A stretch of DNA of 64,000 bases, taken from positions 98,571 to 162,570 of the forward strand of contig CAKOKD010000001.1 in assembly GCA_934090935.1 (NCBI GenBank), given 5' to 3'. Shown piece after piece: positions 1 through 64,000 of this stretch (the first letter of the stretch is position 1; each line of letters starts with the position of its first letter). Source of the DNA: an uncultured Bacilli bacterium. GTDB lineage: Bacteria > Bacillota_I > Bacilli_A > RF39 > UBA660. The translations under genes and the position numbers were made by a program. The notes beneath the pieces are model-generated. The model was not told where the DNA came from, ran no database searches, and was given only the letters and a program-made list of their open reading frames with translations.

Positions 1-6
1 GGAATT

Positions 7-972
7 ATGTTTATTATTATTACTGTTTTAAGTTTTATAAGTAAGAACTATATTTCAATTAGTTATAATTTAGGATTATTTATTGTTAACATAGCTTTAA
101 TTCTTTTATATAAGTTTAATAAAAATTATGGACTTAAGGTAGTTTATTCAATATTAATAGCTGGTATTCTTACAAACTTAGTACTTCTTCCAACTAATAC
201 GATTCTTAACTTTATATTGAATTTAGGAGTTATTTTGGTTGATTATGTATTTGTTACTTTATTTGATGAAAAGAAGAATAGCTTAATCGATTATATATTA
301 TATGCATTTTTAGTAATACTTCCAATTATTCAAATAAACGATTTACCTGTAAATCATATCAAGTATTTAGTTTTAGGATTCTTATATATGATTCTTTTAT
401 ATAAAAATAGTCATGATAGAATAAAAGCCGCATTTACAGTTATTACTTTATTTGTAATATTATCTTTATATATTGATGGTGTTATCAGTATTCCATGGTT
501 ATATGAATTGATAGTTGTAACTATTTCAATTGTAGGAATATATTTATTCAGTTATTTAGTAATTCCAAGTGATAATGAAAAAAGATTATTTAACATAATA
601 GTAACAGATGTAGTATTAATTGATTTACTTACTTTTAGAAGTATAATGTATGTGGATATCTATATTTTAGTTATTTCACTTATAATGATACTTTATAGTA
701 TAAAACGAGAAGATAATAAATTATATTTAGCATCAGGACTTATTTATGCATTTATAAGTTTAGCATCAATGCTTTCATTATTAAGCAATATACCTTTATT
801 TATGTACTTATTCCTAGTTGGATTTGTTCTTATGATAAGTGTAATATTCTTGATAAGAGATGAATCTAAAAGGAATCAAACAAAAATAAATTATTGTCCA
901 AACTGTGGTAAAAGAGTTGAAGACAATGATAAGTTCTGTGCTAATTGTGGGGAAAATTTGGATGAAAAATAA
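7..972 (+). CDS. Polytopic membrane protein with a C-terminal zinc-ribbon (CPNCG...CANCG). The frame is open back to nt 1, so the 5' end may be truncated by the window.
   Basis: The ORF runs the full length. Hydrophobic helices are present throughout. The terminal segment carries CxxC...CxxC. No stop lies between nt 1 and 7 in this frame. Confidence 0.5.
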   Translation: MFIIITVLSFISKNYISISYNLGLFIVNIALILLYKFNKNYGLKVVYSILIAGILTNLVLLPTNTILNFILNLGVILVDYVFVTLFDEKKNSLIDYILYAFLVILPIIQINDLPVNHIKYLVLGFLYMILLYKNSHDRIKAAFTVITLFVILSLYIDGVISIPWLYELIVVTISIVGIYLFSYLVIPSDNEKRLFNIIVTDVVLIDLLTFRSIMYVDIYILVISLIMILYSIKREDNKLYLASGLIYAFISLASMLSLLSNIPLFMYLFLVGFVLMISVIFLIRDESKRNQTKINYCPNCGKRVEDNDKFCANCGENLDEK

Positions 973-1612
973 AGTCGTATTTTTAGTTTTAATTTTATGT
1001 TTAGTTTTTTCAAGTAATGTTTATGCAGGTAGTATTAAAAGTGCAAAACTAGAAAAGTGTGTTGATGGTGATACAGCTTATTTTATAGTAGATGGAGAGT
1101 CTTATAAGTATCGTTTTCTAGCAATAAATACTCCTGAAAAGAAAGAAGAGTATGGAGATGTTGCTAGTGAAGTTACTTGTAATATGTTAACAAATGCTAA
1201 AAAGATTGAGATTGAAATTGATGATAAAGCAAGTAAAACGGATAAATATGGTAGAAGCTTAGGTTGGATATTTGTTGATGATCAACTTCTACAAAGCTAT
1301 CTTGTTGAAAATGGATATGCTAAAGTGGAGTATATTTATGGTAAATATAAATATGTAAATGAGCTTTGTAATCTTGAAAGTGAAGCTATCAACAAGGGAT
1401 TAAACATCTGGAAAAATATGAAAACATATGAGGGGTATTGTAATAATATAGAAAAAACCAAGGATAATACAGTTTTGAGCTCAATCATGAAAGGTGAATA
1501 TGATAAAGTTTATAAAAAGCTTGAAGAAAATCCTAATATGATTATTTCTGTTTTATTGTTAATAATAATATTTTTACTTCTTATCATATTTAAAAAGAGA
1601 AAATCTATTTAG
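962..1612 (+). CDS. Secreted, membrane-anchored thermonuclease (SNase/micrococcal nuclease family).
   Basis: It begins with a signal peptide, MKNKVVFLVLILCLVFSSNVYAGS. SNase-like motifs are present: DGDTAYF, RFLAINTPE and GRSLGWIFVD. The C-terminus is a hydrophobic anchor followed by KKRK. The start at ATG 962 overlaps the upstream gene's end by 11 nt. Confidence 0.75.
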   Translation: MKNKVVFLVLILCLVFSSNVYAGSIKSAKLEKCVDGDTAYFIVDGESYKYRFLAINTPEKKEEYGDVASEVTCNMLTNAKKIEIEIDDKASKTDKYGRSLGWIFVDDQLLQSYLVENGYAKVEYIYGKYKYVNELCNLESEAINKGLNIWKNMKTYEGYCNNIEKTKDNTVLSSIMKGEYDKVYKKLEENPNMIISVLLLIIIFLLLIIFKKRKSI

Positions 1613-2051
1613 TTTTAGATTTTCTCTTTTTTAGTTTGTTTTCTTCAGTTTTATAAGCGACTATATTAATTATAATGATTGGTATAAAAAGAAGAGATGT
1701 CATTAAATTATCCATTAAGCTTTTTGTTAAATTAATCGATAATATAAACATAAGTACCCAAAGGCATATGCTTATAAATCCGTGTTCTAGATTTTTATAT
1801 TTAATACATGTAATGTTAAGCACAAATATAAATGCAAGTATTAAAAGCAGTAAAGCCCAGAATGTTGAAGAGTATAATGTCTCTAGAAGTTTTTCTACAC
1901 CTATTGCATTATATATCAAAGAATCATCATAACTAAGAGAGTCAGAATATACAAATGAAAGAGTACATACAAGACTTAATAATCCTTCACATAAAGTTAA
2001 TATAAGTAAATACGGACTGTGTTCCTTAAAAAGTTTTTTTATTTTTTTCAT
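1605..2051 (-). CDS. Small integral membrane protein of unknown function.
   Basis: The 148-aa ORF is predicted to have four hydrophobic helices. It lies convergent to the nuclease gene. Confidence 0.45.
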   Translation of the reverse strand: MKKIKKLFKEHSPYLLILTLCEGLLSLVCTLSFVYSDSLSYDDSLIYNAIGVEKLLETLYSSTFWALLLLILAFIFVLNITCIKYKNLEHGFISICLWVLMFILSINLTKSLMDNLMTSLLFIPIIIINIVAYKTEENKLKKRKSKTK

Positions 2052-2157
2052 ATCATCACCATAAACATTATAGCATAGTATATATGAAAAATAGTTGAAA
2101 ACTATAAAATTATACTTTTATTGTTCCCTATGATATACTTTTATTAGAGGTGGATAG

Positions 2158-2571
2158 ATGAATAAAAGACTTTTTTTGATGGTGTTAGTTGTTTTGGTTT
2201 TATTAACTGGATGTGGAAATAAATTAAGTAAAGATGTAATAAATCAAAGAAATAAATTTATAGATTCTCTAGGGGTAACCAGTGATGAAAGAATAATTGT
2301 TAGAAATAAAAAGAAAAATCAATATTACGAATATATTATTAACAATAATTCATATAAATCTTATCTATATATTTTGCATAATAGTAAAGAAGAATATGAA
2401 AAATATATAGGCGAGAAAGAAAATACGAAATATTATGAATTAAAAAAATATGATAATTCACTTATAACTAGAGTTAATTATTTAAGTGGATATGCAAGAG
2501 ATAATGAAAATATAAGAGATGAAATAATCAATAATTTTAATAAAGATAAAAAGTATGTGATTATATATTAA
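2158..2571 (+). CDS. Lipoprotein of unknown function.
   Basis: The signal peptide carries an LLTGC lipobox. An AGAGGTGGAT RBS precedes the start. Confidence 0.6.
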   Translation: MNKRLFLMVLVVLVLLTGCGNKLSKDVINQRNKFIDSLGVTSDERIIVRNKKKNQYYEYIINNNSYKSYLYILHNSKEEYEKYIGEKENTKYYELKKYDNSLITRVNYLSGYARDNENIRDEIINNFNKDKKYVIIY

Positions 2572-2582
2572 AAGGGCAAAAA

Positions 2583-2625
2583 TAATGTAAAATGTGTTTT
2601 TGCTTTTTTAATGTTGAAAAGTAAA
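2583..2625 (+). terminator. Intrinsic terminator after the lipoprotein gene.
   Basis: A GCAAAAA ... TTTTTGC stem is followed by TTTTTT. Confidence 0.5.
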
Positions 2626-2677
2626 AAGTTTTCGACAAAAAAGGACAAAAAAAGTAAAAAATAATGTATGTCAAGTA

Positions 2678-2712
2678 TTGATTTTCATATTGACAAGATA
2701 GTATAATTTAAG
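2678..2712 (+). promoter_or_regulatory. Sigma-A-type promoter for the giant surface-protein gene.
   Basis: TTGATT, an 18-nt spacer and TATAAT lie upstream of an AGAGG RBS and the ATG at 2733. Confidence 0.45.
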
Positions 2713-2732
2713 AAGATGATAGAGGTGTGCAG

Positions 2733-5700
2733 ATGAGGACAAAAGAGGAAATAAAAAAAGTTCCAGAAGTGGAAGGAGTTTCTTTAAAAGAGGCAAAAGA
2801 AATATTAGAAAAAGCTAATATAGAGATAGAAAAAGAAAAAAAGAAATTCAATATATTTGAAAAAAGTGGAAAAGTAATAAAAGTAGAACCAAAAGAGAAA
2901 ACAAAATTAAAAAAGAATGAAAAAGTAGTTTTATATGTAAATGATAGAAGACCAATACTTGTAATAATTCTTTTATTTTTACTATGTGCACTTTTTATGA
3001 TGTTCAGATCAGGAACAATCTCAACACTTATCAATACAACTGCACCAGTAATAGAAAGTAAAACACATGAATGGAGTCAAAGTGTTTTAGTTAATGTAAA
3101 AAAAGATGCAACTATGAAAAACACATTAGATCATTATGAATATTGTGTAACAAGTAGAAAAAATACGATTGGTTGTGTTTGGAGAAAAACAACAACAAAA
3201 AATACAATTGTAAGTAAAACTGGAAAATGGTATGTATATTTCAGAGGTATAGACGAAAAAAATAACAAGAGTAGAGTAAGTAATCGAGAATATGTACTTG
3301 TAGATAATGAAAGTCCAGTTATAAAGGAAATAGAAGTAAAAAATGGAAAAGTAACTATTGATGCAAAGGATAGACATAGTGGAATAGATAAAATATATTA
3401 TAGTTATGATGGAGAAAATTATATTGAAGCAAGTAAAAGTTTTGACATAGACAAATCTACTAAAATAATTTATATAAAAATAGTTGATAAGGCTGGTAAT
3501 GAGATTATTTTAAGCAAAAATGTTGATGATTCAACTTCTTGCGATTTAAACTGCGATACAAATAACGATGGTAAATGTGATTTGAACTGTGATACAGATA
3601 ATGACGGAAAATGTGATTTGAACTGTGATACAGATAATGACGGAAAATGTGATTTGAACTGTGATACAGATAATGACGGAAAATGTGATTTAAACTGTGA
3701 TACAGACAATGATGGAAAATGTGATTTGAACTGTACAAATAATGCTACAACAACTAAGAGTACTACGACTAAAGCATCATCTACAACAACAACCGAATTA
3801 ATTGATAATAAAGTTCCAATTATAAATTTGAATAAAGTTCCATCAAAATTTATATATGGAAGTAAATATGATTTACCAAGTTACTATAAATTTGGACCTA
3901 AGGGTGGAAAAGTTAAGTGCATAGTAGATGGAAAAGATGAAAAAACTGATACAAGTGATTTAGGAATTGGAAAACATAATATTGTTTGTACAGCATATGG
4001 AAATAACGGAATAAATGTAAGAGTATCAAAAATGGTAGAAGTAGATGTTCCAGAAGGAGAAGAGGAAGAATGGGATGGATGGATAAGATTAAATCTTTAC
4101 TATCCAGCTAATTCAACTAATTGGCAATGGAGAATAGGAAAAGATGGTGAAATTCGAGATGGATATGATTTCACTGGTTGGCAAGACTATACAGGACCTA
4201 TACTAGTAAAATTAGAAGATGTAAAAAATGTTTATATAAGATACAATCTTTTAGGAGAAACTTATGTAATAGCTCCAAGTGGTAAAGTAGCCGTTGATAT
4301 TGAACCTTCTGAATATACCATATTAAAAGGAGAAAAGACTAAAGTAAAGATTTATTACGAAAAAGATGCTTTAACTAAAGAGTATAGAGTTGGAGCATCT
4401 GATTGGATGGAATATACAGGTGAATTTGAGGTAGAAGCTAACACTTTAATAGAAGCAAGAAGTACTAAAGAAGAAAGAGTTTATAACTCTGATGGAGAGT
4501 ATTTATATAGTAAGAAAATAAAAGGAAACGATTCAGTATTCATAAGTGAACTCTTAGCACCTCCTGGAGTAAGTATAAATCCAAGCGATAAAAAATATAC
4601 AGGCACTATTGAAGGAGGATATACTGAAGAAGGAAATTCTGAAAGTTCTGGAAAGTATGGGCCAACAGAAAGAGCAGATGGAAGCTATACAACTATTCCA
4701 GATGTTGATTTTAAACCAAGTGAGTATTTAGATGGTCCAATTATATCTGGATCTCCATCATCGACTTTAACTGATAAAGTGAAAATTCAAGTGACAACAA
4801 AAGATGAAGCAGAAGCCATATATGTTCAAGTTGGATATGGTTCTTATTTTGAATATACAGGTGAATTTGAAGTAACTAGTAATACAACCATTTATGCTTA
4901 TTATGTAAGAAAAAGCGATGGTATGATTTCAAGAAGGAGTTATTATCGAGTAAAAAATATAAAATATGGCTATAGACCATATGTAAGAATTGATACCACT
5001 CCTGATTATTTGTCAAGCAATGCAAATGAAGTTATTGCTAAGATTAGTGGAAGTGATTATGATACTTTGGAGTATAGTTTTGATGGATATATTTACCAAA
5101 AATATACTGGAGAAATTAAAGTTACTAGTAGTTGTACTATATACGCAAGAGGAACTAACTCTTATGGAGCAACTGTTGAAAAAGAATACATAACAACTAA
5201 GAATGCTCCTACATCAAAGAAAAACTTAACAATTGAAATATTTGCTGATCCTGTTAAAAGCAATAAATTAGTAAATAAAACTAGAATTAGCATTGATTAT
5301 GATATTAATGCAGAAAAGAAATATTATAAGTTGGCTGGAGAAAGTGAATATAAAGAATATACTGGTCCATTTGAAATAGATGAAAATACAACTATATATG
5401 CATATGCTACAAGTAAAAATGCAGTTGGATATAAAGATAAAGGTATAGATTTTTTAACAACTGGTATAATGGCTCCAATAATAACAGTTAAACCTACAAC
5501 TAATACTAGCATGGTTAAAGTAACTATTGAGTTTGATCAAAATGCTAGTCAAAAGTATTATCAAATAGATAATGGAGAGAAGCTTTATTATACTGGAGAA
5601 TTTGAAATATATAAAAATTCTAATATATATGCATATAATGCAAATACTTTGGGTTATGAAGCATCCTCTTCAAAAGAGATTACAAACGTTAATAAAAATT

Positions 5701-8700
5701 TAAGATATTATGTAATTGATAAAGGAAAGTATTACATAATTAAACTTAATTATCCAAGTGGAGCAAGCGTTAGAGAATATAAGTGGAAAGCAGATGGAAC
5801 TTGGAAAAATTATGATGATATAGGAATACTTCTAATAAAACCAGAATATAAAGACGAATTTAATTTAGACGGTTACGATGGAATAAAGGTTCAAGATGAG
5901 TATGGTAAAGATGTAATATTTACTGATCATTATTATTTAATAGATGTTCCTTTCAGTAAATTAATGGAAAACTTGTTTATGAGATGGGATAGAACAAAAC
6001 CATCAGCTCCTGATATAATGATTGAACCTGAGGATGAAACTTCTAGGGAAGTGAAAGTAATTATTAATTATAGTAAGACTTTAGAAAAGAAATATTATAA
6101 ATTAGTAAATGAAGGTGGGCAAAGTACAGGTTGGATGGAATATACAGGACCATTCAATGTATCTAAAAATGGAGTTATTGTTTATGCTAAAGGTGAAACA
6201 TATACTCAAGTGGAAAGCGATATATCTAGTAGAAAAATAACAAATATTGATAATACAGCTCCAGATATAATTGTTAATGGAGATTTAGACTCGCCAAAAC
6301 AAAAAATTAATTTATTTATTCGCGTAGAAGATAAATCAGTTATAGATAGAATAAAGTATGCTAAAGGAAATAAAAATGTAGATTACTTTAAAAATAATGG
6401 TAGTGTCATAGATAACTTTAGTACAATAACCATTGAAGAAAATGATGAATATACGTTCTATGCAATAGATGAGCTTGGCAATGCCGGAGTTAAAATTATT
6501 AATGTAACTAATATAGATAAAGATGCTCCAAATATTGTAATAAATGTGGAAGCAAAGAGTAAGACTATTGAAACAAAAGTTACAATAGATTATGGAGATT
6601 CAAAAGTAAAACTTTATAAAATTGGTGAAAATGGTGAATATAAAGAATATACTGATAAGTTGATATTGAAATCGAGTGATTTATTTAATCTTAAAAATGA
6701 GGATGGAAGTTTAACTATTTATGCAAAAGGTATAGACGAAGCTTTAAATGAATCTATTGTAAAAGAGATAACTTATGTATTAGACTTAGATGAAATAAAA
6801 TCACCTGTTATAAATGTAAGTGATGGATATCCAATGTTAACAAGAGATGGAATGATAGAAGAAAAACAAAGTTATATCTCTTATGATACAAAGGATGATA
6901 TTGAAAATTATTATAAAATAGACGATGGAAAATATGTTTTATATAATGGATCGATAACAATAAAATCAGGTAAAATTACTGCAAGAAGTGAAAGAAAATT
7001 AAGTGGTCAAGTTGTTGAGGTAAGTGCAAATGTAGTTGTTCCAGCAAATTCAATTGGTAAAAACGCTTATGATGGTGATTTACAAACAAGTGAAACAATT
7101 GCAAGAGGTGTAAGTAAATTATTTACAATAAATCCTAATCTTTATGGTGAAAAATTGAAAATATATACGGGTGTTTCTGTATCAAATACATCAACGATTA
7201 AATTGTATGACAAAGATAAAAAATTGTTGAATGAAATACCTACAGTTGCAGTATTAACAATTGCAAATATTGAAGATGGAACTTATTATGTTGAAATAAA
7301 TTCTGGAAGTGGAACCCTAGATGTAAGAGAAATAAGCTTACAAAACGAGAATTTTATTAATGATCTACATACACCTATTATCAGTATAAGTGAAAGCGGA
7401 TGGGCTGCAGAAAAAGTAGCAACAGTAAAATACTATAGTGATGAATATAAAAATGAATACAGTTTAGATAATGGTTCAACATGGTTAGATTATCAAGACC
7501 CTATTAAATTGATTGAACCAACAAATGTAATAGCAAGAACTATAAGAGATGAAAAAGTAATAGGTTCAAGTAACTTTATAGTAACAAAAATTGATACAGA
7601 AGAGCCTGTTATTGAATTGAATATTGGTAACAAAATTCAATTGGGATATGACAAAAATATTCCAACATATTATAAAGAGACTCCATCAGGAACTAATGTA
7701 GAATGTAGAGATGGAAATGAAGTAGTAACAAATACAAGTGAATTAAAACTTGGAAAGCATAGCATTGTATGTACGGCAACAACGGGTGTTGGAAGAAAAG
7801 TAAGTGTGGAGAAAAAAATTGAAATTGTTGAGGCACATGATTTTGAATCCGATAGCATTTTAGCAGCAATAGCCGATAAAGATATAATAACTGGAAAATA
7901 TAAGATACAAGTAAATGATGAAGTATATTCAGTTCATGTAGTAACATATGATGAAAATCAACATTTTACTGAAAATCAAACATTTGGAGATGCAAAAGAT
8001 GTAGCAACAGCTGATGACTATGCTCAAAATATGGTAATAGTAAAAATAAATGGAGATTTAGAAATAGATTCAGGAGTAACAGTAGCACCATATTATGATG
8101 AAACATATGGAGGACCAAAAGGTTTCATGTTATATGTAACAGGAAAGTTAACAAATAATGGAACAATAGATAATTCACACGGAGCATATGCGGAAGGCCA
8201 AAATGTATACTTATGGAAGAATACTGATGGTTCTTATGAATATGTACCAGCAGAAGGAGCTGTTGGAAACAGCATTGCTGGTGTTGGAAGAATGACTGGA
8301 TCTGGTGGTGGTGGATCTGCATATGGTGGTACTCCAGGATCAGGTGGATCAGGAACTAGCTATTCTGGAGGAACCGGAGGAGGCGCATCTCACCACGGAA
8401 GTGCAAGTTCAGGAGCAGCTTTTGGAGGAGCTGGAGGTTATGGTTCTACATCTAATTGTACTTTTGCCTGCGGAGGCGGAGCTGGAAATCCAGGTGGAGC
8501 TGGAGCTTGTGGACCAAATGGTGCAAATGGGACTGGTGGATTATTAATAATATATTCAGATACTTATATAAATAAAGGAATTGTATCATCTCATGGATAT
8601 TCTGGTGGAATAGGCGGATCTGTTGGCGAAGGCGGAGGAGGATCTGGTGGAGGTTCTATTAATATTTTTATTAATCAAAATACTGTACTAAATCAGGAAG

Positions 8701-11699
8701 ATTCAACATTATCTACAGATACGCACTATTATGAAATATTAGGGAATCATGATAAAAATGGCGGCGCTGCATCTAGTGGTTATGGATATGGAGGAGCCGG
8801 AGGAACTGGTACAATAACTATTGGTGAGATTAGAAATAAAAAGTATTACGATTTAACTGACATAATTGAGCAAGATAAAGAAAAATACATTGAGAGTGTA
8901 ACAATAAAAGGAGAAAGTATCTTAAGTATATTAAATGACAATAGTTTAAATTCAGGATATTACTATTTTGCAGTTAACAATGAAACATATCCCGTTCATA
9001 TCTATACATTAAGTGGAAATCAACACTTTACTGAAAATCAGACATTTGGGGATGCAAAAGATGTAGCAACATCCGAAGATTATGCTCAAAATATGGTAAT
9101 AGTAAAAGTAAATGGAGATTTAGAAATAGATTCAGGAGTAACAGTAGCACCATACTACGATGCAACATACGGAGGACCAAAAGGATTCACATTATATGTA
9201 ACAGGAAAATTAACAAATAATGGAACAATAGATAATTCACATGGAGCAAAAGCTGAAGGCCAAAATGTATACTTGTGGAAGAATACTGATGGGTCTTATG
9301 AATATGTACCAGCAGAAGGAGCTGTTGGAAACAGCGTTGCTGGTGTTGGAAGAATGACAGGTTCAGGTGGAAGAGGTTCTGCATATGGTGGTTCTCCTGG
9401 CTCCGGAGGACCAGGAACAAGTTACTCTGGAGGACCAGGTGGAGGCGCATCTCATCACGGAGGCGCAAGTTCAGGAGCAGCTTTTGGAGGAGCTGGAGGT
9501 TATGGCTCTACATCTAATTGTACATTTGGATGTGGTGGAGGAGCTGGAAATCCAGGTGGAGCTGGAGTTTGCGGTTCAAATGGATCAAATGGAACTGGAG
9601 GATTATTAATAATATACTCAAATAGTTATGTAAATAATGGAACTATATCATCTCATGGATATTCAGGTGGCTATGGCGGACCAGTCGGAGAAGTTGGTGG
9701 TGGCTCCGGCGGAGGTTCAATAAATATATTTACAATGCAATTGATTAATTCTCTTGGAAATTATTTGAAAAATGGTGGCGGATCTGGAGGAGCTGGTACA
9801 ATAACTTACACTCAATTACAACCAGTAAGCTTTACATTTAACTATACTACACCAAACTTAACTGAATCAAAATTTGAAAAAGAAAAAATAAATATAATAA
9901 TCAATTATTTATCAACATTAACTAAAAAATTATATAGTTTAGATAATGGAACAACATGGTTAGAATATAAAGGTTCATTTGATGTAGAAGCAAATACAAA
10001 AATACTAGCAAAAGGAATAAAAGCAGATAAAACAGAAACTGATGTAGTAACATATGAAGCTCAAACACAAAATGGAATACCATATGAAACAATAGATGAA
10101 AATGAAGAAACAAAAGCAGTGTTAGAAGCAAATAAAGAATATGTATTTACAATAGAAGAAAAATTAAAAAATAGAAAAATAAGATTCTATTTAGAAAATG
10201 AAGCATCAAATGATGCAAGTATAAAAGTATATGATAAAAATAGTACAGAATTATTATCTACAACATTTGTTAATAACTTAACAGTTATCAACATTCCAGA
10301 AGAATCATATAAATTTGTAATAACTGGTGGAAGTGAAAACTTAGAGATAAGTGAAATAAACTTAAAAGAGAGAATAGAAGTAAATAAAAATATACCAGAG
10401 ATAAAAATAAACGATACAAACTGGACAAGCAGTAAAACAATCGAGATATCATATTCAGAAGGATATAAAAATGAATATAGTTTAGATCTAGGAGAAAACT
10501 GGATAGAATATGAAGAACCAATAGTTATAGAAGAAGAAAAGATAATACTTGCAAGAAGTCTAGAAGATGATAAAGTTGTTGGAAGCAGTAGTTATGTAAT
10601 AACAAGTGTTGATAATGTAGAACCAACAATAGAAATGGATATACCAGATGAAGTAACTCAAAATGATAGTTATGAAATACCTACAAAATCAACATTTGGA
10701 AAAAGCGAAGGAACAGTTATTTGTAAAGTAAATGATAAAGAAATTAAAAATACAAATGAACTAGAAGACGGAGAAAACACGATAACTTGTATAGCAACAA
10801 GTGGAAGTGGAAAAACAACTGAGATAAGTAAAACAATAACTTTAGTAAAAGTAAGCTCATTAAAAGATACAATAATGAGTAGAGAAATAATAACAACAGA
10901 ACCAACACTTACAACATCAAGTAATAATACAGAAGATGTAAGCGGATTATATAAATCAACAGAAACGAATTCAGGAGAACCAACATATTACTTTAGAGGA
11001 GACGTTCAAGATAACTATGTAAGTTTTGCTGGACAAACATGGAGAATAGTAAGAATCAATGAAGATGGAACAATAAGATTAATAATGCAAGATGGAATAA
11101 ACAATAATCAAGCATATGCATTTAACTTGAAATATGATGATTATTCATACATGTATTATTCCAACAGTGAAGCAAAAACAGCATTAGAAAACTGGTATAA
11201 TACCAATATAGAAAACAATGAAACTTATTCAAAACAAGTTGCAACTGGAGCATATTTCTGTGAACAAGCTAAAGTTAAATATAATTCTAATTATACATCT
11301 GGAGCTGCTACAATGACAGTTTATACAAGTTATACTCCAAACTTTAAGTGTGAGACAGATGGTAATGGTAAAGGAATAGTTAATTCAAATATAGGATTGA
11401 TTACTTATGATGAAGCTGTTTATGCAGGTGGTTATTTTTTACAAAGTAACAATAATTATTATTTATATACTACACCTAGCCTTTCATGGACAATGAGTCC
11501 TTCTGGAGTTTATGATTATATTTCAAATGTAGGTGACATAGCTATATATTTTAGTGGGGATATAGGAGATCATTATATTAGTTACGATCATGATTCTACC
11601 GGTAAATACCCTAATATTTTAAGACCAGTAATAAATTTAAAAAGTGATGCACAAATAAGTGGTTTAGGTACAATAGATGATCCATATGTGGTAAAATAA
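2733..11699 (+). CDS. Giant (~2990 aa) cell-surface protein. It has an N-terminal TM anchor, about 10 Fn3-like CHB_HEX_C-type repeats, TSP3-like Ca-binding CDLNCDTDNDGK repeats, a duplicated ~330-aa glycine-rich module and a C-terminal ~290-aa globular domain.
   Basis: A single 9 kb ORF. A lysine/glutamate-rich N-terminus is followed by the hydrophobic helix RPILVIILLFLLCALFMMF. The recurring motif Y..Y.EYTG.FEV..NTTIYA is seen directly in the translation. The C-terminal domain (YYFRGDV...WRIVRI...GLITYDEAVYAGG...RPVINL) is possibly lectin-like; that is my inference only. Confidence 0.8.
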   Translation: MRTKEEIKKVPEVEGVSLKEAKEILEKANIEIEKEKKKFNIFEKSGKVIKVEPKEKTKLKKNEKVVLYVNDRRPILVIILLFLLCALFMMFRSGTISTLINTTAPVIESKTHEWSQSVLVNVKKDATMKNTLDHYEYCVTSRKNTIGCVWRKTTTKNTIVSKTGKWYVYFRGIDEKNNKSRVSNREYVLVDNESPVIKEIEVKNGKVTIDAKDRHSGIDKIYYSYDGENYIEASKSFDIDKSTKIIYIKIVDKAGNEIILSKNVDDSTSCDLNCDTNNDGKCDLNCDTDNDGKCDLNCDTDNDGKCDLNCDTDNDGKCDLNCDTDNDGKCDLNCTNNATTTKSTTTKASSTTTTELIDNKVPIINLNKVPSKFIYGSKYDLPSYYKFGPKGGKVKCIVDGKDEKTDTSDLGIGKHNIVCTAYGNNGINVRVSKMVEVDVPEGEEEEWDGWIRLNLYYPANSTNWQWRIGKDGEIRDGYDFTGWQDYTGPILVKLEDVKNVYIRYNLLGETYVIAPSGKVAVDIEPSEYTILKGEKTKVKIYYEKDALTKEYRVGASDWMEYTGEFEVEANTLIEARSTKEERVYNSDGEYLYSKKIKGNDSVFISELLAPPGVSINPSDKKYTGTIEGGYTEEGNSESSGKYGPTERADGSYTTIPDVDFKPSEYLDGPIISGSPSSTLTDKVKIQVTTKDEAEAIYVQVGYGSYFEYTGEFEVTSNTTIYAYYVRKSDGMISRRSYYRVKNIKYGYRPYVRIDTTPDYLSSNANEVIAKISGSDYDTLEYSFDGYIYQKYTGEIKVTSSCTIYARGTNSYGATVEKEYITTKNAPTSKKNLTIEIFADPVKSNKLVNKTRISIDYDINAEKKYYKLAGESEYKEYTGPFEIDENTTIYAYATSKNAVGYKDKGIDFLTTGIMAPIITVKPTTNTSMVKVTIEFDQNASQKYYQIDNGEKLYYTGEFEIYKNSNIYAYNANTLGYEASSSKEITNVNKNLRYYVIDKGKYYIIKLNYPSGASVREYKWKADGTWKNYDDIGILLIKPEYKDEFNLDGYDGIKVQDEYGKDVIFTDHYYLIDVPFSKLMENLFMRWDRTKPSAPDIMIEPEDETSREVKVIINYSKTLEKKYYKLVNEGGQSTGWMEYTGPFNVSKNGVIVYAKGETYTQVESDISSRKITNIDNTAPDIIVNGDLDSPKQKINLFIRVEDKSVIDRIKYAKGNKNVDYFKNNGSVIDNFSTITIEENDEYTFYAIDELGNAGVKIINVTNIDKDAPNIVINVEAKSKTIETKVTIDYGDSKVKLYKIGENGEYKEYTDKLILKSSDLFNLKNEDGSLTIYAKGIDEALNESIVKEITYVLDLDEIKSPVINVSDGYPMLTRDGMIEEKQSYISYDTKDDIENYYKIDDGKYVLYNGSITIKSGKITARSERKLSGQVVEVSANVVVPANSIGKNAYDGDLQTSETIARGVSKLFTINPNLYGEKLKIYTGVSVSNTSTIKLYDKDKKLLNEIPTVAVLTIANIEDGTYYVEINSGSGTLDVREISLQNENFINDLHTPIISISESGWAAEKVATVKYYSDEYKNEYSLDNGSTWLDYQDPIKLIEPTNVIARTIRDEKVIGSSNFIVTKIDTEEPVIELNIGNKIQLGYDKNIPTYYKETPSGTNVECRDGNEVVTNTSELKLGKHSIVCTATTGVGRKVSVEKKIEIVEAHDFESDSILAAIADKDIITGKYKIQVNDEVYSVHVVTYDENQHFTENQTFGDAKDVATADDYAQNMVIVKINGDLEIDSGVTVAPYYDETYGGPKGFMLYVTGKLTNNGTIDNSHGAYAEGQNVYLWKNTDGSYEYVPAEGAVGNSIAGVGRMTGSGGGGSAYGGTPGSGGSGTSYSGGTGGGASHHGSASSGAAFGGAGGYGSTSNCTFACGGGAGNPGGAGACGPNGANGTGGLLIIYSDTYINKGIVSSHGYSGGIGGSVGEGGGGSGGGSINIFINQNTVLNQEDSTLSTDTHYYEILGNHDKNGGAASSGYGYGGAGGTGTITIGEIRNKKYYDLTDIIEQDKEKYIESVTIKGESILSILNDNSLNSGYYYFAVNNETYPVHIYTLSGNQHFTENQTFGDAKDVATSEDYAQNMVIVKVNGDLEIDSGVTVAPYYDATYGGPKGFTLYVTGKLTNNGTIDNSHGAKAEGQNVYLWKNTDGSYEYVPAEGAVGNSVAGVGRMTGSGGRGSAYGGSPGSGGPGTSYSGGPGGGASHHGGASSGAAFGGAGGYGSTSNCTFGCGGGAGNPGGAGVCGSNGSNGTGGLLIIYSNSYVNNGTISSHGYSGGYGGPVGEVGGGSGGGSINIFTMQLINSLGNYLKNGGGSGGAGTITYTQLQPVSFTFNYTTPNLTESKFEKEKINIIINYLSTLTKKLYSLDNGTTWLEYKGSFDVEANTKILAKGIKADKTETDVVTYEAQTQNGIPYETIDENEETKAVLEANKEYVFTIEEKLKNRKIRFYLENEASNDASIKVYDKNSTELLSTTFVNNLTVINIPEESYKFVITGGSENLEISEINLKERIEVNKNIPEIKINDTNWTSSKTIEISYSEGYKNEYSLDLGENWIEYEEPIVIEEEKIILARSLEDDKVVGSSSYVITSVDNVEPTIEMDIPDEVTQNDSYEIPTKSTFGKSEGTVICKVNDKEIKNTNELEDGENTITCIATSGSGKTTEISKTITLVKVSSLKDTIMSREIITTEPTLTTSSNNTEDVSGLYKSTETNSGEPTYYFRGDVQDNYVSFAGQTWRIVRINEDGTIRLIMQDGINNNQAYAFNLKYDDYSYMYYSNSEAKTALENWYNTNIENNETYSKQVATGAYFCEQAKVKYNSNYTSGAATMTVYTSYTPNFKCETDGNGKGIVNSNIGLITYDEAVYAGGYFLQSNNNYYLYTTPSLSWTMSPSGVYDYISNVGDIAIYFSGDIGDHYISYDHDSTGKYPNILRPVINLKSDAQISGLGTIDDPYVVK
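3539..3735 (+). repeat. Perfect in-frame 36-nt tandem repeat of about 5.5 copies, encoding CDLNCDTDNDGK (thrombospondin-type-3-like Ca-binding motif).
   Basis: The unit tgtgatttgaactgtgatacagataatgacggaaaa is repeated identically three times. Degenerate copies flank it. Confidence 0.9.
7900..9810 (+). repeat. Two ~0.95-1 kb near-identical direct repeats inside the giant gene: the glycine-rich module duplicated in tandem, separated by ~130 nt.
   Basis: The aa segments HFTENQTFGDAKDVAT...GGGSGGGSINIF occur twice. Long stretches are nucleotide-identical, for example cattttactgaaaatca...gatgcaaaagatgtagcaaca. Confidence 0.85.
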
Positions 11700-11715
11700 T
11701 TTTATAAGGAGAGTA

Positions 11716-12120
11716 ATGATGAAGAAAGTTATAGAACTAATAAAAAATAATAAAAGAACAGCAATTATACTAGGAAGTATCTTCCTAGTAGTAGTAGCTG
11801 GATTGATAATAAGAAATACATTGAGTGATCCAAATACAGGATATTTGAGAAATCAAACAGTAGAAGGATTATCAATGGAAGATGCTTCATTAGAATATAA
11901 AGATGGAGTAAGCACCTTTACAGCAAATGTATTTAATGAAAGTGGAGATGTATTTAATCTAAAAACAATAGAAGTAATATTGGAAAGTAAAAGTAAAACA
12001 ACAACACTTACTGGATACATTGGAGAAACACTAGAAAAAGAAGAAGGAAGAGTCTTGAGAATAAGTATTGATCAAGATTTAAGTGATTCAGAAAAACTTA
12101 CTTATAAAATTAATAAATAA
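11716..12120 (+). CDS. Small N-terminally anchored extracytoplasmic protein of unknown function.
   Basis: GGAG RBS. An N-terminal TM (AIILGSIFLVVVAGLII) is followed by a soluble domain. It sits directly downstream of the giant gene. Confidence 0.5.
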   Translation: MMKKVIELIKNNKRTAIILGSIFLVVVAGLIIRNTLSDPNTGYLRNQTVEGLSMEDASLEYKDGVSTFTANVFNESGDVFNLKTIEVILESKSKTTTLTGYIGETLEKEEGRVLRISIDQDLSDSEKLTYKINK

Positions 12121-12130
12121 TATATAAAAT

Positions 12131-12164
12131 GTTGATAATATAAGAGTTATCAACGTTTTTTTTT
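12131..12164 (+). terminator. Intrinsic terminator for the + strand gene.
   Basis: GTTGATAA...TTATCAAC hairpin followed by a T9 run. Confidence 0.7.
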
Positions 12165-12194
12165 TGCAAAAAAAATAAAGACGAAAAGTCTTTA
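12156..12194 (-). terminator. Intrinsic terminator for the convergent HerA-like gene.
   Basis: On the minus strand, AAAGAC-ttttc-GTCTTT is followed by ATTTTTTTT. Confidence 0.65.
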
Positions 12195-13952
12195 TTGATA
12201 CCAAATTTTATCTATTTTAATTGATGTAGATACTGGCATTGGATTTGGAAGTGGGAATTTTACTAGAAGTGGAACTTTGAAAGCTGTACCAAATACAAGT
12301 CCCATACCAGGTTTTAATGTTTTTATTTTCTCTAGTGTTTCATCAGTAACGTTTGATGAAATACCTTTTACTATCTCTAGATCTTCTGGATAGAAAAGTC
12401 TAAATACAACGAAGTTAGAACATTGAGATAATGCTGTTTTAGATAACTCATTTGGTCTTTGAGTAACAAAACCTAAAATAGTTCCATATTTTCTTCCTTC
12501 TTTTGTTATTCTATCAAATATATTGTATCCTAAAACACTTATATCTGAATCATTTTGTACGTATCTATGTGCTTCTTCTAATATTATATGTATTGGATAT
12601 GTTCCTCTATCCTGTAAACTTGTTGTATGTTCAAAGAATACTCTTGAGAATATCTTTGTTAAACATTTAGCAAATGAATCTTCAATAAATGATAGATTGA
12701 CATCAACCAATTGAACGTTTTCTCCATTTGGACCAGTTTTAAAGAATTCTTCAACAAATTCAGCTCTGGATACATATCTATCAAATTTAAAGAATTCATT
12801 TTTATCACTGTTGATGATGGATTGTAGTCTTGATTTTAAAATGTTGTTTTTATCAAATGCTGATTCACTTGTTAATATTCCTTCACTTATTAGAGCAAAC
12901 TCTAATGCATAATATAGATCACTTAAAGTATAAGTTATATTTTCATCTAAAGTTACATTGATATCAACTTTTATATATGTTTGTAAAAAATTAATAACTA
13001 AAGCAAGGGCATTTATTTTACCTTGATCATCGATATTTAAACATTGTCTTAATGTTCTTTCATATCCAGGTTGTCTTATCTTTGAATCCAAATTTATATC
13101 ATCAGTATGATAAGTTGTAAGTATTGATATAACTTGATCTCTTATTTGAGTTGCATTTTTTCCACTTGATAAAATATCAAGCACGGTTTTCGCTATTATA
13201 TCGTTTTTATAGTCAACTGATTTAGGATCTGTTGAACAAAATATCTTTACTAGATCTATGGATTTTGCAAGTATAGGAAGTTGAGATGCATCCTTAACTC
13301 CTAGAAGGATTGCAAGATCATCAACAGTTAAAAGATATGCTGGAATTGTTAGAAGAGATGCATCTCCAAAACGTATCTCAGTTGTATATCTTTTAAAGTG
13401 AAGGCCTACAAATTTATCCATCTCATTAAAAGTGTTGTAATATTCTCCATATACATCGAATAAACACATATGAGCATTTATTGGAATTTTTCCATTTGCT
13501 GTAAAGAAGACGTTTTGTATCAATCTAGAAAGACCACAACTTTTACCAGATCCAGTGTTTCCAATAACCGCGAAATGGTTTGCAAAGAATTCATTGATGT
13601 TTGATGTTATCATGTATTCCTTATATATTGGAGATGTACCTATAAGCAAGTTGCTTCTATTTGATAAGTCTTGATTTCCTAAAATAAGTTCAAGCTCGGA
13701 TTTATAAATAATTCTTGCTATTGCACTTGCTCCTGGTTTTTTCATAACACCGTTAGCGAATACTCCATCAACAATTTCACCAATAAGTTGAATCGCGATA
13801 TATTCCTTGTTTATTTCAATTATTTCTCCAACTATTTTATGTGATTTTTCTTCAAATACAACATGAAAACCGATGTAATTAGTATCAGCTATATGTTTTA
13901 TATTTTCAACATATATAACTGATTTTTCAAATTTAATTATATTACCAAACAT
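12192..13952 (-). CDS. HerA/FtsK-like DUF87 ATPase, stand-alone.
   Basis: Walker A GNTGSGKS. Walker B with catalytic Glu (IHIILEEAHRY). An arginine-finger TQRP motif (GFVTQRPNELS). An N-terminal barrel-like region. Confidence 0.7.
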   Translation of the reverse strand: MFGNIIKFEKSVIYVENIKHIADTNYIGFHVVFEEKSHKIVGEIIEINKEYIAIQLIGEIVDGVFANGVMKKPGASAIARIIYKSELELILGNQDLSNRSNLLIGTSPIYKEYMITSNINEFFANHFAVIGNTGSGKSCGLSRLIQNVFFTANGKIPINAHMCLFDVYGEYYNTFNEMDKFVGLHFKRYTTEIRFGDASLLTIPAYLLTVDDLAILLGVKDASQLPILAKSIDLVKIFCSTDPKSVDYKNDIIAKTVLDILSSGKNATQIRDQVISILTTYHTDDINLDSKIRQPGYERTLRQCLNIDDQGKINALALVINFLQTYIKVDINVTLDENITYTLSDLYYALEFALISEGILTSESAFDKNNILKSRLQSIINSDKNEFFKFDRYVSRAEFVEEFFKTGPNGENVQLVDVNLSFIEDSFAKCLTKIFSRVFFEHTTSLQDRGTYPIHIILEEAHRYVQNDSDISVLGYNIFDRITKEGRKYGTILGFVTQRPNELSKTALSQCSNFVVFRLFYPEDLEIVKGISSNVTDETLEKIKTLKPGMGLVFGTAFKVPLLVKFPLPNPMPVSTSIKIDKIWYQ

Positions 13953-14119
13953 AATATCACCTATACTTTATTCTTCTATATAAGAATACCAAAAATTAGG
14001 AACTTTTTCTATACTAATTTGAATATAATATAGAAATTGAACAAATTTTATTTTTTGTTCTTTTTAATTTCATAAATATATGCTATTATTATAATGTTTT
14101 ATAAAAAGGAAGTGTTTTT

Positions 14120-16162
14120 ATGAAGAAGTTTTTTAATAATGATTATATAAAAACATTCTTTGTAGTATTAATAAATATATTATTGGTTGATATAATTTTT
14201 AAGTTGATAAATGGTTCTAAGTTAATAGATGTTTCTATGATTAGAATATTTTTTTCGTCTGTTTTTATATCTTCAATATTGGCTCTTATTTTGGGTAATA
14301 TTCCAAGAAAGGCAAGAATTATATGTACATCTATAGTTAACTTTGTAATATCTGCTTATGCTTGTGCTCAAGCTGGATTTTATAACTTTTTAGGTGTTTA
14401 TATGTCTTTACAAACTTCAAGTCAATTTGGAGCAGTAGTAGACTATATAAAAGATTTCTTTTTAAGTTTTAAAGTCATTTATTTCTTAACTTTTATTCCA
14501 TTTATATTAACTATTCTTTATTTTATATTTTTGGATAAAGAAGATTATAAATTCAGTTTAAAGAAACAATTTATTAATACGTTTGTTATTTTGCTTTTGT
14601 TTGGTAACTTGTTTTTTGTAACAATAGAATATGATGCTTTTCAAAATAAACTTCAAACTACATCAAATATGAATTTATTTTTAACAGCTTCTAACCCAAG
14701 TTTAACTATTGAACAATTTGGTACAACAGGATTTGGTATTTTGGATGTAAAAGCAATTATTCATCCAGTTACAATAGTAGAAGATTACGTTAATGATAAA
14801 AGTGATGATAAAGAGATAACTGATAAAACAAGAGTAATAGATGATAAAGCTTTTAATGCTGTTATTGAAAATGAAGATAACTTGGAATATAAAGCATTAA
14901 GCAACTATTTTATTAATCAAACTATAACAGATAAGAATGATTATACTGGCATGTTTAAAGATAAGAATTTAATAGTTATTATGATGGAATCCGCAAATGA
15001 TATATTTATTAATCCTGAATATTATCCAAACTTCTATAAGTTATATACTGAAGGTTGGTCTTGGGAAAACAATTATAGCCCAAGAAATTCATGTGCAACT
15101 ATGAATAATGAATTCAGTGGAATGACATCTTTATATTCAATATATAACACATGTACGGCAAGTAAGTATAAAGCAAATACTTATTATGAAAGTATATTTA
15201 ATTTATTTAATAGACAAAATTATGTAACTTTCTCAAGTCATGATTATACGGAAGCATATTATCCAAGAAGTACAATTCATAAGAATATGGGTAGTGGAGA
15301 ATACTATGGTGTTCAAAAGCTTGGTATTAAATATTCAAATGAATATACTAACTGGGCCAATGATGATGAATTTATGGAAGCTATTTTAAAAATAATTGAT
15401 AAGAAGACAAGCAATAATGAACATTTTATGACATGGCTTACTACAGTTTCTTCTCATCAACCATATAGCACAAGTTCAATTCAAGGGGATAAATACTATA
15501 GCATGACAGATGGAACAGGATATTCAAGTGATGTTAGAAGATATATGTCTAAATTAAAAATACTTGATGATGGTTTAGGAATTCTTCTTGAAGGATTAAA
15601 AAGTCGTGGAATTTTAGATGATACCGTTATAGTTTTATATGGAGATCATTATCCTTATGGAATTAATAAAGATCATTTAAATGAAGTATTAGATTATGAT
15701 ACGAATGAGGATATGAATGCTGAACAAGTTCCATTTGTAATATATAATTCTACAATTGAACCAAAGAAATTTAGTGAATATACTTTCTATTTAAACATTT
15801 TACCAACAATTGCTAATCTATTTGATTTAGATTATGATCCTAGACTTTATTTAGGAACTGATCTTTTCAGCAGTGATGCTAAGAGTTTAACCGTGTTTGC
15901 TGATGGTTCATGGAAGAATGAAATAGCTTATTATAATGCTAAAAAGAATAAGATAAAGTATTATACGGATAAGACTTATACAACTGAGGAGTTAAATCAA
16001 ATCAACAATGAAATTACTACTAAAGTTAATATAAGTAATAAGGTTATTAAAGAAAACTATTTTGAACATCTAGGAAATAGTTTGGAGGAAGAAAATAAGA
16101 AAATAAGTGAACTTTCAAATATTATGTGTTTAAATAGTGATAAAGATAAGTATAATAGTTAA
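14120..16162 (+). CDS. LTA synthase (LtaS) family protein: polytopic N-terminus plus an extracellular sulfatase domain.
   Basis: Five N-terminal TM helices. The sulfatase-fold motifs MMESANDIF, SPRNSCATMNNEFSG, VSSHQPY and LYGDHYPYG are present. Confidence 0.8.
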   Translation: MKKFFNNDYIKTFFVVLINILLVDIIFKLINGSKLIDVSMIRIFFSSVFISSILALILGNIPRKARIICTSIVNFVISAYACAQAGFYNFLGVYMSLQTSSQFGAVVDYIKDFFLSFKVIYFLTFIPFILTILYFIFLDKEDYKFSLKKQFINTFVILLLFGNLFFVTIEYDAFQNKLQTTSNMNLFLTASNPSLTIEQFGTTGFGILDVKAIIHPVTIVEDYVNDKSDDKEITDKTRVIDDKAFNAVIENEDNLEYKALSNYFINQTITDKNDYTGMFKDKNLIVIMMESANDIFINPEYYPNFYKLYTEGWSWENNYSPRNSCATMNNEFSGMTSLYSIYNTCTASKYKANTYYESIFNLFNRQNYVTFSSHDYTEAYYPRSTIHKNMGSGEYYGVQKLGIKYSNEYTNWANDDEFMEAILKIIDKKTSNNEHFMTWLTTVSSHQPYSTSSIQGDKYYSMTDGTGYSSDVRRYMSKLKILDDGLGILLEGLKSRGILDDTVIVLYGDHYPYGINKDHLNEVLDYDTNEDMNAEQVPFVIYNSTIEPKKFSEYTFYLNILPTIANLFDLDYDPRLYLGTDLFSSDAKSLTVFADGSWKNEIAYYNAKKNKIKYYTDKTYTTEELNQINNEITTKVNISNKVIKENYFEHLGNSLEEENKKISELSNIMCLNSDKDKYNS

Positions 16163-16470
16163 GATATGGAAACATATCTTTTTCTTTAGTTGTATGCTAT
16201 AATTTCCTTATTGTGCATGAGTGTTATATTGATTCAACTTCAAAATTTTATAGTATAGTTAAAACAACTGAGATGATGGTTAATTCAAGACATAAGAATA
16301 TGAATAATATTTTTGTTTCTTTTATTGAAGCAGCAAAGTTAAAGAAAATAGCATGTAATAATGATATAAGGAAGCTTAATAAAAAACACTAAGTTTCTTT
16401 TTTTTATGTAAAGTATATTTATAAGAAAAGGCAAATTTGCTATAATAATAATTAGAATAGAGGCGAATAT

Positions 16471-17157
16471 ATGACAGAAGAAGTTAAAAATATGTGTCCA
16501 ATTGGAAGTGATGCGGTTGGAGGACCTTCACCAATCCCTGAGGATGGAATTTATGTAAGTGCCAAAGAGCAAAGCGATATATCAGGACTTACTCATGCAG
16601 TTGGTTGGTGTGCACCTCAACAAGGAGCATGTAAGCTTACTTTAAACATCAAAAATGGAATTATTGAAGAAGCTTTGGTGGAAACTGTTGGATGTTCAGG
16701 TATGACTCATTCAGCAGCTATGGCTGGAGAAATTTTACCTGGTAAAACTTTGATTGAAGCTTTAAATACTGATTTGGTGTGTGATGCAATCAATACAGCA
16801 ATGCGAGAGCTTTTCTTACAAATCGTTTATGGTAGAAGTCAATCAGCTTTTTCTAAAGGTGGACTTAGTATTGGTTCTTGTATGGAAGATTTGGGTAAGT
16901 TTAAACAAAGTCAACTGGGATCAGTTTATTCTACTAAAGAAAAGGGTGTTAGATATTTAAATTTAACTGATGGTTATATCCTATCTTTAGGTTTAGATGA
17001 AGAGAATAAGATAATCGGTTATAAGTATATAAATACTGGTAAAATGATAGAACTTTTAAAAACAGGAGTTGATCCAGTGAAAGCTATTAATCAATCAACT
17101 GGTATTTATGGTAGATTTGAAGAAGCTTCTAAAAAAATCGACCCAAGAAAGGAATAA
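16471..17157 (+). CDS. NifU/IscU-like Fe-S scaffold-type protein, the partner of the GGGtGRT protein.
   Basis: Conserved Cys (MCPIGSD, GWCAPQQGACK, VGCSGMTH). Its stop lies 3 nt before the next start. Confidence 0.45.
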   Translation: MTEEVKNMCPIGSDAVGGPSPIPEDGIYVSAKEQSDISGLTHAVGWCAPQQGACKLTLNIKNGIIEEALVETVGCSGMTHSAAMAGEILPGKTLIEALNTDLVCDAINTAMRELFLQIVYGRSQSAFSKGGLSIGSCMEDLGKFKQSQLGSVYSTKEKGVRYLNLTDGYILSLGLDEENKIIGYKYINTGKMIELLKTGVDPVKAINQSTGIYGRFEEASKKIDPRKE

Positions 17158-17160
17158 TTT

Positions 17161-18168
17161 ATGGAATTGTTTGAATATTATAATAATCGTATAGAAAAGA
17201 TTACAAAGCTTTTAAATGAATATGGAATAAAAGATTTAAATGAAGCAAAAGACATATGCAAAAGTTACAATATAATGCCTGAGATAAGTGTCAAAGAGGT
17301 TCAAAATATTGCTTTTGATGATGCTGTTTATGCTTATGTTGTTGGTTGTGCAATCGCTTTAAAAAGTGGAGTAAAAAACGCAAGTGAAGCAGCCACTTTA
17401 ATAGGTAAAGGTTTAGAAAGTTTTTGTATAGAAGGAAGTGTTTCAGAAGAAAGACATATTGGAATCGGTCATGGTAAACTTGCAAGCATGCTTTTAAGTG
17501 AAGATACAAAAGTATTTGCATTTTTAGCTGGACATGAGTCATTTGCCGCAGCTGAGGGAGCAATTGGAATAGTTGCATCGGCTAATAAGGTCAGAAAAAC
17601 TCCATTAAAAGTAATTTTAAATGGTTTAGGAAAAGATGCGGCTAAAATAATATCTAGAGTTAATGGTTTTACTTATGTTGAAACAAAATTTGATTATGAA
17701 CATAATAAGTTAGAAGTTGTTAGTGAAAAATCTTATAGTAATGGTGTTCGTAGTGAAGTTCGTTGTTATGGAGCTTATGATGTTAGAGAAGGTGTTGCTA
17801 TAATGATGCATGAAAACGTTGATATCTCTATAACGGGAAATTCAACAAATCCAACAAGATTTCAACATCCAGTAGCCGGTATATATAAAAAACATCGTGT
17901 TGAAAATGGATTACCATACTTTTCAGTAGCTTCTGGAGGTGGAACAGGAAGAACTTTGCATCCAGATAATATGGCAGCAGGCCCTGCAAGTTATGGTTTA
18001 ACTGATACCATGGGTAGAATGCACTCAGATGCTCAATTTGCCGGATCTTCTTCCGTTCCAGCCCACGTAGAGATGATGGGATTCATTGGAATGGGTAATA
18101 ATCCGATTGTTGGTGCCACGGTTAAAATGAGTGTTCAAGTATATGAAGCATTAAATAAAAATGTATAA
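17161..18168 (+). CDS. GGGtGRT family protein.
   Basis: The eponymous motif SVASGGGTGRTLHP is present. It is tightly coupled to the upstream gene. Confidence 0.6.
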   Translation: MELFEYYNNRIEKITKLLNEYGIKDLNEAKDICKSYNIMPEISVKEVQNIAFDDAVYAYVVGCAIALKSGVKNASEAATLIGKGLESFCIEGSVSEERHIGIGHGKLASMLLSEDTKVFAFLAGHESFAAAEGAIGIVASANKVRKTPLKVILNGLGKDAAKIISRVNGFTYVETKFDYEHNKLEVVSEKSYSNGVRSEVRCYGAYDVREGVAIMMHENVDISITGNSTNPTRFQHPVAGIYKKHRVENGLPYFSVASGGGTGRTLHPDNMAAGPASYGLTDTMGRMHSDAQFAGSSSVPAHVEMMGFIGMGNNPIVGATVKMSVQVYEALNKNV

Positions 18169-18197
18169 AAAAATTTCCAGAATATCTGGAATTTTTT

Positions 18198-19907
18198 TTA
18201 TCTTTTTTGTAATTGTTGATAATATTTGTTATGTTTCATTAAATGTTCATGTGAACCAATTCCCACCAATCTTCCATGGTCAATTACAATTATTTCATCG
18301 GCCATTTTCATCAGTTCTGGTTTATGAGTAATCATTAAAACTGTATGATCTTTTTTTAAATCCATTAAAATATCTAATATTTGTTTTGAAGTATTCATAT
18401 CTAAAGATGATGTTACTTCATCAAATAGAAGTATCTCTGATCTTGATAATAGAGTTCTTGCAAGTGCAATTAATTGTTTTTGACCAGTAGATATATTTTC
18501 AGCATCTCCAAATAATTTAGTGTTATATCCATCCTTTAAGCTCATTATATAGTCGTGCACTCCAGCTCTTTTACAAGCCTCAATTTGATTTTTTCTATTG
18601 GAATCGATTAAAGACAAATTATCTTTTATACTCATGTCAAATATAAATGGTTTTTGAGTAACAATTGCTACATTACTAGAATATACTTCTTTAGAATAAT
18701 CATAAATGCTTTCATTATCTATTAATATTTCACCTTTATTTGCTTTGTATAGTCTTAAAAGAAGTCTAAATATAGTTGATTTACCTGATCCACTTTTTCC
18801 AACAATGGCTGTAAATGATCTAGGTGGAATTTTAAAACTGACATTTTTCATAGTTTGTTGTTTTTCATAGGTGAATGAAACATGTTTAAATTCTATCTCT
18901 CCATTTATGTCATCGTTTTTATTTTCGCCGAAGTTCAGCATATTCTTTGTTTTATAGTTTAACACGTTGAATGCTCGATCAACACGGGTTGAATTTGCTG
19001 ATATGTTATCCAAGCAATCATATAAATTTTCAAATTTTGTTTGAATATTTTCATAATAACCTATTACTAATACTAGTGTTGCAACATCATATTTTCCATT
19101 TAATATCAAGTATATAAGAATTAAATATATAAGAATTTTTCCGAAACCCAATATGGTTGGAACTAAAACATAGATGTGATCTTCATAATTTCTTTTGATA
19201 AAATAGCTTTTCTTCCATTTCTTTTTATAATCGTTTAAATAAGATTTTATATCCTCTTTCATATTAAATGATTTTATCTCTTTATTTCCATCCAATACTT
19301 GACCCATAAGACCAGAGATGTTATCCTCATACTTCCTTTGACGAGTTAAATTATAATCTCTTTTAATCATATTTTTATTTAGAGCATATAAAGATAAAAT
19401 GTTTAAAATAATTGTTGAAATGCCTATATAGATATTTACATTAGATAGAATAATTAAGGCAATTACAATCGTGATAAATTCAGTGATGCTATCAAATAAT
19501 TGATCAGGTATCTGCATGATTTCCCCAACATCTTTAAATGATGTGTTTATTATATATGGAACTGAAATCGTTTTAGTGAAATTTTCATCATAAGTGGTTA
19601 CTTTATCCATTATCAACTTTTGTAATTTGTTATGAGTATATAAAGAGTTGTTTTTATATGATACATAATTGTAATGATGACATAAAGTATAGAAAAGACT
19701 GGATATTAAGTAAATTAAAGCATATATTCCTGCCATTTTATAATCTGTTTTGGTAGCATATTCAATTATTTTAGCTGCGAAATAGGGAATAAGTAAAAAT
19801 GATGTGTTACTAAGGAGAGCAGAGATGAATAAGTGGATTAAACATTTCTTATTATTTGCGCCTAATGAAAAGTATTTTTTGACAATTAAGTAATATTTTT
19901 TAATCAT
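18198..19907 (-). CDS. ABC exporter, fused permease-ATPase, the second subunit of a heterodimer.
   Basis: Six-TM N-terminus. Walker A GKSGSGKST, signature ISTGQKQ, Walker B LLFDE. The likely start MIKKYY overlaps the upstream gene's stop. Confidence 0.85.
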   Translation of the reverse strand: MIKKYYLIVKKYFSLGANNKKCLIHLFISALLSNTSFLLIPYFAAKIIEYATKTDYKMAGIYALIYLISSLFYTLCHHYNYVSYKNNSLYTHNKLQKLIMDKVTTYDENFTKTISVPYIINTSFKDVGEIMQIPDQLFDSITEFITIVIALIILSNVNIYIGISTIILNILSLYALNKNMIKRDYNLTRQRKYEDNISGLMGQVLDGNKEIKSFNMKEDIKSYLNDYKKKWKKSYFIKRNYEDHIYVLVPTILGFGKILIYLILIYLILNGKYDVATLVLVIGYYENIQTKFENLYDCLDNISANSTRVDRAFNVLNYKTKNMLNFGENKNDDINGEIEFKHVSFTYEKQQTMKNVSFKIPPRSFTAIVGKSGSGKSTIFRLLLRLYKANKGEILIDNESIYDYSKEVYSSNVAIVTQKPFIFDMSIKDNLSLIDSNRKNQIEACKRAGVHDYIMSLKDGYNTKLFGDAENISTGQKQLIALARTLLSRSEILLFDEVTSSLDMNTSKQILDILMDLKKDHTVLMITHKPELMKMADEIIVIDHGRLVGIGSHEHLMKHNKYYQQLQKR

Positions 19908-21642
19908 TATCAAACACCCCAATTCTACTTGGTGATTTTCTTGATTGTAGCATCTTGTATATATCATTTCTTTCAATCAATTCTTTATGAGTACCAATAT
20001 CAACAATTCTTCCATTGTCTAAAACAACGATTTTATCAGCGATTTTCATTAAATCTGGTTTTTTAGTGATCATTAAAATTGTTCTTTCCTTTTTCAAATT
20101 ATCGACTAACTTTGGAACTTGCTTTGCTGTACTTGGATCTAATGATGTAGTTACATCATCTAAAAGTAAGACCTCAGCATCAGATAGAATTGTTCTAGCA
20201 ATAGATATCATTTGTTTTTGACCTCCAGAGATATTGATTCCATTTTCTCTTAGTTTTGTGTTATATCCTTTTGGTAAACTCTCAATAAAATCATGAATAC
20301 CGGCTTTTTTACAAGCATCAATTTGATTTTCAATATTTGTATCTACAAAGTTAAGATTTTTTCTAATGCTTGTATTAAATATAAATGGTTTTTGATTGGC
20401 AACTGAAACATTATGGGAATAAATCTCTTTAGAAAAATCATAAATATTTATATTATCTATTTTAATAGTTCCTTTTGTTGGTTTATAAAGTCTTAGAAGA
20501 AGATTGAATATCATTGTTTTACCAGAACCAGCACTTCCTACTATAGCAACAACTTCATTATGATTTATTTTTAAATTTATATTATGTAATATCTCTTTAT
20601 CTTTAATGTTTAAAGAGACATTTTTAAATTCAACTATTCCAAATATGTCGTCAGTATTGTTATCACCAAACTGAATTTCATTTGAATTATAGTTTAGGAT
20701 ATCATTGACTCGATTAACCGATGTATTTGTTTTTCTTATAGCGCCAGTACATTCAATTAGATAGTTTATATAGTTAACTAATGATTCATGATAGGCAATG
20801 ATTAAAACAAGTGCACTTATATTCATCTTTTCAAGATATATTAAAAGAAGTAAGAATAGGTATAGAATAAATCTAAACGTATAAGTTATAACTTTTACAT
20901 CATTATCTCTTAATGTTGTGTACATTCTTTTGTTTGTATAGTCCTTTGTGAATTTATTTTGAATGGTATTCAATTTGTTTTTTAACTTTGGTAACATATT
21001 AAATGTTTTTATCTCTTGAAGACCAGAGACAATTTGCATAAGTAAAGAGCTATATCTATCATCTTGAATATAAACTTTATTATGATAATAATTTATCTTT
21101 TTGTCGAAGTTGTTTCTAAGTTTTATATATAGAATAGAAAATACTACTAGTATTAGTGATATGTAGATATTATAGAAGGAAACAATAATAAGTACAGCTA
21201 GTATTTCTAAGATTCCTAATAATACTTCTGCTATACGATCATTCATATCACCGATTTCAGTTATATCTGTGTTGATAGAGTTCATAAGTCTTCCTTTGCT
21301 TATCATTCTAGTAAAAGAGTTATCAACGGATATCAACTTGTTTAATACTTTTTCCGTTAATTTGTCGTAGCAATAGCTTACATTATATCTATATATTTTA
21401 TAATTTGCATAAAGAGCCACAGTATATAAAATGTAAGTTATAAAAAAAGCGATTAAGGCAATATATGTTGATTGTGCATCACCTATAGTTAAATATTTAA
21501 TTATAAGGGATGCAATGAATGGAAGTAGAATAGATAAACTTTTATAAAAAAATGCTGTTAAAAAATTTATAGTTAAATATAATGGCTTTAGCTCTGCTAA
21601 TTTTAAATAATCTTTAATGAAATTGTAATACTCTCTTATCAT
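19900..21642 (-). CDS. ABC exporter, fused permease-ATPase, the first subunit.
   Basis: GSAGSGKT, ISGGQKQ, LLLDD. Confidence 0.85.
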   Translation of the reverse strand: MIREYYNFIKDYLKLAELKPLYLTINFLTAFFYKSLSILLPFIASLIIKYLTIGDAQSTYIALIAFFITYILYTVALYANYKIYRYNVSYCYDKLTEKVLNKLISVDNSFTRMISKGRLMNSINTDITEIGDMNDRIAEVLLGILEILAVLIIVSFYNIYISLILVVFSILYIKLRNNFDKKINYYHNKVYIQDDRYSSLLMQIVSGLQEIKTFNMLPKLKNKLNTIQNKFTKDYTNKRMYTTLRDNDVKVITYTFRFILYLFLLLLIYLEKMNISALVLIIAYHESLVNYINYLIECTGAIRKTNTSVNRVNDILNYNSNEIQFGDNNTDDIFGIVEFKNVSLNIKDKEILHNINLKINHNEVVAIVGSAGSGKTMIFNLLLRLYKPTKGTIKIDNINIYDFSKEIYSHNVSVANQKPFIFNTSIRKNLNFVDTNIENQIDACKKAGIHDFIESLPKGYNTKLRENGINISGGQKQMISIARTILSDAEVLLLDDVTTSLDPSTAKQVPKLVDNLKKERTILMITKKPDLMKIADKIVVLDNGRIVDIGTHKELIERNDIYKMLQSRKSPSRIGVFDND

Positions 21643-21911
21643 AAGCTATACTCCTTTTATTATTGTATCATATAATTTTTTATTCGACATTATTTTTATT
21701 TAAAGAAAAACATTAATTGACCGGTAAATATATTAGTAGGAGGTATAGTGAAGGTGAAAACGTTTTTAATAAAATTATAAAAATATGAGAAATTGCTAAT
21801 TTTTTTAAAAAATCACATAAAAAAGGCAATAAAGTTACAAAAAAAACAAAAAAAGTGTTTTTTTTGATAAAAATGTAATATACTATTATTAGAAAAAAGG
21901 AGGAGGAACTT

Positions 21912-23048
21912 ATGAAATTACTAAGGGTAGTAGCTGATAATTTTAAGCTATGTGAAAAGGGATTTGAAATTTCTTTTATTCCAACCGGAAATAAAACTTC
22001 TGAAGATAAAGAGTTTGAATTACAAGAAATTGCTGAAGATCTATTTGTTTTTAATACTTTAGGTATAATCGGAAAAAATGCATCTGGAAAAACTACTTCG
22101 GTTGAATTATTGTCCGTAATATATGATATTTTTTCTAATTTTAGAATTAATAGTTCCAAAAATACATTTAAATTTATTGATAACACGGTAAGCTTAGATA
22201 TAACATTTTTTCATGAAGGTGCAGTTTATAGATACACAACTGACTTGATAAAAAACATTAATTCAGTTGATAGTACATCAGTGTTTTTTAAAAACGAAAA
22301 GCTATATAAAAGAGTATATAAAAAAGCTCATGCAAGAAATATATTTGAATATGATAAATTTGATGAAGTTACTTTTAATGTAAAATTACCTGATGATACA
22401 TCTATGATATATTCTTTATTAAATGATATAACTTTGCGTGGTATATATTGCCCAAGTGATGATTTTATGTATAGAAATTATGCTAATGCATTCAATGTAT
22501 ATAAACTTTTAGATAATAATCTTTTAGTAATAACATCCTTATTAAAAATGTTTGACGAACATCTAAATAACATAGAAATGATTAATGAGAATAAGTATAG
22601 AATAGTTTATGTGAATGGATCCACAAAAGAAGTATCAAATGCTGAATTGTATGAAATCCTATCAAGTGGTACTACAAAAGGGTTTGGTTTGTTTACTTTT
22701 GTGGTGTATTCATTAAGAACAGGAGCAGATTTAATTATTGATGAAATTGAAAATCATTTTCATAAAACTCTAGTTGAAAATTTGGTAAATCTGTATAAGG
22801 ATAAATCTGTTAATAGGAAAAATGCTACATTAATTTTTACTACGCATTATTGTGAAATTCTTGACTTATTTGGTAGAAGCGATAATATTTACATATGTAA
22901 ATATGAGGATGCAATAAAATTAGAAAACATGCATGAAAATTACAAATTTAGAACAGAGTTGTTAAAAAGTAATAAGTTTTATAATAATGAATTTAATACA
23001 AATGTTAGTTATGATGCTTTGATGAACTTCAAAAAAGAACTAATGTAA
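21912..23048 (+). CDS. ABC-type AAA ATPase (AAA_21-like) of a two-gene module.
   Basis: GGAGG RBS. Walker A GKNASGKTT. Signature-like LSSGTTKGF. Walker B/D-loop LIIDEIENHFH. H-loop TTHY. Confidence 0.75.
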   Translation: MKLLRVVADNFKLCEKGFEISFIPTGNKTSEDKEFELQEIAEDLFVFNTLGIIGKNASGKTTSVELLSVIYDIFSNFRINSSKNTFKFIDNTVSLDITFFHEGAVYRYTTDLIKNINSVDSTSVFFKNEKLYKRVYKKAHARNIFEYDKFDEVTFNVKLPDDTSMIYSLLNDITLRGIYCPSDDFMYRNYANAFNVYKLLDNNLLVITSLLKMFDEHLNNIEMINENKYRIVYVNGSTKEVSNAELYEILSSGTTKGFGLFTFVVYSLRTGADLIIDEIENHFHKTLVENLVNLYKDKSVNRKNATLIFTTHYCEILDLFGRSDNIYICKYEDAIKLENMHENYKFRTELLKSNKFYNNEFNTNVSYDALMNFKKELM

Positions 23049-23587
23049 TGAAAATTTTATTGATGTGTGAAGGAACAAATGAAGAAGTAATATTGAATTT
23101 TTTATTAAAAGCTAATGCATTGAATTTTACAAGAGATGATTTAATAGGACGAAGAGTTTATCCAATCAGGCAATTAAGTCATCCAGTGATAAAAACTGAA
23201 TTAAAACATTATGGTAAGCCGGTAAAAGTATATAGAGTGGGTGATAAGCAAACTGATAAGCTTATTATTCCAAAAGATATAAATAATATTGTATTTGATT
23301 CGGAAATATATAAATATTGTACAAAACCGGAGTTAGAAATGTTACTTATATTAAATGAAGGATTAGAAAGAACTTACGAAAAAGTTAAAAGTAACCAATC
23401 ACCAAAAGCATTTGCTAAAAAGAATATAAAATATAATGGTAAGAAATATGATCAATCATCAGAATTTCTAGAAATGTATTATGGCGGTAATCGTGTAATT
23501 TATTTAATAGAAAGTATAAGAAAATATAAAAATTATAAAAAACAACATAGCAAAGATGAACTGTATTTAGCAGATCTATTAAAATAG
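23048..23587 (+). CDS. Small TOPRIM/DUF4276-like partner protein (179 aa).
   Basis: Its start overlaps the upstream stop in TAATG. The N-terminal ILLMCEGTNEEVILNFL resembles the hhhVEGxTEE opening motif of TOPRIM-like DUF4276/OLD-family proteins. Confidence 0.45.
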   Translation: MKILLMCEGTNEEVILNFLLKANALNFTRDDLIGRRVYPIRQLSHPVIKTELKHYGKPVKVYRVGDKQTDKLIIPKDINNIVFDSEIYKYCTKPELEMLLILNEGLERTYEKVKSNQSPKAFAKKNIKYNGKKYDQSSEFLEMYYGGNRVIYLIESIRKYKNYKKQHSKDELYLADLLK

Positions 23588-23679
23588 TAAACCGGGATTT
23601 TTCCTGGTTTTTATTTGTTCTTTTAAGATGCTCTGTAATAAATATTTTTTTCTTTAATAAAGTTATAGTGGTGATAAAC

Positions 23680-24678
23680 ATGAAAAGCGTTGTTATTAAT
23701 GCAAGTGGTGGAGGTGCAGATTCTGGAGCAAAAGGCAATGGATTAGTTGAAAAAAATGTTTCTCTTGAAATATCAAAGAAAATCTATGATATTTTAAAGA
23801 GCAGAGGAGTTGATACTTACTTACTTAGAAGTGGAGATATAACTATATCATATGATGATAGAATAAAAGATCTAAAGAGTAAATATCCAAATAAGGATAA
23901 TGTTATTTTAATATCTAATACTTTAAATTCTGGTGGATCAAGTGGTATAGAAATTATTTATCCTTTAAGTAAAAAAGATACTTTGCCAAAACTTATTAGT
24001 AGCAAACTTGAAACTTTAAATGAAACTAAATATTATCAGTATCGTTATTCGGTTGATACAACTAAAGATTATTTTTATTTAACACGTGAAACACCAGGAT
24101 ATGAAACTATTATTATTAGATATGGATATGTTGATAATTCGAGTGATGCAAATATTATAAAAAACAATATTGATCAGTTTGCAACAATGGTAGCAGATGC
24201 TATTTTAGATTATATTGGTGCCTCAGCTACATCTTTATATAAAGTAAAAAGTGGAGATACTTTATATTCTATTGCCAAAAAATATGGAACAACAGTTGAT
24301 AAAATTAAAAAAGCCAACAATATTACAAGCAATACTTTACAAATAGGTATGTCTTTAATTATTCCAACTGAAGAAGAAAAGAATGAGGCAGAATCTCCAG
24401 TTTATTATAAAGTAAAAAGCGGAGATACCTTATATTCTATTGCTAAAAAGTATGGTATCAGTGTTGATAAACTAAAAAGTATCAACAATAAAACAAGTAA
24501 TATGATAACTGTTGGAGAACTTTTGATAATCGATGAAGTTAATAAAATTATGGTTAATAAAGGGGATACTTTGTATTCTATTGCTAAAAAATATAATACG
24601 ACAGTAGATGAGTTAAAGAAGCTTAATAATTTAACAAGCAACACTTTATCAATTGGACAAACCTTAAAGATTCCTTAG
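23680..24678 (+). CDS. N-acetylmuramoyl-L-alanine amidase (Amidase_3) with three C-terminal LysM repeats.
   Basis: N-terminal Amidase_3-like ASGGGADSGAKGNGLVEKNVSLEI. A YKVKSGDTLYSIAKKYG...I..L...N block occurs three times. Confidence 0.8.
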   Translation: MKSVVINASGGGADSGAKGNGLVEKNVSLEISKKIYDILKSRGVDTYLLRSGDITISYDDRIKDLKSKYPNKDNVILISNTLNSGGSSGIEIIYPLSKKDTLPKLISSKLETLNETKYYQYRYSVDTTKDYFYLTRETPGYETIIIRYGYVDNSSDANIIKNNIDQFATMVADAILDYIGASATSLYKVKSGDTLYSIAKKYGTTVDKIKKANNITSNTLQIGMSLIIPTEEEKNEAESPVYYKVKSGDTLYSIAKKYGISVDKLKSINNKTSNMITVGELLIIDEVNKIMVNKGDTLYSIAKKYNTTVDELKKLNNLTSNTLSIGQTLKIP

Positions 24679-24724
24679 TTCATAAACTCAAACTTTTCAA
24701 CATATAAATTTATAGGTGAAGAAA

Positions 24725-27238
24725 ATGAATGGTTTAACTGATGAAGAAGTAGTTGTATCAAGAAAAAAATATGGATCTAATAACATAAGTGTAAAAAAAC
24801 AAAATAAGTTATTAAATCTGATAATTGAATCTTTAGGAGATCCAATAATTAAAATAATGTTGATTGCTCTTGCTATCCGTTTTGTTCTACTTTTTAAAGA
24901 TCAAAATTGGTATGAAACTTTAGGTATGCTTATATCAATTTTACTTTCTTCTTTAATATCATCTCTTTCAGAATATGGATCAAATAAATCATTTGAAAGA
25001 CTTCAAAGTGAATATGAAAATATCACCGTTAGAGTAAGAAGAAATGGAAAAAATGCAACTATTAAAAATGATGAAGTTGTAGTTTCGGATATAGTTCTTC
25101 TTTCAAGCGGTGAATTAATACCAGCGGATGGTGTTTTAGTAGAGGGAAGTATTGGTGTTGATGAATCAAGTATAAATGGCGAATCTAAAGAAGTTACTAA
25201 AAGACTTGGTGAACATGTATTTAAAGGAAGTGTAGTTTTATCTGGAAGTGCAAGTATTCGTGTTGAAAAAGTTGGAATTAATACAGTATATGGGTCAATT
25301 GCTAAAGGACTTACTGAAAATAATTTACCTTCACCAATGCGAATTCGTTTAACTAAACTTGCTAAAATAATTTCTAGAATTGGTTATATTGGTGCCATTT
25401 TAGCATCAATTTCTAATATTTTTAATACAGTATTTATCAGTAATAATTTTGATGAAGCTATTATAATGAGTTTAATAACTAATCCTAAATATGTAGTTGA
25501 TTTAGCTATTGAGACTGTTACTTTAGCTGTAACAATAATTATCGTCTGTGTTCCAGAAGGTTTACCAATGATGGTTGCTTTAGTACTTTCGTCGAATATG
25601 AAACGTATGCTTAAAAATAATGTTTTAGTTAGAAAAGCAGTTGGAATAGAAACTAGTGGATCAATGAATGTTTTGCTTACTGATAAAACTGGAACTTTAA
25701 CTAAAGGAAAACTTTCAGTTATCGGAATATGTTTACCAGATGATACTCACTTTAATACTTTAGATGATATGAAAGATGATTTAAAAAATATTTTTATAGA
25801 TGCTCTTCTATACAACAATGATGCTTATTTTGAAGATAATCAGGTTACAGGAGGAAATTCTACAGATAAAGCAATACTTACATTTGTTGGAAAAATTCCT
25901 TTGACTAAAAAGATTGAAGATAAAATTCATTTTAATTCTGAAAACAAATATTCGTATGTTAAGTTAAATGATGGTAAAAGTTATTATAAAGGGGCAAGTG
26001 AGGTTCTTATTAAACTATCAACCTTTTATATAGAAAATGATGGTAATAAAAAGTATATAAAAGATAAAAAAGAGATGTTAAAAAAGATAGATACTTTTAC
26101 ATCTTCAGGAATAAGAGTTTTATCAATTTTACAAAATAATACTTTACTAGGATTTATTTTGTTAAGGGATGAGATAAGAGAAGAAGCTGCATCAACTTTA
26201 AAGACGATTGAAGAAGCTGGAATTCATACAATTATGATTACTGGAGATGATATAAATACTAGTCGTTCAATAGCAGATAGTTTAGGAATGTTAAAACGTG
26301 ATTCTTTGGTTATAAGTCATGATGAACTTGAAAGCATGAGTGATATGGAAGTTTATAAATATTATAAAAGGATAAAAGTAATTGCTCGTGCTCTTCCAAA
26401 GGATAAAGCAAGAGTTGCCAAAATTTTGGAACAAAATAATTTAGTTGTTGGTATGACTGGAGATGGAGTAAATGATGCACCAGCTTTAAAAAGTGCTGAT
26501 GTTGGTATCTCTTTAGGAAGTGGTTCAGAGGTAGCTAAAGAAGCAAGTGATATAGTTATAATTGATAATAATATTAAATCTATTGAATCAGCAGTTCTTT
26601 TTGGACGAACAATATTTAAATCAATTAGAAAATTTATAATATTTCAACTTACAATGAATTTAATTGCATTATTTTTATCAATAGTTGGTCCATTACTTGG
26701 AATTTCAACTCCAATAACTATAATGCAAATGCTTTGGTTAAATATGATAATGGATACTTTGGCTGGACTTGCATATTCTTATGAATATCCGATAAAAAGA
26801 TATATGAAAGAAAAACCAATAAGAAAAGATGAACCTATTTTAAATAAATATATGTATTCAGCAATTCTTTTAATAAGTATTTATTCCTTTATTCTTTTAT
26901 CATTATTTTTAAAAAGTGATATAGTTTATATGTTTATTAGAAATAGTAGAAAAACTCTTATGACTGCTTTCTTTTCTCTATTTGTATTTATAAGTGTATT
27001 TAATGCTTTTAATGCAAGAACAGAAAGATTAAATTTGTTTGCTAATATTTTAAAAAATAAAGTTTTTATTGTAATTCTTTTATTTATAACTCTTGCTCAA
27101 ATATTCTTAATTTATAACGGTGGATCACTTTTTAGAACATATGGCCTTAAATTAAATGAGCTTATATTTGTAATTGCCCTTGCATTTACAGTTATACCAC
27201 TTGACCTAGTTAGAAAGTTATTTATTAAATATCGATAA
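24725..27238 (+). CDS. Cation-transporting P-type ATPase, probably a Ca2+ pump.
   Basis: Phosphorylation site DKTGTLT. MTGDGVNDAPALK hinge. Ten TM helices. AGGTGAAG RBS. Confidence 0.85.
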   Translation: MNGLTDEEVVVSRKKYGSNNISVKKQNKLLNLIIESLGDPIIKIMLIALAIRFVLLFKDQNWYETLGMLISILLSSLISSLSEYGSNKSFERLQSEYENITVRVRRNGKNATIKNDEVVVSDIVLLSSGELIPADGVLVEGSIGVDESSINGESKEVTKRLGEHVFKGSVVLSGSASIRVEKVGINTVYGSIAKGLTENNLPSPMRIRLTKLAKIISRIGYIGAILASISNIFNTVFISNNFDEAIIMSLITNPKYVVDLAIETVTLAVTIIIVCVPEGLPMMVALVLSSNMKRMLKNNVLVRKAVGIETSGSMNVLLTDKTGTLTKGKLSVIGICLPDDTHFNTLDDMKDDLKNIFIDALLYNNDAYFEDNQVTGGNSTDKAILTFVGKIPLTKKIEDKIHFNSENKYSYVKLNDGKSYYKGASEVLIKLSTFYIENDGNKKYIKDKKEMLKKIDTFTSSGIRVLSILQNNTLLGFILLRDEIREEAASTLKTIEEAGIHTIMITGDDINTSRSIADSLGMLKRDSLVISHDELESMSDMEVYKYYKRIKVIARALPKDKARVAKILEQNNLVVGMTGDGVNDAPALKSADVGISLGSGSEVAKEASDIVIIDNNIKSIESAVLFGRTIFKSIRKFIIFQLTMNLIALFLSIVGPLLGISTPITIMQMLWLNMIMDTLAGLAYSYEYPIKRYMKEKPIRKDEPILNKYMYSAILLISIYSFILLSLFLKSDIVYMFIRNSRKTLMTAFFSLFVFISVFNAFNARTERLNLFANILKNKVFIVILLFITLAQIFLIYNGGSLFRTYGLKLNELIFVIALAFTVIPLDLVRKLFIKYR

Positions 27239-27256
27239 GTGTGTTATACTTAATAA

Positions 27257-27757
27257 GTGATAAGTATGGAAAAAAAGTTAATAATTAAAAATGATAGAAA
27301 TAACCCAATAATAAAATTTTGGAATTGGGGATGGAATATATATTATAAAAATCCTGAGATATGGAACTACTTAATTGTTGGAATTCTTACGACTGTTGTA
27401 TCTTTAGGAATAAAGTATGCTTTATTGTTTACGATATTTGATGCATCAAATCCAATTGAACTACAAACTTCAGTTATTATTTCTTGGATTGGTGCAGTTA
27501 TCTTTGCATATGTTGCTAATAGAGTATTTGTCTTTAAGTCAAAAGAAAAAAATATCGTTAAAGAAATATTTAGTTTTACATTAGGAAGAATTGCTACGTT
27601 ATTAATTGAAATGTTTATAATGTGGTTTATTTGTACATTACTTTCTTTAAATTCCAACGTTTGGGTAATAATTGCAACTATTATATGTCAAGTTATGCAA
27701 ATAGTTGGTAATTATATTATAAGTAAGTTATTTGTATTTAAAAAAAGTTTGGATTAG
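27257..27757 (+). CDS. GtrA-family small membrane protein.
   Basis: Four TM helices with the GtrA-like motif YVANRVFVF. Confidence 0.6.
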   Translation: MISMEKKLIIKNDRNNPIIKFWNWGWNIYYKNPEIWNYLIVGILTTVVSLGIKYALLFTIFDASNPIELQTSVIISWIGAVIFAYVANRVFVFKSKEKNIVKEIFSFTLGRIATLLIEMFIMWFICTLLSLNSNVWVIIATIICQVMQIVGNYIISKLFVFKKSLD

Positions 27758-27910
27758 ATTCCAAATTTTTTTGATGAAAAAACGTAAGAAACTTGATTTT
27801 TTCCTTAAAATACCATAAAGCAGTATTTAATGGTGAAATTCGAAGGAATAGTTATTTTGACAATTTATTTTAATTTTGTTATACTATGACTCAATTAAAG
27901 GGGGAAGGTT

Positions 27911-28954
27911 ATGAATAATTTTGGGAAAAGAGTGGAAACTGATAAAATTATTGATAATGATGGAATGTATTTAACATTAGAAGAATTTAAAAGTACTTTA
28001 GAATATATTGTAGGTTCAATGGTTCCTAATATATCTTCATTAACTGGAATTATGGCAAATAATGTTATGATGTTGTTTCCAGTTTCTATTTTGGAAGTCT
28101 TAAAGAAAAAAATTATTAATATGGAAAATATTGGTTTTTGTAATCTTGGGTTTGTTTATAAAGAAGCTGATGAGGAAGCAATAGTTTCACCAGATTTTGT
28201 TTTTTTGCAAACATTGGAACAAGTAAAAAAAGATCCTAAGCAAGTTGCTGTTTTGCATGATTCCTTAATGTGTAAAATAGGAAAAGATAATTTATCTAAC
28301 ATTGATTTTAAAAGAGTTTACGAAGAATTAAAAAAAGAAAAACGAACTAAATCAAAAGCAACAAAAGGTTTATATAGACTAGAATTTGATTATCCTATTG
28401 AATATTTAAGAGGTGTAGAAGTTTCTTATAAACTAGTTTCAGTGATTGATGAATTTATCTCAGATATTTTAGATTATTTTAGTTATGATTTTGATGAATA
28501 TAGTGATCCTGAATATTTAAAAGTAGAAGATAAAATAGACTCTATGTATCAAAAATGTTCTAAAGAAGATTATTATAAAACTCAAGAAAAAGCTTATGAT
28601 ATGAGAGATAAAGCAAAAGAAGAGGCTTTAGAAAGATATAAAAACAAACTTTTTACTAATCAAAAAATAGCTGTATCAGAACTAGTGAGATTGCTTATAG
28701 ATAAATTGAAATCTAATATTATAGGATATGATTATGAAGAAGCTTCAACTAGAAGAGGATATTTAACTGAACTAGGGTTAGATGAAGTACTTTATTATGC
28801 ACATCCTGCCGATAAACATGATTATGATAGAAGAACTTTCATGATTGAAAATCCATGTGGTCAAGATTATGATGAATATTATGTTGAAAGAGAAGAAAAC
28901 AAAAAAGAAAATAATGATGGAGAAATCACAGTTGTTAGAAAAATTTATATGTAG
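27911..28954 (+). CDS. Hypothetical cytoplasmic protein.
   Basis: The ORF has an RBS. I recognise no motifs. Confidence 0.4.
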   Translation: MNNFGKRVETDKIIDNDGMYLTLEEFKSTLEYIVGSMVPNISSLTGIMANNVMMLFPVSILEVLKKKIINMENIGFCNLGFVYKEADEEAIVSPDFVFLQTLEQVKKDPKQVAVLHDSLMCKIGKDNLSNIDFKRVYEELKKEKRTKSKATKGLYRLEFDYPIEYLRGVEVSYKLVSVIDEFISDILDYFSYDFDEYSDPEYLKVEDKIDSMYQKCSKEDYYKTQEKAYDMRDKAKEEALERYKNKLFTNQKIAVSELVRLLIDKLKSNIIGYDYEEASTRRGYLTELGLDEVLYYAHPADKHDYDRRTFMIENPCGQDYDEYYVEREENKKENNDGEITVVRKIYM

Positions 28955-28972
28955 ACAAAGTAAAAGTTTGGA

Positions 28973-29530
28973 TTAGTAACCCAAACTTTTATATTTTTTA
29001 TATAACTCTTGAAATCTATCAAAATGAACAATTTCTCTTTGACGTAAGAATAGAAGTGGTGCAATTACATCTTCATCAGTTGCAAGATCTATTAAATGTT
29101 CATAAGTGACTCTAGCTTTTTGTTCAGCTGCCATATCTTCAACTAAATCAGCTATCGGATCTCCAACAGATGCAAAATATGTTGCTGTAAAAGGAACTCC
29201 ATTAGAGTCAGTTGGATAAATACCTTTACCATGTTCAGTGTATAAAGTATCAAGTCCAGCTTCTTGCATTTCTTTTAAACTTGCATCTTTTGTAAGTTGA
29301 TATAACATTGTACAGATCATTTCGTTATGAGAAAATTCTTCTGTTGCAATTGTATTTAGTAAATTCTTACCTTCTTCAGTTGGCATAGAAAATTTTTGAG
29401 AAAAATATCTTAATGCAGCTGCAAGTTCACCATTTGCGCCACCAAATTGAGTAACAATATATTTTGCCATTTTTAAATCTTTTTTCTTAATATTGATTGG
29501 ATATGGCAATTTTTTATCATACTTAAACAT
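28973..29530 (-). CDS. cotJC: Manganese catalase family protein (CotJC-like).
   Basis: Di-Mn catalase/CotJC-like sequence (AAALRYFSQKFSMPTEEGKNLL..EEFSHNEMI). It is paired with a CotJB-like gene. Confidence 0.7.
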   Translation of the reverse strand: MFKYDKKLPYPINIKKKDLKMAKYIVTQFGGANGELAAALRYFSQKFSMPTEEGKNLLNTIATEEFSHNEMICTMLYQLTKDASLKEMQEAGLDTLYTEHGKGIYPTDSNGVPFTATYFASVGDPIADLVEDMAAEQKARVTYEHLIDLATDEDVIAPLLFLRQREIVHFDRFQELYKKYKSLGY

Positions 29531-29915
29531 TTTCACCCTCCCATGGCCAAGGATTAGAATTGTATGTATATTTACCAAAAGTATCATGACATACCTCTAA
29601 AACTTGATATTTCTTTTCATATTCTTCTAAGCATTTTTGATACATCAAAGAATATTTTGTAAACATTTCATATTTTTCTTTGCAATCGGGATTAAGTGCA
29701 AGGTATAGATTTAGATCATTTATAGCAAAATCTAACATCATTATTTTTATAAGAAGAGCTTCTCTTTCATTTTTCACTGTTATCTTTGCTGGTTTATAAT
29801 CTTTATATCCGATATATTCATTTTTAAATAGATTACCTTTTACAAATCCTTCATCGATTTCAAATGTTTCATCTGATTTATTATCATAGATGTTTGTATT
29901 AAATTCAAATAACAT
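29523..29915 (-). CDS. cotJB: Spore coat protein CotJB-like.
   Basis: DLNLYLALNPD and a C-terminal NPWPWEGE, as in CotJB. Confidence 0.65.
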   Translation of the reverse strand: MLFEFNTNIYDNKSDETFEIDEGFVKGNLFKNEYIGYKDYKPAKITVKNEREALLIKIMMLDFAINDLNLYLALNPDCKEKYEMFTKYSLMYQKCLEEYEKKYQVLEVCHDTFGKYTYNSNPWPWEGENV

Positions 29916-29989
29916 AATTAAACCTCCAAGATATAATATGCAAAACTAATAAAAAGGTAATATTTACTCATAATAAAATAGGTGATATT

Positions 29990-30475
29990 ATGCTTATTTT
30001 ATGTTTTAAAATATTTTTATCAAGAATTTTAGATGTTAGTCTTTCAAGTGTTAGAACGATGTTTGTAGTTAAATGCAATAAAATTATGGCATCTCTTATT
30101 GCATTTGTAGAAATATTTATTTGGTTTTATGCAGCTAAAGAAGCACTTGTTTCTAATAGCACTTCTCTTTGTATTGTTGTATCTTATGCGCTTGGATATG
30201 CAACAGGTACTTTTATTGGGACGCTTATCAATGAAAAATTTATAAGTGGAATTTATTCTTTGAAAGTGAGTTTAAATGGAGTTACTGCAGGAAAATTAAA
30301 AAAATTAAATTCAATTTGTTTAGATGTTGTAAATTTAAAGGGTGAAAATAAGGATATATTATTTTTAGAGGTTGATAAAAAGAATTATAAAGAACTAATT
30401 GATAACATTTATAAGATAGATAAATCTGCTTCAATAGTTATAAATGATGCTAAATTTATAAGAGGTGAAAAATGA
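29990..30475 (+). CDS. Small membrane protein, possibly of the DUF2179/YitT-like family.
   Basis: Two or three N-terminal helices plus a soluble C-terminal domain. Confidence 0.35.
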   Translation: MLILCFKIFLSRILDVSLSSVRTMFVVKCNKIMASLIAFVEIFIWFYAAKEALVSNSTSLCIVVSYALGYATGTFIGTLINEKFISGIYSLKVSLNGVTAGKLKKLNSICLDVVNLKGENKDILFLEVDKKNYKELIDNIYKIDKSASIVINDAKFIRGEK

Positions 30476-30765
30476 TTAAATACACTTTATATATCGGGTT
30501 AAATGATCGCGACACTGAAGTTTCTTTGGATATAAATAAATCAATTAAAACTATAAATGAATATTTTAAAGATTATAAATATACTTATTTTATTGCAAGT
30601 GGTATGAGTACATCTTTAGAGCATACTTTAATTTATATACTTCTTGATATAGATGAAGTTATTTTAAAAAATATTGTTGATAAGATTTTAATCGTGTTAA
30701 ATCAAGAGTCAATCTGTATTGAAAAGAGTAATGTTTATTGTGAATTTATAAAAAATAAATTATAA
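30472..30765 (+). CDS. Hypothetical small protein.
   Basis: The ATGA start overlaps the upstream stop. Confidence 0.35.
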   Translation: MIKYTLYIGLNDRDTEVSLDINKSIKTINEYFKDYKYTYFIASGMSTSLEHTLIYILLDIDEVILKNIVDKILIVLNQESICIEKSNVYCEFIKNKL

Positions 30766-30774
30766 TTTTATTGG

Positions 30775-31878
30775 GTGATAAATGTGAAATATGATTATTT
30801 AATTGTTGGTGCGGGTCTTTTTGGAGCAACTGTTGCTTATAGACTTAATAAAATGGGTAAAAAGGTGTTAGTTATTGATAAAAGAGATCATATAGCTGGA
30901 AATGTATATACGGAAAATATTGAAGGAATTAATGTTCATAAGTATGGGGCGCATATATTTCATACAGATTATAAAGATGTATGGGATTTTGTAAATTCTT
31001 TTGTAGAGTTTAATAGATATACAAATTCTCCAATAGCTAGATATAAAGACGAAGTTTATAATATGCCTTTTAATATGAATACGTTTGCTAAAATATGGGA
31101 TGATGTATTTACCCCAATGGATGCAATAAAGCATATTGAAGAAGAAAGAAAAGAAATGGATGGATGCGAGATTACTAATCTTGAAGAACAAGCTATCTCT
31201 TTAGTAGGTAGAACAATTTATGAAAAGTTAGTAAAAGGATATACTGAAAAGCAATGGAATCGTGATTGTAAGCTTTTACCTCCTTCAATTATTAAAAGAC
31301 TTCCAGTAAGATTTCTATATGATAATAACTATTTTAATGATCGTTTTCAAGGTATTCCAATAGGTGGTTATACTCTTTTAGTAGAACGTATGCTTAAAGG
31401 TGTAGAAGTTAGACTTAATACAGATTTTTTTGATAAAAAAGAAGAGTATATGAGTATGGCAAAAAAGGTTATTTATACTGGTCGACTTGATGAATTTTAT
31501 AATTATTCTTTAGGACGTTTGGAATATAGATCTTTAAAATTTGAAACTAAAATATTGGATGTTGATAATTTTCAAGGAAATGCTGTTGTTAATTATACTG
31601 GTAGAGAAGTTCCTTATACGAGAGTTATTGAACATAAACACTTTGAGTTTAATAATTCAGCTAAGACAGTCGTTACATACGAATATCCAAGTGACATGTT
31701 AGAAGGTATGGAACCTTTTTATACGGTTAATGATGAAAAGAATAATCAACTTGCATTAGAGTATAGAAATCTTGCTTCCATTGAAGATAAAGTTATCTTT
31801 GGAGGAAGACTTGGAGATTATAAATATTATGATATGGATGATGTAATCAAAAATGCATTGGATTTAAAATTAGAGTAA
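30775..31878 (+). CDS. glf: UDP-galactopyranose mutase.
   Basis: FAD-binding YDYLIVGAGLFGATVA, DHIAGN, and C-terminal GRLGDYKYYDMDDVI typical of UGM. Confidence 0.9.
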   Translation: MINVKYDYLIVGAGLFGATVAYRLNKMGKKVLVIDKRDHIAGNVYTENIEGINVHKYGAHIFHTDYKDVWDFVNSFVEFNRYTNSPIARYKDEVYNMPFNMNTFAKIWDDVFTPMDAIKHIEEERKEMDGCEITNLEEQAISLVGRTIYEKLVKGYTEKQWNRDCKLLPPSIIKRLPVRFLYDNNYFNDRFQGIPIGGYTLLVERMLKGVEVRLNTDFFDKKEEYMSMAKKVIYTGRLDEFYNYSLGRLEYRSLKFETKILDVDNFQGNAVVNYTGREVPYTRVIEHKHFEFNNSAKTVVTYEYPSDMLEGMEPFYTVNDEKNNQLALEYRNLASIEDKVIFGGRLGDYKYYDMDDVIKNALDLKLE

Positions 31879-31982
31879 AATATTTACTCTTTTTTGATGT
31901 CTATTTTTTGTAAATGTCGTGTGAAGACGTTGACAAAATCGGGGGGGGTATTATAGACTGAGAATAGTTAGGTAGGGATAAT

Positions 31983-32420
31983 ATGAATATTGAATTTAGA
32001 ATCGCGACACTTGAAGATGTTGAAAAAATAATTGATCTTTGTAATGAATGTTTTAATGAATCAACATCTTACTCGTTTGCAAAACAAAGCTTTGAAAAAA
32101 CTTTAAATGATGAAAATCAAATCTATATAAATGGATATGTAAATGGTTTACTTGTTTCTCATGTAAAAGTAACAATTATTCCAACAATGTATGAAGGAAT
32201 GGAAACTTATGCAATATTAAACCATGTATGCGTAAAACCAGAATATCGTAGACATGATATAGCAACTCATATGCTTGATTATGTTAAACAAATAGCTAAG
32301 GAAAGAAATTGTATAGCTTTAGAATTATGGAGTAAAAATTTTAGAGAAGCGGCTCATGCTTGCTATAAAAACTATGGATTTGAAGTTGTTGATGCAAAAT
32401 TCTTTTCAAAAAGTATTTAG
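31983..32420 (+). CDS. GNAT family N-acetyltransferase.
   Basis: 145 aa with the acetyl-CoA-binding-like motif HVCVKPEYRRHDIATHML. Confidence 0.7.
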   Translation: MNIEFRIATLEDVEKIIDLCNECFNESTSYSFAKQSFEKTLNDENQIYINGYVNGLLVSHVKVTIIPTMYEGMETYAILNHVCVKPEYRRHDIATHMLDYVKQIAKERNCIALELWSKNFREAAHACYKNYGFEVVDAKFFSKSI

Positions 32421-32429
32421 AGGTATGTT

Positions 32430-33623
32430 ATGAAAGTTAGTAATGCGTATGTAGGTGGTTGGTTTCAAAGAACAATGTTACAACTATCTGAAATTTATGA
32501 TTTTTTAAGAGAGACAAAAACTAAACTTGCACTTGATCACGATAAATTGGTTGAATATCGTAAAAATTTGCAAATAGGAAGAATCGATTATGGTGTTCAA
32601 GGAGAGGAATATATTGAATTCACAACATCAGTAAATATAAAGGTTAAAATATTTGAAGATGGTTTAATTATTTTGAATAATCAAAACGTAAGCGAGGATA
32701 CTTTATTTGCTGATATAGATGCTTTAGCTGATTATTATGAGAACAAATTATCTCCAGCTTTCAGTTATTTATTTAGTTTAGGTGCACCAGTTCCAAAAGA
32801 ACTTGCTCATATTGAAACTGTATATCCATATTTTGTTGTAACTGAAAATGCAACTAAAGATGATATGAACACTTTATTAACAAGAACTGATAAACAAAAA
32901 TATTTTGAGTTTGATAATGAAAAATATGATGTTATCAGAGGAGATGTTTATTATTTTATTAATAATAAGAAATCTAAATTGGAAAATATTGAAAGATATA
33001 TTGAAGAGCAAATATTCATAAGAGAATTTAAAGGTCAATTACATAGATATTTAAATCTTCATAGAATTATTTGGGAGAAAATTGATAATGTTAAGGAAAG
33101 AGCAAGCGTAAAGGGAGCCGATATTTTAGCTTTCAATACTAAACTTGATTCGTATGCTAAGACAATAACATTGATTGAAGGACGTATTAACCAAATGAGT
33201 TCATATCTTTCTACTCGTGAAAAAATTGCTAAGAATGATAAAGAACTTGTTGAGTTCTTAAATATATCTGGATATAGATATGAAACATTAAAGGATACAC
33301 TTGACTATATCAAACAATTATGGAATATGACTAAAAATTATGTATCATCTGCTCAAAAATTGTTTAGTGGATTAAAAAGTGATGTTAGCAACAAATCTAT
33401 TAATAGTTTAACATTGGTAACTAGTATGAGTGCTGGTACATCTGTAATTGGATTACTTACAAAATCTGAACCTAAATTTACTATATTTGGAATTAAATAC
33501 TTCTTTATTTTAGCAATAATTGTATTTACGATGAATAAAGGACTTAAGTATGTACAATCCAAGAGAAGATATAGGATAAACGATTCTGGATTGGATAAAG
33601 ATATTAAGTTTGATGATAAATAA
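32430..33623 (+). CDS. Hypothetical protein with a C-terminal TM helix. It is coupled to the downstream ABC exporter.
   Basis: Its stop TAA overlaps the next ATG (TAATG). Confidence 0.4.
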   Translation: MKVSNAYVGGWFQRTMLQLSEIYDFLRETKTKLALDHDKLVEYRKNLQIGRIDYGVQGEEYIEFTTSVNIKVKIFEDGLIILNNQNVSEDTLFADIDALADYYENKLSPAFSYLFSLGAPVPKELAHIETVYPYFVVTENATKDDMNTLLTRTDKQKYFEFDNEKYDVIRGDVYYFINNKKSKLENIERYIEEQIFIREFKGQLHRYLNLHRIIWEKIDNVKERASVKGADILAFNTKLDSYAKTITLIEGRINQMSSYLSTREKIAKNDKELVEFLNISGYRYETLKDTLDYIKQLWNMTKNYVSSAQKLFSGLKSDVSNKSINSLTLVTSMSAGTSVIGLLTKSEPKFTIFGIKYFFILAIIVFTMNKGLKYVQSKRRYRINDSGLDKDIKFDDK

Positions 33624-35356
33624 TGAAAAGATATTTTGATTCTGTAAAAAAATTATTTGAAATAGCTAAAGGTAAAAGATTTGTTGTTATACAAATGTTT
33701 ATAAGTTGTGGACTTTATAATCTTTGTACTCTTTTACCTCCAATAGCTACATCAGGAATTATTGCTGTTATAAGTGATGGTAATTTTAGGGGAATTTGGA
33801 TTTATGTTTTGATGTATATAATATTTTATATAATGTATTTTTCATTTTTAAGATGGAATTCAGTTACATATACTAAACTTGCTGATTATTATCATATGGA
33901 AGTACAAAAACAATTATTTGATCATATTTCTAATAATGATTCTATATTTTCAAAAATATCAAAGGGTAAAATCGTTGATACCTGTAGTGATGATATCAGA
34001 TATTTAGTTGACATTGTTAATGCTGCAAGTGAAGCTTTAATGCGTATAATTCAAATCGTAATTATATGTGTTATATTCATGTATTATAATATTTATATCG
34101 GTCTATTCGTTGTATTAATTGATGTAATATACGTTAAGCTAATGAATAACAATTCTAAACGAGTTTCTAAATATTATGAAGGTACAAGAAAATATGAGGA
34201 TAAAATAATTGATACATTAAATCAAATGTTAGTAAGTATTAAGCAAATAAAATCATTAAATATTATGCCAAATATCAATAAAAACTTGGATAAATCAAGA
34301 AAAAAATGGCGTGATGAATATTATAATAAAAGAAAACACCTATATATTAGATCATGTGTAATACCATATCTTGTATATGTTGTTAAAATAGCTCTTTACA
34401 TTGTACTTGCTTATTTAGTTGTAAATGGAGTAATGAGTATAGATAAACTTGTTTTATTGATTGGATACTTTGAATTAATTGTTACATGTACAGATAAACT
34501 CCTTTCTTATCTTCTGGAGCTTAGTAATTATGAAGTAAGAGTTAATAGAATAAAAACAATCCTTGATTATAAGGATGGAAGTGAAGCAGAATTTGGAGAT
34601 ATTGATAATGACTATATAAATGGTCTTGTTACATTTGAAAATGTTTCTTATGATATCAAGGGTAAACCAATTTTAAATAAAGTTTCATTTAAGGCTTATC
34701 CAAATGAAATCACTACAATTGTTGGACATTCTGGAAGTGGAAAAACGACAATTATTAATCTATTATATAGACTTGCAAGAATTAATAAAGGTTCAATTTA
34801 TATTGATAATGAGAATATATATAGTTATACAAAGAAGATTTATGCTTCTAATGTATCAGGAGTGTTTCAAAAATCATTTGTTTTTAACATGAGTATTCGT
34901 GAAAATTTAGGTTTAGTGGATAACAATTTGGAGCATCAAATTGATGCTTGTAAAAGAGTAGGTATTCATGATTATATTTCTAAATTACCTAAGGGATATA
35001 ATACAATTATTAATGAAGAAAGCCATTTGTTTACTGAAGGTCAAATACAACTTCTAGCTATTGCTCGTGCTTTGTTAACGAAAGCAGAAATATTATTATT
35101 TGATGAGGTAACAAGTAATATTGATCAAGCATATACAAGTGAAATTGGTCTTGTTTTAAGAGATTTAAAAACTGATCATACTTTACTTATGATTACTCAT
35201 AAACCAGAGATGATGGAACTTGCTGATAAGATAATTGTTTTAGATAAAGGTAAAATTATCTGTAAAGGTAAAAATGATGATGTATATGAAAAATGTGCAT
35301 TATATCGTGATTTACGAAACAGAACATTTGCTAGTATCAGTAAAAATGATGATTAA
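33623..35356 (+). CDS. ABC exporter, fused permease-ATPase.
   Basis: GHSGSGKTT, FTEGQIQ signature-like, LLFDE. Confidence 0.8.
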   Translation: MKRYFDSVKKLFEIAKGKRFVVIQMFISCGLYNLCTLLPPIATSGIIAVISDGNFRGIWIYVLMYIIFYIMYFSFLRWNSVTYTKLADYYHMEVQKQLFDHISNNDSIFSKISKGKIVDTCSDDIRYLVDIVNAASEALMRIIQIVIICVIFMYYNIYIGLFVVLIDVIYVKLMNNNSKRVSKYYEGTRKYEDKIIDTLNQMLVSIKQIKSLNIMPNINKNLDKSRKKWRDEYYNKRKHLYIRSCVIPYLVYVVKIALYIVLAYLVVNGVMSIDKLVLLIGYFELIVTCTDKLLSYLLELSNYEVRVNRIKTILDYKDGSEAEFGDIDNDYINGLVTFENVSYDIKGKPILNKVSFKAYPNEITTIVGHSGSGKTTIINLLYRLARINKGSIYIDNENIYSYTKKIYASNVSGVFQKSFVFNMSIRENLGLVDNNLEHQIDACKRVGIHDYISKLPKGYNTIINEESHLFTEGQIQLLAIARALLTKAEILLFDEVTSNIDQAYTSEIGLVLRDLKTDHTLLMITHKPEMMELADKIIVLDKGKIICKGKNDDVYEKCALYRDLRNRTFASISKNDD

Positions 35357-35418
35357 GAGTTTTTTAACTCTTTTTTGTTTGCTTAGATACTTAAAAGATA
35401 GTATACTAAACTTATGAA

Positions 35419-37263
35419 TTGGGTGAAAACATGAAAAGGACTTTAAAAAACATCGGTTTTTCAATATGTGCAGCATTTTCTTTATTTATTAGCATTGCTT
35501 CATTTAAAAGTTTAGATTTAAATAAATTAAGTCTTCTTTATAAAACTAATGTTTTTGGAATGATGATCATATTTGCCTTAGTTATAAGAGTTTTATCCAA
35601 AGATAATGTAAATATCTCTAAGTCAAAGAAAATCTTAAGTTTTTTGTTTACATGTTTTATGATTATTGGAGAGTGTGCATCAAGTACAGGTAATATAATG
35701 CTTATATTTAATAATCCAGCAACAATAGCTATAACTTTATTGAAGTCAATTGGTTATTATACTATTTTTAAGATATGTTTTTATTATTTAGATTTATTTT
35801 TAAATAGTTTTAAAAATAAAGAGATGAAAGTTAAAAACACGAAATTATCTAAATTTTTTGTGTTTTTTGAAGAAAAGCCATTTCTTTCATCCTTTATAGT
35901 AATTCTTTTGTTTTTTAGCATTTATATTATAGCTTTTTATCCAATTGTATTATCTCCAGATCCATCGAATCAAATACTTCAATATTATAATGTTAGAACT
36001 AAATATGTTGATTGGGCAATACTTAGAAATGAAAATGTATTTATGACTAATCATCATCCTGTAATGCAAACATTTTTAATCGGTTGGTGCATTGATTTTG
36101 GTAGAATGGTTTTAAATGATAATTTTGGATTATTTATTTATACGATGATTCAAACTCTTATCTATGTATCTACACTTGCATATACAATTAAGTTTTTAAA
36201 GAATAATGGAGTATCTTTAAAATTAAGATTTGTCCTTTTAATTATATATTCTTTAGTACCTCATTATGCGTTTTATACGGTTTCTGCTGTTAAAGATACC
36301 TTGTATACAGCGTTTATGATATGGCTTATTTTGTTTATGCTTGACGTTGTTAGAAACTATAAAGATAAAAGTATTGATTTTAAATATATATTGTTCATAA
36401 CTTTGATGGTTGTTTTGATGAGTTTGATGAGACATAATGGATTATATATTGCGGTAATTTCCTTTATTGCTTTGATGATCTTTAGTAGAAAAAATGCTTT
36501 TAAATTATTTTTATCATTATTCTTATTTACGGGAATAGTTGTTGGTTTTAATAAAGTACTTGTTCCATATTTAGGTATAGCTGATGCAAGTATCAGAGAA
36601 ACTTTATCAGTACCTTTTCAACAAACCGCTAGACTTGCAAAATATCATGATGAAGGAGTAAGTGAAGAAGATAAGAAAATAATTGCTAAAGTTTTAAACT
36701 ACGATACTTTAGCAAGCAGATATAATCCAAGGCTTGCAGATAATGTAAAAAATGAATATAATAAATATACAACAAAAGAAGAATTAAAAGATTATTTTAA
36801 AGTTTGGTTTAAGTATTTGCTTAAATATCCAATCACTTATATCAATGCAACTATAGATAATACATATGGTTATATTTATCCAAATCAACATTATTGGTAT
36901 GTATATGATACATATGATAAAAGAGTGGTTAAGGCTAATGTTGTTGATTATCACTTCAATAAGTCTACTAAGTTTTTAAGGAATTCTCTTGTTTTCTATG
37001 AAAGTGTATTCCCTTATTTACCGGGTATAGGTTTAATTAGTTCAATTGGTTTTTCAACATGGATAGTTCTTATTTTAAGTATTTATGTAAAGAAAAAGAA
37101 ATATTTAATTGCATATATTCCACTTTATTTATCTATTCTTATTTGCTTTATATCACCAGCAAATACATATTTTAGATATGCAATGCCGTATATGTTTATA
37201 TTACCAACATTAATAATTTTAAATATTCAAGAGTATAGGAGTGAAAAAAATGAAAAAAAATGA
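35419..37263 (+). CDS. Large polytopic membrane protein, putatively a glycan-handling membrane partner of the GT2 (GtrC/YfhO-like role).
   Basis: More than 12 TM helices. It is adjacent to and overlaps the GT2 gene. Confidence 0.4.
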   Translation: MGENMKRTLKNIGFSICAAFSLFISIASFKSLDLNKLSLLYKTNVFGMMIIFALVIRVLSKDNVNISKSKKILSFLFTCFMIIGECASSTGNIMLIFNNPATIAITLLKSIGYYTIFKICFYYLDLFLNSFKNKEMKVKNTKLSKFFVFFEEKPFLSSFIVILLFFSIYIIAFYPIVLSPDPSNQILQYYNVRTKYVDWAILRNENVFMTNHHPVMQTFLIGWCIDFGRMVLNDNFGLFIYTMIQTLIYVSTLAYTIKFLKNNGVSLKLRFVLLIIYSLVPHYAFYTVSAVKDTLYTAFMIWLILFMLDVVRNYKDKSIDFKYILFITLMVVLMSLMRHNGLYIAVISFIALMIFSRKNAFKLFLSLFLFTGIVVGFNKVLVPYLGIADASIRETLSVPFQQTARLAKYHDEGVSEEDKKIIAKVLNYDTLASRYNPRLADNVKNEYNKYTTKEELKDYFKVWFKYLLKYPITYINATIDNTYGYIYPNQHYWYVYDTYDKRVVKANVVDYHFNKSTKFLRNSLVFYESVFPYLPGIGLISSIGFSTWIVLILSIYVKKKKYLIAYIPLYLSILICFISPANTYFRYAMPYMFILPTLIILNIQEYRSEKNEKK

Positions 37264-38182
37264 AGAAAAGAAAATTGCTGTATTAATACCATGCTATAAT
37301 GAGGCAAAGACGATTAAAAAGGTTGTAAAAGATTATAAAAAAGCTTTACCTGAGGCAACTATATATGTTTATGACAATAATTCAAGTGATGGAACAGATG
37401 AAATTGCAAGAGATGCTGGAGCTGAAGTTGTTTATGAATATCGCCAAGGTAAAGGTAATGTTATTAGAAGTATGTTTAGAGATATCGATGCTGATTGTTA
37501 TTTGATGATCGATGGAGATGATACGTATCCAGCAGAAAATGCTCGTGAAATGTGTGATTTAGTTTTAAATGGACGTGCTGATATGGTTATTGGAGATAGA
37601 CTTTCAAGCACATATTTTGAAGAGAACAAAAGACCATTTCATAACTTTGGAAACAGAATCGTAAGATTCTTAATCAATAAAATATTTAAAAATAATGTTA
37701 AAGATGTAATGACTGGATATCGAGCATTCTCATATGACTTTGTTAAGAACTTCCCAGTTTTATCTAAAGGATTTGAAATAGAAACTGAAATGACGATTCA
37801 TGCTGTAGATAAAAATTTTAAATTAGTCGAGATTCCTGTTCAATATCGTGATAGACCAGAAGGAAGTGTATCCAAACTTAATACTTATTCAGACGGTTTA
37901 AAAGTTCTTAAAACAATCGGTACTTTGTTTAAAGAGTATCGTCCTGCATTATTTTTTGATATATTTGCAATTCTTTTCTTTATTATTGGAGTCATTTTAG
38001 CAGTTCCAGTATTTATTGAATATTTTAAAACAGGTTTGGTATTAAAATTTCCAAGTTTAATATTTTCATGTTTCTTGATTACTTTAGCTCTTCTTTTATG
38101 GATTGCTGGTGTGATTCTACAAGTAATGGTGAAAAAAGATAAGCAAATGTATGAGCTTATGTTTATTAAAAATAAAAAATAG
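37241..38182 (+). CDS. Glycosyltransferase family 2, GtrB/CsbB-like bactoprenol sugar transferase with C-terminal TMs.
   Basis: VLIPCYNEA, YVYDNNSSDGT, IDGDDTYP and two C-terminal helices. Confidence 0.8.
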   Translation: MKKMKKNEEKKIAVLIPCYNEAKTIKKVVKDYKKALPEATIYVYDNNSSDGTDEIARDAGAEVVYEYRQGKGNVIRSMFRDIDADCYLMIDGDDTYPAENAREMCDLVLNGRADMVIGDRLSSTYFEENKRPFHNFGNRIVRFLINKIFKNNVKDVMTGYRAFSYDFVKNFPVLSKGFEIETEMTIHAVDKNFKLVEIPVQYRDRPEGSVSKLNTYSDGLKVLKTIGTLFKEYRPALFFDIFAILFFIIGVILAVPVFIEYFKTGLVLKFPSLIFSCFLITLALLLWIAGVILQVMVKKDKQMYELMFIKNKK

Positions 38183-38198
38183 TTCGTTTGAACTATTT

Positions 38199-38708
38199 TT
38201 ATCTTGGTAAATTATTATGTGTTTCTAAATCAATTGGCTGTAAATCACTGCTAGCTTTTATATCTGGAATATCTAAAGGTTCAAAAAGCTGGTCTACATT
38301 TTGAGTTGGATAAACTGTTTCACGTTTTTCTTCATCAAGAGAATTCAAAAGAGCATCTATTTCTTCATCAGAAAAATCATTGCTTTCAACATTTACTGGT
38401 TCTTCTTTTTCTTCTTCTTTTTCTTCTTCTTTATAACTTTCAAGCAAACCTTTTATATCTCTTGTTCCTTTTTCTAGAACGTTATACATGTTTTGAATTT
38501 CTTGAGTTAATTCATTGTATTTCTCTAAATCTTCTTGTTTTTCTTTATCCAAGAAAATAATTTGTTCTTCTATTGCTTTTAGTCTATCCATTTTGTATTC
38601 TATAAAAGCATGATACATAATATAAGAACCTCTGTAAGACTCAAATGCACGTTTTCCTAATGCACTTAAAAGCTCGCATGTTTCGTCATATATTTTTGGC
38701 AAATGCAT
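38199..38708 (-). CDS. Hypothetical acidic coiled-coil protein.
   Basis: 169-aa ORF with a glutamate/lysine-rich repeat (EEKEEEKEE). Confidence 0.4.
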   Translation of the reverse strand: MHLPKIYDETCELLSALGKRAFESYRGSYIMYHAFIEYKMDRLKAIEEQIIFLDKEKQEDLEKYNELTQEIQNMYNVLEKGTRDIKGLLESYKEEEKEEEKEEPVNVESNDFSDEEIDALLNSLDEEKRETVYPTQNVDQLFEPLDIPDIKASSDLQPIDLETHNNLPR

Positions 38709-38901
38709 ATTATCACCTATCCTATAAAGATATTATAGCACAAACTTTACTTATTTCAATGTAAATTAAATCATTTTTTTTTATAAAAATTGTATTATGT
38801 GTTAAAATGTAGATTGGGAGAGTATATTATGGAAGATATCAAAGAAGAATTAGAACTTTTAGAAACAATAGAGGAACTTATTGTATTAACGGAAGAAGAG
38901 A

Positions 38902-40329
38902 ATGATGATGATAAAAAATAATAAAATACAAGAATTTAAAAAACTAGTAGCTGAATTGAATGAATATGCTAAAAGGGATGATATAAGTGATTTTACGAGA
39001 ACCGTAATTCAAGATTTAGCATTATCTTTGAGATATCAATTGGAGTATGACATTATAAATGAGTTAATTGTCAACAGTGTTTCAATAAAAGATACAATCG
39101 GTCTAATAGATTATAAAGTTGGAGAAATCATGGCTTATAAAGAAGAGATATATCAAAAGTTTAGAGAATCTGGAAGAGAAGTTATGGAAACACAAGATCG
39201 TATTAAACTTACTTCAATGGAAAGAAATCTAAGACGATTAAACGATTTAAAGACTTCTATTGAGACTAAGAATTTAACATCTTATATTCAAGCAATGAAC
39301 AATCGTGTTACTAGCTCAGATCAATTGGTTGCAATAATAAAAGATGTTTTGACTGAAGGATATAATGATTATTTCTCTAAAAGTTTAATCGAAGATGGAA
39401 AAGTCGATGAAAATGTTTTTATGATAATATATTCTATTCTTAGAGATAAATCGCTTATTGGAGATCTTCAAAGGTATGTTGATTCTGAAAAGGAAATTTC
39501 ATCTTTAAAAGCCAATTATGAAAAGGATCAAGCATATTTAGAAATGGTTGATAAGGTGCGTGACTTTGTTGATACTTTTAAAAGATTTATCATTATTTCA
39601 TCTAAAAAGAATAATTTAGAACGAGAAAAAGTTGAATTAACTGGTGAAATAACTGTTGAAAGTGAAAAGTTTAATAGCATGTCTAATCAAAAATATTCTA
39701 AGATATTTTTAGCGAATCAAATGAAAAAAATAAATACGGATATTATGAATAAAAGAAGTCGAGTTACTAGAATTGATGGTCAATTGGGTGAACTTATAAG
39801 AACTGAAGAGATTCTTAAAAATCAAGGCTTTGGTGAGATAATTGATGCTTTCAATACGGAGATTATAAATATTGAATCGATACCTCAAAAGTTTGCTTTA
39901 TATATCAAAACTAATCTTGCAAATCCGACTTTAAATGTAAACACTTTTCTTTTAACTTTAAAAAGACGAATTCATCAAGATGAGATCAATATAGCTAAAG
40001 CAGAGAAAAATTTACCAAATGTTCTTGAAACTATTTCTCCATTTGCTAGAAAACTTATAACAATGTATCATGATGATGTTGAAAAAATTGTAAGCTTATA
40101 TGAGAAAGATGCTGGTATATCCAAGTTGGTTGCTTTCTATGTTTTAAACTTATTATGCTCTGCTAAGAGATTCAGTATAAGCGAGCTTGGTCAAGTTTAT
40201 GCTGATGATGAAGGACTTTCGGCATTATATCAAAAATTGGAAAGTTGTCTTTATAAAGATGTAAGTCAAATAAATGAACAAATCAATCAAGTTGATGAAG
40301 ATGTTTCAAATGTTTTAAAAGCTAGTTAA
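38902..40329 (+). CDS. Hypothetical protein (475 aa), no signal peptide.
   Basis: ORF only. Start codon ambiguous (ATG x3). Confidence 0.4.
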   Translation: MMMIKNNKIQEFKKLVAELNEYAKRDDISDFTRTVIQDLALSLRYQLEYDIINELIVNSVSIKDTIGLIDYKVGEIMAYKEEIYQKFRESGREVMETQDRIKLTSMERNLRRLNDLKTSIETKNLTSYIQAMNNRVTSSDQLVAIIKDVLTEGYNDYFSKSLIEDGKVDENVFMIIYSILRDKSLIGDLQRYVDSEKEISSLKANYEKDQAYLEMVDKVRDFVDTFKRFIIISSKKNNLEREKVELTGEITVESEKFNSMSNQKYSKIFLANQMKKINTDIMNKRSRVTRIDGQLGELIRTEEILKNQGFGEIIDAFNTEIINIESIPQKFALYIKTNLANPTLNVNTFLLTLKRRIHQDEINIAKAEKNLPNVLETISPFARKLITMYHDDVEKIVSLYEKDAGISKLVAFYVLNLLCSAKRFSISELGQVYADDEGLSALYQKLESCLYKDVSQINEQINQVDEDVSNVLKAS

Positions 40330-40370
40330 TTAATGCTTACCTAAAAAATTTTAAAATGGTATAATATATC

Positions 40371-40604
40371 TTGAGGATTGATAAAATGAAAAAATGCAAA
40401 TATCTAGATGAGGATATATCTATTTTAGAATTAAGTGATGAAGTTTTTAAACGTTTAAAAGACATGTCTATATCGTCTATCGATAATCTATGGAATTTAA
40501 GCAGAACTGACTTAAAAAATCATGGTTTTACTGATAAAGAGATTAAACATATTTCCATAAAGATGCAACTTCTAGGTATAGATTTAAATAAGAAAATATA
40601 TTGA
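40371..40604 (+). CDS. Stand-alone RNA polymerase alpha-subunit C-terminal-domain-like mini-protein (77 aa).
   Basis: ILELSDEVFKRLKDMSISSIDNLWNLSRTDLKN..GFTDKEIKHI..KMQLLGIDL matches the alpha-CTD helix-hairpin-helix pattern (LS.R..N.LKR.GI.T...L....E.L.K..N.G.KSL.EI...L...GL). Confidence 0.4.
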   Translation: MRIDKMKKCKYLDEDISILELSDEVFKRLKDMSISSIDNLWNLSRTDLKNHGFTDKEIKHISIKMQLLGIDLNKKIY

Positions 40605-40675
40605 ATTTATTGTATACTTTCTTATTTTTTTTTGCTATACTAACTATAGTAGGAAAATATTCATGGAGGTAACTT

Positions 40676-42031
40676 ATGGAAAAAAGTATTCAAGAAATTA
40701 ATAAGGAATTAGATACCATTGATGCTTCAAAGTTTGTTGATCAAAGTTTAGCTATATATGGTTCTTCAAGATATAAGACAATGTTAAAGAATGGAGTTTC
40801 TGGATTAGAAGCGTTTAAACGTCTTTCATCCTTCTGTGATAGAACTAGTGAAGTCAATAAAAATGATATGAAAAATTTCTTTAACTTTAGATTAGCAACG
40901 GAATATATTGCAAGAAAAAAGATAGATATATTTTCACTTTCTGAAAGTGAGAGAAATAGCACTTTAGAGAACATATCAAGTGAGATATTGAAAACTATTA
41001 CTGGAGTAAACCCTGATTCTATTGTTATTAAAGATGAAGATTTAAATCAAAACGATATGGATTGTGAATATGTTTTAAATATTGATAATGCTGATTTGAT
41101 TTCATGGATAAATTCTTATTTTACTTTAACTGGTGCCTCAAAAATACCTTGTTACTTGAGAATGCATTCCGATTATAATAGACCTTATGTTGATTCCTTA
41201 GTTGTTGGTTCAAATAAAAAATCAAGAGATATTGTTTTAAAAACTATTATGTTAACGGATGAGAAACTTGGAGGAAAGATTTTAGAACCCGGAAAATTTT
41301 TAAACACATATGGTAATATCGGATACACTAGAGTTTATGATGGTGATAAAAGACTTAAGGATAAGGTATATGAATCCTTAATAAAGAATATTGATCATAT
41401 TCTAGGAACAGAGTCACAAGAGATAAGTGATCTTGATCGTTTAGAAAAGCTTACTTCTATATTGAATGAAAGTATAAAAGAAGAGTTAGTATCAAGCATG
41501 AGTAAAGAACTTTTAAGTATTGATGGGTTGGATGAAGAAGTAGTGATTGGTGTTGAAAAGCCTTCTATTACTTTTGAGGATGATTTGGTCAAAGAAATTC
41601 AAAATGAAGATGCTTCTATAGCAGATGAAGAAGAAAAACTTAGTGATGAAGAGATAAATTCTATCATTGATAACTCTGCTACTTATGAGGGAAATAATCC
41701 ATCAGAACGTATTGAAAGAGCTTATCCATATAGAAATCTTGTTGATAACATATCAAAACTTAATACAAAAATTCTTGTAGATGGAAAAGAAATAACTTTG
41801 TTAGATTATTTGGATGAAGTTCACATTTTAGATAGAATACCTCTTAATTCAACTGTAGTGGATCGTGAAGGAATAAGAATGACTGGTGAGGAATTCTTAA
41901 GAAATCGTGTTATTCCATATGCTTTAGAAGTTCCTAATTCAACTCTTGATGGAATAATTGATGCCTATGGTGCAAAAATCCAAACTAAGTCCGAAAAAGC
42001 AAGTTTTTTAGGAAAAATATTTCATAAATAG
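40676..42031 (+). CDS. Hypothetical protein (451 aa), no signal peptide.
   Basis: ORF with a GGAGG RBS. Confidence 0.4.
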   Translation: MEKSIQEINKELDTIDASKFVDQSLAIYGSSRYKTMLKNGVSGLEAFKRLSSFCDRTSEVNKNDMKNFFNFRLATEYIARKKIDIFSLSESERNSTLENISSEILKTITGVNPDSIVIKDEDLNQNDMDCEYVLNIDNADLISWINSYFTLTGASKIPCYLRMHSDYNRPYVDSLVVGSNKKSRDIVLKTIMLTDEKLGGKILEPGKFLNTYGNIGYTRVYDGDKRLKDKVYESLIKNIDHILGTESQEISDLDRLEKLTSILNESIKEELVSSMSKELLSIDGLDEEVVIGVEKPSITFEDDLVKEIQNEDASIADEEEKLSDEEINSIIDNSATYEGNNPSERIERAYPYRNLVDNISKLNTKILVDGKEITLLDYLDEVHILDRIPLNSTVVDREGIRMTGEEFLRNRVIPYALEVPNSTLDGIIDAYGAKIQTKSEKASFLGKIFHK

Positions 42032-42073
42032 AACAAAAGCAAATGCTCAAATTTGCCTCCTACATATTAAATA

Positions 42074-42445
42074 GTGGGAGGTATTTTTATGGAAGATTTT
42101 ATAGAGTTTTTAATAAACAATGGACTACAGCTTTTATATCTACTTCTAACAACTTTTGTTTCTTACTTAACGATTAAGATAAAAGGTTTATATAATAAAT
42201 ATGTCACTGATGAGATGAAAAAGAGTATAACTGAGATATGTGTAAATGCCTGTGAACAAATATATGATGGAAATGATTCGGAAGAAAAATATAATTTAGC
42301 TTTTAATAACATAAAGTCGATGCTTAAAAGCAAAAATATTAAAATGGATGATCTAGAGATTAAATTGATGATTGAATCCTTCTGCCATAACTTTAGGAAG
42401 GAGAATACTGATGATAAAAAAGATAACTCGACAAGTGATGTTTAA
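42074..42445 (+). CDS. Phage holin, LL-H family-like.
   Basis: A single N-terminal TM (LQLLYLLLTTFVSYLTI) followed by ...ICVNACEQIYDG...EKYNLAFNNI..., the pattern of Holin_LLH. GGGAGG RBS. Confidence 0.55.
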   Translation: MGGIFMEDFIEFLINNGLQLLYLLLTTFVSYLTIKIKGLYNKYVTDEMKKSITEICVNACEQIYDGNDSEEKYNLAFNNIKSMLKSKNIKMDDLEIKLMIESFCHNFRKENTDDKKDNSTSDV

Positions 42446-43031
42446 ACATCTTGGTTATTATGATGATAAACTTGATGGAATATGGGGTAAAAAATCAAAA
42501 GAGGCAACACGTTTATTTCAAAGTGAGAATGGTTTGAAAGTGGATTCTATATATGGACCAAAAACAGAAAAAAAGTTGAAAAGTGTATATAAAAATTTTA
42601 TTTCAGGAGATGCAACAGATGATGATTTTTTACGCGTTTCCTATATAACTAGAGAAGAAATAGCTTGTAATGACCATTGTGGATATAATAAAATAAGCAA
42701 ACAACTTTTATATAACTTAGGTTCTTTAAGAGAGAAGTTTAATAAACCAATATATGTTACCAGTGGGTGCCGTTGCAGCAAACATAATAAAAGAGTCGGT
42801 GGTGTTAAAACTAGTAGACACTTCAATAAAGAAATTTTTACCAAAGCAGTAGATTTTTATAATAGTAAAACTAAAAGTTTAGCATATAGAAAAAAAGTAA
42901 TAGATTTTTGGATTAATGATTTACCAAATACAAGGTATGCTTATTCAAACAAATATAGCAATTTAAATGGTGTTATTAAGAAAAAAATAGTTTCAACTAT
43001 GGGAAGTTCTATACATGTTGATGTTAAATAA
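42411..43031 (+). CDS. Endolysin-like peptidase M15 (DUF882/Peptidase_M15_3) with an N-terminal PG_binding_1 domain.
   Basis: GGAAGGAG RBS before ATG 42411. PG_binding_1-like G.WGKKSKEATRLFQSENGLKVDSIYGPKT. M15-like SGCRCSKHNKRVGGVKTSRH. Confidence 0.7.
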   Translation: MIKKITRQVMFKHLGYYDDKLDGIWGKKSKEATRLFQSENGLKVDSIYGPKTEKKLKSVYKNFISGDATDDDFLRVSYITREEIACNDHCGYNKISKQLLYNLGSLREKFNKPIYVTSGCRCSKHNKRVGGVKTSRHFNKEIFTKAVDFYNSKTKSLAYRKKVIDFWINDLPNTRYAYSNKYSNLNGVIKKKIVSTMGSSIHVDVK

Positions 43032-43143
43032 AATACTTTTTTCTAAATGCTCATATGGATAAATAGGGTATTATAATTAGTGAAAGTCAATTAGAAAATA
43101 ATAATATTTGGATTAAAAGTTTATTAGTTTTGATATTTTAAAT

Positions 43144-43180
43144 AAAACATCATCCAATATGTCGGATGGTGTTTTATTTA
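43144..43180 (+). terminator. Intrinsic terminator after the lysis cassette.
   Basis: ACATCATCC...GGATGGTGT hairpin followed by TTTATTT. Confidence 0.55.
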
Positions 43181-43516
43181 ATGATTTTAATTTAGGATTT
43201 ATCTTCATTATCAATTGGTTTAGAGATGATTGTTAAAAAGAATGCTTGCAAACTTATAAAACAGAGGAAAGAAGTTATTACTAATTTGTTGCTATTTTGG
43301 GTATTTTGTAGTAAACTAAGCGTGATTTAGAGGGGAACTTATAATACGTGTAAGTATGAAAGAATTCAAATAGCAAGGTATAGATGATTTATAAATATTA
43401 TGATAGCAGTTGTAATATGAAAAAATTTACAATTTATAAAGAAACTAGTAGAAATTATGATAGTTTGACAAAACGATATATATATAAAGGATAAAATTTA
43501 GAAAGGGTATGGTTAA

Positions 43517-44755
43517 ATGAGAAAAATTGCTGATATGTTTGATGACATAATAGATGATGAAACATTAGTTTTTTTGAATAAAGAAGATAAAGATAATATT
43601 GTAGAATTAGGAGTTATTACTCATCAAAATCCAAATGCTTTAGATGCATTATTTAGAAAAATTAGATTTAAAGGAAATATAAAAAGTAGAATTGGATTTT
43701 TAGAGGTTGAAAATGATGATTTTATAGGATTGGTAAAATATAGGGATGCTTTAGTATTAGTTGCCAATAGGGATTACGTATCTCCAAGATTATTAATAAA
43801 AAGTTTATGTAACATAGTGGCAATTATTTTTAATGTTAATGAAAATAATGGTATAAACAATTATTATTTTTCTCTAATTTCAGCAAGTAATTTTAAACTT
43901 ACGGGATTAGACATAAAAGTATTATCAGGAATTCCTCAATTAGTTTTAGATAAAATGACCAATCATAGAACTTCTTATATTTATAGCACTTCTAATTTGA
44001 AGATCACATATGATGCTACTCAAAATACTAGATATTTTAGATATATACAAAAATATAAGGCTGAACCATTATATGATGTTATAGAAGAGATTTGTAGGTT
44101 TAATCCGGAGTTAGCTATTCCCGCATCTTTTATTAATGCAAAAGTTTTTAGTGAATTTACGGATAGAGTCTTAGTTAAAAGATTTTCAAGCTTTGAAGAA
44201 AAAAAAGAACGTTGGGAGAGTTTAAAATCGGAAGGATGGAAAGTTCAAATTGATGATTTTACTCCGATGGATTTAACTTTTTTTGATATAGATCCTAATG
44301 GTAAGCGTTCAAGTAGATTTTCTGATTTAGAGATAGATGAAGATAGATTTGTTTTTGATTGGGAAATAGAAGAGGACGAAGAAAAGAAAAATTTACATGT
44401 TTATCCAAAGTATAAATTAAAGGGAAAATATTTAATATATACTTCTGATTCTGAATTTGAAAAAAATGAAGTTTTTAAACAATTGGATCCATTCCAAAAG
44501 GAAATTGCTTTAATTGCTAGAAGTATTTTTGGTAATTTTATTCTACAGTTTCCTGAGGATGAAAGAAAAGATTATTTTTCAGTATTAACAATGATGCAAA
44601 CTAGTCAAATTATGGAAGATGAGAATAATAAAAGAGGAATTCCAGGAGTAAAGGGAAATATTGCTTTTATGCCAGATTTTGCTGATTATTATGATTCTTT
44701 TTCAAAACCGGAGGATACTTTACAGGTTAAAAAGTTAAAATGGCCATTAAAATAG
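43517..44755 (+). CDS. Hypothetical protein (412 aa).
   Basis: ORF only. Confidence 0.4.
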   Translation: MRKIADMFDDIIDDETLVFLNKEDKDNIVELGVITHQNPNALDALFRKIRFKGNIKSRIGFLEVENDDFIGLVKYRDALVLVANRDYVSPRLLIKSLCNIVAIIFNVNENNGINNYYFSLISASNFKLTGLDIKVLSGIPQLVLDKMTNHRTSYIYSTSNLKITYDATQNTRYFRYIQKYKAEPLYDVIEEICRFNPELAIPASFINAKVFSEFTDRVLVKRFSSFEEKKERWESLKSEGWKVQIDDFTPMDLTFFDIDPNGKRSSRFSDLEIDEDRFVFDWEIEEDEEKKNLHVYPKYKLKGKYLIYTSDSEFEKNEVFKQLDPFQKEIALIARSIFGNFILQFPEDERKDYFSVLTMMQTSQIMEDENNKRGIPGVKGNIAFMPDFADYYDSFSKPEDTLQVKKLKWPLK

Positions 44756-45061
44756 TAAAAATTTAAGTAAGTTATTAACAAAGGATGGAGTTATAGAAGT
44801 AAGTTATTTGAAGTTGCAACACTTGCTTTTAAAGATAAAATTGGTATTCCATTTGATAAATCAAAAATTAATTTTATAGTTAAACTTATATTAGAAGCAG
44901 AAAAAGAAAGAAGTGTAAATATTCCTTTGTATAAATCAAGCGATAATTATAGTTATTCGTTTATAAAAGGAGTAGAAAACGATAAAGGCATAGAAAAAAG
45001 TTTTTTAGATAATCATGAAAATATGATATAATGGATTCTGTTTTAAGGAGGTTTATTTGAA

Positions 45062-45967
45062 ATGGAAAAACAAAATAAGGAAATATTAAAATCTATTTCA
45101 AAAGTACCTAAAACAATCGCGATAATGTTAGATTTAGATGGTACATGTGATTTTATAGACGAAGAAAAAGCAAAAACTTTTATATCTCAAGTGGAGTGGT
45201 TAAGAGAAAAGTTTGAAGCTGATGAAGCTACAATAAGCATTTCTACACATTTTACAGATTCAGTTGAAATGCGAAATGTGTTGAATATTTTGTCTTCTAA
45301 TCTATCGGATGGTATTAAAATAGGTTTAAGTTTCTATTTTGGGGGAATATACGATTATAATGAAAATCGAGATTATTTAAAAGAGTATGGTTTTAATCGT
45401 GATAAAGTAGCGACTTTTGGTCATTATTACGTGAATGAAAAATCCGTAGATAATCAATGGTTTGCGATTATTGATGATGGTATTTCTGATGAGATATATA
45501 AAAGATATCAAAATAAGCATCCAATGTTAGTGTGTCGACCAACTCAATATGATAAGTCAGATTTATCAAATAATAATTTTATGAATATAGCTACAACAAC
45601 TAAGGGAATTGATGGCGTTATTGAATCATTAAATCTATATATAAATTCAATAAAAAATCTTTCTTTGAAGGAAATCCTTGAAGTTCAAAAGAATATGATA
45701 GTTCATCTATCGACTTGGCATTTAATTGAAAAGGCAATAGCAAGTGATTATGATTTTTTAGAAAAATATTTTAAGGCAGAAGTTGCTGATGAAGATGATT
45801 ATTTAGGGGTATTGGAATACCTGTCTTTAAGTGTTTCTCGAATGAAATCAAGGGAAGAAGTAATGTATTTGCGCGAAATATTTATATTGATGTATCAACA
45901 TTTTCGACAAGTTAATGATCAAGAGAATATGTATAAGATTATAAAATTACAAAAAGGTCTTGAATAA
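45062..45967 (+). CDS. Hypothetical protein, possibly a HAD-superfamily hydrolase.
   Basis: Motif-I-like IAIMLDLDGTCDF (DxDGT). Possible motif IV IIDDGISDE. Confidence 0.35.
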   Translation: MEKQNKEILKSISKVPKTIAIMLDLDGTCDFIDEEKAKTFISQVEWLREKFEADEATISISTHFTDSVEMRNVLNILSSNLSDGIKIGLSFYFGGIYDYNENRDYLKEYGFNRDKVATFGHYYVNEKSVDNQWFAIIDDGISDEIYKRYQNKHPMLVCRPTQYDKSDLSNNNFMNIATTTKGIDGVIESLNLYINSIKNLSLKEILEVQKNMIVHLSTWHLIEKAIASDYDFLEKYFKAEVADEDDYLGVLEYLSLSVSRMKSREEVMYLREIFILMYQHFRQVNDQENMYKIIKLQKGLE

Positions 45968-46041
45968 CTAATAAATATAAGCTTTTAAATTTATTTGTGT
46001 CATAATACACAGATGAATTTTTTAGGCTATGAAGGTGAATT

Positions 46042-47778
46042 ATGAAAAAAAGAGATAAAAGTTTTAAATTAAATGTTAAAAGAACATGGGAATATATCAA
46101 AAAGGCAAAAATGTATTTGGTTGGTTATGTAATTGTAACCATTGTGGAAGCCGTTATAAGTGCAATTATACCTTTATTTGTTGCTAAAATAATTCTAGGT
46201 ATCACTAACGGAGTTATAAATCAACTTATTTTATCAGCACTAATCGTTTTTATTATCAGATTTCTTTTATTTATAAGTTATTTTCTTAAAGGATATTTCT
46301 ATCAACAAATATATCAAAAAACTTTAATTGGAATCCAAACTCGTGTTGCAAAAGAAATCCTTAATCTAGAGATTGAAGAAATTGATAAGAACACATCGGG
46401 TTTATTTATCGATAGATTGAACAAGGATACAGAGGATATCGCTGGATTATTTATGGAATATGCTTATTGGTTTTCCTATACTATTACAAATATAGGTGTT
46501 TTAGTTACGTTGTTCTTATTGAATAAATATATGTTTGTATATGCAATAGTAACGGCATTTTTGACATATTTATTGGATAGAAAAAGTTTATCTAAACAAT
46601 ATTACGTTCAAAAAGAATTGAAAACTTTACAAGAGAGTAAAACAGGATTAACTAGTGAACTTGTAAGAGGTATTAGAGATATAAAGGTTCTTAATGCTAG
46701 TAACACTATTCTTAATCAAACAACTAAAAAAATTGAGGAAGTTACTCGTGAAAGAGTACATGTTATGAATATAAGGAGACTTTATTCATTTCTAACCAAT
46801 AATATGAGTTCTTTAACCGATTTGGGTTTGATTATTTTAGGATGTATTCTATATAAACATTCACTTTTAACAATACCTGCATTTGTCATTGTTTATAATT
46901 ATCAGTCAAATATTAAAAATTTGTTATTAGGAGTAGTTCAAATCACTGAGTATAATAAAAAGTTTAATGTAGCTGCTTCTAGAGTTTATGATGTAATTGA
47001 AAATGATAAATTTAAAAAGGAAGAATTCGGAAATGTATCCTTAAAGAAACTAAAAGGAAATATAGAATTTGATAATGTTGTATTTGGATATAATGATGCG
47101 TTAGTTCTAAAAAATATGAGTTTTACTGTTAAGGAAAATGAAAGAGTTGCTTTTGTTGGTAAAAGTGGAGCAGGTAAAACAACTATATTCAGCTTAATAA
47201 CAAAGTTTTATCATCCAAAAAGTGGTTCTATTTTGTTAGATGGTAATAATATCAATGATTTAACCTGTTCAACTATAAGAGACAATATGTCAATAATCAC
47301 TCAAAATCCATATATATTTAATTTCTCAATAAAGGATAATCTTCTTCTTGCTAAAGAAAATGCAAGTATGAAAGAAATTAGAGAAGCATGTAAACTTGCT
47401 TGTATTGATGATTATATAATGTCTTTACCAGAAAAATATGAAACTGTAGTTGGAGAAAATGGTGTTATATTAAGCGGCGGTCAAAAGCAAAGAATCGCGA
47501 TTGCACGAGCGCTTTTGATGAAAACTAAAATTATTCTTTTTGATGAAGCAACAAGCGCTTTGGATAATGAAACTCAAAGTCAAATACAAGATGCAATAAA
47601 TAACTTAAAAGGAAATTATACTATCTTAATAGTTGCTCACAGACTTTCGACTATAATAGATTCTGATAAAATATTTGTTGTTTTAAATGGTAAAATAGTT
47701 GATTCAGGAACTCATAAGGAATTATTGAAAAGATGCACTTATTATAAAAATTTATACAATAAAGATTTGAGCAAATAA
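46042..47778 (+). CDS. ABC exporter, fused permease-ATPase.
   Basis: GKSGAGKTT, LSGGQKQRIAIARAL, ILFDEATSALD. Confidence 0.85.
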   Translation: MKKRDKSFKLNVKRTWEYIKKAKMYLVGYVIVTIVEAVISAIIPLFVAKIILGITNGVINQLILSALIVFIIRFLLFISYFLKGYFYQQIYQKTLIGIQTRVAKEILNLEIEEIDKNTSGLFIDRLNKDTEDIAGLFMEYAYWFSYTITNIGVLVTLFLLNKYMFVYAIVTAFLTYLLDRKSLSKQYYVQKELKTLQESKTGLTSELVRGIRDIKVLNASNTILNQTTKKIEEVTRERVHVMNIRRLYSFLTNNMSSLTDLGLIILGCILYKHSLLTIPAFVIVYNYQSNIKNLLLGVVQITEYNKKFNVAASRVYDVIENDKFKKEEFGNVSLKKLKGNIEFDNVVFGYNDALVLKNMSFTVKENERVAFVGKSGAGKTTIFSLITKFYHPKSGSILLDGNNINDLTCSTIRDNMSIITQNPYIFNFSIKDNLLLAKENASMKEIREACKLACIDDYIMSLPEKYETVVGENGVILSGGQKQRIAIARALLMKTKIILFDEATSALDNETQSQIQDAINNLKGNYTILIVAHRLSTIIDSDKIFVVLNGKIVDSGTHKELLKRCTYYKNLYNKDLSK

Positions 47779-47878
47779 ATAAAAAAAACATTAGTTGCTT
47801 TAAACTATACATAATGATAGAATGAATTTGTAGAGGATCCATGTGGAGAAATCTACTGGTATTCATTTATGAGGTGAT

Positions 47879-49006
47879 ATGATGTTATATTGTTTAGATA
47901 AGTATTTGCCATGGGATTATTCAAAAAAAGAAATGGAAATTTCTTCGATGAAACAAAATGGAATACTTTATGATAGTAAATTAAAGGTTTTTACCGATTT
48001 TGAAGGAAAAAGTTTTGATATTAATGGTTTAACGATATTTCCGAGAACTGGTGGAGCACAGATATGTAGTATGAACGACGAAATCACTAGGAATGGTGGA
48101 ATTCCTATTTTATCAAATGAAGAAGTGGCAATAATTAAAAATTGGCCAAATTATTATTCTACTGAAAGAAAATGTAAAATATTTAAGGGTAGTGATTTAG
48201 TTAATGCTCAAATAATTAGAAAAATAGAAGAAGATTATGGTGAAGAAATATTTTTTAAAACTAAAACAAAAAACTTCAGTGCGGTTATTCCAGTAAAATT
48301 ACTTGCTGATTCGGAGTGTGCATTTTATAAAACTTTGATGTATCATCTAGATGATGATTTTATCATAAGCAGAAAAGTTGATATTTTAGAGGATAATCTT
48401 GGGCCAAAAGAATATAGATGTTTTGTCATCAATAATGAAATATATAATATATCTAGATTTACAACTACTGTTTTACATGGTATAGATCCTGAAGTATTAA
48501 ACTTTTTAGAATGTGTTATTGCAGGTTTAAAGGGTGTATTTCCTGGTTTTTATGCTTTAGATTTGTTTGAATATCAAATAGATGGTCAAAGATATCTTGA
48601 TGTTTTAGAGTTTAATCCGATTCAAGCTGCTGGTCCTTATCTTTACAATTCATGTATCAATAAAAGTGATGATCTTATGCATAAAGATATAAAAAGGGCC
48701 TCTTCCGAATTTATTGATAAAATGGATGAGTTCACAACTGATGGAAAAGTATTTAAAGGTGGATCGAATTTATATGATTATCCGGATGGCTTTTCTAATC
48801 ATTTAAGAAGCATTTGTTTAACTGGGAATATAGGAACAAGATTTGTTCATGGTATGCATTTAACAGAGGAAGTATTTGCAAGACATAAACCTTTATTGAA
48901 TCTTTCAGCTCCTATTTTAACTGATAGTGATCTTTTAAAAGGTGAACAAGAACCGGAAATGATGGAAAATGAAAAAAAACTTTTGAAGGAAAACAAGGAA
49001 GAGTAA
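47879..49006 (+). CDS. ATP-grasp domain protein.
   Basis: EYRCFVINNEIY and ALDLFEY.IDGQRYLDVLEFNP correspond to ATP-grasp C-terminal Mg/ATP motifs. Confidence 0.55.
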   Translation: MMLYCLDKYLPWDYSKKEMEISSMKQNGILYDSKLKVFTDFEGKSFDINGLTIFPRTGGAQICSMNDEITRNGGIPILSNEEVAIIKNWPNYYSTERKCKIFKGSDLVNAQIIRKIEEDYGEEIFFKTKTKNFSAVIPVKLLADSECAFYKTLMYHLDDDFIISRKVDILEDNLGPKEYRCFVINNEIYNISRFTTTVLHGIDPEVLNFLECVIAGLKGVFPGFYALDLFEYQIDGQRYLDVLEFNPIQAAGPYLYNSCINKSDDLMHKDIKRASSEFIDKMDEFTTDGKVFKGGSNLYDYPDGFSNHLRSICLTGNIGTRFVHGMHLTEEVFARHKPLLNLSAPILTDSDLLKGEQEPEMMENEKKLLKENKEE

Positions 49007-49165
49007 TTAGTAAAAATATATAGGAAGCCACAAATTGGTTTCCTTGCTTTATTTAGTAAATTTGTGATATTAATGATAATTGTCTGATTAACTTAATATA
49101 ATATTGAAATTAATTGAAGAAATGAATTTTAGAGAGTATAATATTATTGATTTTTAGGTGAAAAT

Positions 49166-50080
49166 ATGGCATTAACGTTTATTATTGAAGAATATTATAA
49201 TTTAATTTGTGAAATGAATTATTTATTAATTATATTAAATGGAATATTAGAAGATAGAGAGAATATTAAATTTGTAAAAGAAAAAATATTAATAAATGAC
49301 AATTTTAAACATGTGGATATAGAAAATATTTTAAAATATTTACATAATTCAATAGATGATAATGATTTGAATCGTAAGATTATAAATTATTTAAGGAACT
49401 TAATGACGTTTGCTAAAAAATACAATATTGATTCATTTAAAGAAATAGAAGATAAGATTTTAGAATTATGGAATCAAGAACATATTTACGATGAATCATT
49501 ATTGAAATATATTATTAGAATAGACTCGGATATTCTATATAAAATATATATTGATATGGTAAGAGAAAATTTGATTAAAGATCCAAACATTTGCATTGGT
49601 ACTTCGTATGAGCCATTGTTTACAATTCTTCCTGAGAAGAAAGAATTGTTGATTTATAATTTAATGGTTATTGCTAATCCCATAGTAGACTGGACTATAT
49701 TGAGAAATGGAACAATTGCACTAGAATTTTTTATTTATAAATATGAAACCAATGAAGATAAGTCATTAAAGAAATACTATCATGATATAATTATGATTGC
49801 TATAAAAGGCAATATGTGTGTATTTAATAATAGATATTTTAAAAACTCAAGACATAGTTGTTTTGAAAACGTAACAGGACTATATTTATTGTCTTTATAT
49901 AATGATGAAAATATCCGAGGTTTACATAGTAGACTAAGTGATGATAATCTTATAAAAGAAATAAGAGAATATTTAATAAGCAATGATGGTTTTAATCATC
50001 AATTAGAATTATATAAAGAATATAATTTTCAAGGAGATAGCGGTTTAAATCAATTAAAATTATTAAGAAACTGTGAATAG
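49166..50080 (+). CDS. Hypothetical protein (304 aa).
   Basis: ORF only. Confidence 0.35.
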   Translation: MALTFIIEEYYNLICEMNYLLIILNGILEDRENIKFVKEKILINDNFKHVDIENILKYLHNSIDDNDLNRKIINYLRNLMTFAKKYNIDSFKEIEDKILELWNQEHIYDESLLKYIIRIDSDILYKIYIDMVRENLIKDPNICIGTSYEPLFTILPEKKELLIYNLMVIANPIVDWTILRNGTIALEFFIYKYETNEDKSLKKYYHDIIMIAIKGNMCVFNNRYFKNSRHSCFENVTGLYLLSLYNDENIRGLHSRLSDDNLIKEIREYLISNDGFNHQLELYKEYNFQGDSGLNQLKLLRNCE

Positions 50081-50158
50081 TCTTTTTAAATATATATGAT
50101 AAGGACAAGATATAAAGGAAGTTCCTTGTTCCATTGTATATAAAATGATAAAATACAA

Positions 50159-50461
50159 ATGATTAAAATGAAGGTAATTATGTTTAAATTAGTTTCAAAA
50201 TATAAACCAAATGGAGATCAACCTGAAGTTATTCAAGAACTTGTAGATGGTGTAAATGCCGGTGTACATGTAGGTGCAACGGGAACAGGTAAAAATTTTA
50301 CAGTTGCTAATGTAATTGAAAAAACAAATCGTCCAACTTTGGTTTTAGCTCATAACAAAACTTCAGCAGGACAACTTTATTCAGAATTAAAAGAATTATT
50401 TCCTGAAAATCATGTAGAATATTTTGTGTCTTATCATGGAACATTATACTTTCATAAATAA
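50159..50461 (+). pseudogene. Degenerate duplicated 5' fragment of uvrB (about 95 codons, diverged and truncated).
   Basis: ~90% nucleotide identity to 51021-51290, including the upstream promoter region. It carries a 12-nt deletion and several substitutions. After ...VSY it diverges to a stop. Confidence 0.8.
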
Positions 50462-50472
50462 AGGAGAAAAAA

Positions 50473-50895
50473 ATGCAAAAAAAAATAAGTTTTATGACCT
50501 TGAATGGTGTAAATATTGGAATAAGCAAAATTGAATTAAATAAATCGGATTTAATAATTGTTGATAAATCTGGTAAATATTGTTTAGAAATCTGTGTGCA
50601 ATATAATTGGAAAGATATCAATAACATAAAAATTGGTCAAAAACAAGAGGTTGATTTTAATGAATATTGTTTAGCTGAAAACAATGAACCTGCTTTAATT
50701 TGGCCATCTAGTTGTTACGTAGAAAAAATAAGTGACGATTCTATATGTTTTAATTTGGAATTTAAAAATTTATCTAATTCGACACATTATATGAATAAAA
50801 GAGATTGTTTTGATATTAAGTTAAATTCTCTTGAGGCAAAGATTTTTATTGATTATAAAGATGCAATAGATGATTCTATTATATATAATTTATAA
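50473..50895 (+). CDS. Hypothetical 140-aa protein carried between the uvrB 5' duplications.
   Basis: ORF with a GGAG RBS immediately after the uvrB' fragment. Confidence 0.45.
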   Translation: MQKKISFMTLNGVNIGISKIELNKSDLIIVDKSGKYCLEICVQYNWKDINNIKIGQKQEVDFNEYCLAENNEPALIWPSSCYVEKISDDSICFNLEFKNLSNSTHYMNKRDCFDIKLNSLEAKIFIDYKDAIDDSIIYNL

Positions 50896-51020
50896 AAAAA
50901 GAAACTGTTATGATTGAAAATAAAATAATGCATAATAATGTAAAAAGAAGCATCAAAGTAGCTTCCTTGTTTTATTGTATATAAAATGATAAAATACAAA
51001 TAATTAAAAAGGAGGTAATT

Positions 51021-52970
51021 ATGTTTAAATTAGTTTCAAAATATAAACCAAATGGAGATCAACCTGAAGCTATTCAAGAACTTGTAGATGGTGTAAATGT
51101 GGGTGTACGTGATCAAGTTCTTTTAGGTGCAACAGGAACAGGTAAAACATTTACAATTGCTAATGTAATTGAAAAAACAAATCGTCCAACTTTGGTTTTA
51201 GCTCATAACAAAACTTTAGCAGGACAACTTTATTCAGAATTAAAAGAATTATTTCCTGAAAATCATGTAGAATATTTTGTATCCTATTACGATTATTATC
51301 AACCTGAAGCATATGTACCTTCAAGTGATACTTATATTGAAAAAGATGCAAGCATTAATGATGAAATAGATGAATTAAGACATTCAGCAACAAGTGCTCT
51401 TTTAACTTATGATGATGTTATTGTAGTATCAAGTGTTTCATGTATATATGGAATAGGGGATCCGGATGACTATAAAAATCATATGTTAATACTTACTAAA
51501 GGAGATACAATTGCTAGAAATGAACTTTTAAATCGTTTAATCGATATGAATTATGAAAGAAATCAAGTTGATTTTCATAGAGGTACCTTTAGAGCTAATG
51601 GGGATACAATTGATATAGTTCCAATAGCTGAAAAGAAAAATGGAATTCGTATTGAACTTTTTGGAGATGAAGTCGATAGAATTAGTGAATTTGATATACT
51701 AACTGGTACAATTATAAAATCCAAAAAAAGTGTTACTTTATTTCCAGCAACTCATTTTGTTACCAATAAAGACAAGCTTGAAGAAGCATGTAATAGAATT
51801 GAAGATGAACTTCATAAACGAGAAAAAGAATTGATTGATAACAATAAACTTTTGGAAGAACAACGTCTTAGAGAAAGATGTGAATATGATGTAGAAATGC
51901 TTCGTGAAACGGGATTTTGTCATGGTATTGAAAACTATTCAAGACATCTTGCATTAAGAGAAGAAGGGGAAACTCCATCAACATTGATAGACTTCTTTCC
52001 TAAAAATTTTTTACTTGTAATAGATGAATCACACGTAACTGTTCCTCAAATAAGAGGTATGTATAATGGAGATAGAATGCGTAAACAAACATTAGTTGAT
52101 TATGGTTTCCGTTTACCTAGTGCAATGGATAATAGACCACTTAAATTTGATGAATTTAATAAAAAGGTTAATCAAGTCATTTATGTTTCAGCTACTCCAG
52201 GTGATTATGAACTTGAACTTGTAAATGGAAAATGTGCTGAACAAATCATTAGACCAACAGGTCTTTTGGATCCAACTATTGAGGTTAAAAAGACTGAAGG
52301 TCAAATAGATGATTTAATAAGTGAAATACGAACTAGAATGAAAAAGAATGAAAGAGTTCTTGTTACTACACTTACAATACGTATGGCAGAAGAATTAACA
52401 TCTTATTTAAAAAGTGTCGGAATAAAAGTTCAATATCTTCATAGTGAAGTACATACTCTTGAACGACTTAAAATTATAAGAGAACTCCGTATGGGAAAAT
52501 ATGATTGTTTAGTTGGTATCAATCTTTTAAGAGAAGGTATTGATTTACCTGAAGTTTCCTTAATTGCCATAATGGATGCTGATAAACAAGGTTTTTTAAG
52601 AAGTGATAGATCACTTATCCAAATAATTGGAAGATGCGCACGTAATGCCAATGGACATGTTATAATGTATGCTGATACCATAAGTGAATCGATGGATAAG
52701 GCTATAAAAGAAACTGAAAGAAGAAGAAGTATTCAAGAAGAATATAATCGTGTTCATGGAATAATTCCTAAAACAATTGTAAAAGAAATAAAAGAAGTAA
52801 TCAGCAATACTGATGAAGAAAAGATTGTTGAAAATAAAAAGATGAGTAAGAAAGATAAAGAATTAATCGCTGAAAACATTGAACGCGAGATGAAAGAAGC
52901 TGCTAAAAACTTGGATTTTGAACGTGCAATGGAACTTAGAGATATATTATTTGAACTTAAAAGTCAATAA
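51021..52970 (+). CDS. uvrB: Excinuclease ABC subunit B.
   Basis: GATGTGKT Walker [11 protein letters not shown] beta-hairpin region. DESH box. C-terminal UVR domain ([11 protein letters not shown]). AGGAGG RBS. Confidence 0.95.
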
Positions 52971-53025
52971 TTCTTTTTTTCTTTTTAGTTTTATGGTATT
53001 ATTTTATTAGAATAGGATTGGTGTT

Positions 53026-53745
53026 ATGAAAAGTGTGAGCTATGAAAACAAAGTTGTACTTGGTTTTATTGATTTTATATTGTTTATTGTTAAATGGTTA
53101 GCGTTATGTCTATGTGTAATATATACAGCTTTAACTATTGGTTTAGTAGTGATGAATATAATTGAAAATAGCCCTGAAGCAAGTACTTTTTTCCTATCGA
53201 TGGTATCGTCTATTACAACGTATTCCTTTAATGAAGCATCAGTTGTTGTAAATAATATAGGAAAGATGCATCTACTTATTGGAACTATTGGGCTTGGAGT
53301 TATTTTTTCATTGAATTATCTTTTATTATATATGATATCCACAAGAGCTATAAAACTATTTAAAAGTTTCTCAATAGGAGATATATATTCAAAAGAAAAT
53401 TTGACTTTGGTGGATAAGATTATTGCATTTGCTTTGATCTATGCGTTTTTATTGCCAATTGTAAAATACTTTTTTATGATCTTTATAGGAATGCCAGATT
53501 TTGCAAATTCAAGTTCTATAGGTTTGATATTTATAATACTTGCCGTTATAGTTAAAATGTTGCTTGAAAGTGGTTATAATATTCAAGTGAAATTAAATAG
53601 AGTTACTCTTGAACTTTCAGATATAAAAGCAAGTGAAGAAGAAAAAAATGTTGAAACTATAAAAAGTGAAGCAAAACAAAAAGAAGAAAAAAAAGTAAAT
53701 AAAAATTATAAAAGAAAACAAACAAAGAAAACTACTACAAAATAA
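53026..53745 (+). CDS. Membrane protein of unknown function with a lysine-rich C-terminal tail.
   Basis: 4-5 TM helices. C-terminal KQKEEKKVNKNYKRKQTKK. Confidence 0.45.
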   Translation: MKSVSYENKVVLGFIDFILFIVKWLALCLCVIYTALTIGLVVMNIIENSPEASTFFLSMVSSITTYSFNEASVVVNNIGKMHLLIGTIGLGVIFSLNYLLLYMISTRAIKLFKSFSIGDIYSKENLTLVDKIIAFALIYAFLLPIVKYFFMIFIGMPDFANSSSIGLIFIILAVIVKMLLESGYNIQVKLNRVTLELSDIKASEEEKNVETIKSEAKQKEEKKVNKNYKRKQTKKTTTK

Positions 53746-53768
53746 GGTAGTAGTTTTTAAACGAGGGG

Positions 53769-55400
53769 ATGAATGTAGTGGAACCAATATATGTATTTGG
53801 ACATAAAAATCCAGACACGGATTCAGTAACAGGTGCGATTTCATATGCTTATTTAAAAAACAAATTAGGTGTAAATGCGGTACCTAAAGTTCTTGGATCA
53901 TTAAGCAAAGAAACAGAGTTTGTTCTTAACTATTTTAATGTTCCAAGACCAGCGTATTTAAATGATGTAAAAGTTCAACTTAAAGATGTTAATTTTCATA
54001 AGAATTATGTCCTTAATGAAAATAAACCGATTATAGATGCTTTTAATGTTATGAATGTTAATGCTATAACAGGTTTACCTTTGGTGGATGATAATAGAAT
54101 GTTTAAAGGATATGTTTCATTAAAGGAAATCGCGGCTGATATGATATATAATGAAAATTTACTTGTAGATACAGATTTTTTAAATTTGGTTAGAGTTTTG
54201 GATTCTACAGATTATATGATGTTTGATAATCATATTACTGGTTATGCTCATGCAGCTACATTTGATGATGAAACTTTTATAAATAATATTGAGCTTGATC
54301 ATGAATCCATTTTGATAACTGGTGATCGTGAAAAGTTAATTGAGCATGCTATTGAAAGAGGAGTTAAGTTAATTATTTTGATAAAAAATAGATCTTTATC
54401 AAAACGCCTTAGAAGCCTTACTCAAAAAAAACATATAAATATAATCAGCAGTCCAAAGAGTTCTTTTAAAATAGCGCGTGTATTATGTCTTGCAAATCCG
54501 ATTAAGACGATTAAAAGAGGTCAAGCAACTGTTTATTTTAATGAACTTGATTATTTGACTTATTTTAATGATGAGACTAGCAAACTTAAACATACTAATT
54601 ATCCAATTGTTAATAATAAAGGTGTTTGTTTAGGAATGCTTAGAACAATTGAAGCTCATGAGGTTAAAAGAAAAAAGGTTATATTGGTTGACCATAATAT
54701 GAGCAGTCAATCGGTTGATGGATTATATGAATCAGATATTGTTGAGATAATCGATCATCATAATATAGGCGATATTAACACCAGTATGCCAATAAATTTT
54801 AGAAATATGTCTGTTGGATCAGTTAATACAATAATTCATGAGTTATATAAGGAAAATGGTGTAAAGATTCCTTCTTCAATAGCTGGTTTAATGTTAAGTG
54901 GTATTATCTCAGATACATTACTGCTACAAAGTCCAACAACAACTGAACTTGATAGAGCTGTTGCTAAAAGTTTAGCTAAGATTGCAAAAGTTGATATAAA
55001 AAAATATGGTATAAAGATGCTTGAAAGCGGTGTTGATATAAAAGGCTTATCAGCAAATGAAATCATCTATAAAGATTTTAAAACATATAAGATCAATGAT
55101 CATTCGATGTCTATTGGTCAAGTTTTTACAACTGATTATAAATTGTTTAAAGATCGTGAAAGTGAATTAATTGAAGAACTTAATCAAATAGCAAGAAATC
55201 ATGAATATGTTGTGTGTGCTTTGTTTGTCACTAACTTTTTAACCAATGATTCTAATATTCTATTCTCAGATAATTCAAAAAGAATACTAGAACAAGCTTA
55301 TAATAAGAACGACTTAAAAGAAGGTGCAATACTAAAAAATGTTGTTTCTAGAAAGAAACAAATGGTTCCTTGTATAATGGAAGTTGTTGAGCATCTATAA
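53769..55400 (+). CDS. ppaC: Manganese-dependent inorganic pyrophosphatase (family II, DHH-DHHA2) with a CBS-domain insert.
   Basis: N-terminal IYVFGHKNPDTDSV. DHH motif VDHN. DHHA2 region. The 543-aa length is consistent with the CBS-PPase subtype. Confidence 0.85.
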   Translation: MNVVEPIYVFGHKNPDTDSVTGAISYAYLKNKLGVNAVPKVLGSLSKETEFVLNYFNVPRPAYLNDVKVQLKDVNFHKNYVLNENKPIIDAFNVMNVNAITGLPLVDDNRMFKGYVSLKEIAADMIYNENLLVDTDFLNLVRVLDSTDYMMFDNHITGYAHAATFDDETFINNIELDHESILITGDREKLIEHAIERGVKLIILIKNRSLSKRLRSLTQKKHINIISSPKSSFKIARVLCLANPIKTIKRGQATVYFNELDYLTYFNDETSKLKHTNYPIVNNKGVCLGMLRTIEAHEVKRKKVILVDHNMSSQSVDGLYESDIVEIIDHHNIGDINTSMPINFRNMSVGSVNTIIHELYKENGVKIPSSIAGLMLSGIISDTLLLQSPTTTELDRAVAKSLAKIAKVDIKKYGIKMLESGVDIKGLSANEIIYKDFKTYKINDHSMSIGQVFTTDYKLFKDRESELIEELNQIARNHEYVVCALFVTNFLTNDSNILFSDNSKRILEQAYNKNDLKEGAILKNVVSRKKQMVPCIMEVVEHL

Positions 55401-55461
55401 ATAAAAATAACTTTTTTGTACTATTTTAAATGATTGATAATATGATATTAGTGTAGCAGAT

Positions 55462-55490
55462 TTGCAATTTTTCTGTATTTTTGCTATAAT
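55462..55490 (+). promoter_or_regulatory. Strong sigma-A promoter (TTGCAA, 17 nt, TATAAT).
   Basis: Exact hexamers with 17-nt spacing, seen directly. Confidence 0.6.
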
Positions 55491-55496
55491 TATCTT

Positions 55497-56000
55497 GTGT
55501 GGTGCATTATGCTAGTCATTACACTATTTGAAGGTAGGGCTAAAAATCTACCAATTGTACAAATGAGACTTCATATGTTTGCTTCTTCTGCCCAAGTTGG
55601 GGTGGATATATGATTTAAAATTTAAGGATACCTCATAATGGCATATGAAATATTCCTTTTATTGCCTCACTTATACAAATAATGATTAACGTACATGATG
55701 TGAGTGATTACTAGGGATATTATTTGAAATAGTAATTGCAAAAGCATATAAGGATAGTCACTTATGTTAGGGAAAACCTCTAGCGTGTATATATCGTAGG
55801 TATTAAAGTGCGGACTAAGTGGTAATCGAGTAGTTAGAGCGGCAACGCCTAGCTGCTTCATTTAAAACGAAAGTGCTTTAGGGTAACCGAAAGTATGAAA
55901 GTAGAGAAATTCAACTCGACCAAAGCCGTAAAATTGATCTATGATATACCATACAACTATACTTTAATTTTTGGGGAAAACCGGATTAAAGTTTTTTTTT
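55497..56000 (+). ncRNA. ~500-nt structured 5' leader (candidate riboswitch/attenuator) ending in an intrinsic terminator.
   Basis: Promoter at 55462. Locally GC-richer sequence with several hairpins (GGTAG...CTACC; CCCAAgTTGGG). Terminator ACTTTAAT-16nt-ATTAAAGT+T9 at 55961-56000, ending 35 nt before ATG 56035. Confidence 0.4.
55961..56000 (+). terminator. Intrinsic terminator (leader attenuator).
   Basis: 8-bp stem ACTTTAAT/ATTAAAGT, 16-nt loop, T9 run. Confidence 0.65.
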
Positions 56001-56034
56001 GCAATTTTTTTGATATAATTAGGATAGGTGATGA

Positions 56035-56551
56035 TATGGAAAAGAAATGGATTATTAAAGTCTTTATTTTAACATTTGTTTTATCTGTTTGTTTTAGTTC
56101 AATTACTAATGTATTAACAGCTTCTTTAAATGATGTGTTTTTAATAATTATTTTATTGTTAGTAATTGGAATTGGTATTTTATTTGATATAATTGGTACG
56201 GCAACTATGAGTGCTAATGAAGCATCTTTTCATGCAATTGCAAGTAAAAAGATAAGTGGTGCAAGAGAATCAATCAATATGCTTAAAAACAAGAATAAGA
56301 TATCAAGTATATGTAATGATATCATTGGAGATGTCTGTGGAATTATTTCTGGTGGGTTAGGTGCTGTAATAGCTATATCCTTATCCACTAATACGGGCTT
56401 TAATAGTGTCGTTATATCAGTTTTAGTTTCAGCATTTATTTCATCATTAACTGTTGGTGGAAAAGCTATATTTAAAAGTGTTGCAATTAAAAATGCCGAT
56501 AGTATTATTTTTAGTGTTGGAAAAGTAAAACATTTTTTGAGGTTAAAATAA
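56035..56551 (+). CDS. Small polytopic membrane protein of unknown function.
   Basis: AGGTGA RBS before MEKKW. 4 TM helices. IGDVCGIISGGLGAV motif. The ORF-track start at 55895 would span the terminator, so the later start is preferred. Confidence 0.5.
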
Positions 56552-56552
56552 T

Positions 56553-57146
56553 ATGAAAAAATCTTTTTATCTATTCGTTTTTCTTTTCTTTGCCGATGCT
56601 TTTTTAGTTTTGTCTGGAATTAGTAGTAGTTTTGATAATGCTATATCGTTATTTTTTTCAGTACACAATAATATGATTTTAACTAATATTTTTAAAATTA
56701 TATCGTTTATTTGTAGTCCAAAATTTATGATTATTTTAAATGTCTTACTATTTATTTTTATAATTGTAAAGAAGAAATATAAATTATCCATTATTGTTTT
56801 ATCAAGTATTTCAAGTGTAATATTTAATAATTTGGTCAAAATAATTGTTAGAAGAGAAAGACCTGATTATTTAAGAATGGTTGTGGAAAAATCATATTCT
56901 TTTCCTTCTGGACATACAATGATATCGGTTTTGTTTTTTGGAAGTATTATTTATTTAGTCAATAAATATAATTTAAAGCATAAAAAGTTAATAACTTTTA
57001 GTTTATCAACATTTATATTATTAGTTGGAATATCTAGAATATATTTGGGAGTACATTATTTAACTGATGTTGTTGGGGGATATCTTTTAGGTATTGTTGT
57101 ACTATTTTTTATTATTCATATATTAGAAAGGAAAAAGTTAGTATGA
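56553..57146 (+). CDS. PAP2-family phosphatase (undecaprenyl-diphosphatase / lipid phosphatase type).
   Basis: KIIVRRERPD, PSGHT and SRIYLGVHYLTDVVGG (PAP2 motifs). Confidence 0.8.
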   Translation: MKKSFYLFVFLFFADAFLVLSGISSSFDNAISLFFSVHNNMILTNIFKIISFICSPKFMIILNVLLFIFIIVKKKYKLSIIVLSSISSVIFNNLVKIIVRRERPDYLRMVVEKSYSFPSGHTMISVLFFGSIIYLVNKYNLKHKKLITFSLSTFILLVGISRIYLGVHYLTDVVGGYLLGIVVLFFIIHILERKKLV

Positions 57147-57898
57147 AAGCACTTATAACGGGAGCTTCTAGTGGAATAGGTAAAGACATTGCTTGTATAT
57201 TAAGTGATCTTGGATATGATCTAATAGTTGTTGCTAGGAGAAAAACTATTTTAAATGAGTTAAAAAAGAAGGTTAAAACGAATGTTTCAGTTATACCATT
57301 AGATTTATCGGAAGAGGATAATCTTGAAACTTTGTGGAACGAAGTTAAAGATGAAGATATCGATATTTTAGTCAACAATGCTGGGTTTGGTTTGTTTGGT
57401 GAATTTGATAAAACGGATTTAGATACTGAATTTAAAATGATAGATGTTAATATTAAAGCGGTCCACTATTTAACCAAGAAGTTTTTAATTAAGTTTAAAG
57501 AAAAGAACTCAGGACATATTTTAAATGTTGCATCTTCTGCAGGATTTATGGCTGGTCCAAAGTTAAGTACATATTATGCAACTAAAAATTATGTATTAAG
57601 ACTTACAGAGGCTATATATGAAGAATTAAAAGTTGATAAAAGCAATGTAAAAATATCTTGTTTATGTCCAGGTCCAGTTGATACTGAATTTAATAAAGTT
57701 GCTCATGGTGAGTTTCATACATCATCTTTATCAAGTGAATATGTTGCTAAATATGCGGTTAAAGAAATGTTTAAAAATAAACTATATATTATTCCATCAT
57801 TTAAAATGAAAGTAGCAGTTTTTCTTACGAGACTTACTCCGAGAAAATTGCTTCTTAAAATAACTTATAAAATTCAGGATAGAAAGAGTCGTGTTTAA
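57143..57898 (+). CDS. SDR-family short-chain dehydrogenase.
   Basis: TGASSGIGKDIA, NNAG, and YxxxK in SSAGFMAGPKLSTYYATK. A 4-nt overlap with the PAP2 gene. Confidence 0.85.
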   Translation: MKALITGASSGIGKDIACILSDLGYDLIVVARRKTILNELKKKVKTNVSVIPLDLSEEDNLETLWNEVKDEDIDILVNNAGFGLFGEFDKTDLDTEFKMIDVNIKAVHYLTKKFLIKFKEKNSGHILNVASSAGFMAGPKLSTYYATKNYVLRLTEAIYEELKVDKSNVKISCLCPGPVDTEFNKVAHGEFHTSSLSSEYVAKYAVKEMFKNKLYIIPSFKMKVAVFLTRLTPRKLLLKITYKIQDRKSRV

Positions 57899-57978
57899 CG
57901 ATTTTTTTATGTAAAGTAACTTTTTTAAAACGTTTAAATTAATGATGTTGTGCTATAATTTATTATAGGAGGCATAAT

Positions 57979-59001
57979 ATGAAGTGTGTAAAAATAAAAG
58001 GAGCTCGTTCATTAGTAAAAGATGAAATAGAAGATACTAAGATAGATGGCAAAAGAGTTGTTATTGATGTAGTTAAAGCAGGAATTTGTGGATCTGATAT
58101 TCACAATTTTGAATCAGGAGAACCGGTTGGTCTAGTTATGGGACATGAGTTTTCAGGTATTGTTGTTGATCAAGGTTCAAGAAATGATTTAAAAGTAGGG
58201 GATCATGTTACCGCTTTACCAATTTCTCCATGTAGAAAATGTTTTGCTTGTAAGTCTGGTAATCCTCAGTATTGTACACATACTTGGGATGATGCTTTAG
58301 GCCTTGCACTTACGAATCCTGGAGCGTATTCTGAAAGAATAAGTGTTGATGCATCCTTAGTTGTGAAATTACCAGAGAATGTAACTTTTGAAGAAGGTGC
58401 AATGGTTGAACCTACAGCAGTTGGATTGCATGCTATACATTTAGCTGATATCAAAGTTGGTGATAAAGTGCTTGTTATTGGTGGAGGAATTATCGGTCTT
58501 GTAAGTGCGATGTTTGCTAAAATGGAAGGAGCAAGCTATGTAGCTGTTTCGGAAACCAATGAATTAAGAGGTAAAAAAGCCGTTGATTTAAAAGTGGCAG
58601 ATGAATATTTGGATGCTAAAGATGATTTTATAAATAAGTGTTTTGGTAAAACATTGGATGGTTTTGATGTTGTAATCGATTGTTGCGGTAATGAAGCTGC
58701 TGTTACGAGTGCGATGATGGTCACTCGTGGTGGTGGAACTATCGTATTGGTCGGAGTGTCAACAAAACCTATAACTATTCCAACCGTTGTAAGCGTATTA
58801 CATGAACAAACTATTAAGGGTGCGATTGCTTATACTGAAGAAGAATTTAAAGTGTGTGTAGATTTAATTTCACACAAAAGAATTGATGTATCGAGGTTTG
58901 TTGATAAAGTCGTATCTTTAGATGAAGTTCAAAATGCTTTTGAAGAACTTACTAGTGGTGTAAGTCCTTCTGTAAAGATACTAATTGATCCAAAAAAATA
59001 A
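57979..59001 (+). CDS. Zn-dependent alcohol dehydrogenase (MDR; sorbitol/threonine-DH-like).
   Basis: GICGSDIH...GHEFSG, structural Zn CRKCFACKSGNPQYC, and GGGIIGL. Confidence 0.85.
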   Translation: MKCVKIKGARSLVKDEIEDTKIDGKRVVIDVVKAGICGSDIHNFESGEPVGLVMGHEFSGIVVDQGSRNDLKVGDHVTALPISPCRKCFACKSGNPQYCTHTWDDALGLALTNPGAYSERISVDASLVVKLPENVTFEEGAMVEPTAVGLHAIHLADIKVGDKVLVIGGGIIGLVSAMFAKMEGASYVAVSETNELRGKKAVDLKVADEYLDAKDDFINKCFGKTLDGFDVVIDCCGNEAAVTSAMMVTRGGGTIVLVGVSTKPITIPTVVSVLHEQTIKGAIAYTEEEFKVCVDLISHKRIDVSRFVDKVVSLDEVQNAFEELTSGVSPSVKILIDPKK

Positions 59002-59022
59002 GAGCTTAACGGCTCTTTTTTT
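59001..59022. terminator. Bidirectional intrinsic terminator.
   Basis: AGAGC-ttaacg-GCTCT with T7 downstream and T-rich sequence on the opposite strand. Confidence 0.7.
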
Positions 59023-59416
59023 GACTATATTCTATTTTTTCATCAATAAAATTTTGATTTAAAATGAAATTTAACTCTTCATCAGTTAATACATTTATTC
59101 TATTCTCTTGATTGCTGTTCTTCTTTTGTTCTTCATTTAATTCTTCAGTTAGTTCCTTATATTCTCTTATAAAACATGTTAAGTGATTAAATCCTTCTAA
59201 ATCAAGAGATTCGTCATAGCTTATCTTACCACTTAAAAATAAAAATTCTTTTAAATATGAACGACCATTTTGAAATAAGGGTTTATAAATTACGACATCA
59301 GGAAACGCTTCTGATGTTCCTGTATATGTAAGCTTTACTTCCATTATTCCAATTATATTTTTCTCTAAAAGATTTTTCCCCTTAAAATGTTTACATATAT
59401 CATATTTTTTTAACAT
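59006..59416 (-). CDS. Hypothetical protein (136 aa).
   Basis: ORF only. Confidence 0.4.
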   Translation of the reverse strand: MLKKYDICKHFKGKNLLEKNIIGIMEVKLTYTGTSEAFPDVVIYKPLFQNGRSYLKEFLFLSGKISYDESLDLEGFNHLTCFIREYKELTEELNEEQKKNSNQENRINVLTDEELNFILNQNFIDEKIEYSQKKSR

Positions 59417-59532
59417 ATTACCACCTAATTTGATTATACTATTCTTTATAATTTATAGCAATATTGGAAAACATAACTTATATTATTATGTTTCAATAAA
59501 AAGCTTAATTAAAAAAATTGCATTAAGCAATT

Positions 59533-60309
59533 TTATTTTTTTTCTTTAATTTTATTAACTGTTTCAACTAAGTTTTCTTTTCCAAAGGCATTTAAAACTT
59601 CAATAGGTACTGCAAATATAATCGTATTTGATTGATCTGATGAAACATCATTTATAGTGGCAAGTGTTCTTAAATGAAGTGCACCTGGACTTGATGCCAT
59701 AATGTTTGCAGCTTCAGCTAAGTTTTCTGCGGCTTCTTTTTCACCAGTTGATTTAGTTATAACAGCTTGTTTTTCTCTTTCAGCCTCAGCAACTTTAGCA
59801 ATTACTCTTTGCATCTCCTCTGGAAGTTTTACATCTTTAAGTTCAACATTTTCGACTTTTATTCCCCATGGATCAGTAGCTTCATCGATAATTTTGCAAA
59901 TCTCTTCAGAGATTTTATCTCTTTCGACTAAAAGCTCATCTAAAGATACAGCACCAACTACATTACGCATTGTAGTTTGAGCAAGTTGAGACACTGCATA
60001 TTGAAATCTTTCAACCGCGATAATGGCTTTTGCAGCATCAAATACTTTATAATAGATAACGGCATTTATTCTAATACTTACATTATCCTTTGTAATCGCA
60101 TCTTGTTCTGGAACATCAACTGCTTTTGTTCGAATATCAACTTTACTCATTGAATTTATAATCGGTAAAACAATATTCCATCCTGGTTTAAGAATTTTTT
60201 TAAACTTACCACAGGAAAATAAGATTCCTCTTTCATATTCGTTAACTTGTTTTATTGAACATAATAAGATAATAACAATAAAAACTATAATTCCAATCGT
60301 GATTTCCAT
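59533..60309 (-). CDS. SPFH/band-7 (stomatin/prohibitin-like) membrane protein.
   Basis: N-terminal TM, then RTKAVDVPEQDAITKDNVSIRINAVIYYKV...VSLDELLVERDKIS...VELKDVKLPEE. Confidence 0.85.
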   Translation of the reverse strand: MEITIGIIVFIVIILLCSIKQVNEYERGILFSCGKFKKILKPGWNIVLPIINSMSKVDIRTKAVDVPEQDAITKDNVSIRINAVIYYKVFDAAKAIIAVERFQYAVSQLAQTTMRNVVGAVSLDELLVERDKISEEICKIIDEATDPWGIKVENVELKDVKLPEEMQRVIAKVAEAEREKQAVITKSTGEKEAAENLAEAANIMASSPGALHLRTLATINDVSSDQSNTIIFAVPIEVLNAFGKENLVETVNKIKEKK

Positions 60310-60404
60310 AAAATATCCTCCTTACAAGTATTGTATAACTTAACTGTCAAAAATACAACTAACATTGACTTTTAAAATGCTGTGCATTAAGATAAATCTA
60401 GAAG

Positions 60405-60956
60405 GTGTGTGAATTTATGAAAAATATTCCATTGTTGAATTTGATATTCAGTGTATTGATTTTTCTTTTAGGAATCATTTATATTTCTTTTCCAACTTAT
60501 TATGGATTAGACGTTATGAGTGAAATTCAAACAGGAAATCTATTTTTAAGCTTTATAATTATATATTCTCTTTTTAACTTTTATGCTTATATAGCTGATA
60601 GAAAAAATAAAAAGAATTTGTTTTTGTTTATAATCGTTTTAGTTGTTGGATTAATTTCATATTGTTTGATGAAAACAATTCATGCATTTTTAGTTGTTCC
60701 AATAAGCATTATGATATTTTTATTTTTTATCGATACCTATAATGTATTTATTATCAGTGGTCTTAATAGTAAAAAGGATGTATTTGTGTCATTAAATGTT
60801 GTTTTGCTTGTAATTCTTAACTGTTTTGGTATAATACTTTCGTTTAATATGTTAAATGATTTTGTTCTTCAAACTATTATGCTTGGTTTCTTTATATCGA
60901 TTGTTGGAGCAATAGATTTTATTGAAACCAGTTTTAAAAACTTGAAAGTTAGGTGA
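60405..60956 (+). CDS. Hypothetical polytopic membrane protein.
   Basis: 183 aa, 5-6 helices. Confidence 0.45.
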   Translation: MCEFMKNIPLLNLIFSVLIFLLGIIYISFPTYYGLDVMSEIQTGNLFLSFIIIYSLFNFYAYIADRKNKKNLFLFIIVLVVGLISYCLMKTIHAFLVVPISIMIFLFFIDTYNVFIISGLNSKKDVFVSLNVVLLVILNCFGIILSFNMLNDFVLQTIMLGFFISIVGAIDFIETSFKNLKVR

Positions 60957-60960
60957 TATT

Positions 60961-61839
60961 ATGAAAGTTGTTAATGATTTTAATCAATATAAAATAATAG
61001 ATATGGCAAGTGGTGAAAAACTTGAGGATTGGAATGGTATAACTTTGCTTAGACCGGATCCTCAAATAATTTGGAATAAACAAATAGATAAAAAAATCCT
61101 TGAAAAAGTTGATGCAAGATATGAAAGAAGTAAGAGTGGTGGTGGAATGTGGCAAATAAGAAGAAATATTCCAACATCTTGGCAAATAAGCTATAAAGAT
61201 TTGACATTTAATTTAAAGTTGATGGGATTTAAACATACAGGATTATTCCCTGAACAAGCGTATAATTGGAATATCTTAAGAAATAAAATAAAAAATGAGT
61301 CAAGACATATAAATGTTCTTAATTTATTTGCTTATACTGGAGGGGCAAGTGTTGCTGCGTTGAGTGCTGGAGCAAGTGTTGTTCATGTTGATTCATCTAA
61401 AGGTATGGTTGATTGGGCAAAGGAAAATGTCAAATCAAGTGGTCTAGAGGATAAACCAATTAGATTTATTGTTGATGATGTTAAAAAGTTTGTTGAAAGA
61501 GAAATAAGAAGAGGTCATAAATATGACATTATTATAATGGATCCTCCTTCATTTGGAAGAGGAGCTAATAAAGAGGTATGGAATATTGAAACAGATCTTT
61601 TTGAGTTGGTTAGCAACTGCACAGAACTTTTAAGCGATGATCCAATAATGTTTTTAATAAATTCATACACTACGGGACTTTCAATGACTGTTTTAAAAAA
61701 TGTTTTAAGCTTAACTGTTAATAAAAAGTATTCTGGTTATATAGATACCGATGAAGTTGGTATTCAAATGGAAAATTCAGAACTTGTTTTACCTTGTGGT
61801 ATATATGCTAGATGGGAAAAAGAAAAGACGGAGAATTAA
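60961..61839 (+). CDS. Class I SAM-dependent methyltransferase (RlmI/RlmK-like rRNA MTase fold).
   Basis: VLNLFAYTGGASVAA (motif I) and IIIMDPPSFGRG (motif IV). Confidence 0.75.
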   Translation: MKVVNDFNQYKIIDMASGEKLEDWNGITLLRPDPQIIWNKQIDKKILEKVDARYERSKSGGGMWQIRRNIPTSWQISYKDLTFNLKLMGFKHTGLFPEQAYNWNILRNKIKNESRHINVLNLFAYTGGASVAALSAGASVVHVDSSKGMVDWAKENVKSSGLEDKPIRFIVDDVKKFVEREIRRGHKYDIIIMDPPSFGRGANKEVWNIETDLFELVSNCTELLSDDPIMFLINSYTTGLSMTVLKNVLSLTVNKKYSGYIDTDEVGIQMENSELVLPCGIYARWEKEKTEN

Positions 61840-62726
61840 TTTTCTTCGTCTTTATTATATATTGAATCATCATCAGTTAATTCATCATCGTTTTTAAATA
61901 TATCATCGAGTTTTGAATCAATATCATCAAAATCGCTTGGAATTTCTTCTAATGTGAATTCATCTTTATCATCATCATCTGATTCAACTTTTTCCTTGTC
62001 TGAATCATCAGCTAAAATAAATTCTTCATCATCAAATTCTTTAGATTCATTATTTTCTTCTTCATCTTCTACTTTATCTTTTGATTCTTCATCTTTTTCT
62101 TCTGTTTCTTCATCAATATTTTTTAATTCTGTATCTAGATCGATATCATAAAGGTCGACTTCTTTTTCTTCTTCATTTCTGCTATTAATAATAGCATCTG
62201 CATCTTCGAAGTATGAGCAAAGATTTTCTTTATGATCGTTTGCATAATCAATTATTTCATTGATTGATCTACGATAATACTCTTCAGCATCACATATTTT
62301 TATGAAACAGTCCTCAATCGCGTTTTTTTCTTGTGTAAGGACAACTAACTTTTCTTTTACTTTTTCAGCTTTATCGACAAGTTCATTCATCGATGCTTTA
62401 TCCTTAACAATTTTTCTTTTTCTTTCTTCTATTTTTAAAGATATTTCTTTATTGGCTGCAACAAGGATATTAGCAAGTTCATCATCTTTGAATCTTTCAA
62501 CTAATCTTTTATAGTCTTCAGAAAAACCTACTATATCAGCGTTCATTTTTTCAACTTTTTCTTTAGCTTCAAAGAAATCTTTTTTATATTTTTTTACTTT
62601 TGATAACTCAGCATTGATTTCTTTATCGTTTGCTTTTAGTTTTTTCTCATATTCTTTCTTTATTGTTGCTAGATTATCAATTATTTCATTGAGTCTAGTG
62701 TTAGTTTCACTTACTAAATTATCCAT
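61836..62726 (-). CDS. Hypothetical coiled-coil protein with a highly acidic aspartate/glutamate-rich C-terminal tail.
   Basis: ORF. Its stop overlaps the convergent methyltransferase stop at a shared TTAA. Confidence 0.45.
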   Translation of the reverse strand: MDNLVSETNTRLNEIIDNLATIKKEYEKKLKANDKEINAELSKVKKYKKDFFEAKEKVEKMNADIVGFSEDYKRLVERFKDDELANILVAANKEISLKIEERKRKIVKDKASMNELVDKAEKVKEKLVVLTQEKNAIEDCFIKICDAEEYYRRSINEIIDYANDHKENLCSYFEDADAIINSRNEEEKEVDLYDIDLDTELKNIDEETEEKDEESKDKVEDEEENNESKEFDDEEFILADDSDKEKVESDDDDKDEFTLEEIPSDFDDIDSKLDDIFKNDDELTDDDSIYNKDEEN

Positions 62727-62811
62727 ATTTATACCTCTCTATTCTCAATATGAATTATATCAAAGCATAAGATGTTTGTAAATAATTTTTAAAATAATAT
62801 TTATTTTTGTA

Positions 62812-62840
62812 TTGACAAAAGCTTATTACTAATTTATACT
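62812..62840 (+). promoter_or_regulatory. Sigma-A promoter (TTGACA, 17 nt, TATACT) with no downstream CDS.
   Basis: Exact -35 hexamer, 17-nt spacer, near-consensus -10. Confidence 0.55.
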
Positions 62841-62846
62841 TAAGTT

Positions 62847-63212
62847 ACTTAGTAGGGTAGCGAACTAAGTGAAGAATTATTGTAATTATTAATCCAAACA
62901 GTAATTACACACGTTTCTTTTATTGTTTATTTTATGTAGAAATATGAGTTTATAAAACCGTTTCATAAATCATAAAATATTCATGATGATTAGACTTAGT
63001 TAGAAATTTTTTATTAGGACGGGATGTTTTAGTAAATGTTTCTTATTTACCCAGAGATGTCAATAGGGATCTTATCTATGCTAAGTGTGTACGTACATTG
63101 AGAAAGAAAACTCATTATTTAGATAAGCAAGTTTGAATCGTGAACTGACATTTACAGTTTGAACTTGATCTTTAAACTAGAAAATACATAGTTGTCAGCT
63201 GTGTATTTTTTT
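62847..63212 (+). ncRNA. Candidate ~365-nt small RNA (promoter-to-terminator unit). It may encode a 21-aa hydrophobic peptide (63036-63101).
   Basis: Promoter at 62812. Internal hairpins: CTTAGT...ACTAAG; TGTAATTA-13-TAATTACA; long-range CTTATCTA/TAGATAAG. Terminator ATACATA-loop-TGTGTAT+T8 at 63183-63212. No long ORF. Confidence 0.4.
63183..63212 (+). terminator. Intrinsic terminator.
   Basis: 7-bp stem (one G-U pair) plus T8. Confidence 0.6.
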
Positions 63213-63231
63213 TATTTACTAAATTTAGGAT

Positions 63232-63260
63232 ATTGCATATGGTAAGTGTTTTTGATATAC
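63232..63260 (+). promoter_or_regulatory. Sigma-A promoter (TTGCAT, 17 nt, TATACT) for the downstream secreted-protein gene.
   Basis: Hexamers and spacing seen directly. ATG lies 25 nt downstream of -10. Confidence 0.5.
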
Positions 63261-63284
63261 TTTATATAGAATAGGATGGGTTTT

Positions 63285-64000
63285 ATGGGAAAGAAATATT
63301 TTTTATGTTTTCTTTCTGTTTTAAGTGTATTTCTATTTTCTCCAAATGTTAAAGCTGAAGAGGATACATCATGCAATTATAATTCACGTGCTTATTTGAA
63401 CAAGATTGCATCATCGGTTAAAGCATCTTATGATTTCAAATATGAAAGCGATGGATCAATTTCTTTTGATATTTCAGTTTATAATATAACGGATGAGATA
63501 TATGTAAGTTATAGATCTGACTTAAGTGAAGAGGAAACTAAGATATTTGCAAGTATGGCTAGTGATGGAACTTATACTTTTAATGTTAAAGATATCGATA
63601 ATATCATAACTTATACATTTACGGTAAGAAGTTTAAAATATGGATGTACACATAATATTAGGACATTTACTTTGATAAAGCCTAAATGGAATTCCTATAG
63701 TGATTTAGATATATGCAAGTATGAGGCTTTAGAGGATTATTTCTATTGTCAAAAGTGGATATCACAGGAGCTTGAAGGAACAAATGAAGCGATTATAAAA
63801 AAGATAAATGATAAAAGAAATAGTTTGAGAAAATCAACTACAACAAGATGCATTGAATGTGAAAAGGAAGAGAAAGAAAAGAGTGCTAGAGAAGAATATT
63901 TAAGAAGAAAATATTTGATGATTGGTTCTTTATCGATTGGCATTATTTTAGATATATGTGCAATTATATTTATGATTGTTAGAATAAGGAGGTATAGCAT
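63285..64000 (+). CDS. Secreted/membrane-anchored protein, 3' partial (runs off the window).
   Basis: AGGATGGG RBS. Signal peptide MGKKYFLCFLSVLSVFLFSPNVKA. Open frame to the window end (checked codon by codon). C-terminal hydrophobic segment. Absent from the ORF track because it has no stop. Confidence 0.6.
   Translation, partial: MGKKYFLCFLSVLSVFLFSPNVKAEEDTSCNYNSRAYLNKIASSVKASYDFKYESDGSISFDISVYNITDEIYVSYRSDLSEEETKIFASMASDGTYTFNVKDIDNIITYTFTVRSLKYGCTHNIRTFTLIKPKWNSYSDLDICKYEALEDYFYCQKWISQELEGTNEAIIKKINDKRNSLRKSTTTRCIECEKEEKEKSAREEYLRRKYLMIGSLSIGIILDICAIIFMIVRIRRYS

Follow-up and report, generated by a model that had tools for sequence, protein, structure and literature searches.

The window, i.e. 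the whole stretch of 64,000 nucleotides analyzed here, comes from an uncultured Bacilli bacterium and contains a two-gene locus encoding an ABC-type ATPase and a small protein (Table 1). Both open reading frames lie where an earlier note on this DNA had placed them, and all the motifs quoted there were found, three in the ATPase and one at the N-terminus of the small protein. The overlap of the start codon of the small gene with the stop codon of the ATPase gene was also confirmed. A strong Shine-Dalgarno sequence precedes the ATPase gene, and direct reading of the sequence found none ahead of the start of the small gene, which fits translational coupling of the two genes. The operon is closed by a hairpin resembling an intrinsic terminator (at 23589-23610, 1 observed versus 0.3 expected). 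The pair was said to have its own promoter. The upstream region of 269 bp is real, but the promoter-like sites in it are at chance level (20 sigma-70-like sites versus 19.4 in shuffled sequence), in a consensus scan that is uninformative in DNA of 27% GC. The flanks are as previously described, with two ABC exporters on the minus strand on one side and an Amidase_3+LysM gene, the cell-wall amidase, downstream. No mobile-element hallmark is adjacent to the pair in the window. GC composition, considered as a sign of recent transfer, is not distinctive at the pair.

Table 1. Features of the two-gene locus, in window coordinates unless given as residues (aa).
Feature	Position	Strand	Remarks
Upstream intergenic/regulatory region of the operon	21643..21911	+	269 bp, divergent from ABC exporter gene
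Segment missing in conspecific strains, ~1.75 kb	21775..23520, approximate	.	blastn and alignment of L087, L088, L089
Shine-Dalgarno AAGGAGGAGG	21897-21906	+	strong; 5 nt ahead of ATPase ATG
ATPase gene	21912-23048	+	378 aa ORF, ABC-type (Pfam AAA_21), AbiLi-like
Walker A / P-loop GKNASGKTT	22071..22097, aa 54-62	+	G54, N56, A57, G59, K60 invariant
ABC signature-like motif LSSGTTKGF	22659..22685, aa 250-258	+	S251, G253, T254 invariant
Walker B and D-loop region LIIDEIENHFH	22731..22763, aa 274-284	+	D277, E278 invariant
H-loop T311-H312	22842..22847	+	invariant
Stop/start overlap TAATG, ATPase gene/small gene	23046-23050	+	read in sequence
Small-protein gene	23048-23587	+	179 aa ORF, family without annotation
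N-terminal stretch ILLMCEGTNEEVIL	aa 3-16 of small protein	+	read in sequence
Motif 1, C7-E8-G9-x-N11-E12	23066..23083	+	end of strand 1; E8, G9 invariant, E12 at least 90%
Motif 2, D66-K-Q-T-D70	23243..23257	+	end of strand 59-64; D66 invariant in divergent set
Motif 3, C91-T-K-P-E95-L-E97	23318..23338	+	between strand 82-91 and helix 97-103; E95, E97 invariant, P94 at least 90%
Intrinsic-terminator-like hairpin AAACCGGGA-TTTT-TCCTGGTTT and T-run	23589..23620	+	closes the two-gene operon

The two genes are not chance open reading frames, since they have many homologous clusters (2285 for the ATPase, all of them AAA_21, and 766 for the small protein) and their junction is kept, overlapping or abutting, in 64 of 68 loci (1-nt overlap in 46, 4-nt overlap in 11, abutting in 7). 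The ATPase gene is directly upstream of the small gene in every locus with enough sequence, and the identities of the two proteins drop in parallel across loci. The pair is a tightly coupled two-gene cassette.

The first gene encodes an intact ABC ATPase with AbiLi-like affinity. Pfam AAA_21 matches it with E = 1.4e-17, and its top PADLOC match, first among 23 defense ATPase models, is AbiLi (PDLC02335, E = 7.3e-36). The score of 121.8 bits compares with 276.7 bits for a bona fide AbiLi, which is also longer (451 aa versus 378 aa). Of the AriA profiles of PARIS, only PDLC02980 matches, at 1.2e-19 and over coordinates identical to those of the generic Pfam AAA_21, and AbiLi scores much higher. 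The motif residues given as invariant in Table 1 are so in a comparison that goes down to 22% identity and includes bona fide AbiLi. A sequence search of the PDB with the ATPase gave nothing, or noise only.

The small protein has no family in Pfam, NCBIfam, or PHROG, and its 62 divergent relatives match no Pfam profile at E <= 0.01. The labels DUF4276, Toprim_4, and DUF4435, which the earlier note had named for it, are not backed by any profile search. They were dropped as families of the protein, together with RloB, because neither the window protein nor the 62 relatives match these profiles. More precisely, DUF4276 (PF14103) has no match to the window protein at E <= 1 nor to the relatives at E <= 0.01, TOPRIM-Old has no match to the small protein, and PADLOC AbiLii reaches E = 0.021 with 0 of the 62 relatives at <= 0.01. 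Profile-profile and unfiltered HMM cross-searches against an RloB alignment of 39 sequences gave, respectively, a probability of 0.9% in hhalign (E = 0.06) and 8.5 bits, versus 10.3 bits for the reversed-sequence control. One member of the family, the partner found in L. salivarius, has a sub-threshold match to RloB (E = 0.011). Searches of PDB sequences with two profiles of the family returned nothing, or noise (MEF2/MADS, E about 0.2). Homology with RloB or AbiLii is therefore undetectable by sequence and, given the lack of profile matches, the assignment to TOPRIM rests on fold, topology, and active-site pattern.

The small protein is predicted to be a minimal OLD-type TOPRIM nuclease with a helical region. 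The longest structural matches of its AlphaFold model (pLDDT 92) are PH0156 (2P62), class 2 OLD, GajA, and Thermus OLD, and the model of a bona fide RloB matches the same four entries. Similarity to the solved TOPRIM domains of OLD and GajA is present, and GajA occupies the top two places of a Foldseek search against the PDB in which the best E, about 0.1, is not significant. The TOPRIM-like reading of the earlier note is thus upheld by the OLD-type structural matches of a confident model, but not by sequence or profile searches.

The acidic residues of the protein, whose conservation was computed over 62 sequences at 27-67% identity, are arranged in three motifs. The candidate for the TOPRIM glutamate is E8, placed directly after a strand (residues 3-7) that is followed by a helix (10-21), and E12 stands at +4 from it, like E404 in BpOLD. 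Instead of the canonical DxD after the core strand, which is not present, the small protein has D-K-Q-T-D, where D66 (and D70, invariant among close relatives only) may be the metal-binding aspartate(s) standing in for it. The third motif, comparable to T506/E508 of BpOLD and to CFE of RloB, provides in E95/E97 putative ligands of the second metal. Along the sequence, the order and position of E12, T92, and E95/E97 before helix 97-103 fit the metal-B ligands of BpOLD, the template of the OLD two-metal site (PMC6755086). Overall, the acidic pattern (E8, E12, D66, E95, E97) appears compatible with this site. Compared with RloB, the small protein has ~25 fewer residues and no helix between strands 2 and 3. 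It also has E-x3-E rather than E-x4-E and shows D-K-Q where RloB has a conserved D-x-E.

One could instead regard the small protein as a non-nuclease structural adaptor or regulator built on a TOPRIM-like scaffold, with the ATPase serving an unlinked effector, or the pair as non-immune, with a part, for instance, in repairing DNA or maintaining the nucleoid, like RecF/RecR. We find this improbable. Among the 62 sequences, five positions, acidic or glycine, never vary and follow one another as in the OLD two-metal site, which is hard to reconcile with a non-catalytic scaffold. Furthermore, the pair is sporadic, present in at least about 50 of 185,579 species genomes, its contexts are variable, and it has been deleted in conspecific strains. 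Distribution, context, and strain-level loss led us to reject a housekeeping RecF-like role. The small protein has OLD-type structural similarity and the ATPase does not behave like a syntenically conserved housekeeping protein, contrary to the findings that the earlier note had named as refuting its reading.

The genes flanking the pair differ from species to species, and no conserved third gene was found beside it. It is carried on megaplasmids of Bifidobacterium and Ligilactobacillus, where it adjoins other toxin-antitoxin (TA) genes, and is located at the edges of prophages. Phage GenBank records gave no match, but 8 viral contigs of IMG/VR have the pair, which in one case neighbors two serine integrases and Ant. 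Defense genes often lie near it. A canonical AAA_21+RloB pair is among them, as are a DRT-like RT, a GajA/OLD-like protein, and PDC-M26A. The canonical AAA_21+RloB pair lies 6 kb from a pair of the window type in one species, and this coexistence indicates that the two are distinct paralogous systems. The pair thus behaves as an accessory, horizontally moving module.

The earlier note had suggested looking for the pair in close relatives, and it is absent from conspecific strains (L087, L088, and L089), where blastn and alignment against the window show that it was deleted and left a 22-codon relic. Lost with the missing segment are promoter-proximal sequence, the ATPase gene in full, and the small gene up to codon 157, and both ends of the segment lie in A/T-rich microhomology. 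The strains without the pair keep the upstream part (about 21687-21790) as well as the terminator hairpin. All contigs with an identical amidase carry the pair, and the presence/absence polymorphism was seen only in a wider metagenome scan. A sister lineage has a module of HTH and ImmA-Fic genes at the same site. The pair is therefore dispensable, and the locus offers a clean case of natural turnover at one chromosomal site, which can be occupied, deleted with a relic, or filled by alternative cargo.

These strains also bear on the possibility that the function of the pair is linked to the neighboring ABC exporters, e.g., in immunity to an exported peptide or in its regulation. The conspecific contigs without the pair also lack both exporter genes, and the exporter block and the pair diverge from a single intergenic region. 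However, the boundaries of the indels are separate, as the empty-site strains retain the upstream region of the pair and its 3' relic and nothing of the ABC block, and no ABC exporter was found beside the pair in the ~49 other species loci, on the plasmids, or on the viral contigs, which makes such a tie extremely unlikely.

[quoted passage not shown] In our view, the pair is probably a self-contained accessory operon of this class, acting as a TA-style abortive-infection system. The match to AAA_21 and AbiLi, the OLD-type structural matches, the portability of the pair, its variability between strains, and its defense neighbors all favor the two-gene defense-type module that had been proposed as a candidate, and by analogy with these systems we infer an anti-phage function.

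The comparison with individual members of the class reveals likeness and difference in each case. AbiL (AbiLi and AbiLii, from Lactococcus lactis pND861), for which we know of no mechanism, shares with the pair the AbiLi profile match of the ATPase and the layout of two adjacent, co-oriented, and overlapping genes with the ATPase first, whereas the partner in the window is not detectably RloB or AbiLii by sequence, a difference that also applies to RloAB (AAA_21 and RloB, PF13707). The OLD family and Gabija GajA, where ATPase and TOPRIM are fused, have the same domain pair in the same fold neighborhood, and the acidic pattern conserved in the window protein is consistent with the two-metal site of BpOLD. 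In contrast, the window has the domains split over two proteins, with a much reduced TOPRIM part that lacks both the canonical DxD and a match to the TOPRIM-Old profile. PARIS (AriA and AriB/DUF4435) is likewise made of an ABC ATPase and a separate TOPRIM nuclease and, like the pair, occurs on prophage or satellite-like elements. The best structural match of the small protein, PH0156, is the top HHpred match of a DUF4435 AriB, but the small protein itself has no match to DUF4435 (PF14491). PARIS is the sole two-gene relative that is mechanistically resolved, as an abortive-infection system with a TA-like logic (PMC11464382, PMC13064643). Finally, the NetFlax pairs of AAA (node D29) and TOPRIM_OLD are also bicistronic associations of an ATPase and a small TOPRIM protein in Firmicutes, and have been validated as TA modules: in C. 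algidicarnis D44 and S. agalactiae 2603V/R D60 (pair WP_000010056.1, the toxin, and WP_000491711.1) the toxicity of the TOPRIM protein is neutralized by the ATPase (PMC10440598). Of these, D44 is RloB-like, whereas the small protein of the window is not.

By analogy with these systems, translational coupling would provide the two proteins in a fixed proportion, with the ATPase proposed as the sensor or regulator and antitoxin-like partner of an effector, or toxin, that is the small protein. The ATPase would oligomerize and keep the small nuclease inactive until it senses either a trigger that comes from a phage or disturbed host physiology. The nuclease, then released or activated, might cut nucleic acid through its putative two-metal acidic site (E8/E12, D66, E95/E97). 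The substrate would be either tRNA, the target of PARIS, or DNA, that of OLD and Gabija, and the cleavage would stop the infected cell.

The same arrangement might be that of a selfish type II TA (addiction) module without a dedicated anti-phage role, in which the toxin, neutralized by the ATPase, ensures persistence by post-segregational killing and horizontal transfer. This would agree with the tight coupling of the genes, with their joint loss in the deletion strains, with the TA genes adjoining the megaplasmid copies, and with the AAA and TOPRIM_OLD pairs, which were validated by neutralization and for which no phage phenotype was demonstrated (PMC10440598). Yet, the two roles are not exclusive, since PARIS has both, and the recurrent defense-gene neighbors and the prophage-edge location speak for defense. 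The chromosomal copies are stably fixed within species at non-mobile sites, where addiction would be of little benefit. We thus hold a purely selfish module to be unlikely, if less so than a non-nuclease role, and favor abortive infection.

The wider claim, to which we give an even chance, is that the 179-aa protein represents a fifth, hitherto unrecognized effector family of the ABC-ATPase/TOPRIM immune systems, beside TOPRIM-Old, DUF4435, RloB, and DUF4276. Its members would be minimal TOPRIM proteins whose site is a D-x3-D variant. Each would work with a dedicated ATPase of the AbiLi-like kind, and the two would make up a distinct anti-phage system, overlooked by current defense-finders and perhaps with a trigger and a substrate of its own. 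It would be widespread in uncultured gut Bacilli and Mycoplasmatota-like lineages, in some Clostridia, on Bifidobacterium megaplasmids, and in prophages. This branch of immunity would then include an effector family that goes unrecognized by Pfam, NCBIfam, PHROGs, and PADLOC. Its cluster representatives number in the hundreds, and most are from low-GC gut lineages that have been little studied and whose defense repertoires are under-counted. A profile of the family would improve the annotation of defense in gut metagenomes, and the small protein, at 179 aa, could serve as a convenient minimal model of the way in which a TOPRIM nuclease is held in check and then set free by an ABC ATPase.

The earlier note had proposed an ATPase gene and a small gene as a two-gene anti-phage module. 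Both open reading frames lie on the forward strand where it placed them, and every peptide motif that it quoted is found in them. The flanks are also as it described, with two ABC_membrane+ABC_tran exporter genes on one side and an Amidase_3+LysM gene downstream. We read the sequence ahead of the small gene and saw no Shine-Dalgarno motif, so this gene probably depends on coupled translation. The further claim that the pair has its own promoter is not demonstrated, since sigma-70-like matches are no commoner than in shuffled sequence (20 vs. 19.4). Over 68 loci, the two genes overlap by 1 nt in 46, overlap by 4 nt in 11, and abut in 7. The ATPase gene is immediately upstream of the small gene wherever a locus has enough upstream sequence, and the identities of the two proteins drop in parallel across loci (ATPase/small protein, from 96/94% to 45/53%). 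Comparison of the neighbours across loci revealed no third gene conserved with the pair. The frameshifts that split one of the genes in two MAG loci may reflect module decay or assembly error.

Coordinates of the features discussed, in the window and in compared loci (L-numbers)
Sequence	Feature	Position	Strand	Remarks
Window	Giant ORF	2727-11699	+	2990 aa; upstream of the pair
Window	HerA-like gene	12192-13952	-	586 aa
Window	Two ABC exporter genes	18198-21642	-	
Window	Segment with a homologue in "empty" strains	21687-21790		Upstream of the ATPase gene
Window	Shine-Dalgarno AAGGAGGAGG	21897-21906	+	Strong; precedes the ATPase gene
Window	ATPase gene	21912-23048	+	378 aa
Window	Stop/start overlap	23046-23048	+	ATPase TAA; last base common with the small-gene ATG
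Window	Small gene	23048-23587	+	179 aa
Window	Terminator-like hairpin	23589-23610	+	1 site vs. 0.3 expected in shuffles
Window	Gene of the 347-aa protein	27911-28954		
L025	ATPase gene split by frameshift	8860-9998		MAG locus
L040	Small gene split by frameshift	10001-10523		MAG locus
L052	L. salivarius partner gene	6124-6666		180 aa
L054-L061	Two pairs	1-1079 and 6865-8543		Housekeeping genes between
L063	Large serine recombinase	11475-12999		Resolvase+Recombinase
L071	DRT-like reverse transcriptase	3673-4743		356 aa
L094	Relics of the HTH_3/M78-Fic module	6660-6900		Short; left by deletion
L096	Alternative cargo	4743-6892		HTH_3 regulator; Peptidase_M78(ImmA/IrrE)-Fic fusion; 150-aa Gly-rich protein of GPGGGLYT repeats

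The ATPase matches Pfam AAA_21 (1.4e-17), and its top PADLOC defence model is AbiLi (PDLC02335, 7.3e-36, 121.8 bits). Second comes a model labelled AriA, which matched over exactly the same coordinates as AAA_21, and weaker matches concern PDC-M07A, MAD3, HEC-01A, PtuA, and GajA. NCBIfam gave only far-sub-threshold RecF and transporter matches. A bona fide AbiLi from an E. coli plasmid is longer (451 vs. 378 aa) and scores higher with the AbiLi model (277 vs. 122 bits). We aligned 13 sequences, this AbiLi among them, down to 22% identity. Invariant positions were found in Walker A (G54, N56, A57, G59, K60), the signature motif (S251, G253, T254), Walker B (D277, E278), and the H-loop (T311, H312). 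With every catalytic motif invariant, the protein ranks as an intact ABC-type ATPase, in the AAA15/21 group associated with defence and nearest to AbiLi.

The small protein has 766 homologous 90% clusters, and a profile search with its family retrieved 657 cluster representatives among 1.84 billion proteins. None of the homologue clusters carries a Pfam domain, and the only name in any source is "hypothetical protein". Searches of the protein itself against Pfam, NCBIfam, and PHROGs returned nothing meaningful, and its sole PADLOC match was AbiLii (E = 0.021). Scanned individually, 62 divergent full-length relatives (27-67% identity) matched no RloB, DUF4435, or Toprim family in Pfam and no AbiLii at E <= 0.01 in PADLOC. 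They did not match DUF4276 in Pfam either, a label given in the earlier note that the window protein likewise fails to match. The RloB comparison started from a protein annotated as RloB, encoded behind an ATPase gene on a 3.9-kb E. coli plasmid (Pfam RloB 2.5e-33, PADLOC AbiLii 3e-21), with 39 of its homologues aligned. Profile-profile comparison of the small-protein family with this alignment was not significant (probability 0.9%, E = 0.06), and unfiltered HMM cross-searches reached at most 8.5 bits, vs. 10.3 for reversed sequences. The only bridge to RloB is the partner gene on a L. salivarius megaplasmid (pBNS11-360kb, WP_095759350.1), which falls in the small-protein family by hhalign (E = 2e-32) and matches RloB below the threshold (E = 0.011). 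Its RefSeq annotation as "N-6 DNA methylase" is probably a misannotation. By the profile, profile-profile, and HMM searches, the small protein does not belong to RloB/AbiLii, DUF4276, or DUF4435.

In the topology of the small protein, strand 1 ends in CEG and is followed by helices, a conserved Asp ends a later strand, and a further strand leads into a C-x-(x)-x-E segment, with which the next helix begins, before a helical C-terminal region. RloB differs by an additional helix, located between strands 2 and 3. Across the 62 relatives, only E8, G9, D66, E95, and E97 are invariant, while conservation reaches at least 90% at E12, R41, R63, P94, P119, and Y160. In B. pseudomallei OLD, the two-metal site has been defined by experiment (PMC6755086): E400 is the TOPRIM Glu, E404 follows it at +4, further ligands are the aspartates of the DxD motif, T506/E508 stand where the helical domain begins, and the site includes a catalytic Lys. 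The E8-x3-E12, D66, and T92/E95/E97 of the small protein match this site in order and secondary-structure position, whereas the canonical DxD is replaced by D-x3-D, whose second Asp is kept only among close relatives. The acidic pattern of the family fits an OLD two-metal site, with candidate ligands named by order and position. From structure and conservation, a reduced TOPRIM nuclease of the OLD type is the most likely identity of the protein, which forms a family of its own, with a kinship to RloB and DUF4435 at the fold level only. PH0156 is reported as the top HHpred match of AriB, the DUF4435 TOPRIM nuclease of a lactococcal PARIS system (PMC11381338).

With narrow search patterns, which make the count a minimum, the small gene was found in at least 50 species-level genomes. 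Most carriers are uncultured gut MAGs of the Bacilli/Mycoplasmatota type (Ca. Pelethosoma, Coprosoma, Onthousia, Faecenecus), and others are Coprococcus comes and further Clostridia. Beyond L001, which is of the same species, no locus repeats the flanking genes of the window, and the pair is found in such places as between RmuC and RNase R, behind BipA, or ahead of ribosomal protein S16. Of the distant versions, some occupy Bifidobacterium megaplasmids, where their neighbours are Lar, a YafQ toxin, a methyltransferase, and IS200/605, and another is next to ArdC on the L. salivarius megaplasmid. The complete pair is present on 8 IMG/VR viral contigs; on one of these it adjoins two large serine integrases, with an Ant anti-repressor not far off. 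Defence-type neighbours recur across loci and include a GajA/OLD-like protein and the PADLOC candidate PDC-M26A. In one species (L054-L061), a window-type pair lies 6 kb from a canonical AAA_21 (417 aa) and RloB (201 aa) pair. In another locus, 122 bp separate a window-type pair from a reverse transcriptase upstream (PADLOC RT 6e-24, Drt9 4e-16). This arrangement, seen once, is reminiscent of RT-linked (class 3) OLD systems and of retron ATPase-Toprim effectors.

At the site of the window, contigs with an identical amidase all carry the pair. A wider metagenome scan identified conspecific contigs that lack it, with flanks ~97-99% identical in protein and 93-95% in nucleotide sequence, and with the amidase only 200-300 bp after the GGGtGRT-family gene. 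Among close relatives, where the earlier note proposed to look, the pair does vary between conspecific strains. Base-level alignment shows that these "empty" strains retain a homologue of a segment upstream of the ATPase gene, the final 22 small-gene codons (ending in ...KYKNYRKQHSKDELYLADLLKK and the stop), and the same terminator, the upstream remnant being joined to the 22-codon relic at an A/T-rich microhomology. These two remnants show that the pair is ancestral and that a deletion of ~1.75 kb removed both genes; the pair is dispensable. Strain variation extends to the two ABC exporter genes, which are wholly missing from conspecific contigs. Their block is a separate indel with its own boundaries (~18205 and ~21687), and in no other genome compared are they linked to the pair. 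A sister lineage (~87% identity) has other cargo at the same GGGtGRT-amidase intergenic site, including a Peptidase_M78-Fic fusion that matches PADLOC CapP (6e-27), PDC-S04, SoFic, and RmrA, and a related contig keeps relics of this module. Found occupied, deleted, and with alternative cargo, the site is thus a small hotspot for the turnover of TA/defence-type modules.

One supergroup of immune systems pairs a TOPRIM nuclease with an ABC ATPase of the AAA15/21 group and comprises OLD, Gabija, RT-linked systems, PARIS, AbiL, and MADS3-4, with TOPRIM-Old, DUF4435, RloB, or DUF4276 effectors (PMC11464382). Its two-gene member with a resolved mechanism is PARIS, in which the nuclease stays bound to the ATPase scaffold until a phage protein sets it free to cleave tRNA; the system acts as a type II TA (PMC11464382, PMC13064643). 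Firmicutes AAA and TOPRIM pairs have been validated as TA modules (PMC10440598), and the mechanism of AbiL is still unknown (PMC13064643). We take the cassette to work like AbiL/RloAB and PARIS. Reasoning by analogy at every functional step, we propose that the ATPase would restrain the small nuclease and sense infection, and that the nuclease, once freed, would use its acidic two-metal site to cut tRNA or DNA and so abort the infection. The analysis itself establishes the architecture, conservation, fold neighbourhood, mobility, and dispensability. The ATPase matches the AbiLi profile, whereas the small protein matches neither RloB/AbiLii nor the DUF4435 that defines PARIS, and because its effector fails these defining tests we do not assign the cassette to AbiL or PARIS. 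The ATPase+TOPRIM architecture is known and will not surprise a specialist. What is new is an effector family unrecognised by the four libraries searched (Pfam, NCBIfam, PHROGs, PADLOC), and the value lies in this family, in how abundant it is among under-studied gut lineages, and in the clear view of locus turnover.

Other features of the window concern defence and variability. The HerA-like protein strongly matches a defence-type HerA (PADLOC PDLC04102, E = 4.6e-105; Pfam DUF87). Its operon shows no partner of the SIR2 or DUF4297 type, and the gene appears to stand alone, next to a 134-aa ORF without matches and a sulfatase-family gene. The 347-aa protein, which has no Pfam family, is 72-75% identical across conspecific contigs vs. 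95-99% for the neighbouring genes, which suggests a hypervariable or replaced allele. Downstream of it, in one conspecific strain (L063), a large serine recombinase replaces the Mn-catalase/CotJB genes, indicating a mobile-element insertion nearby.
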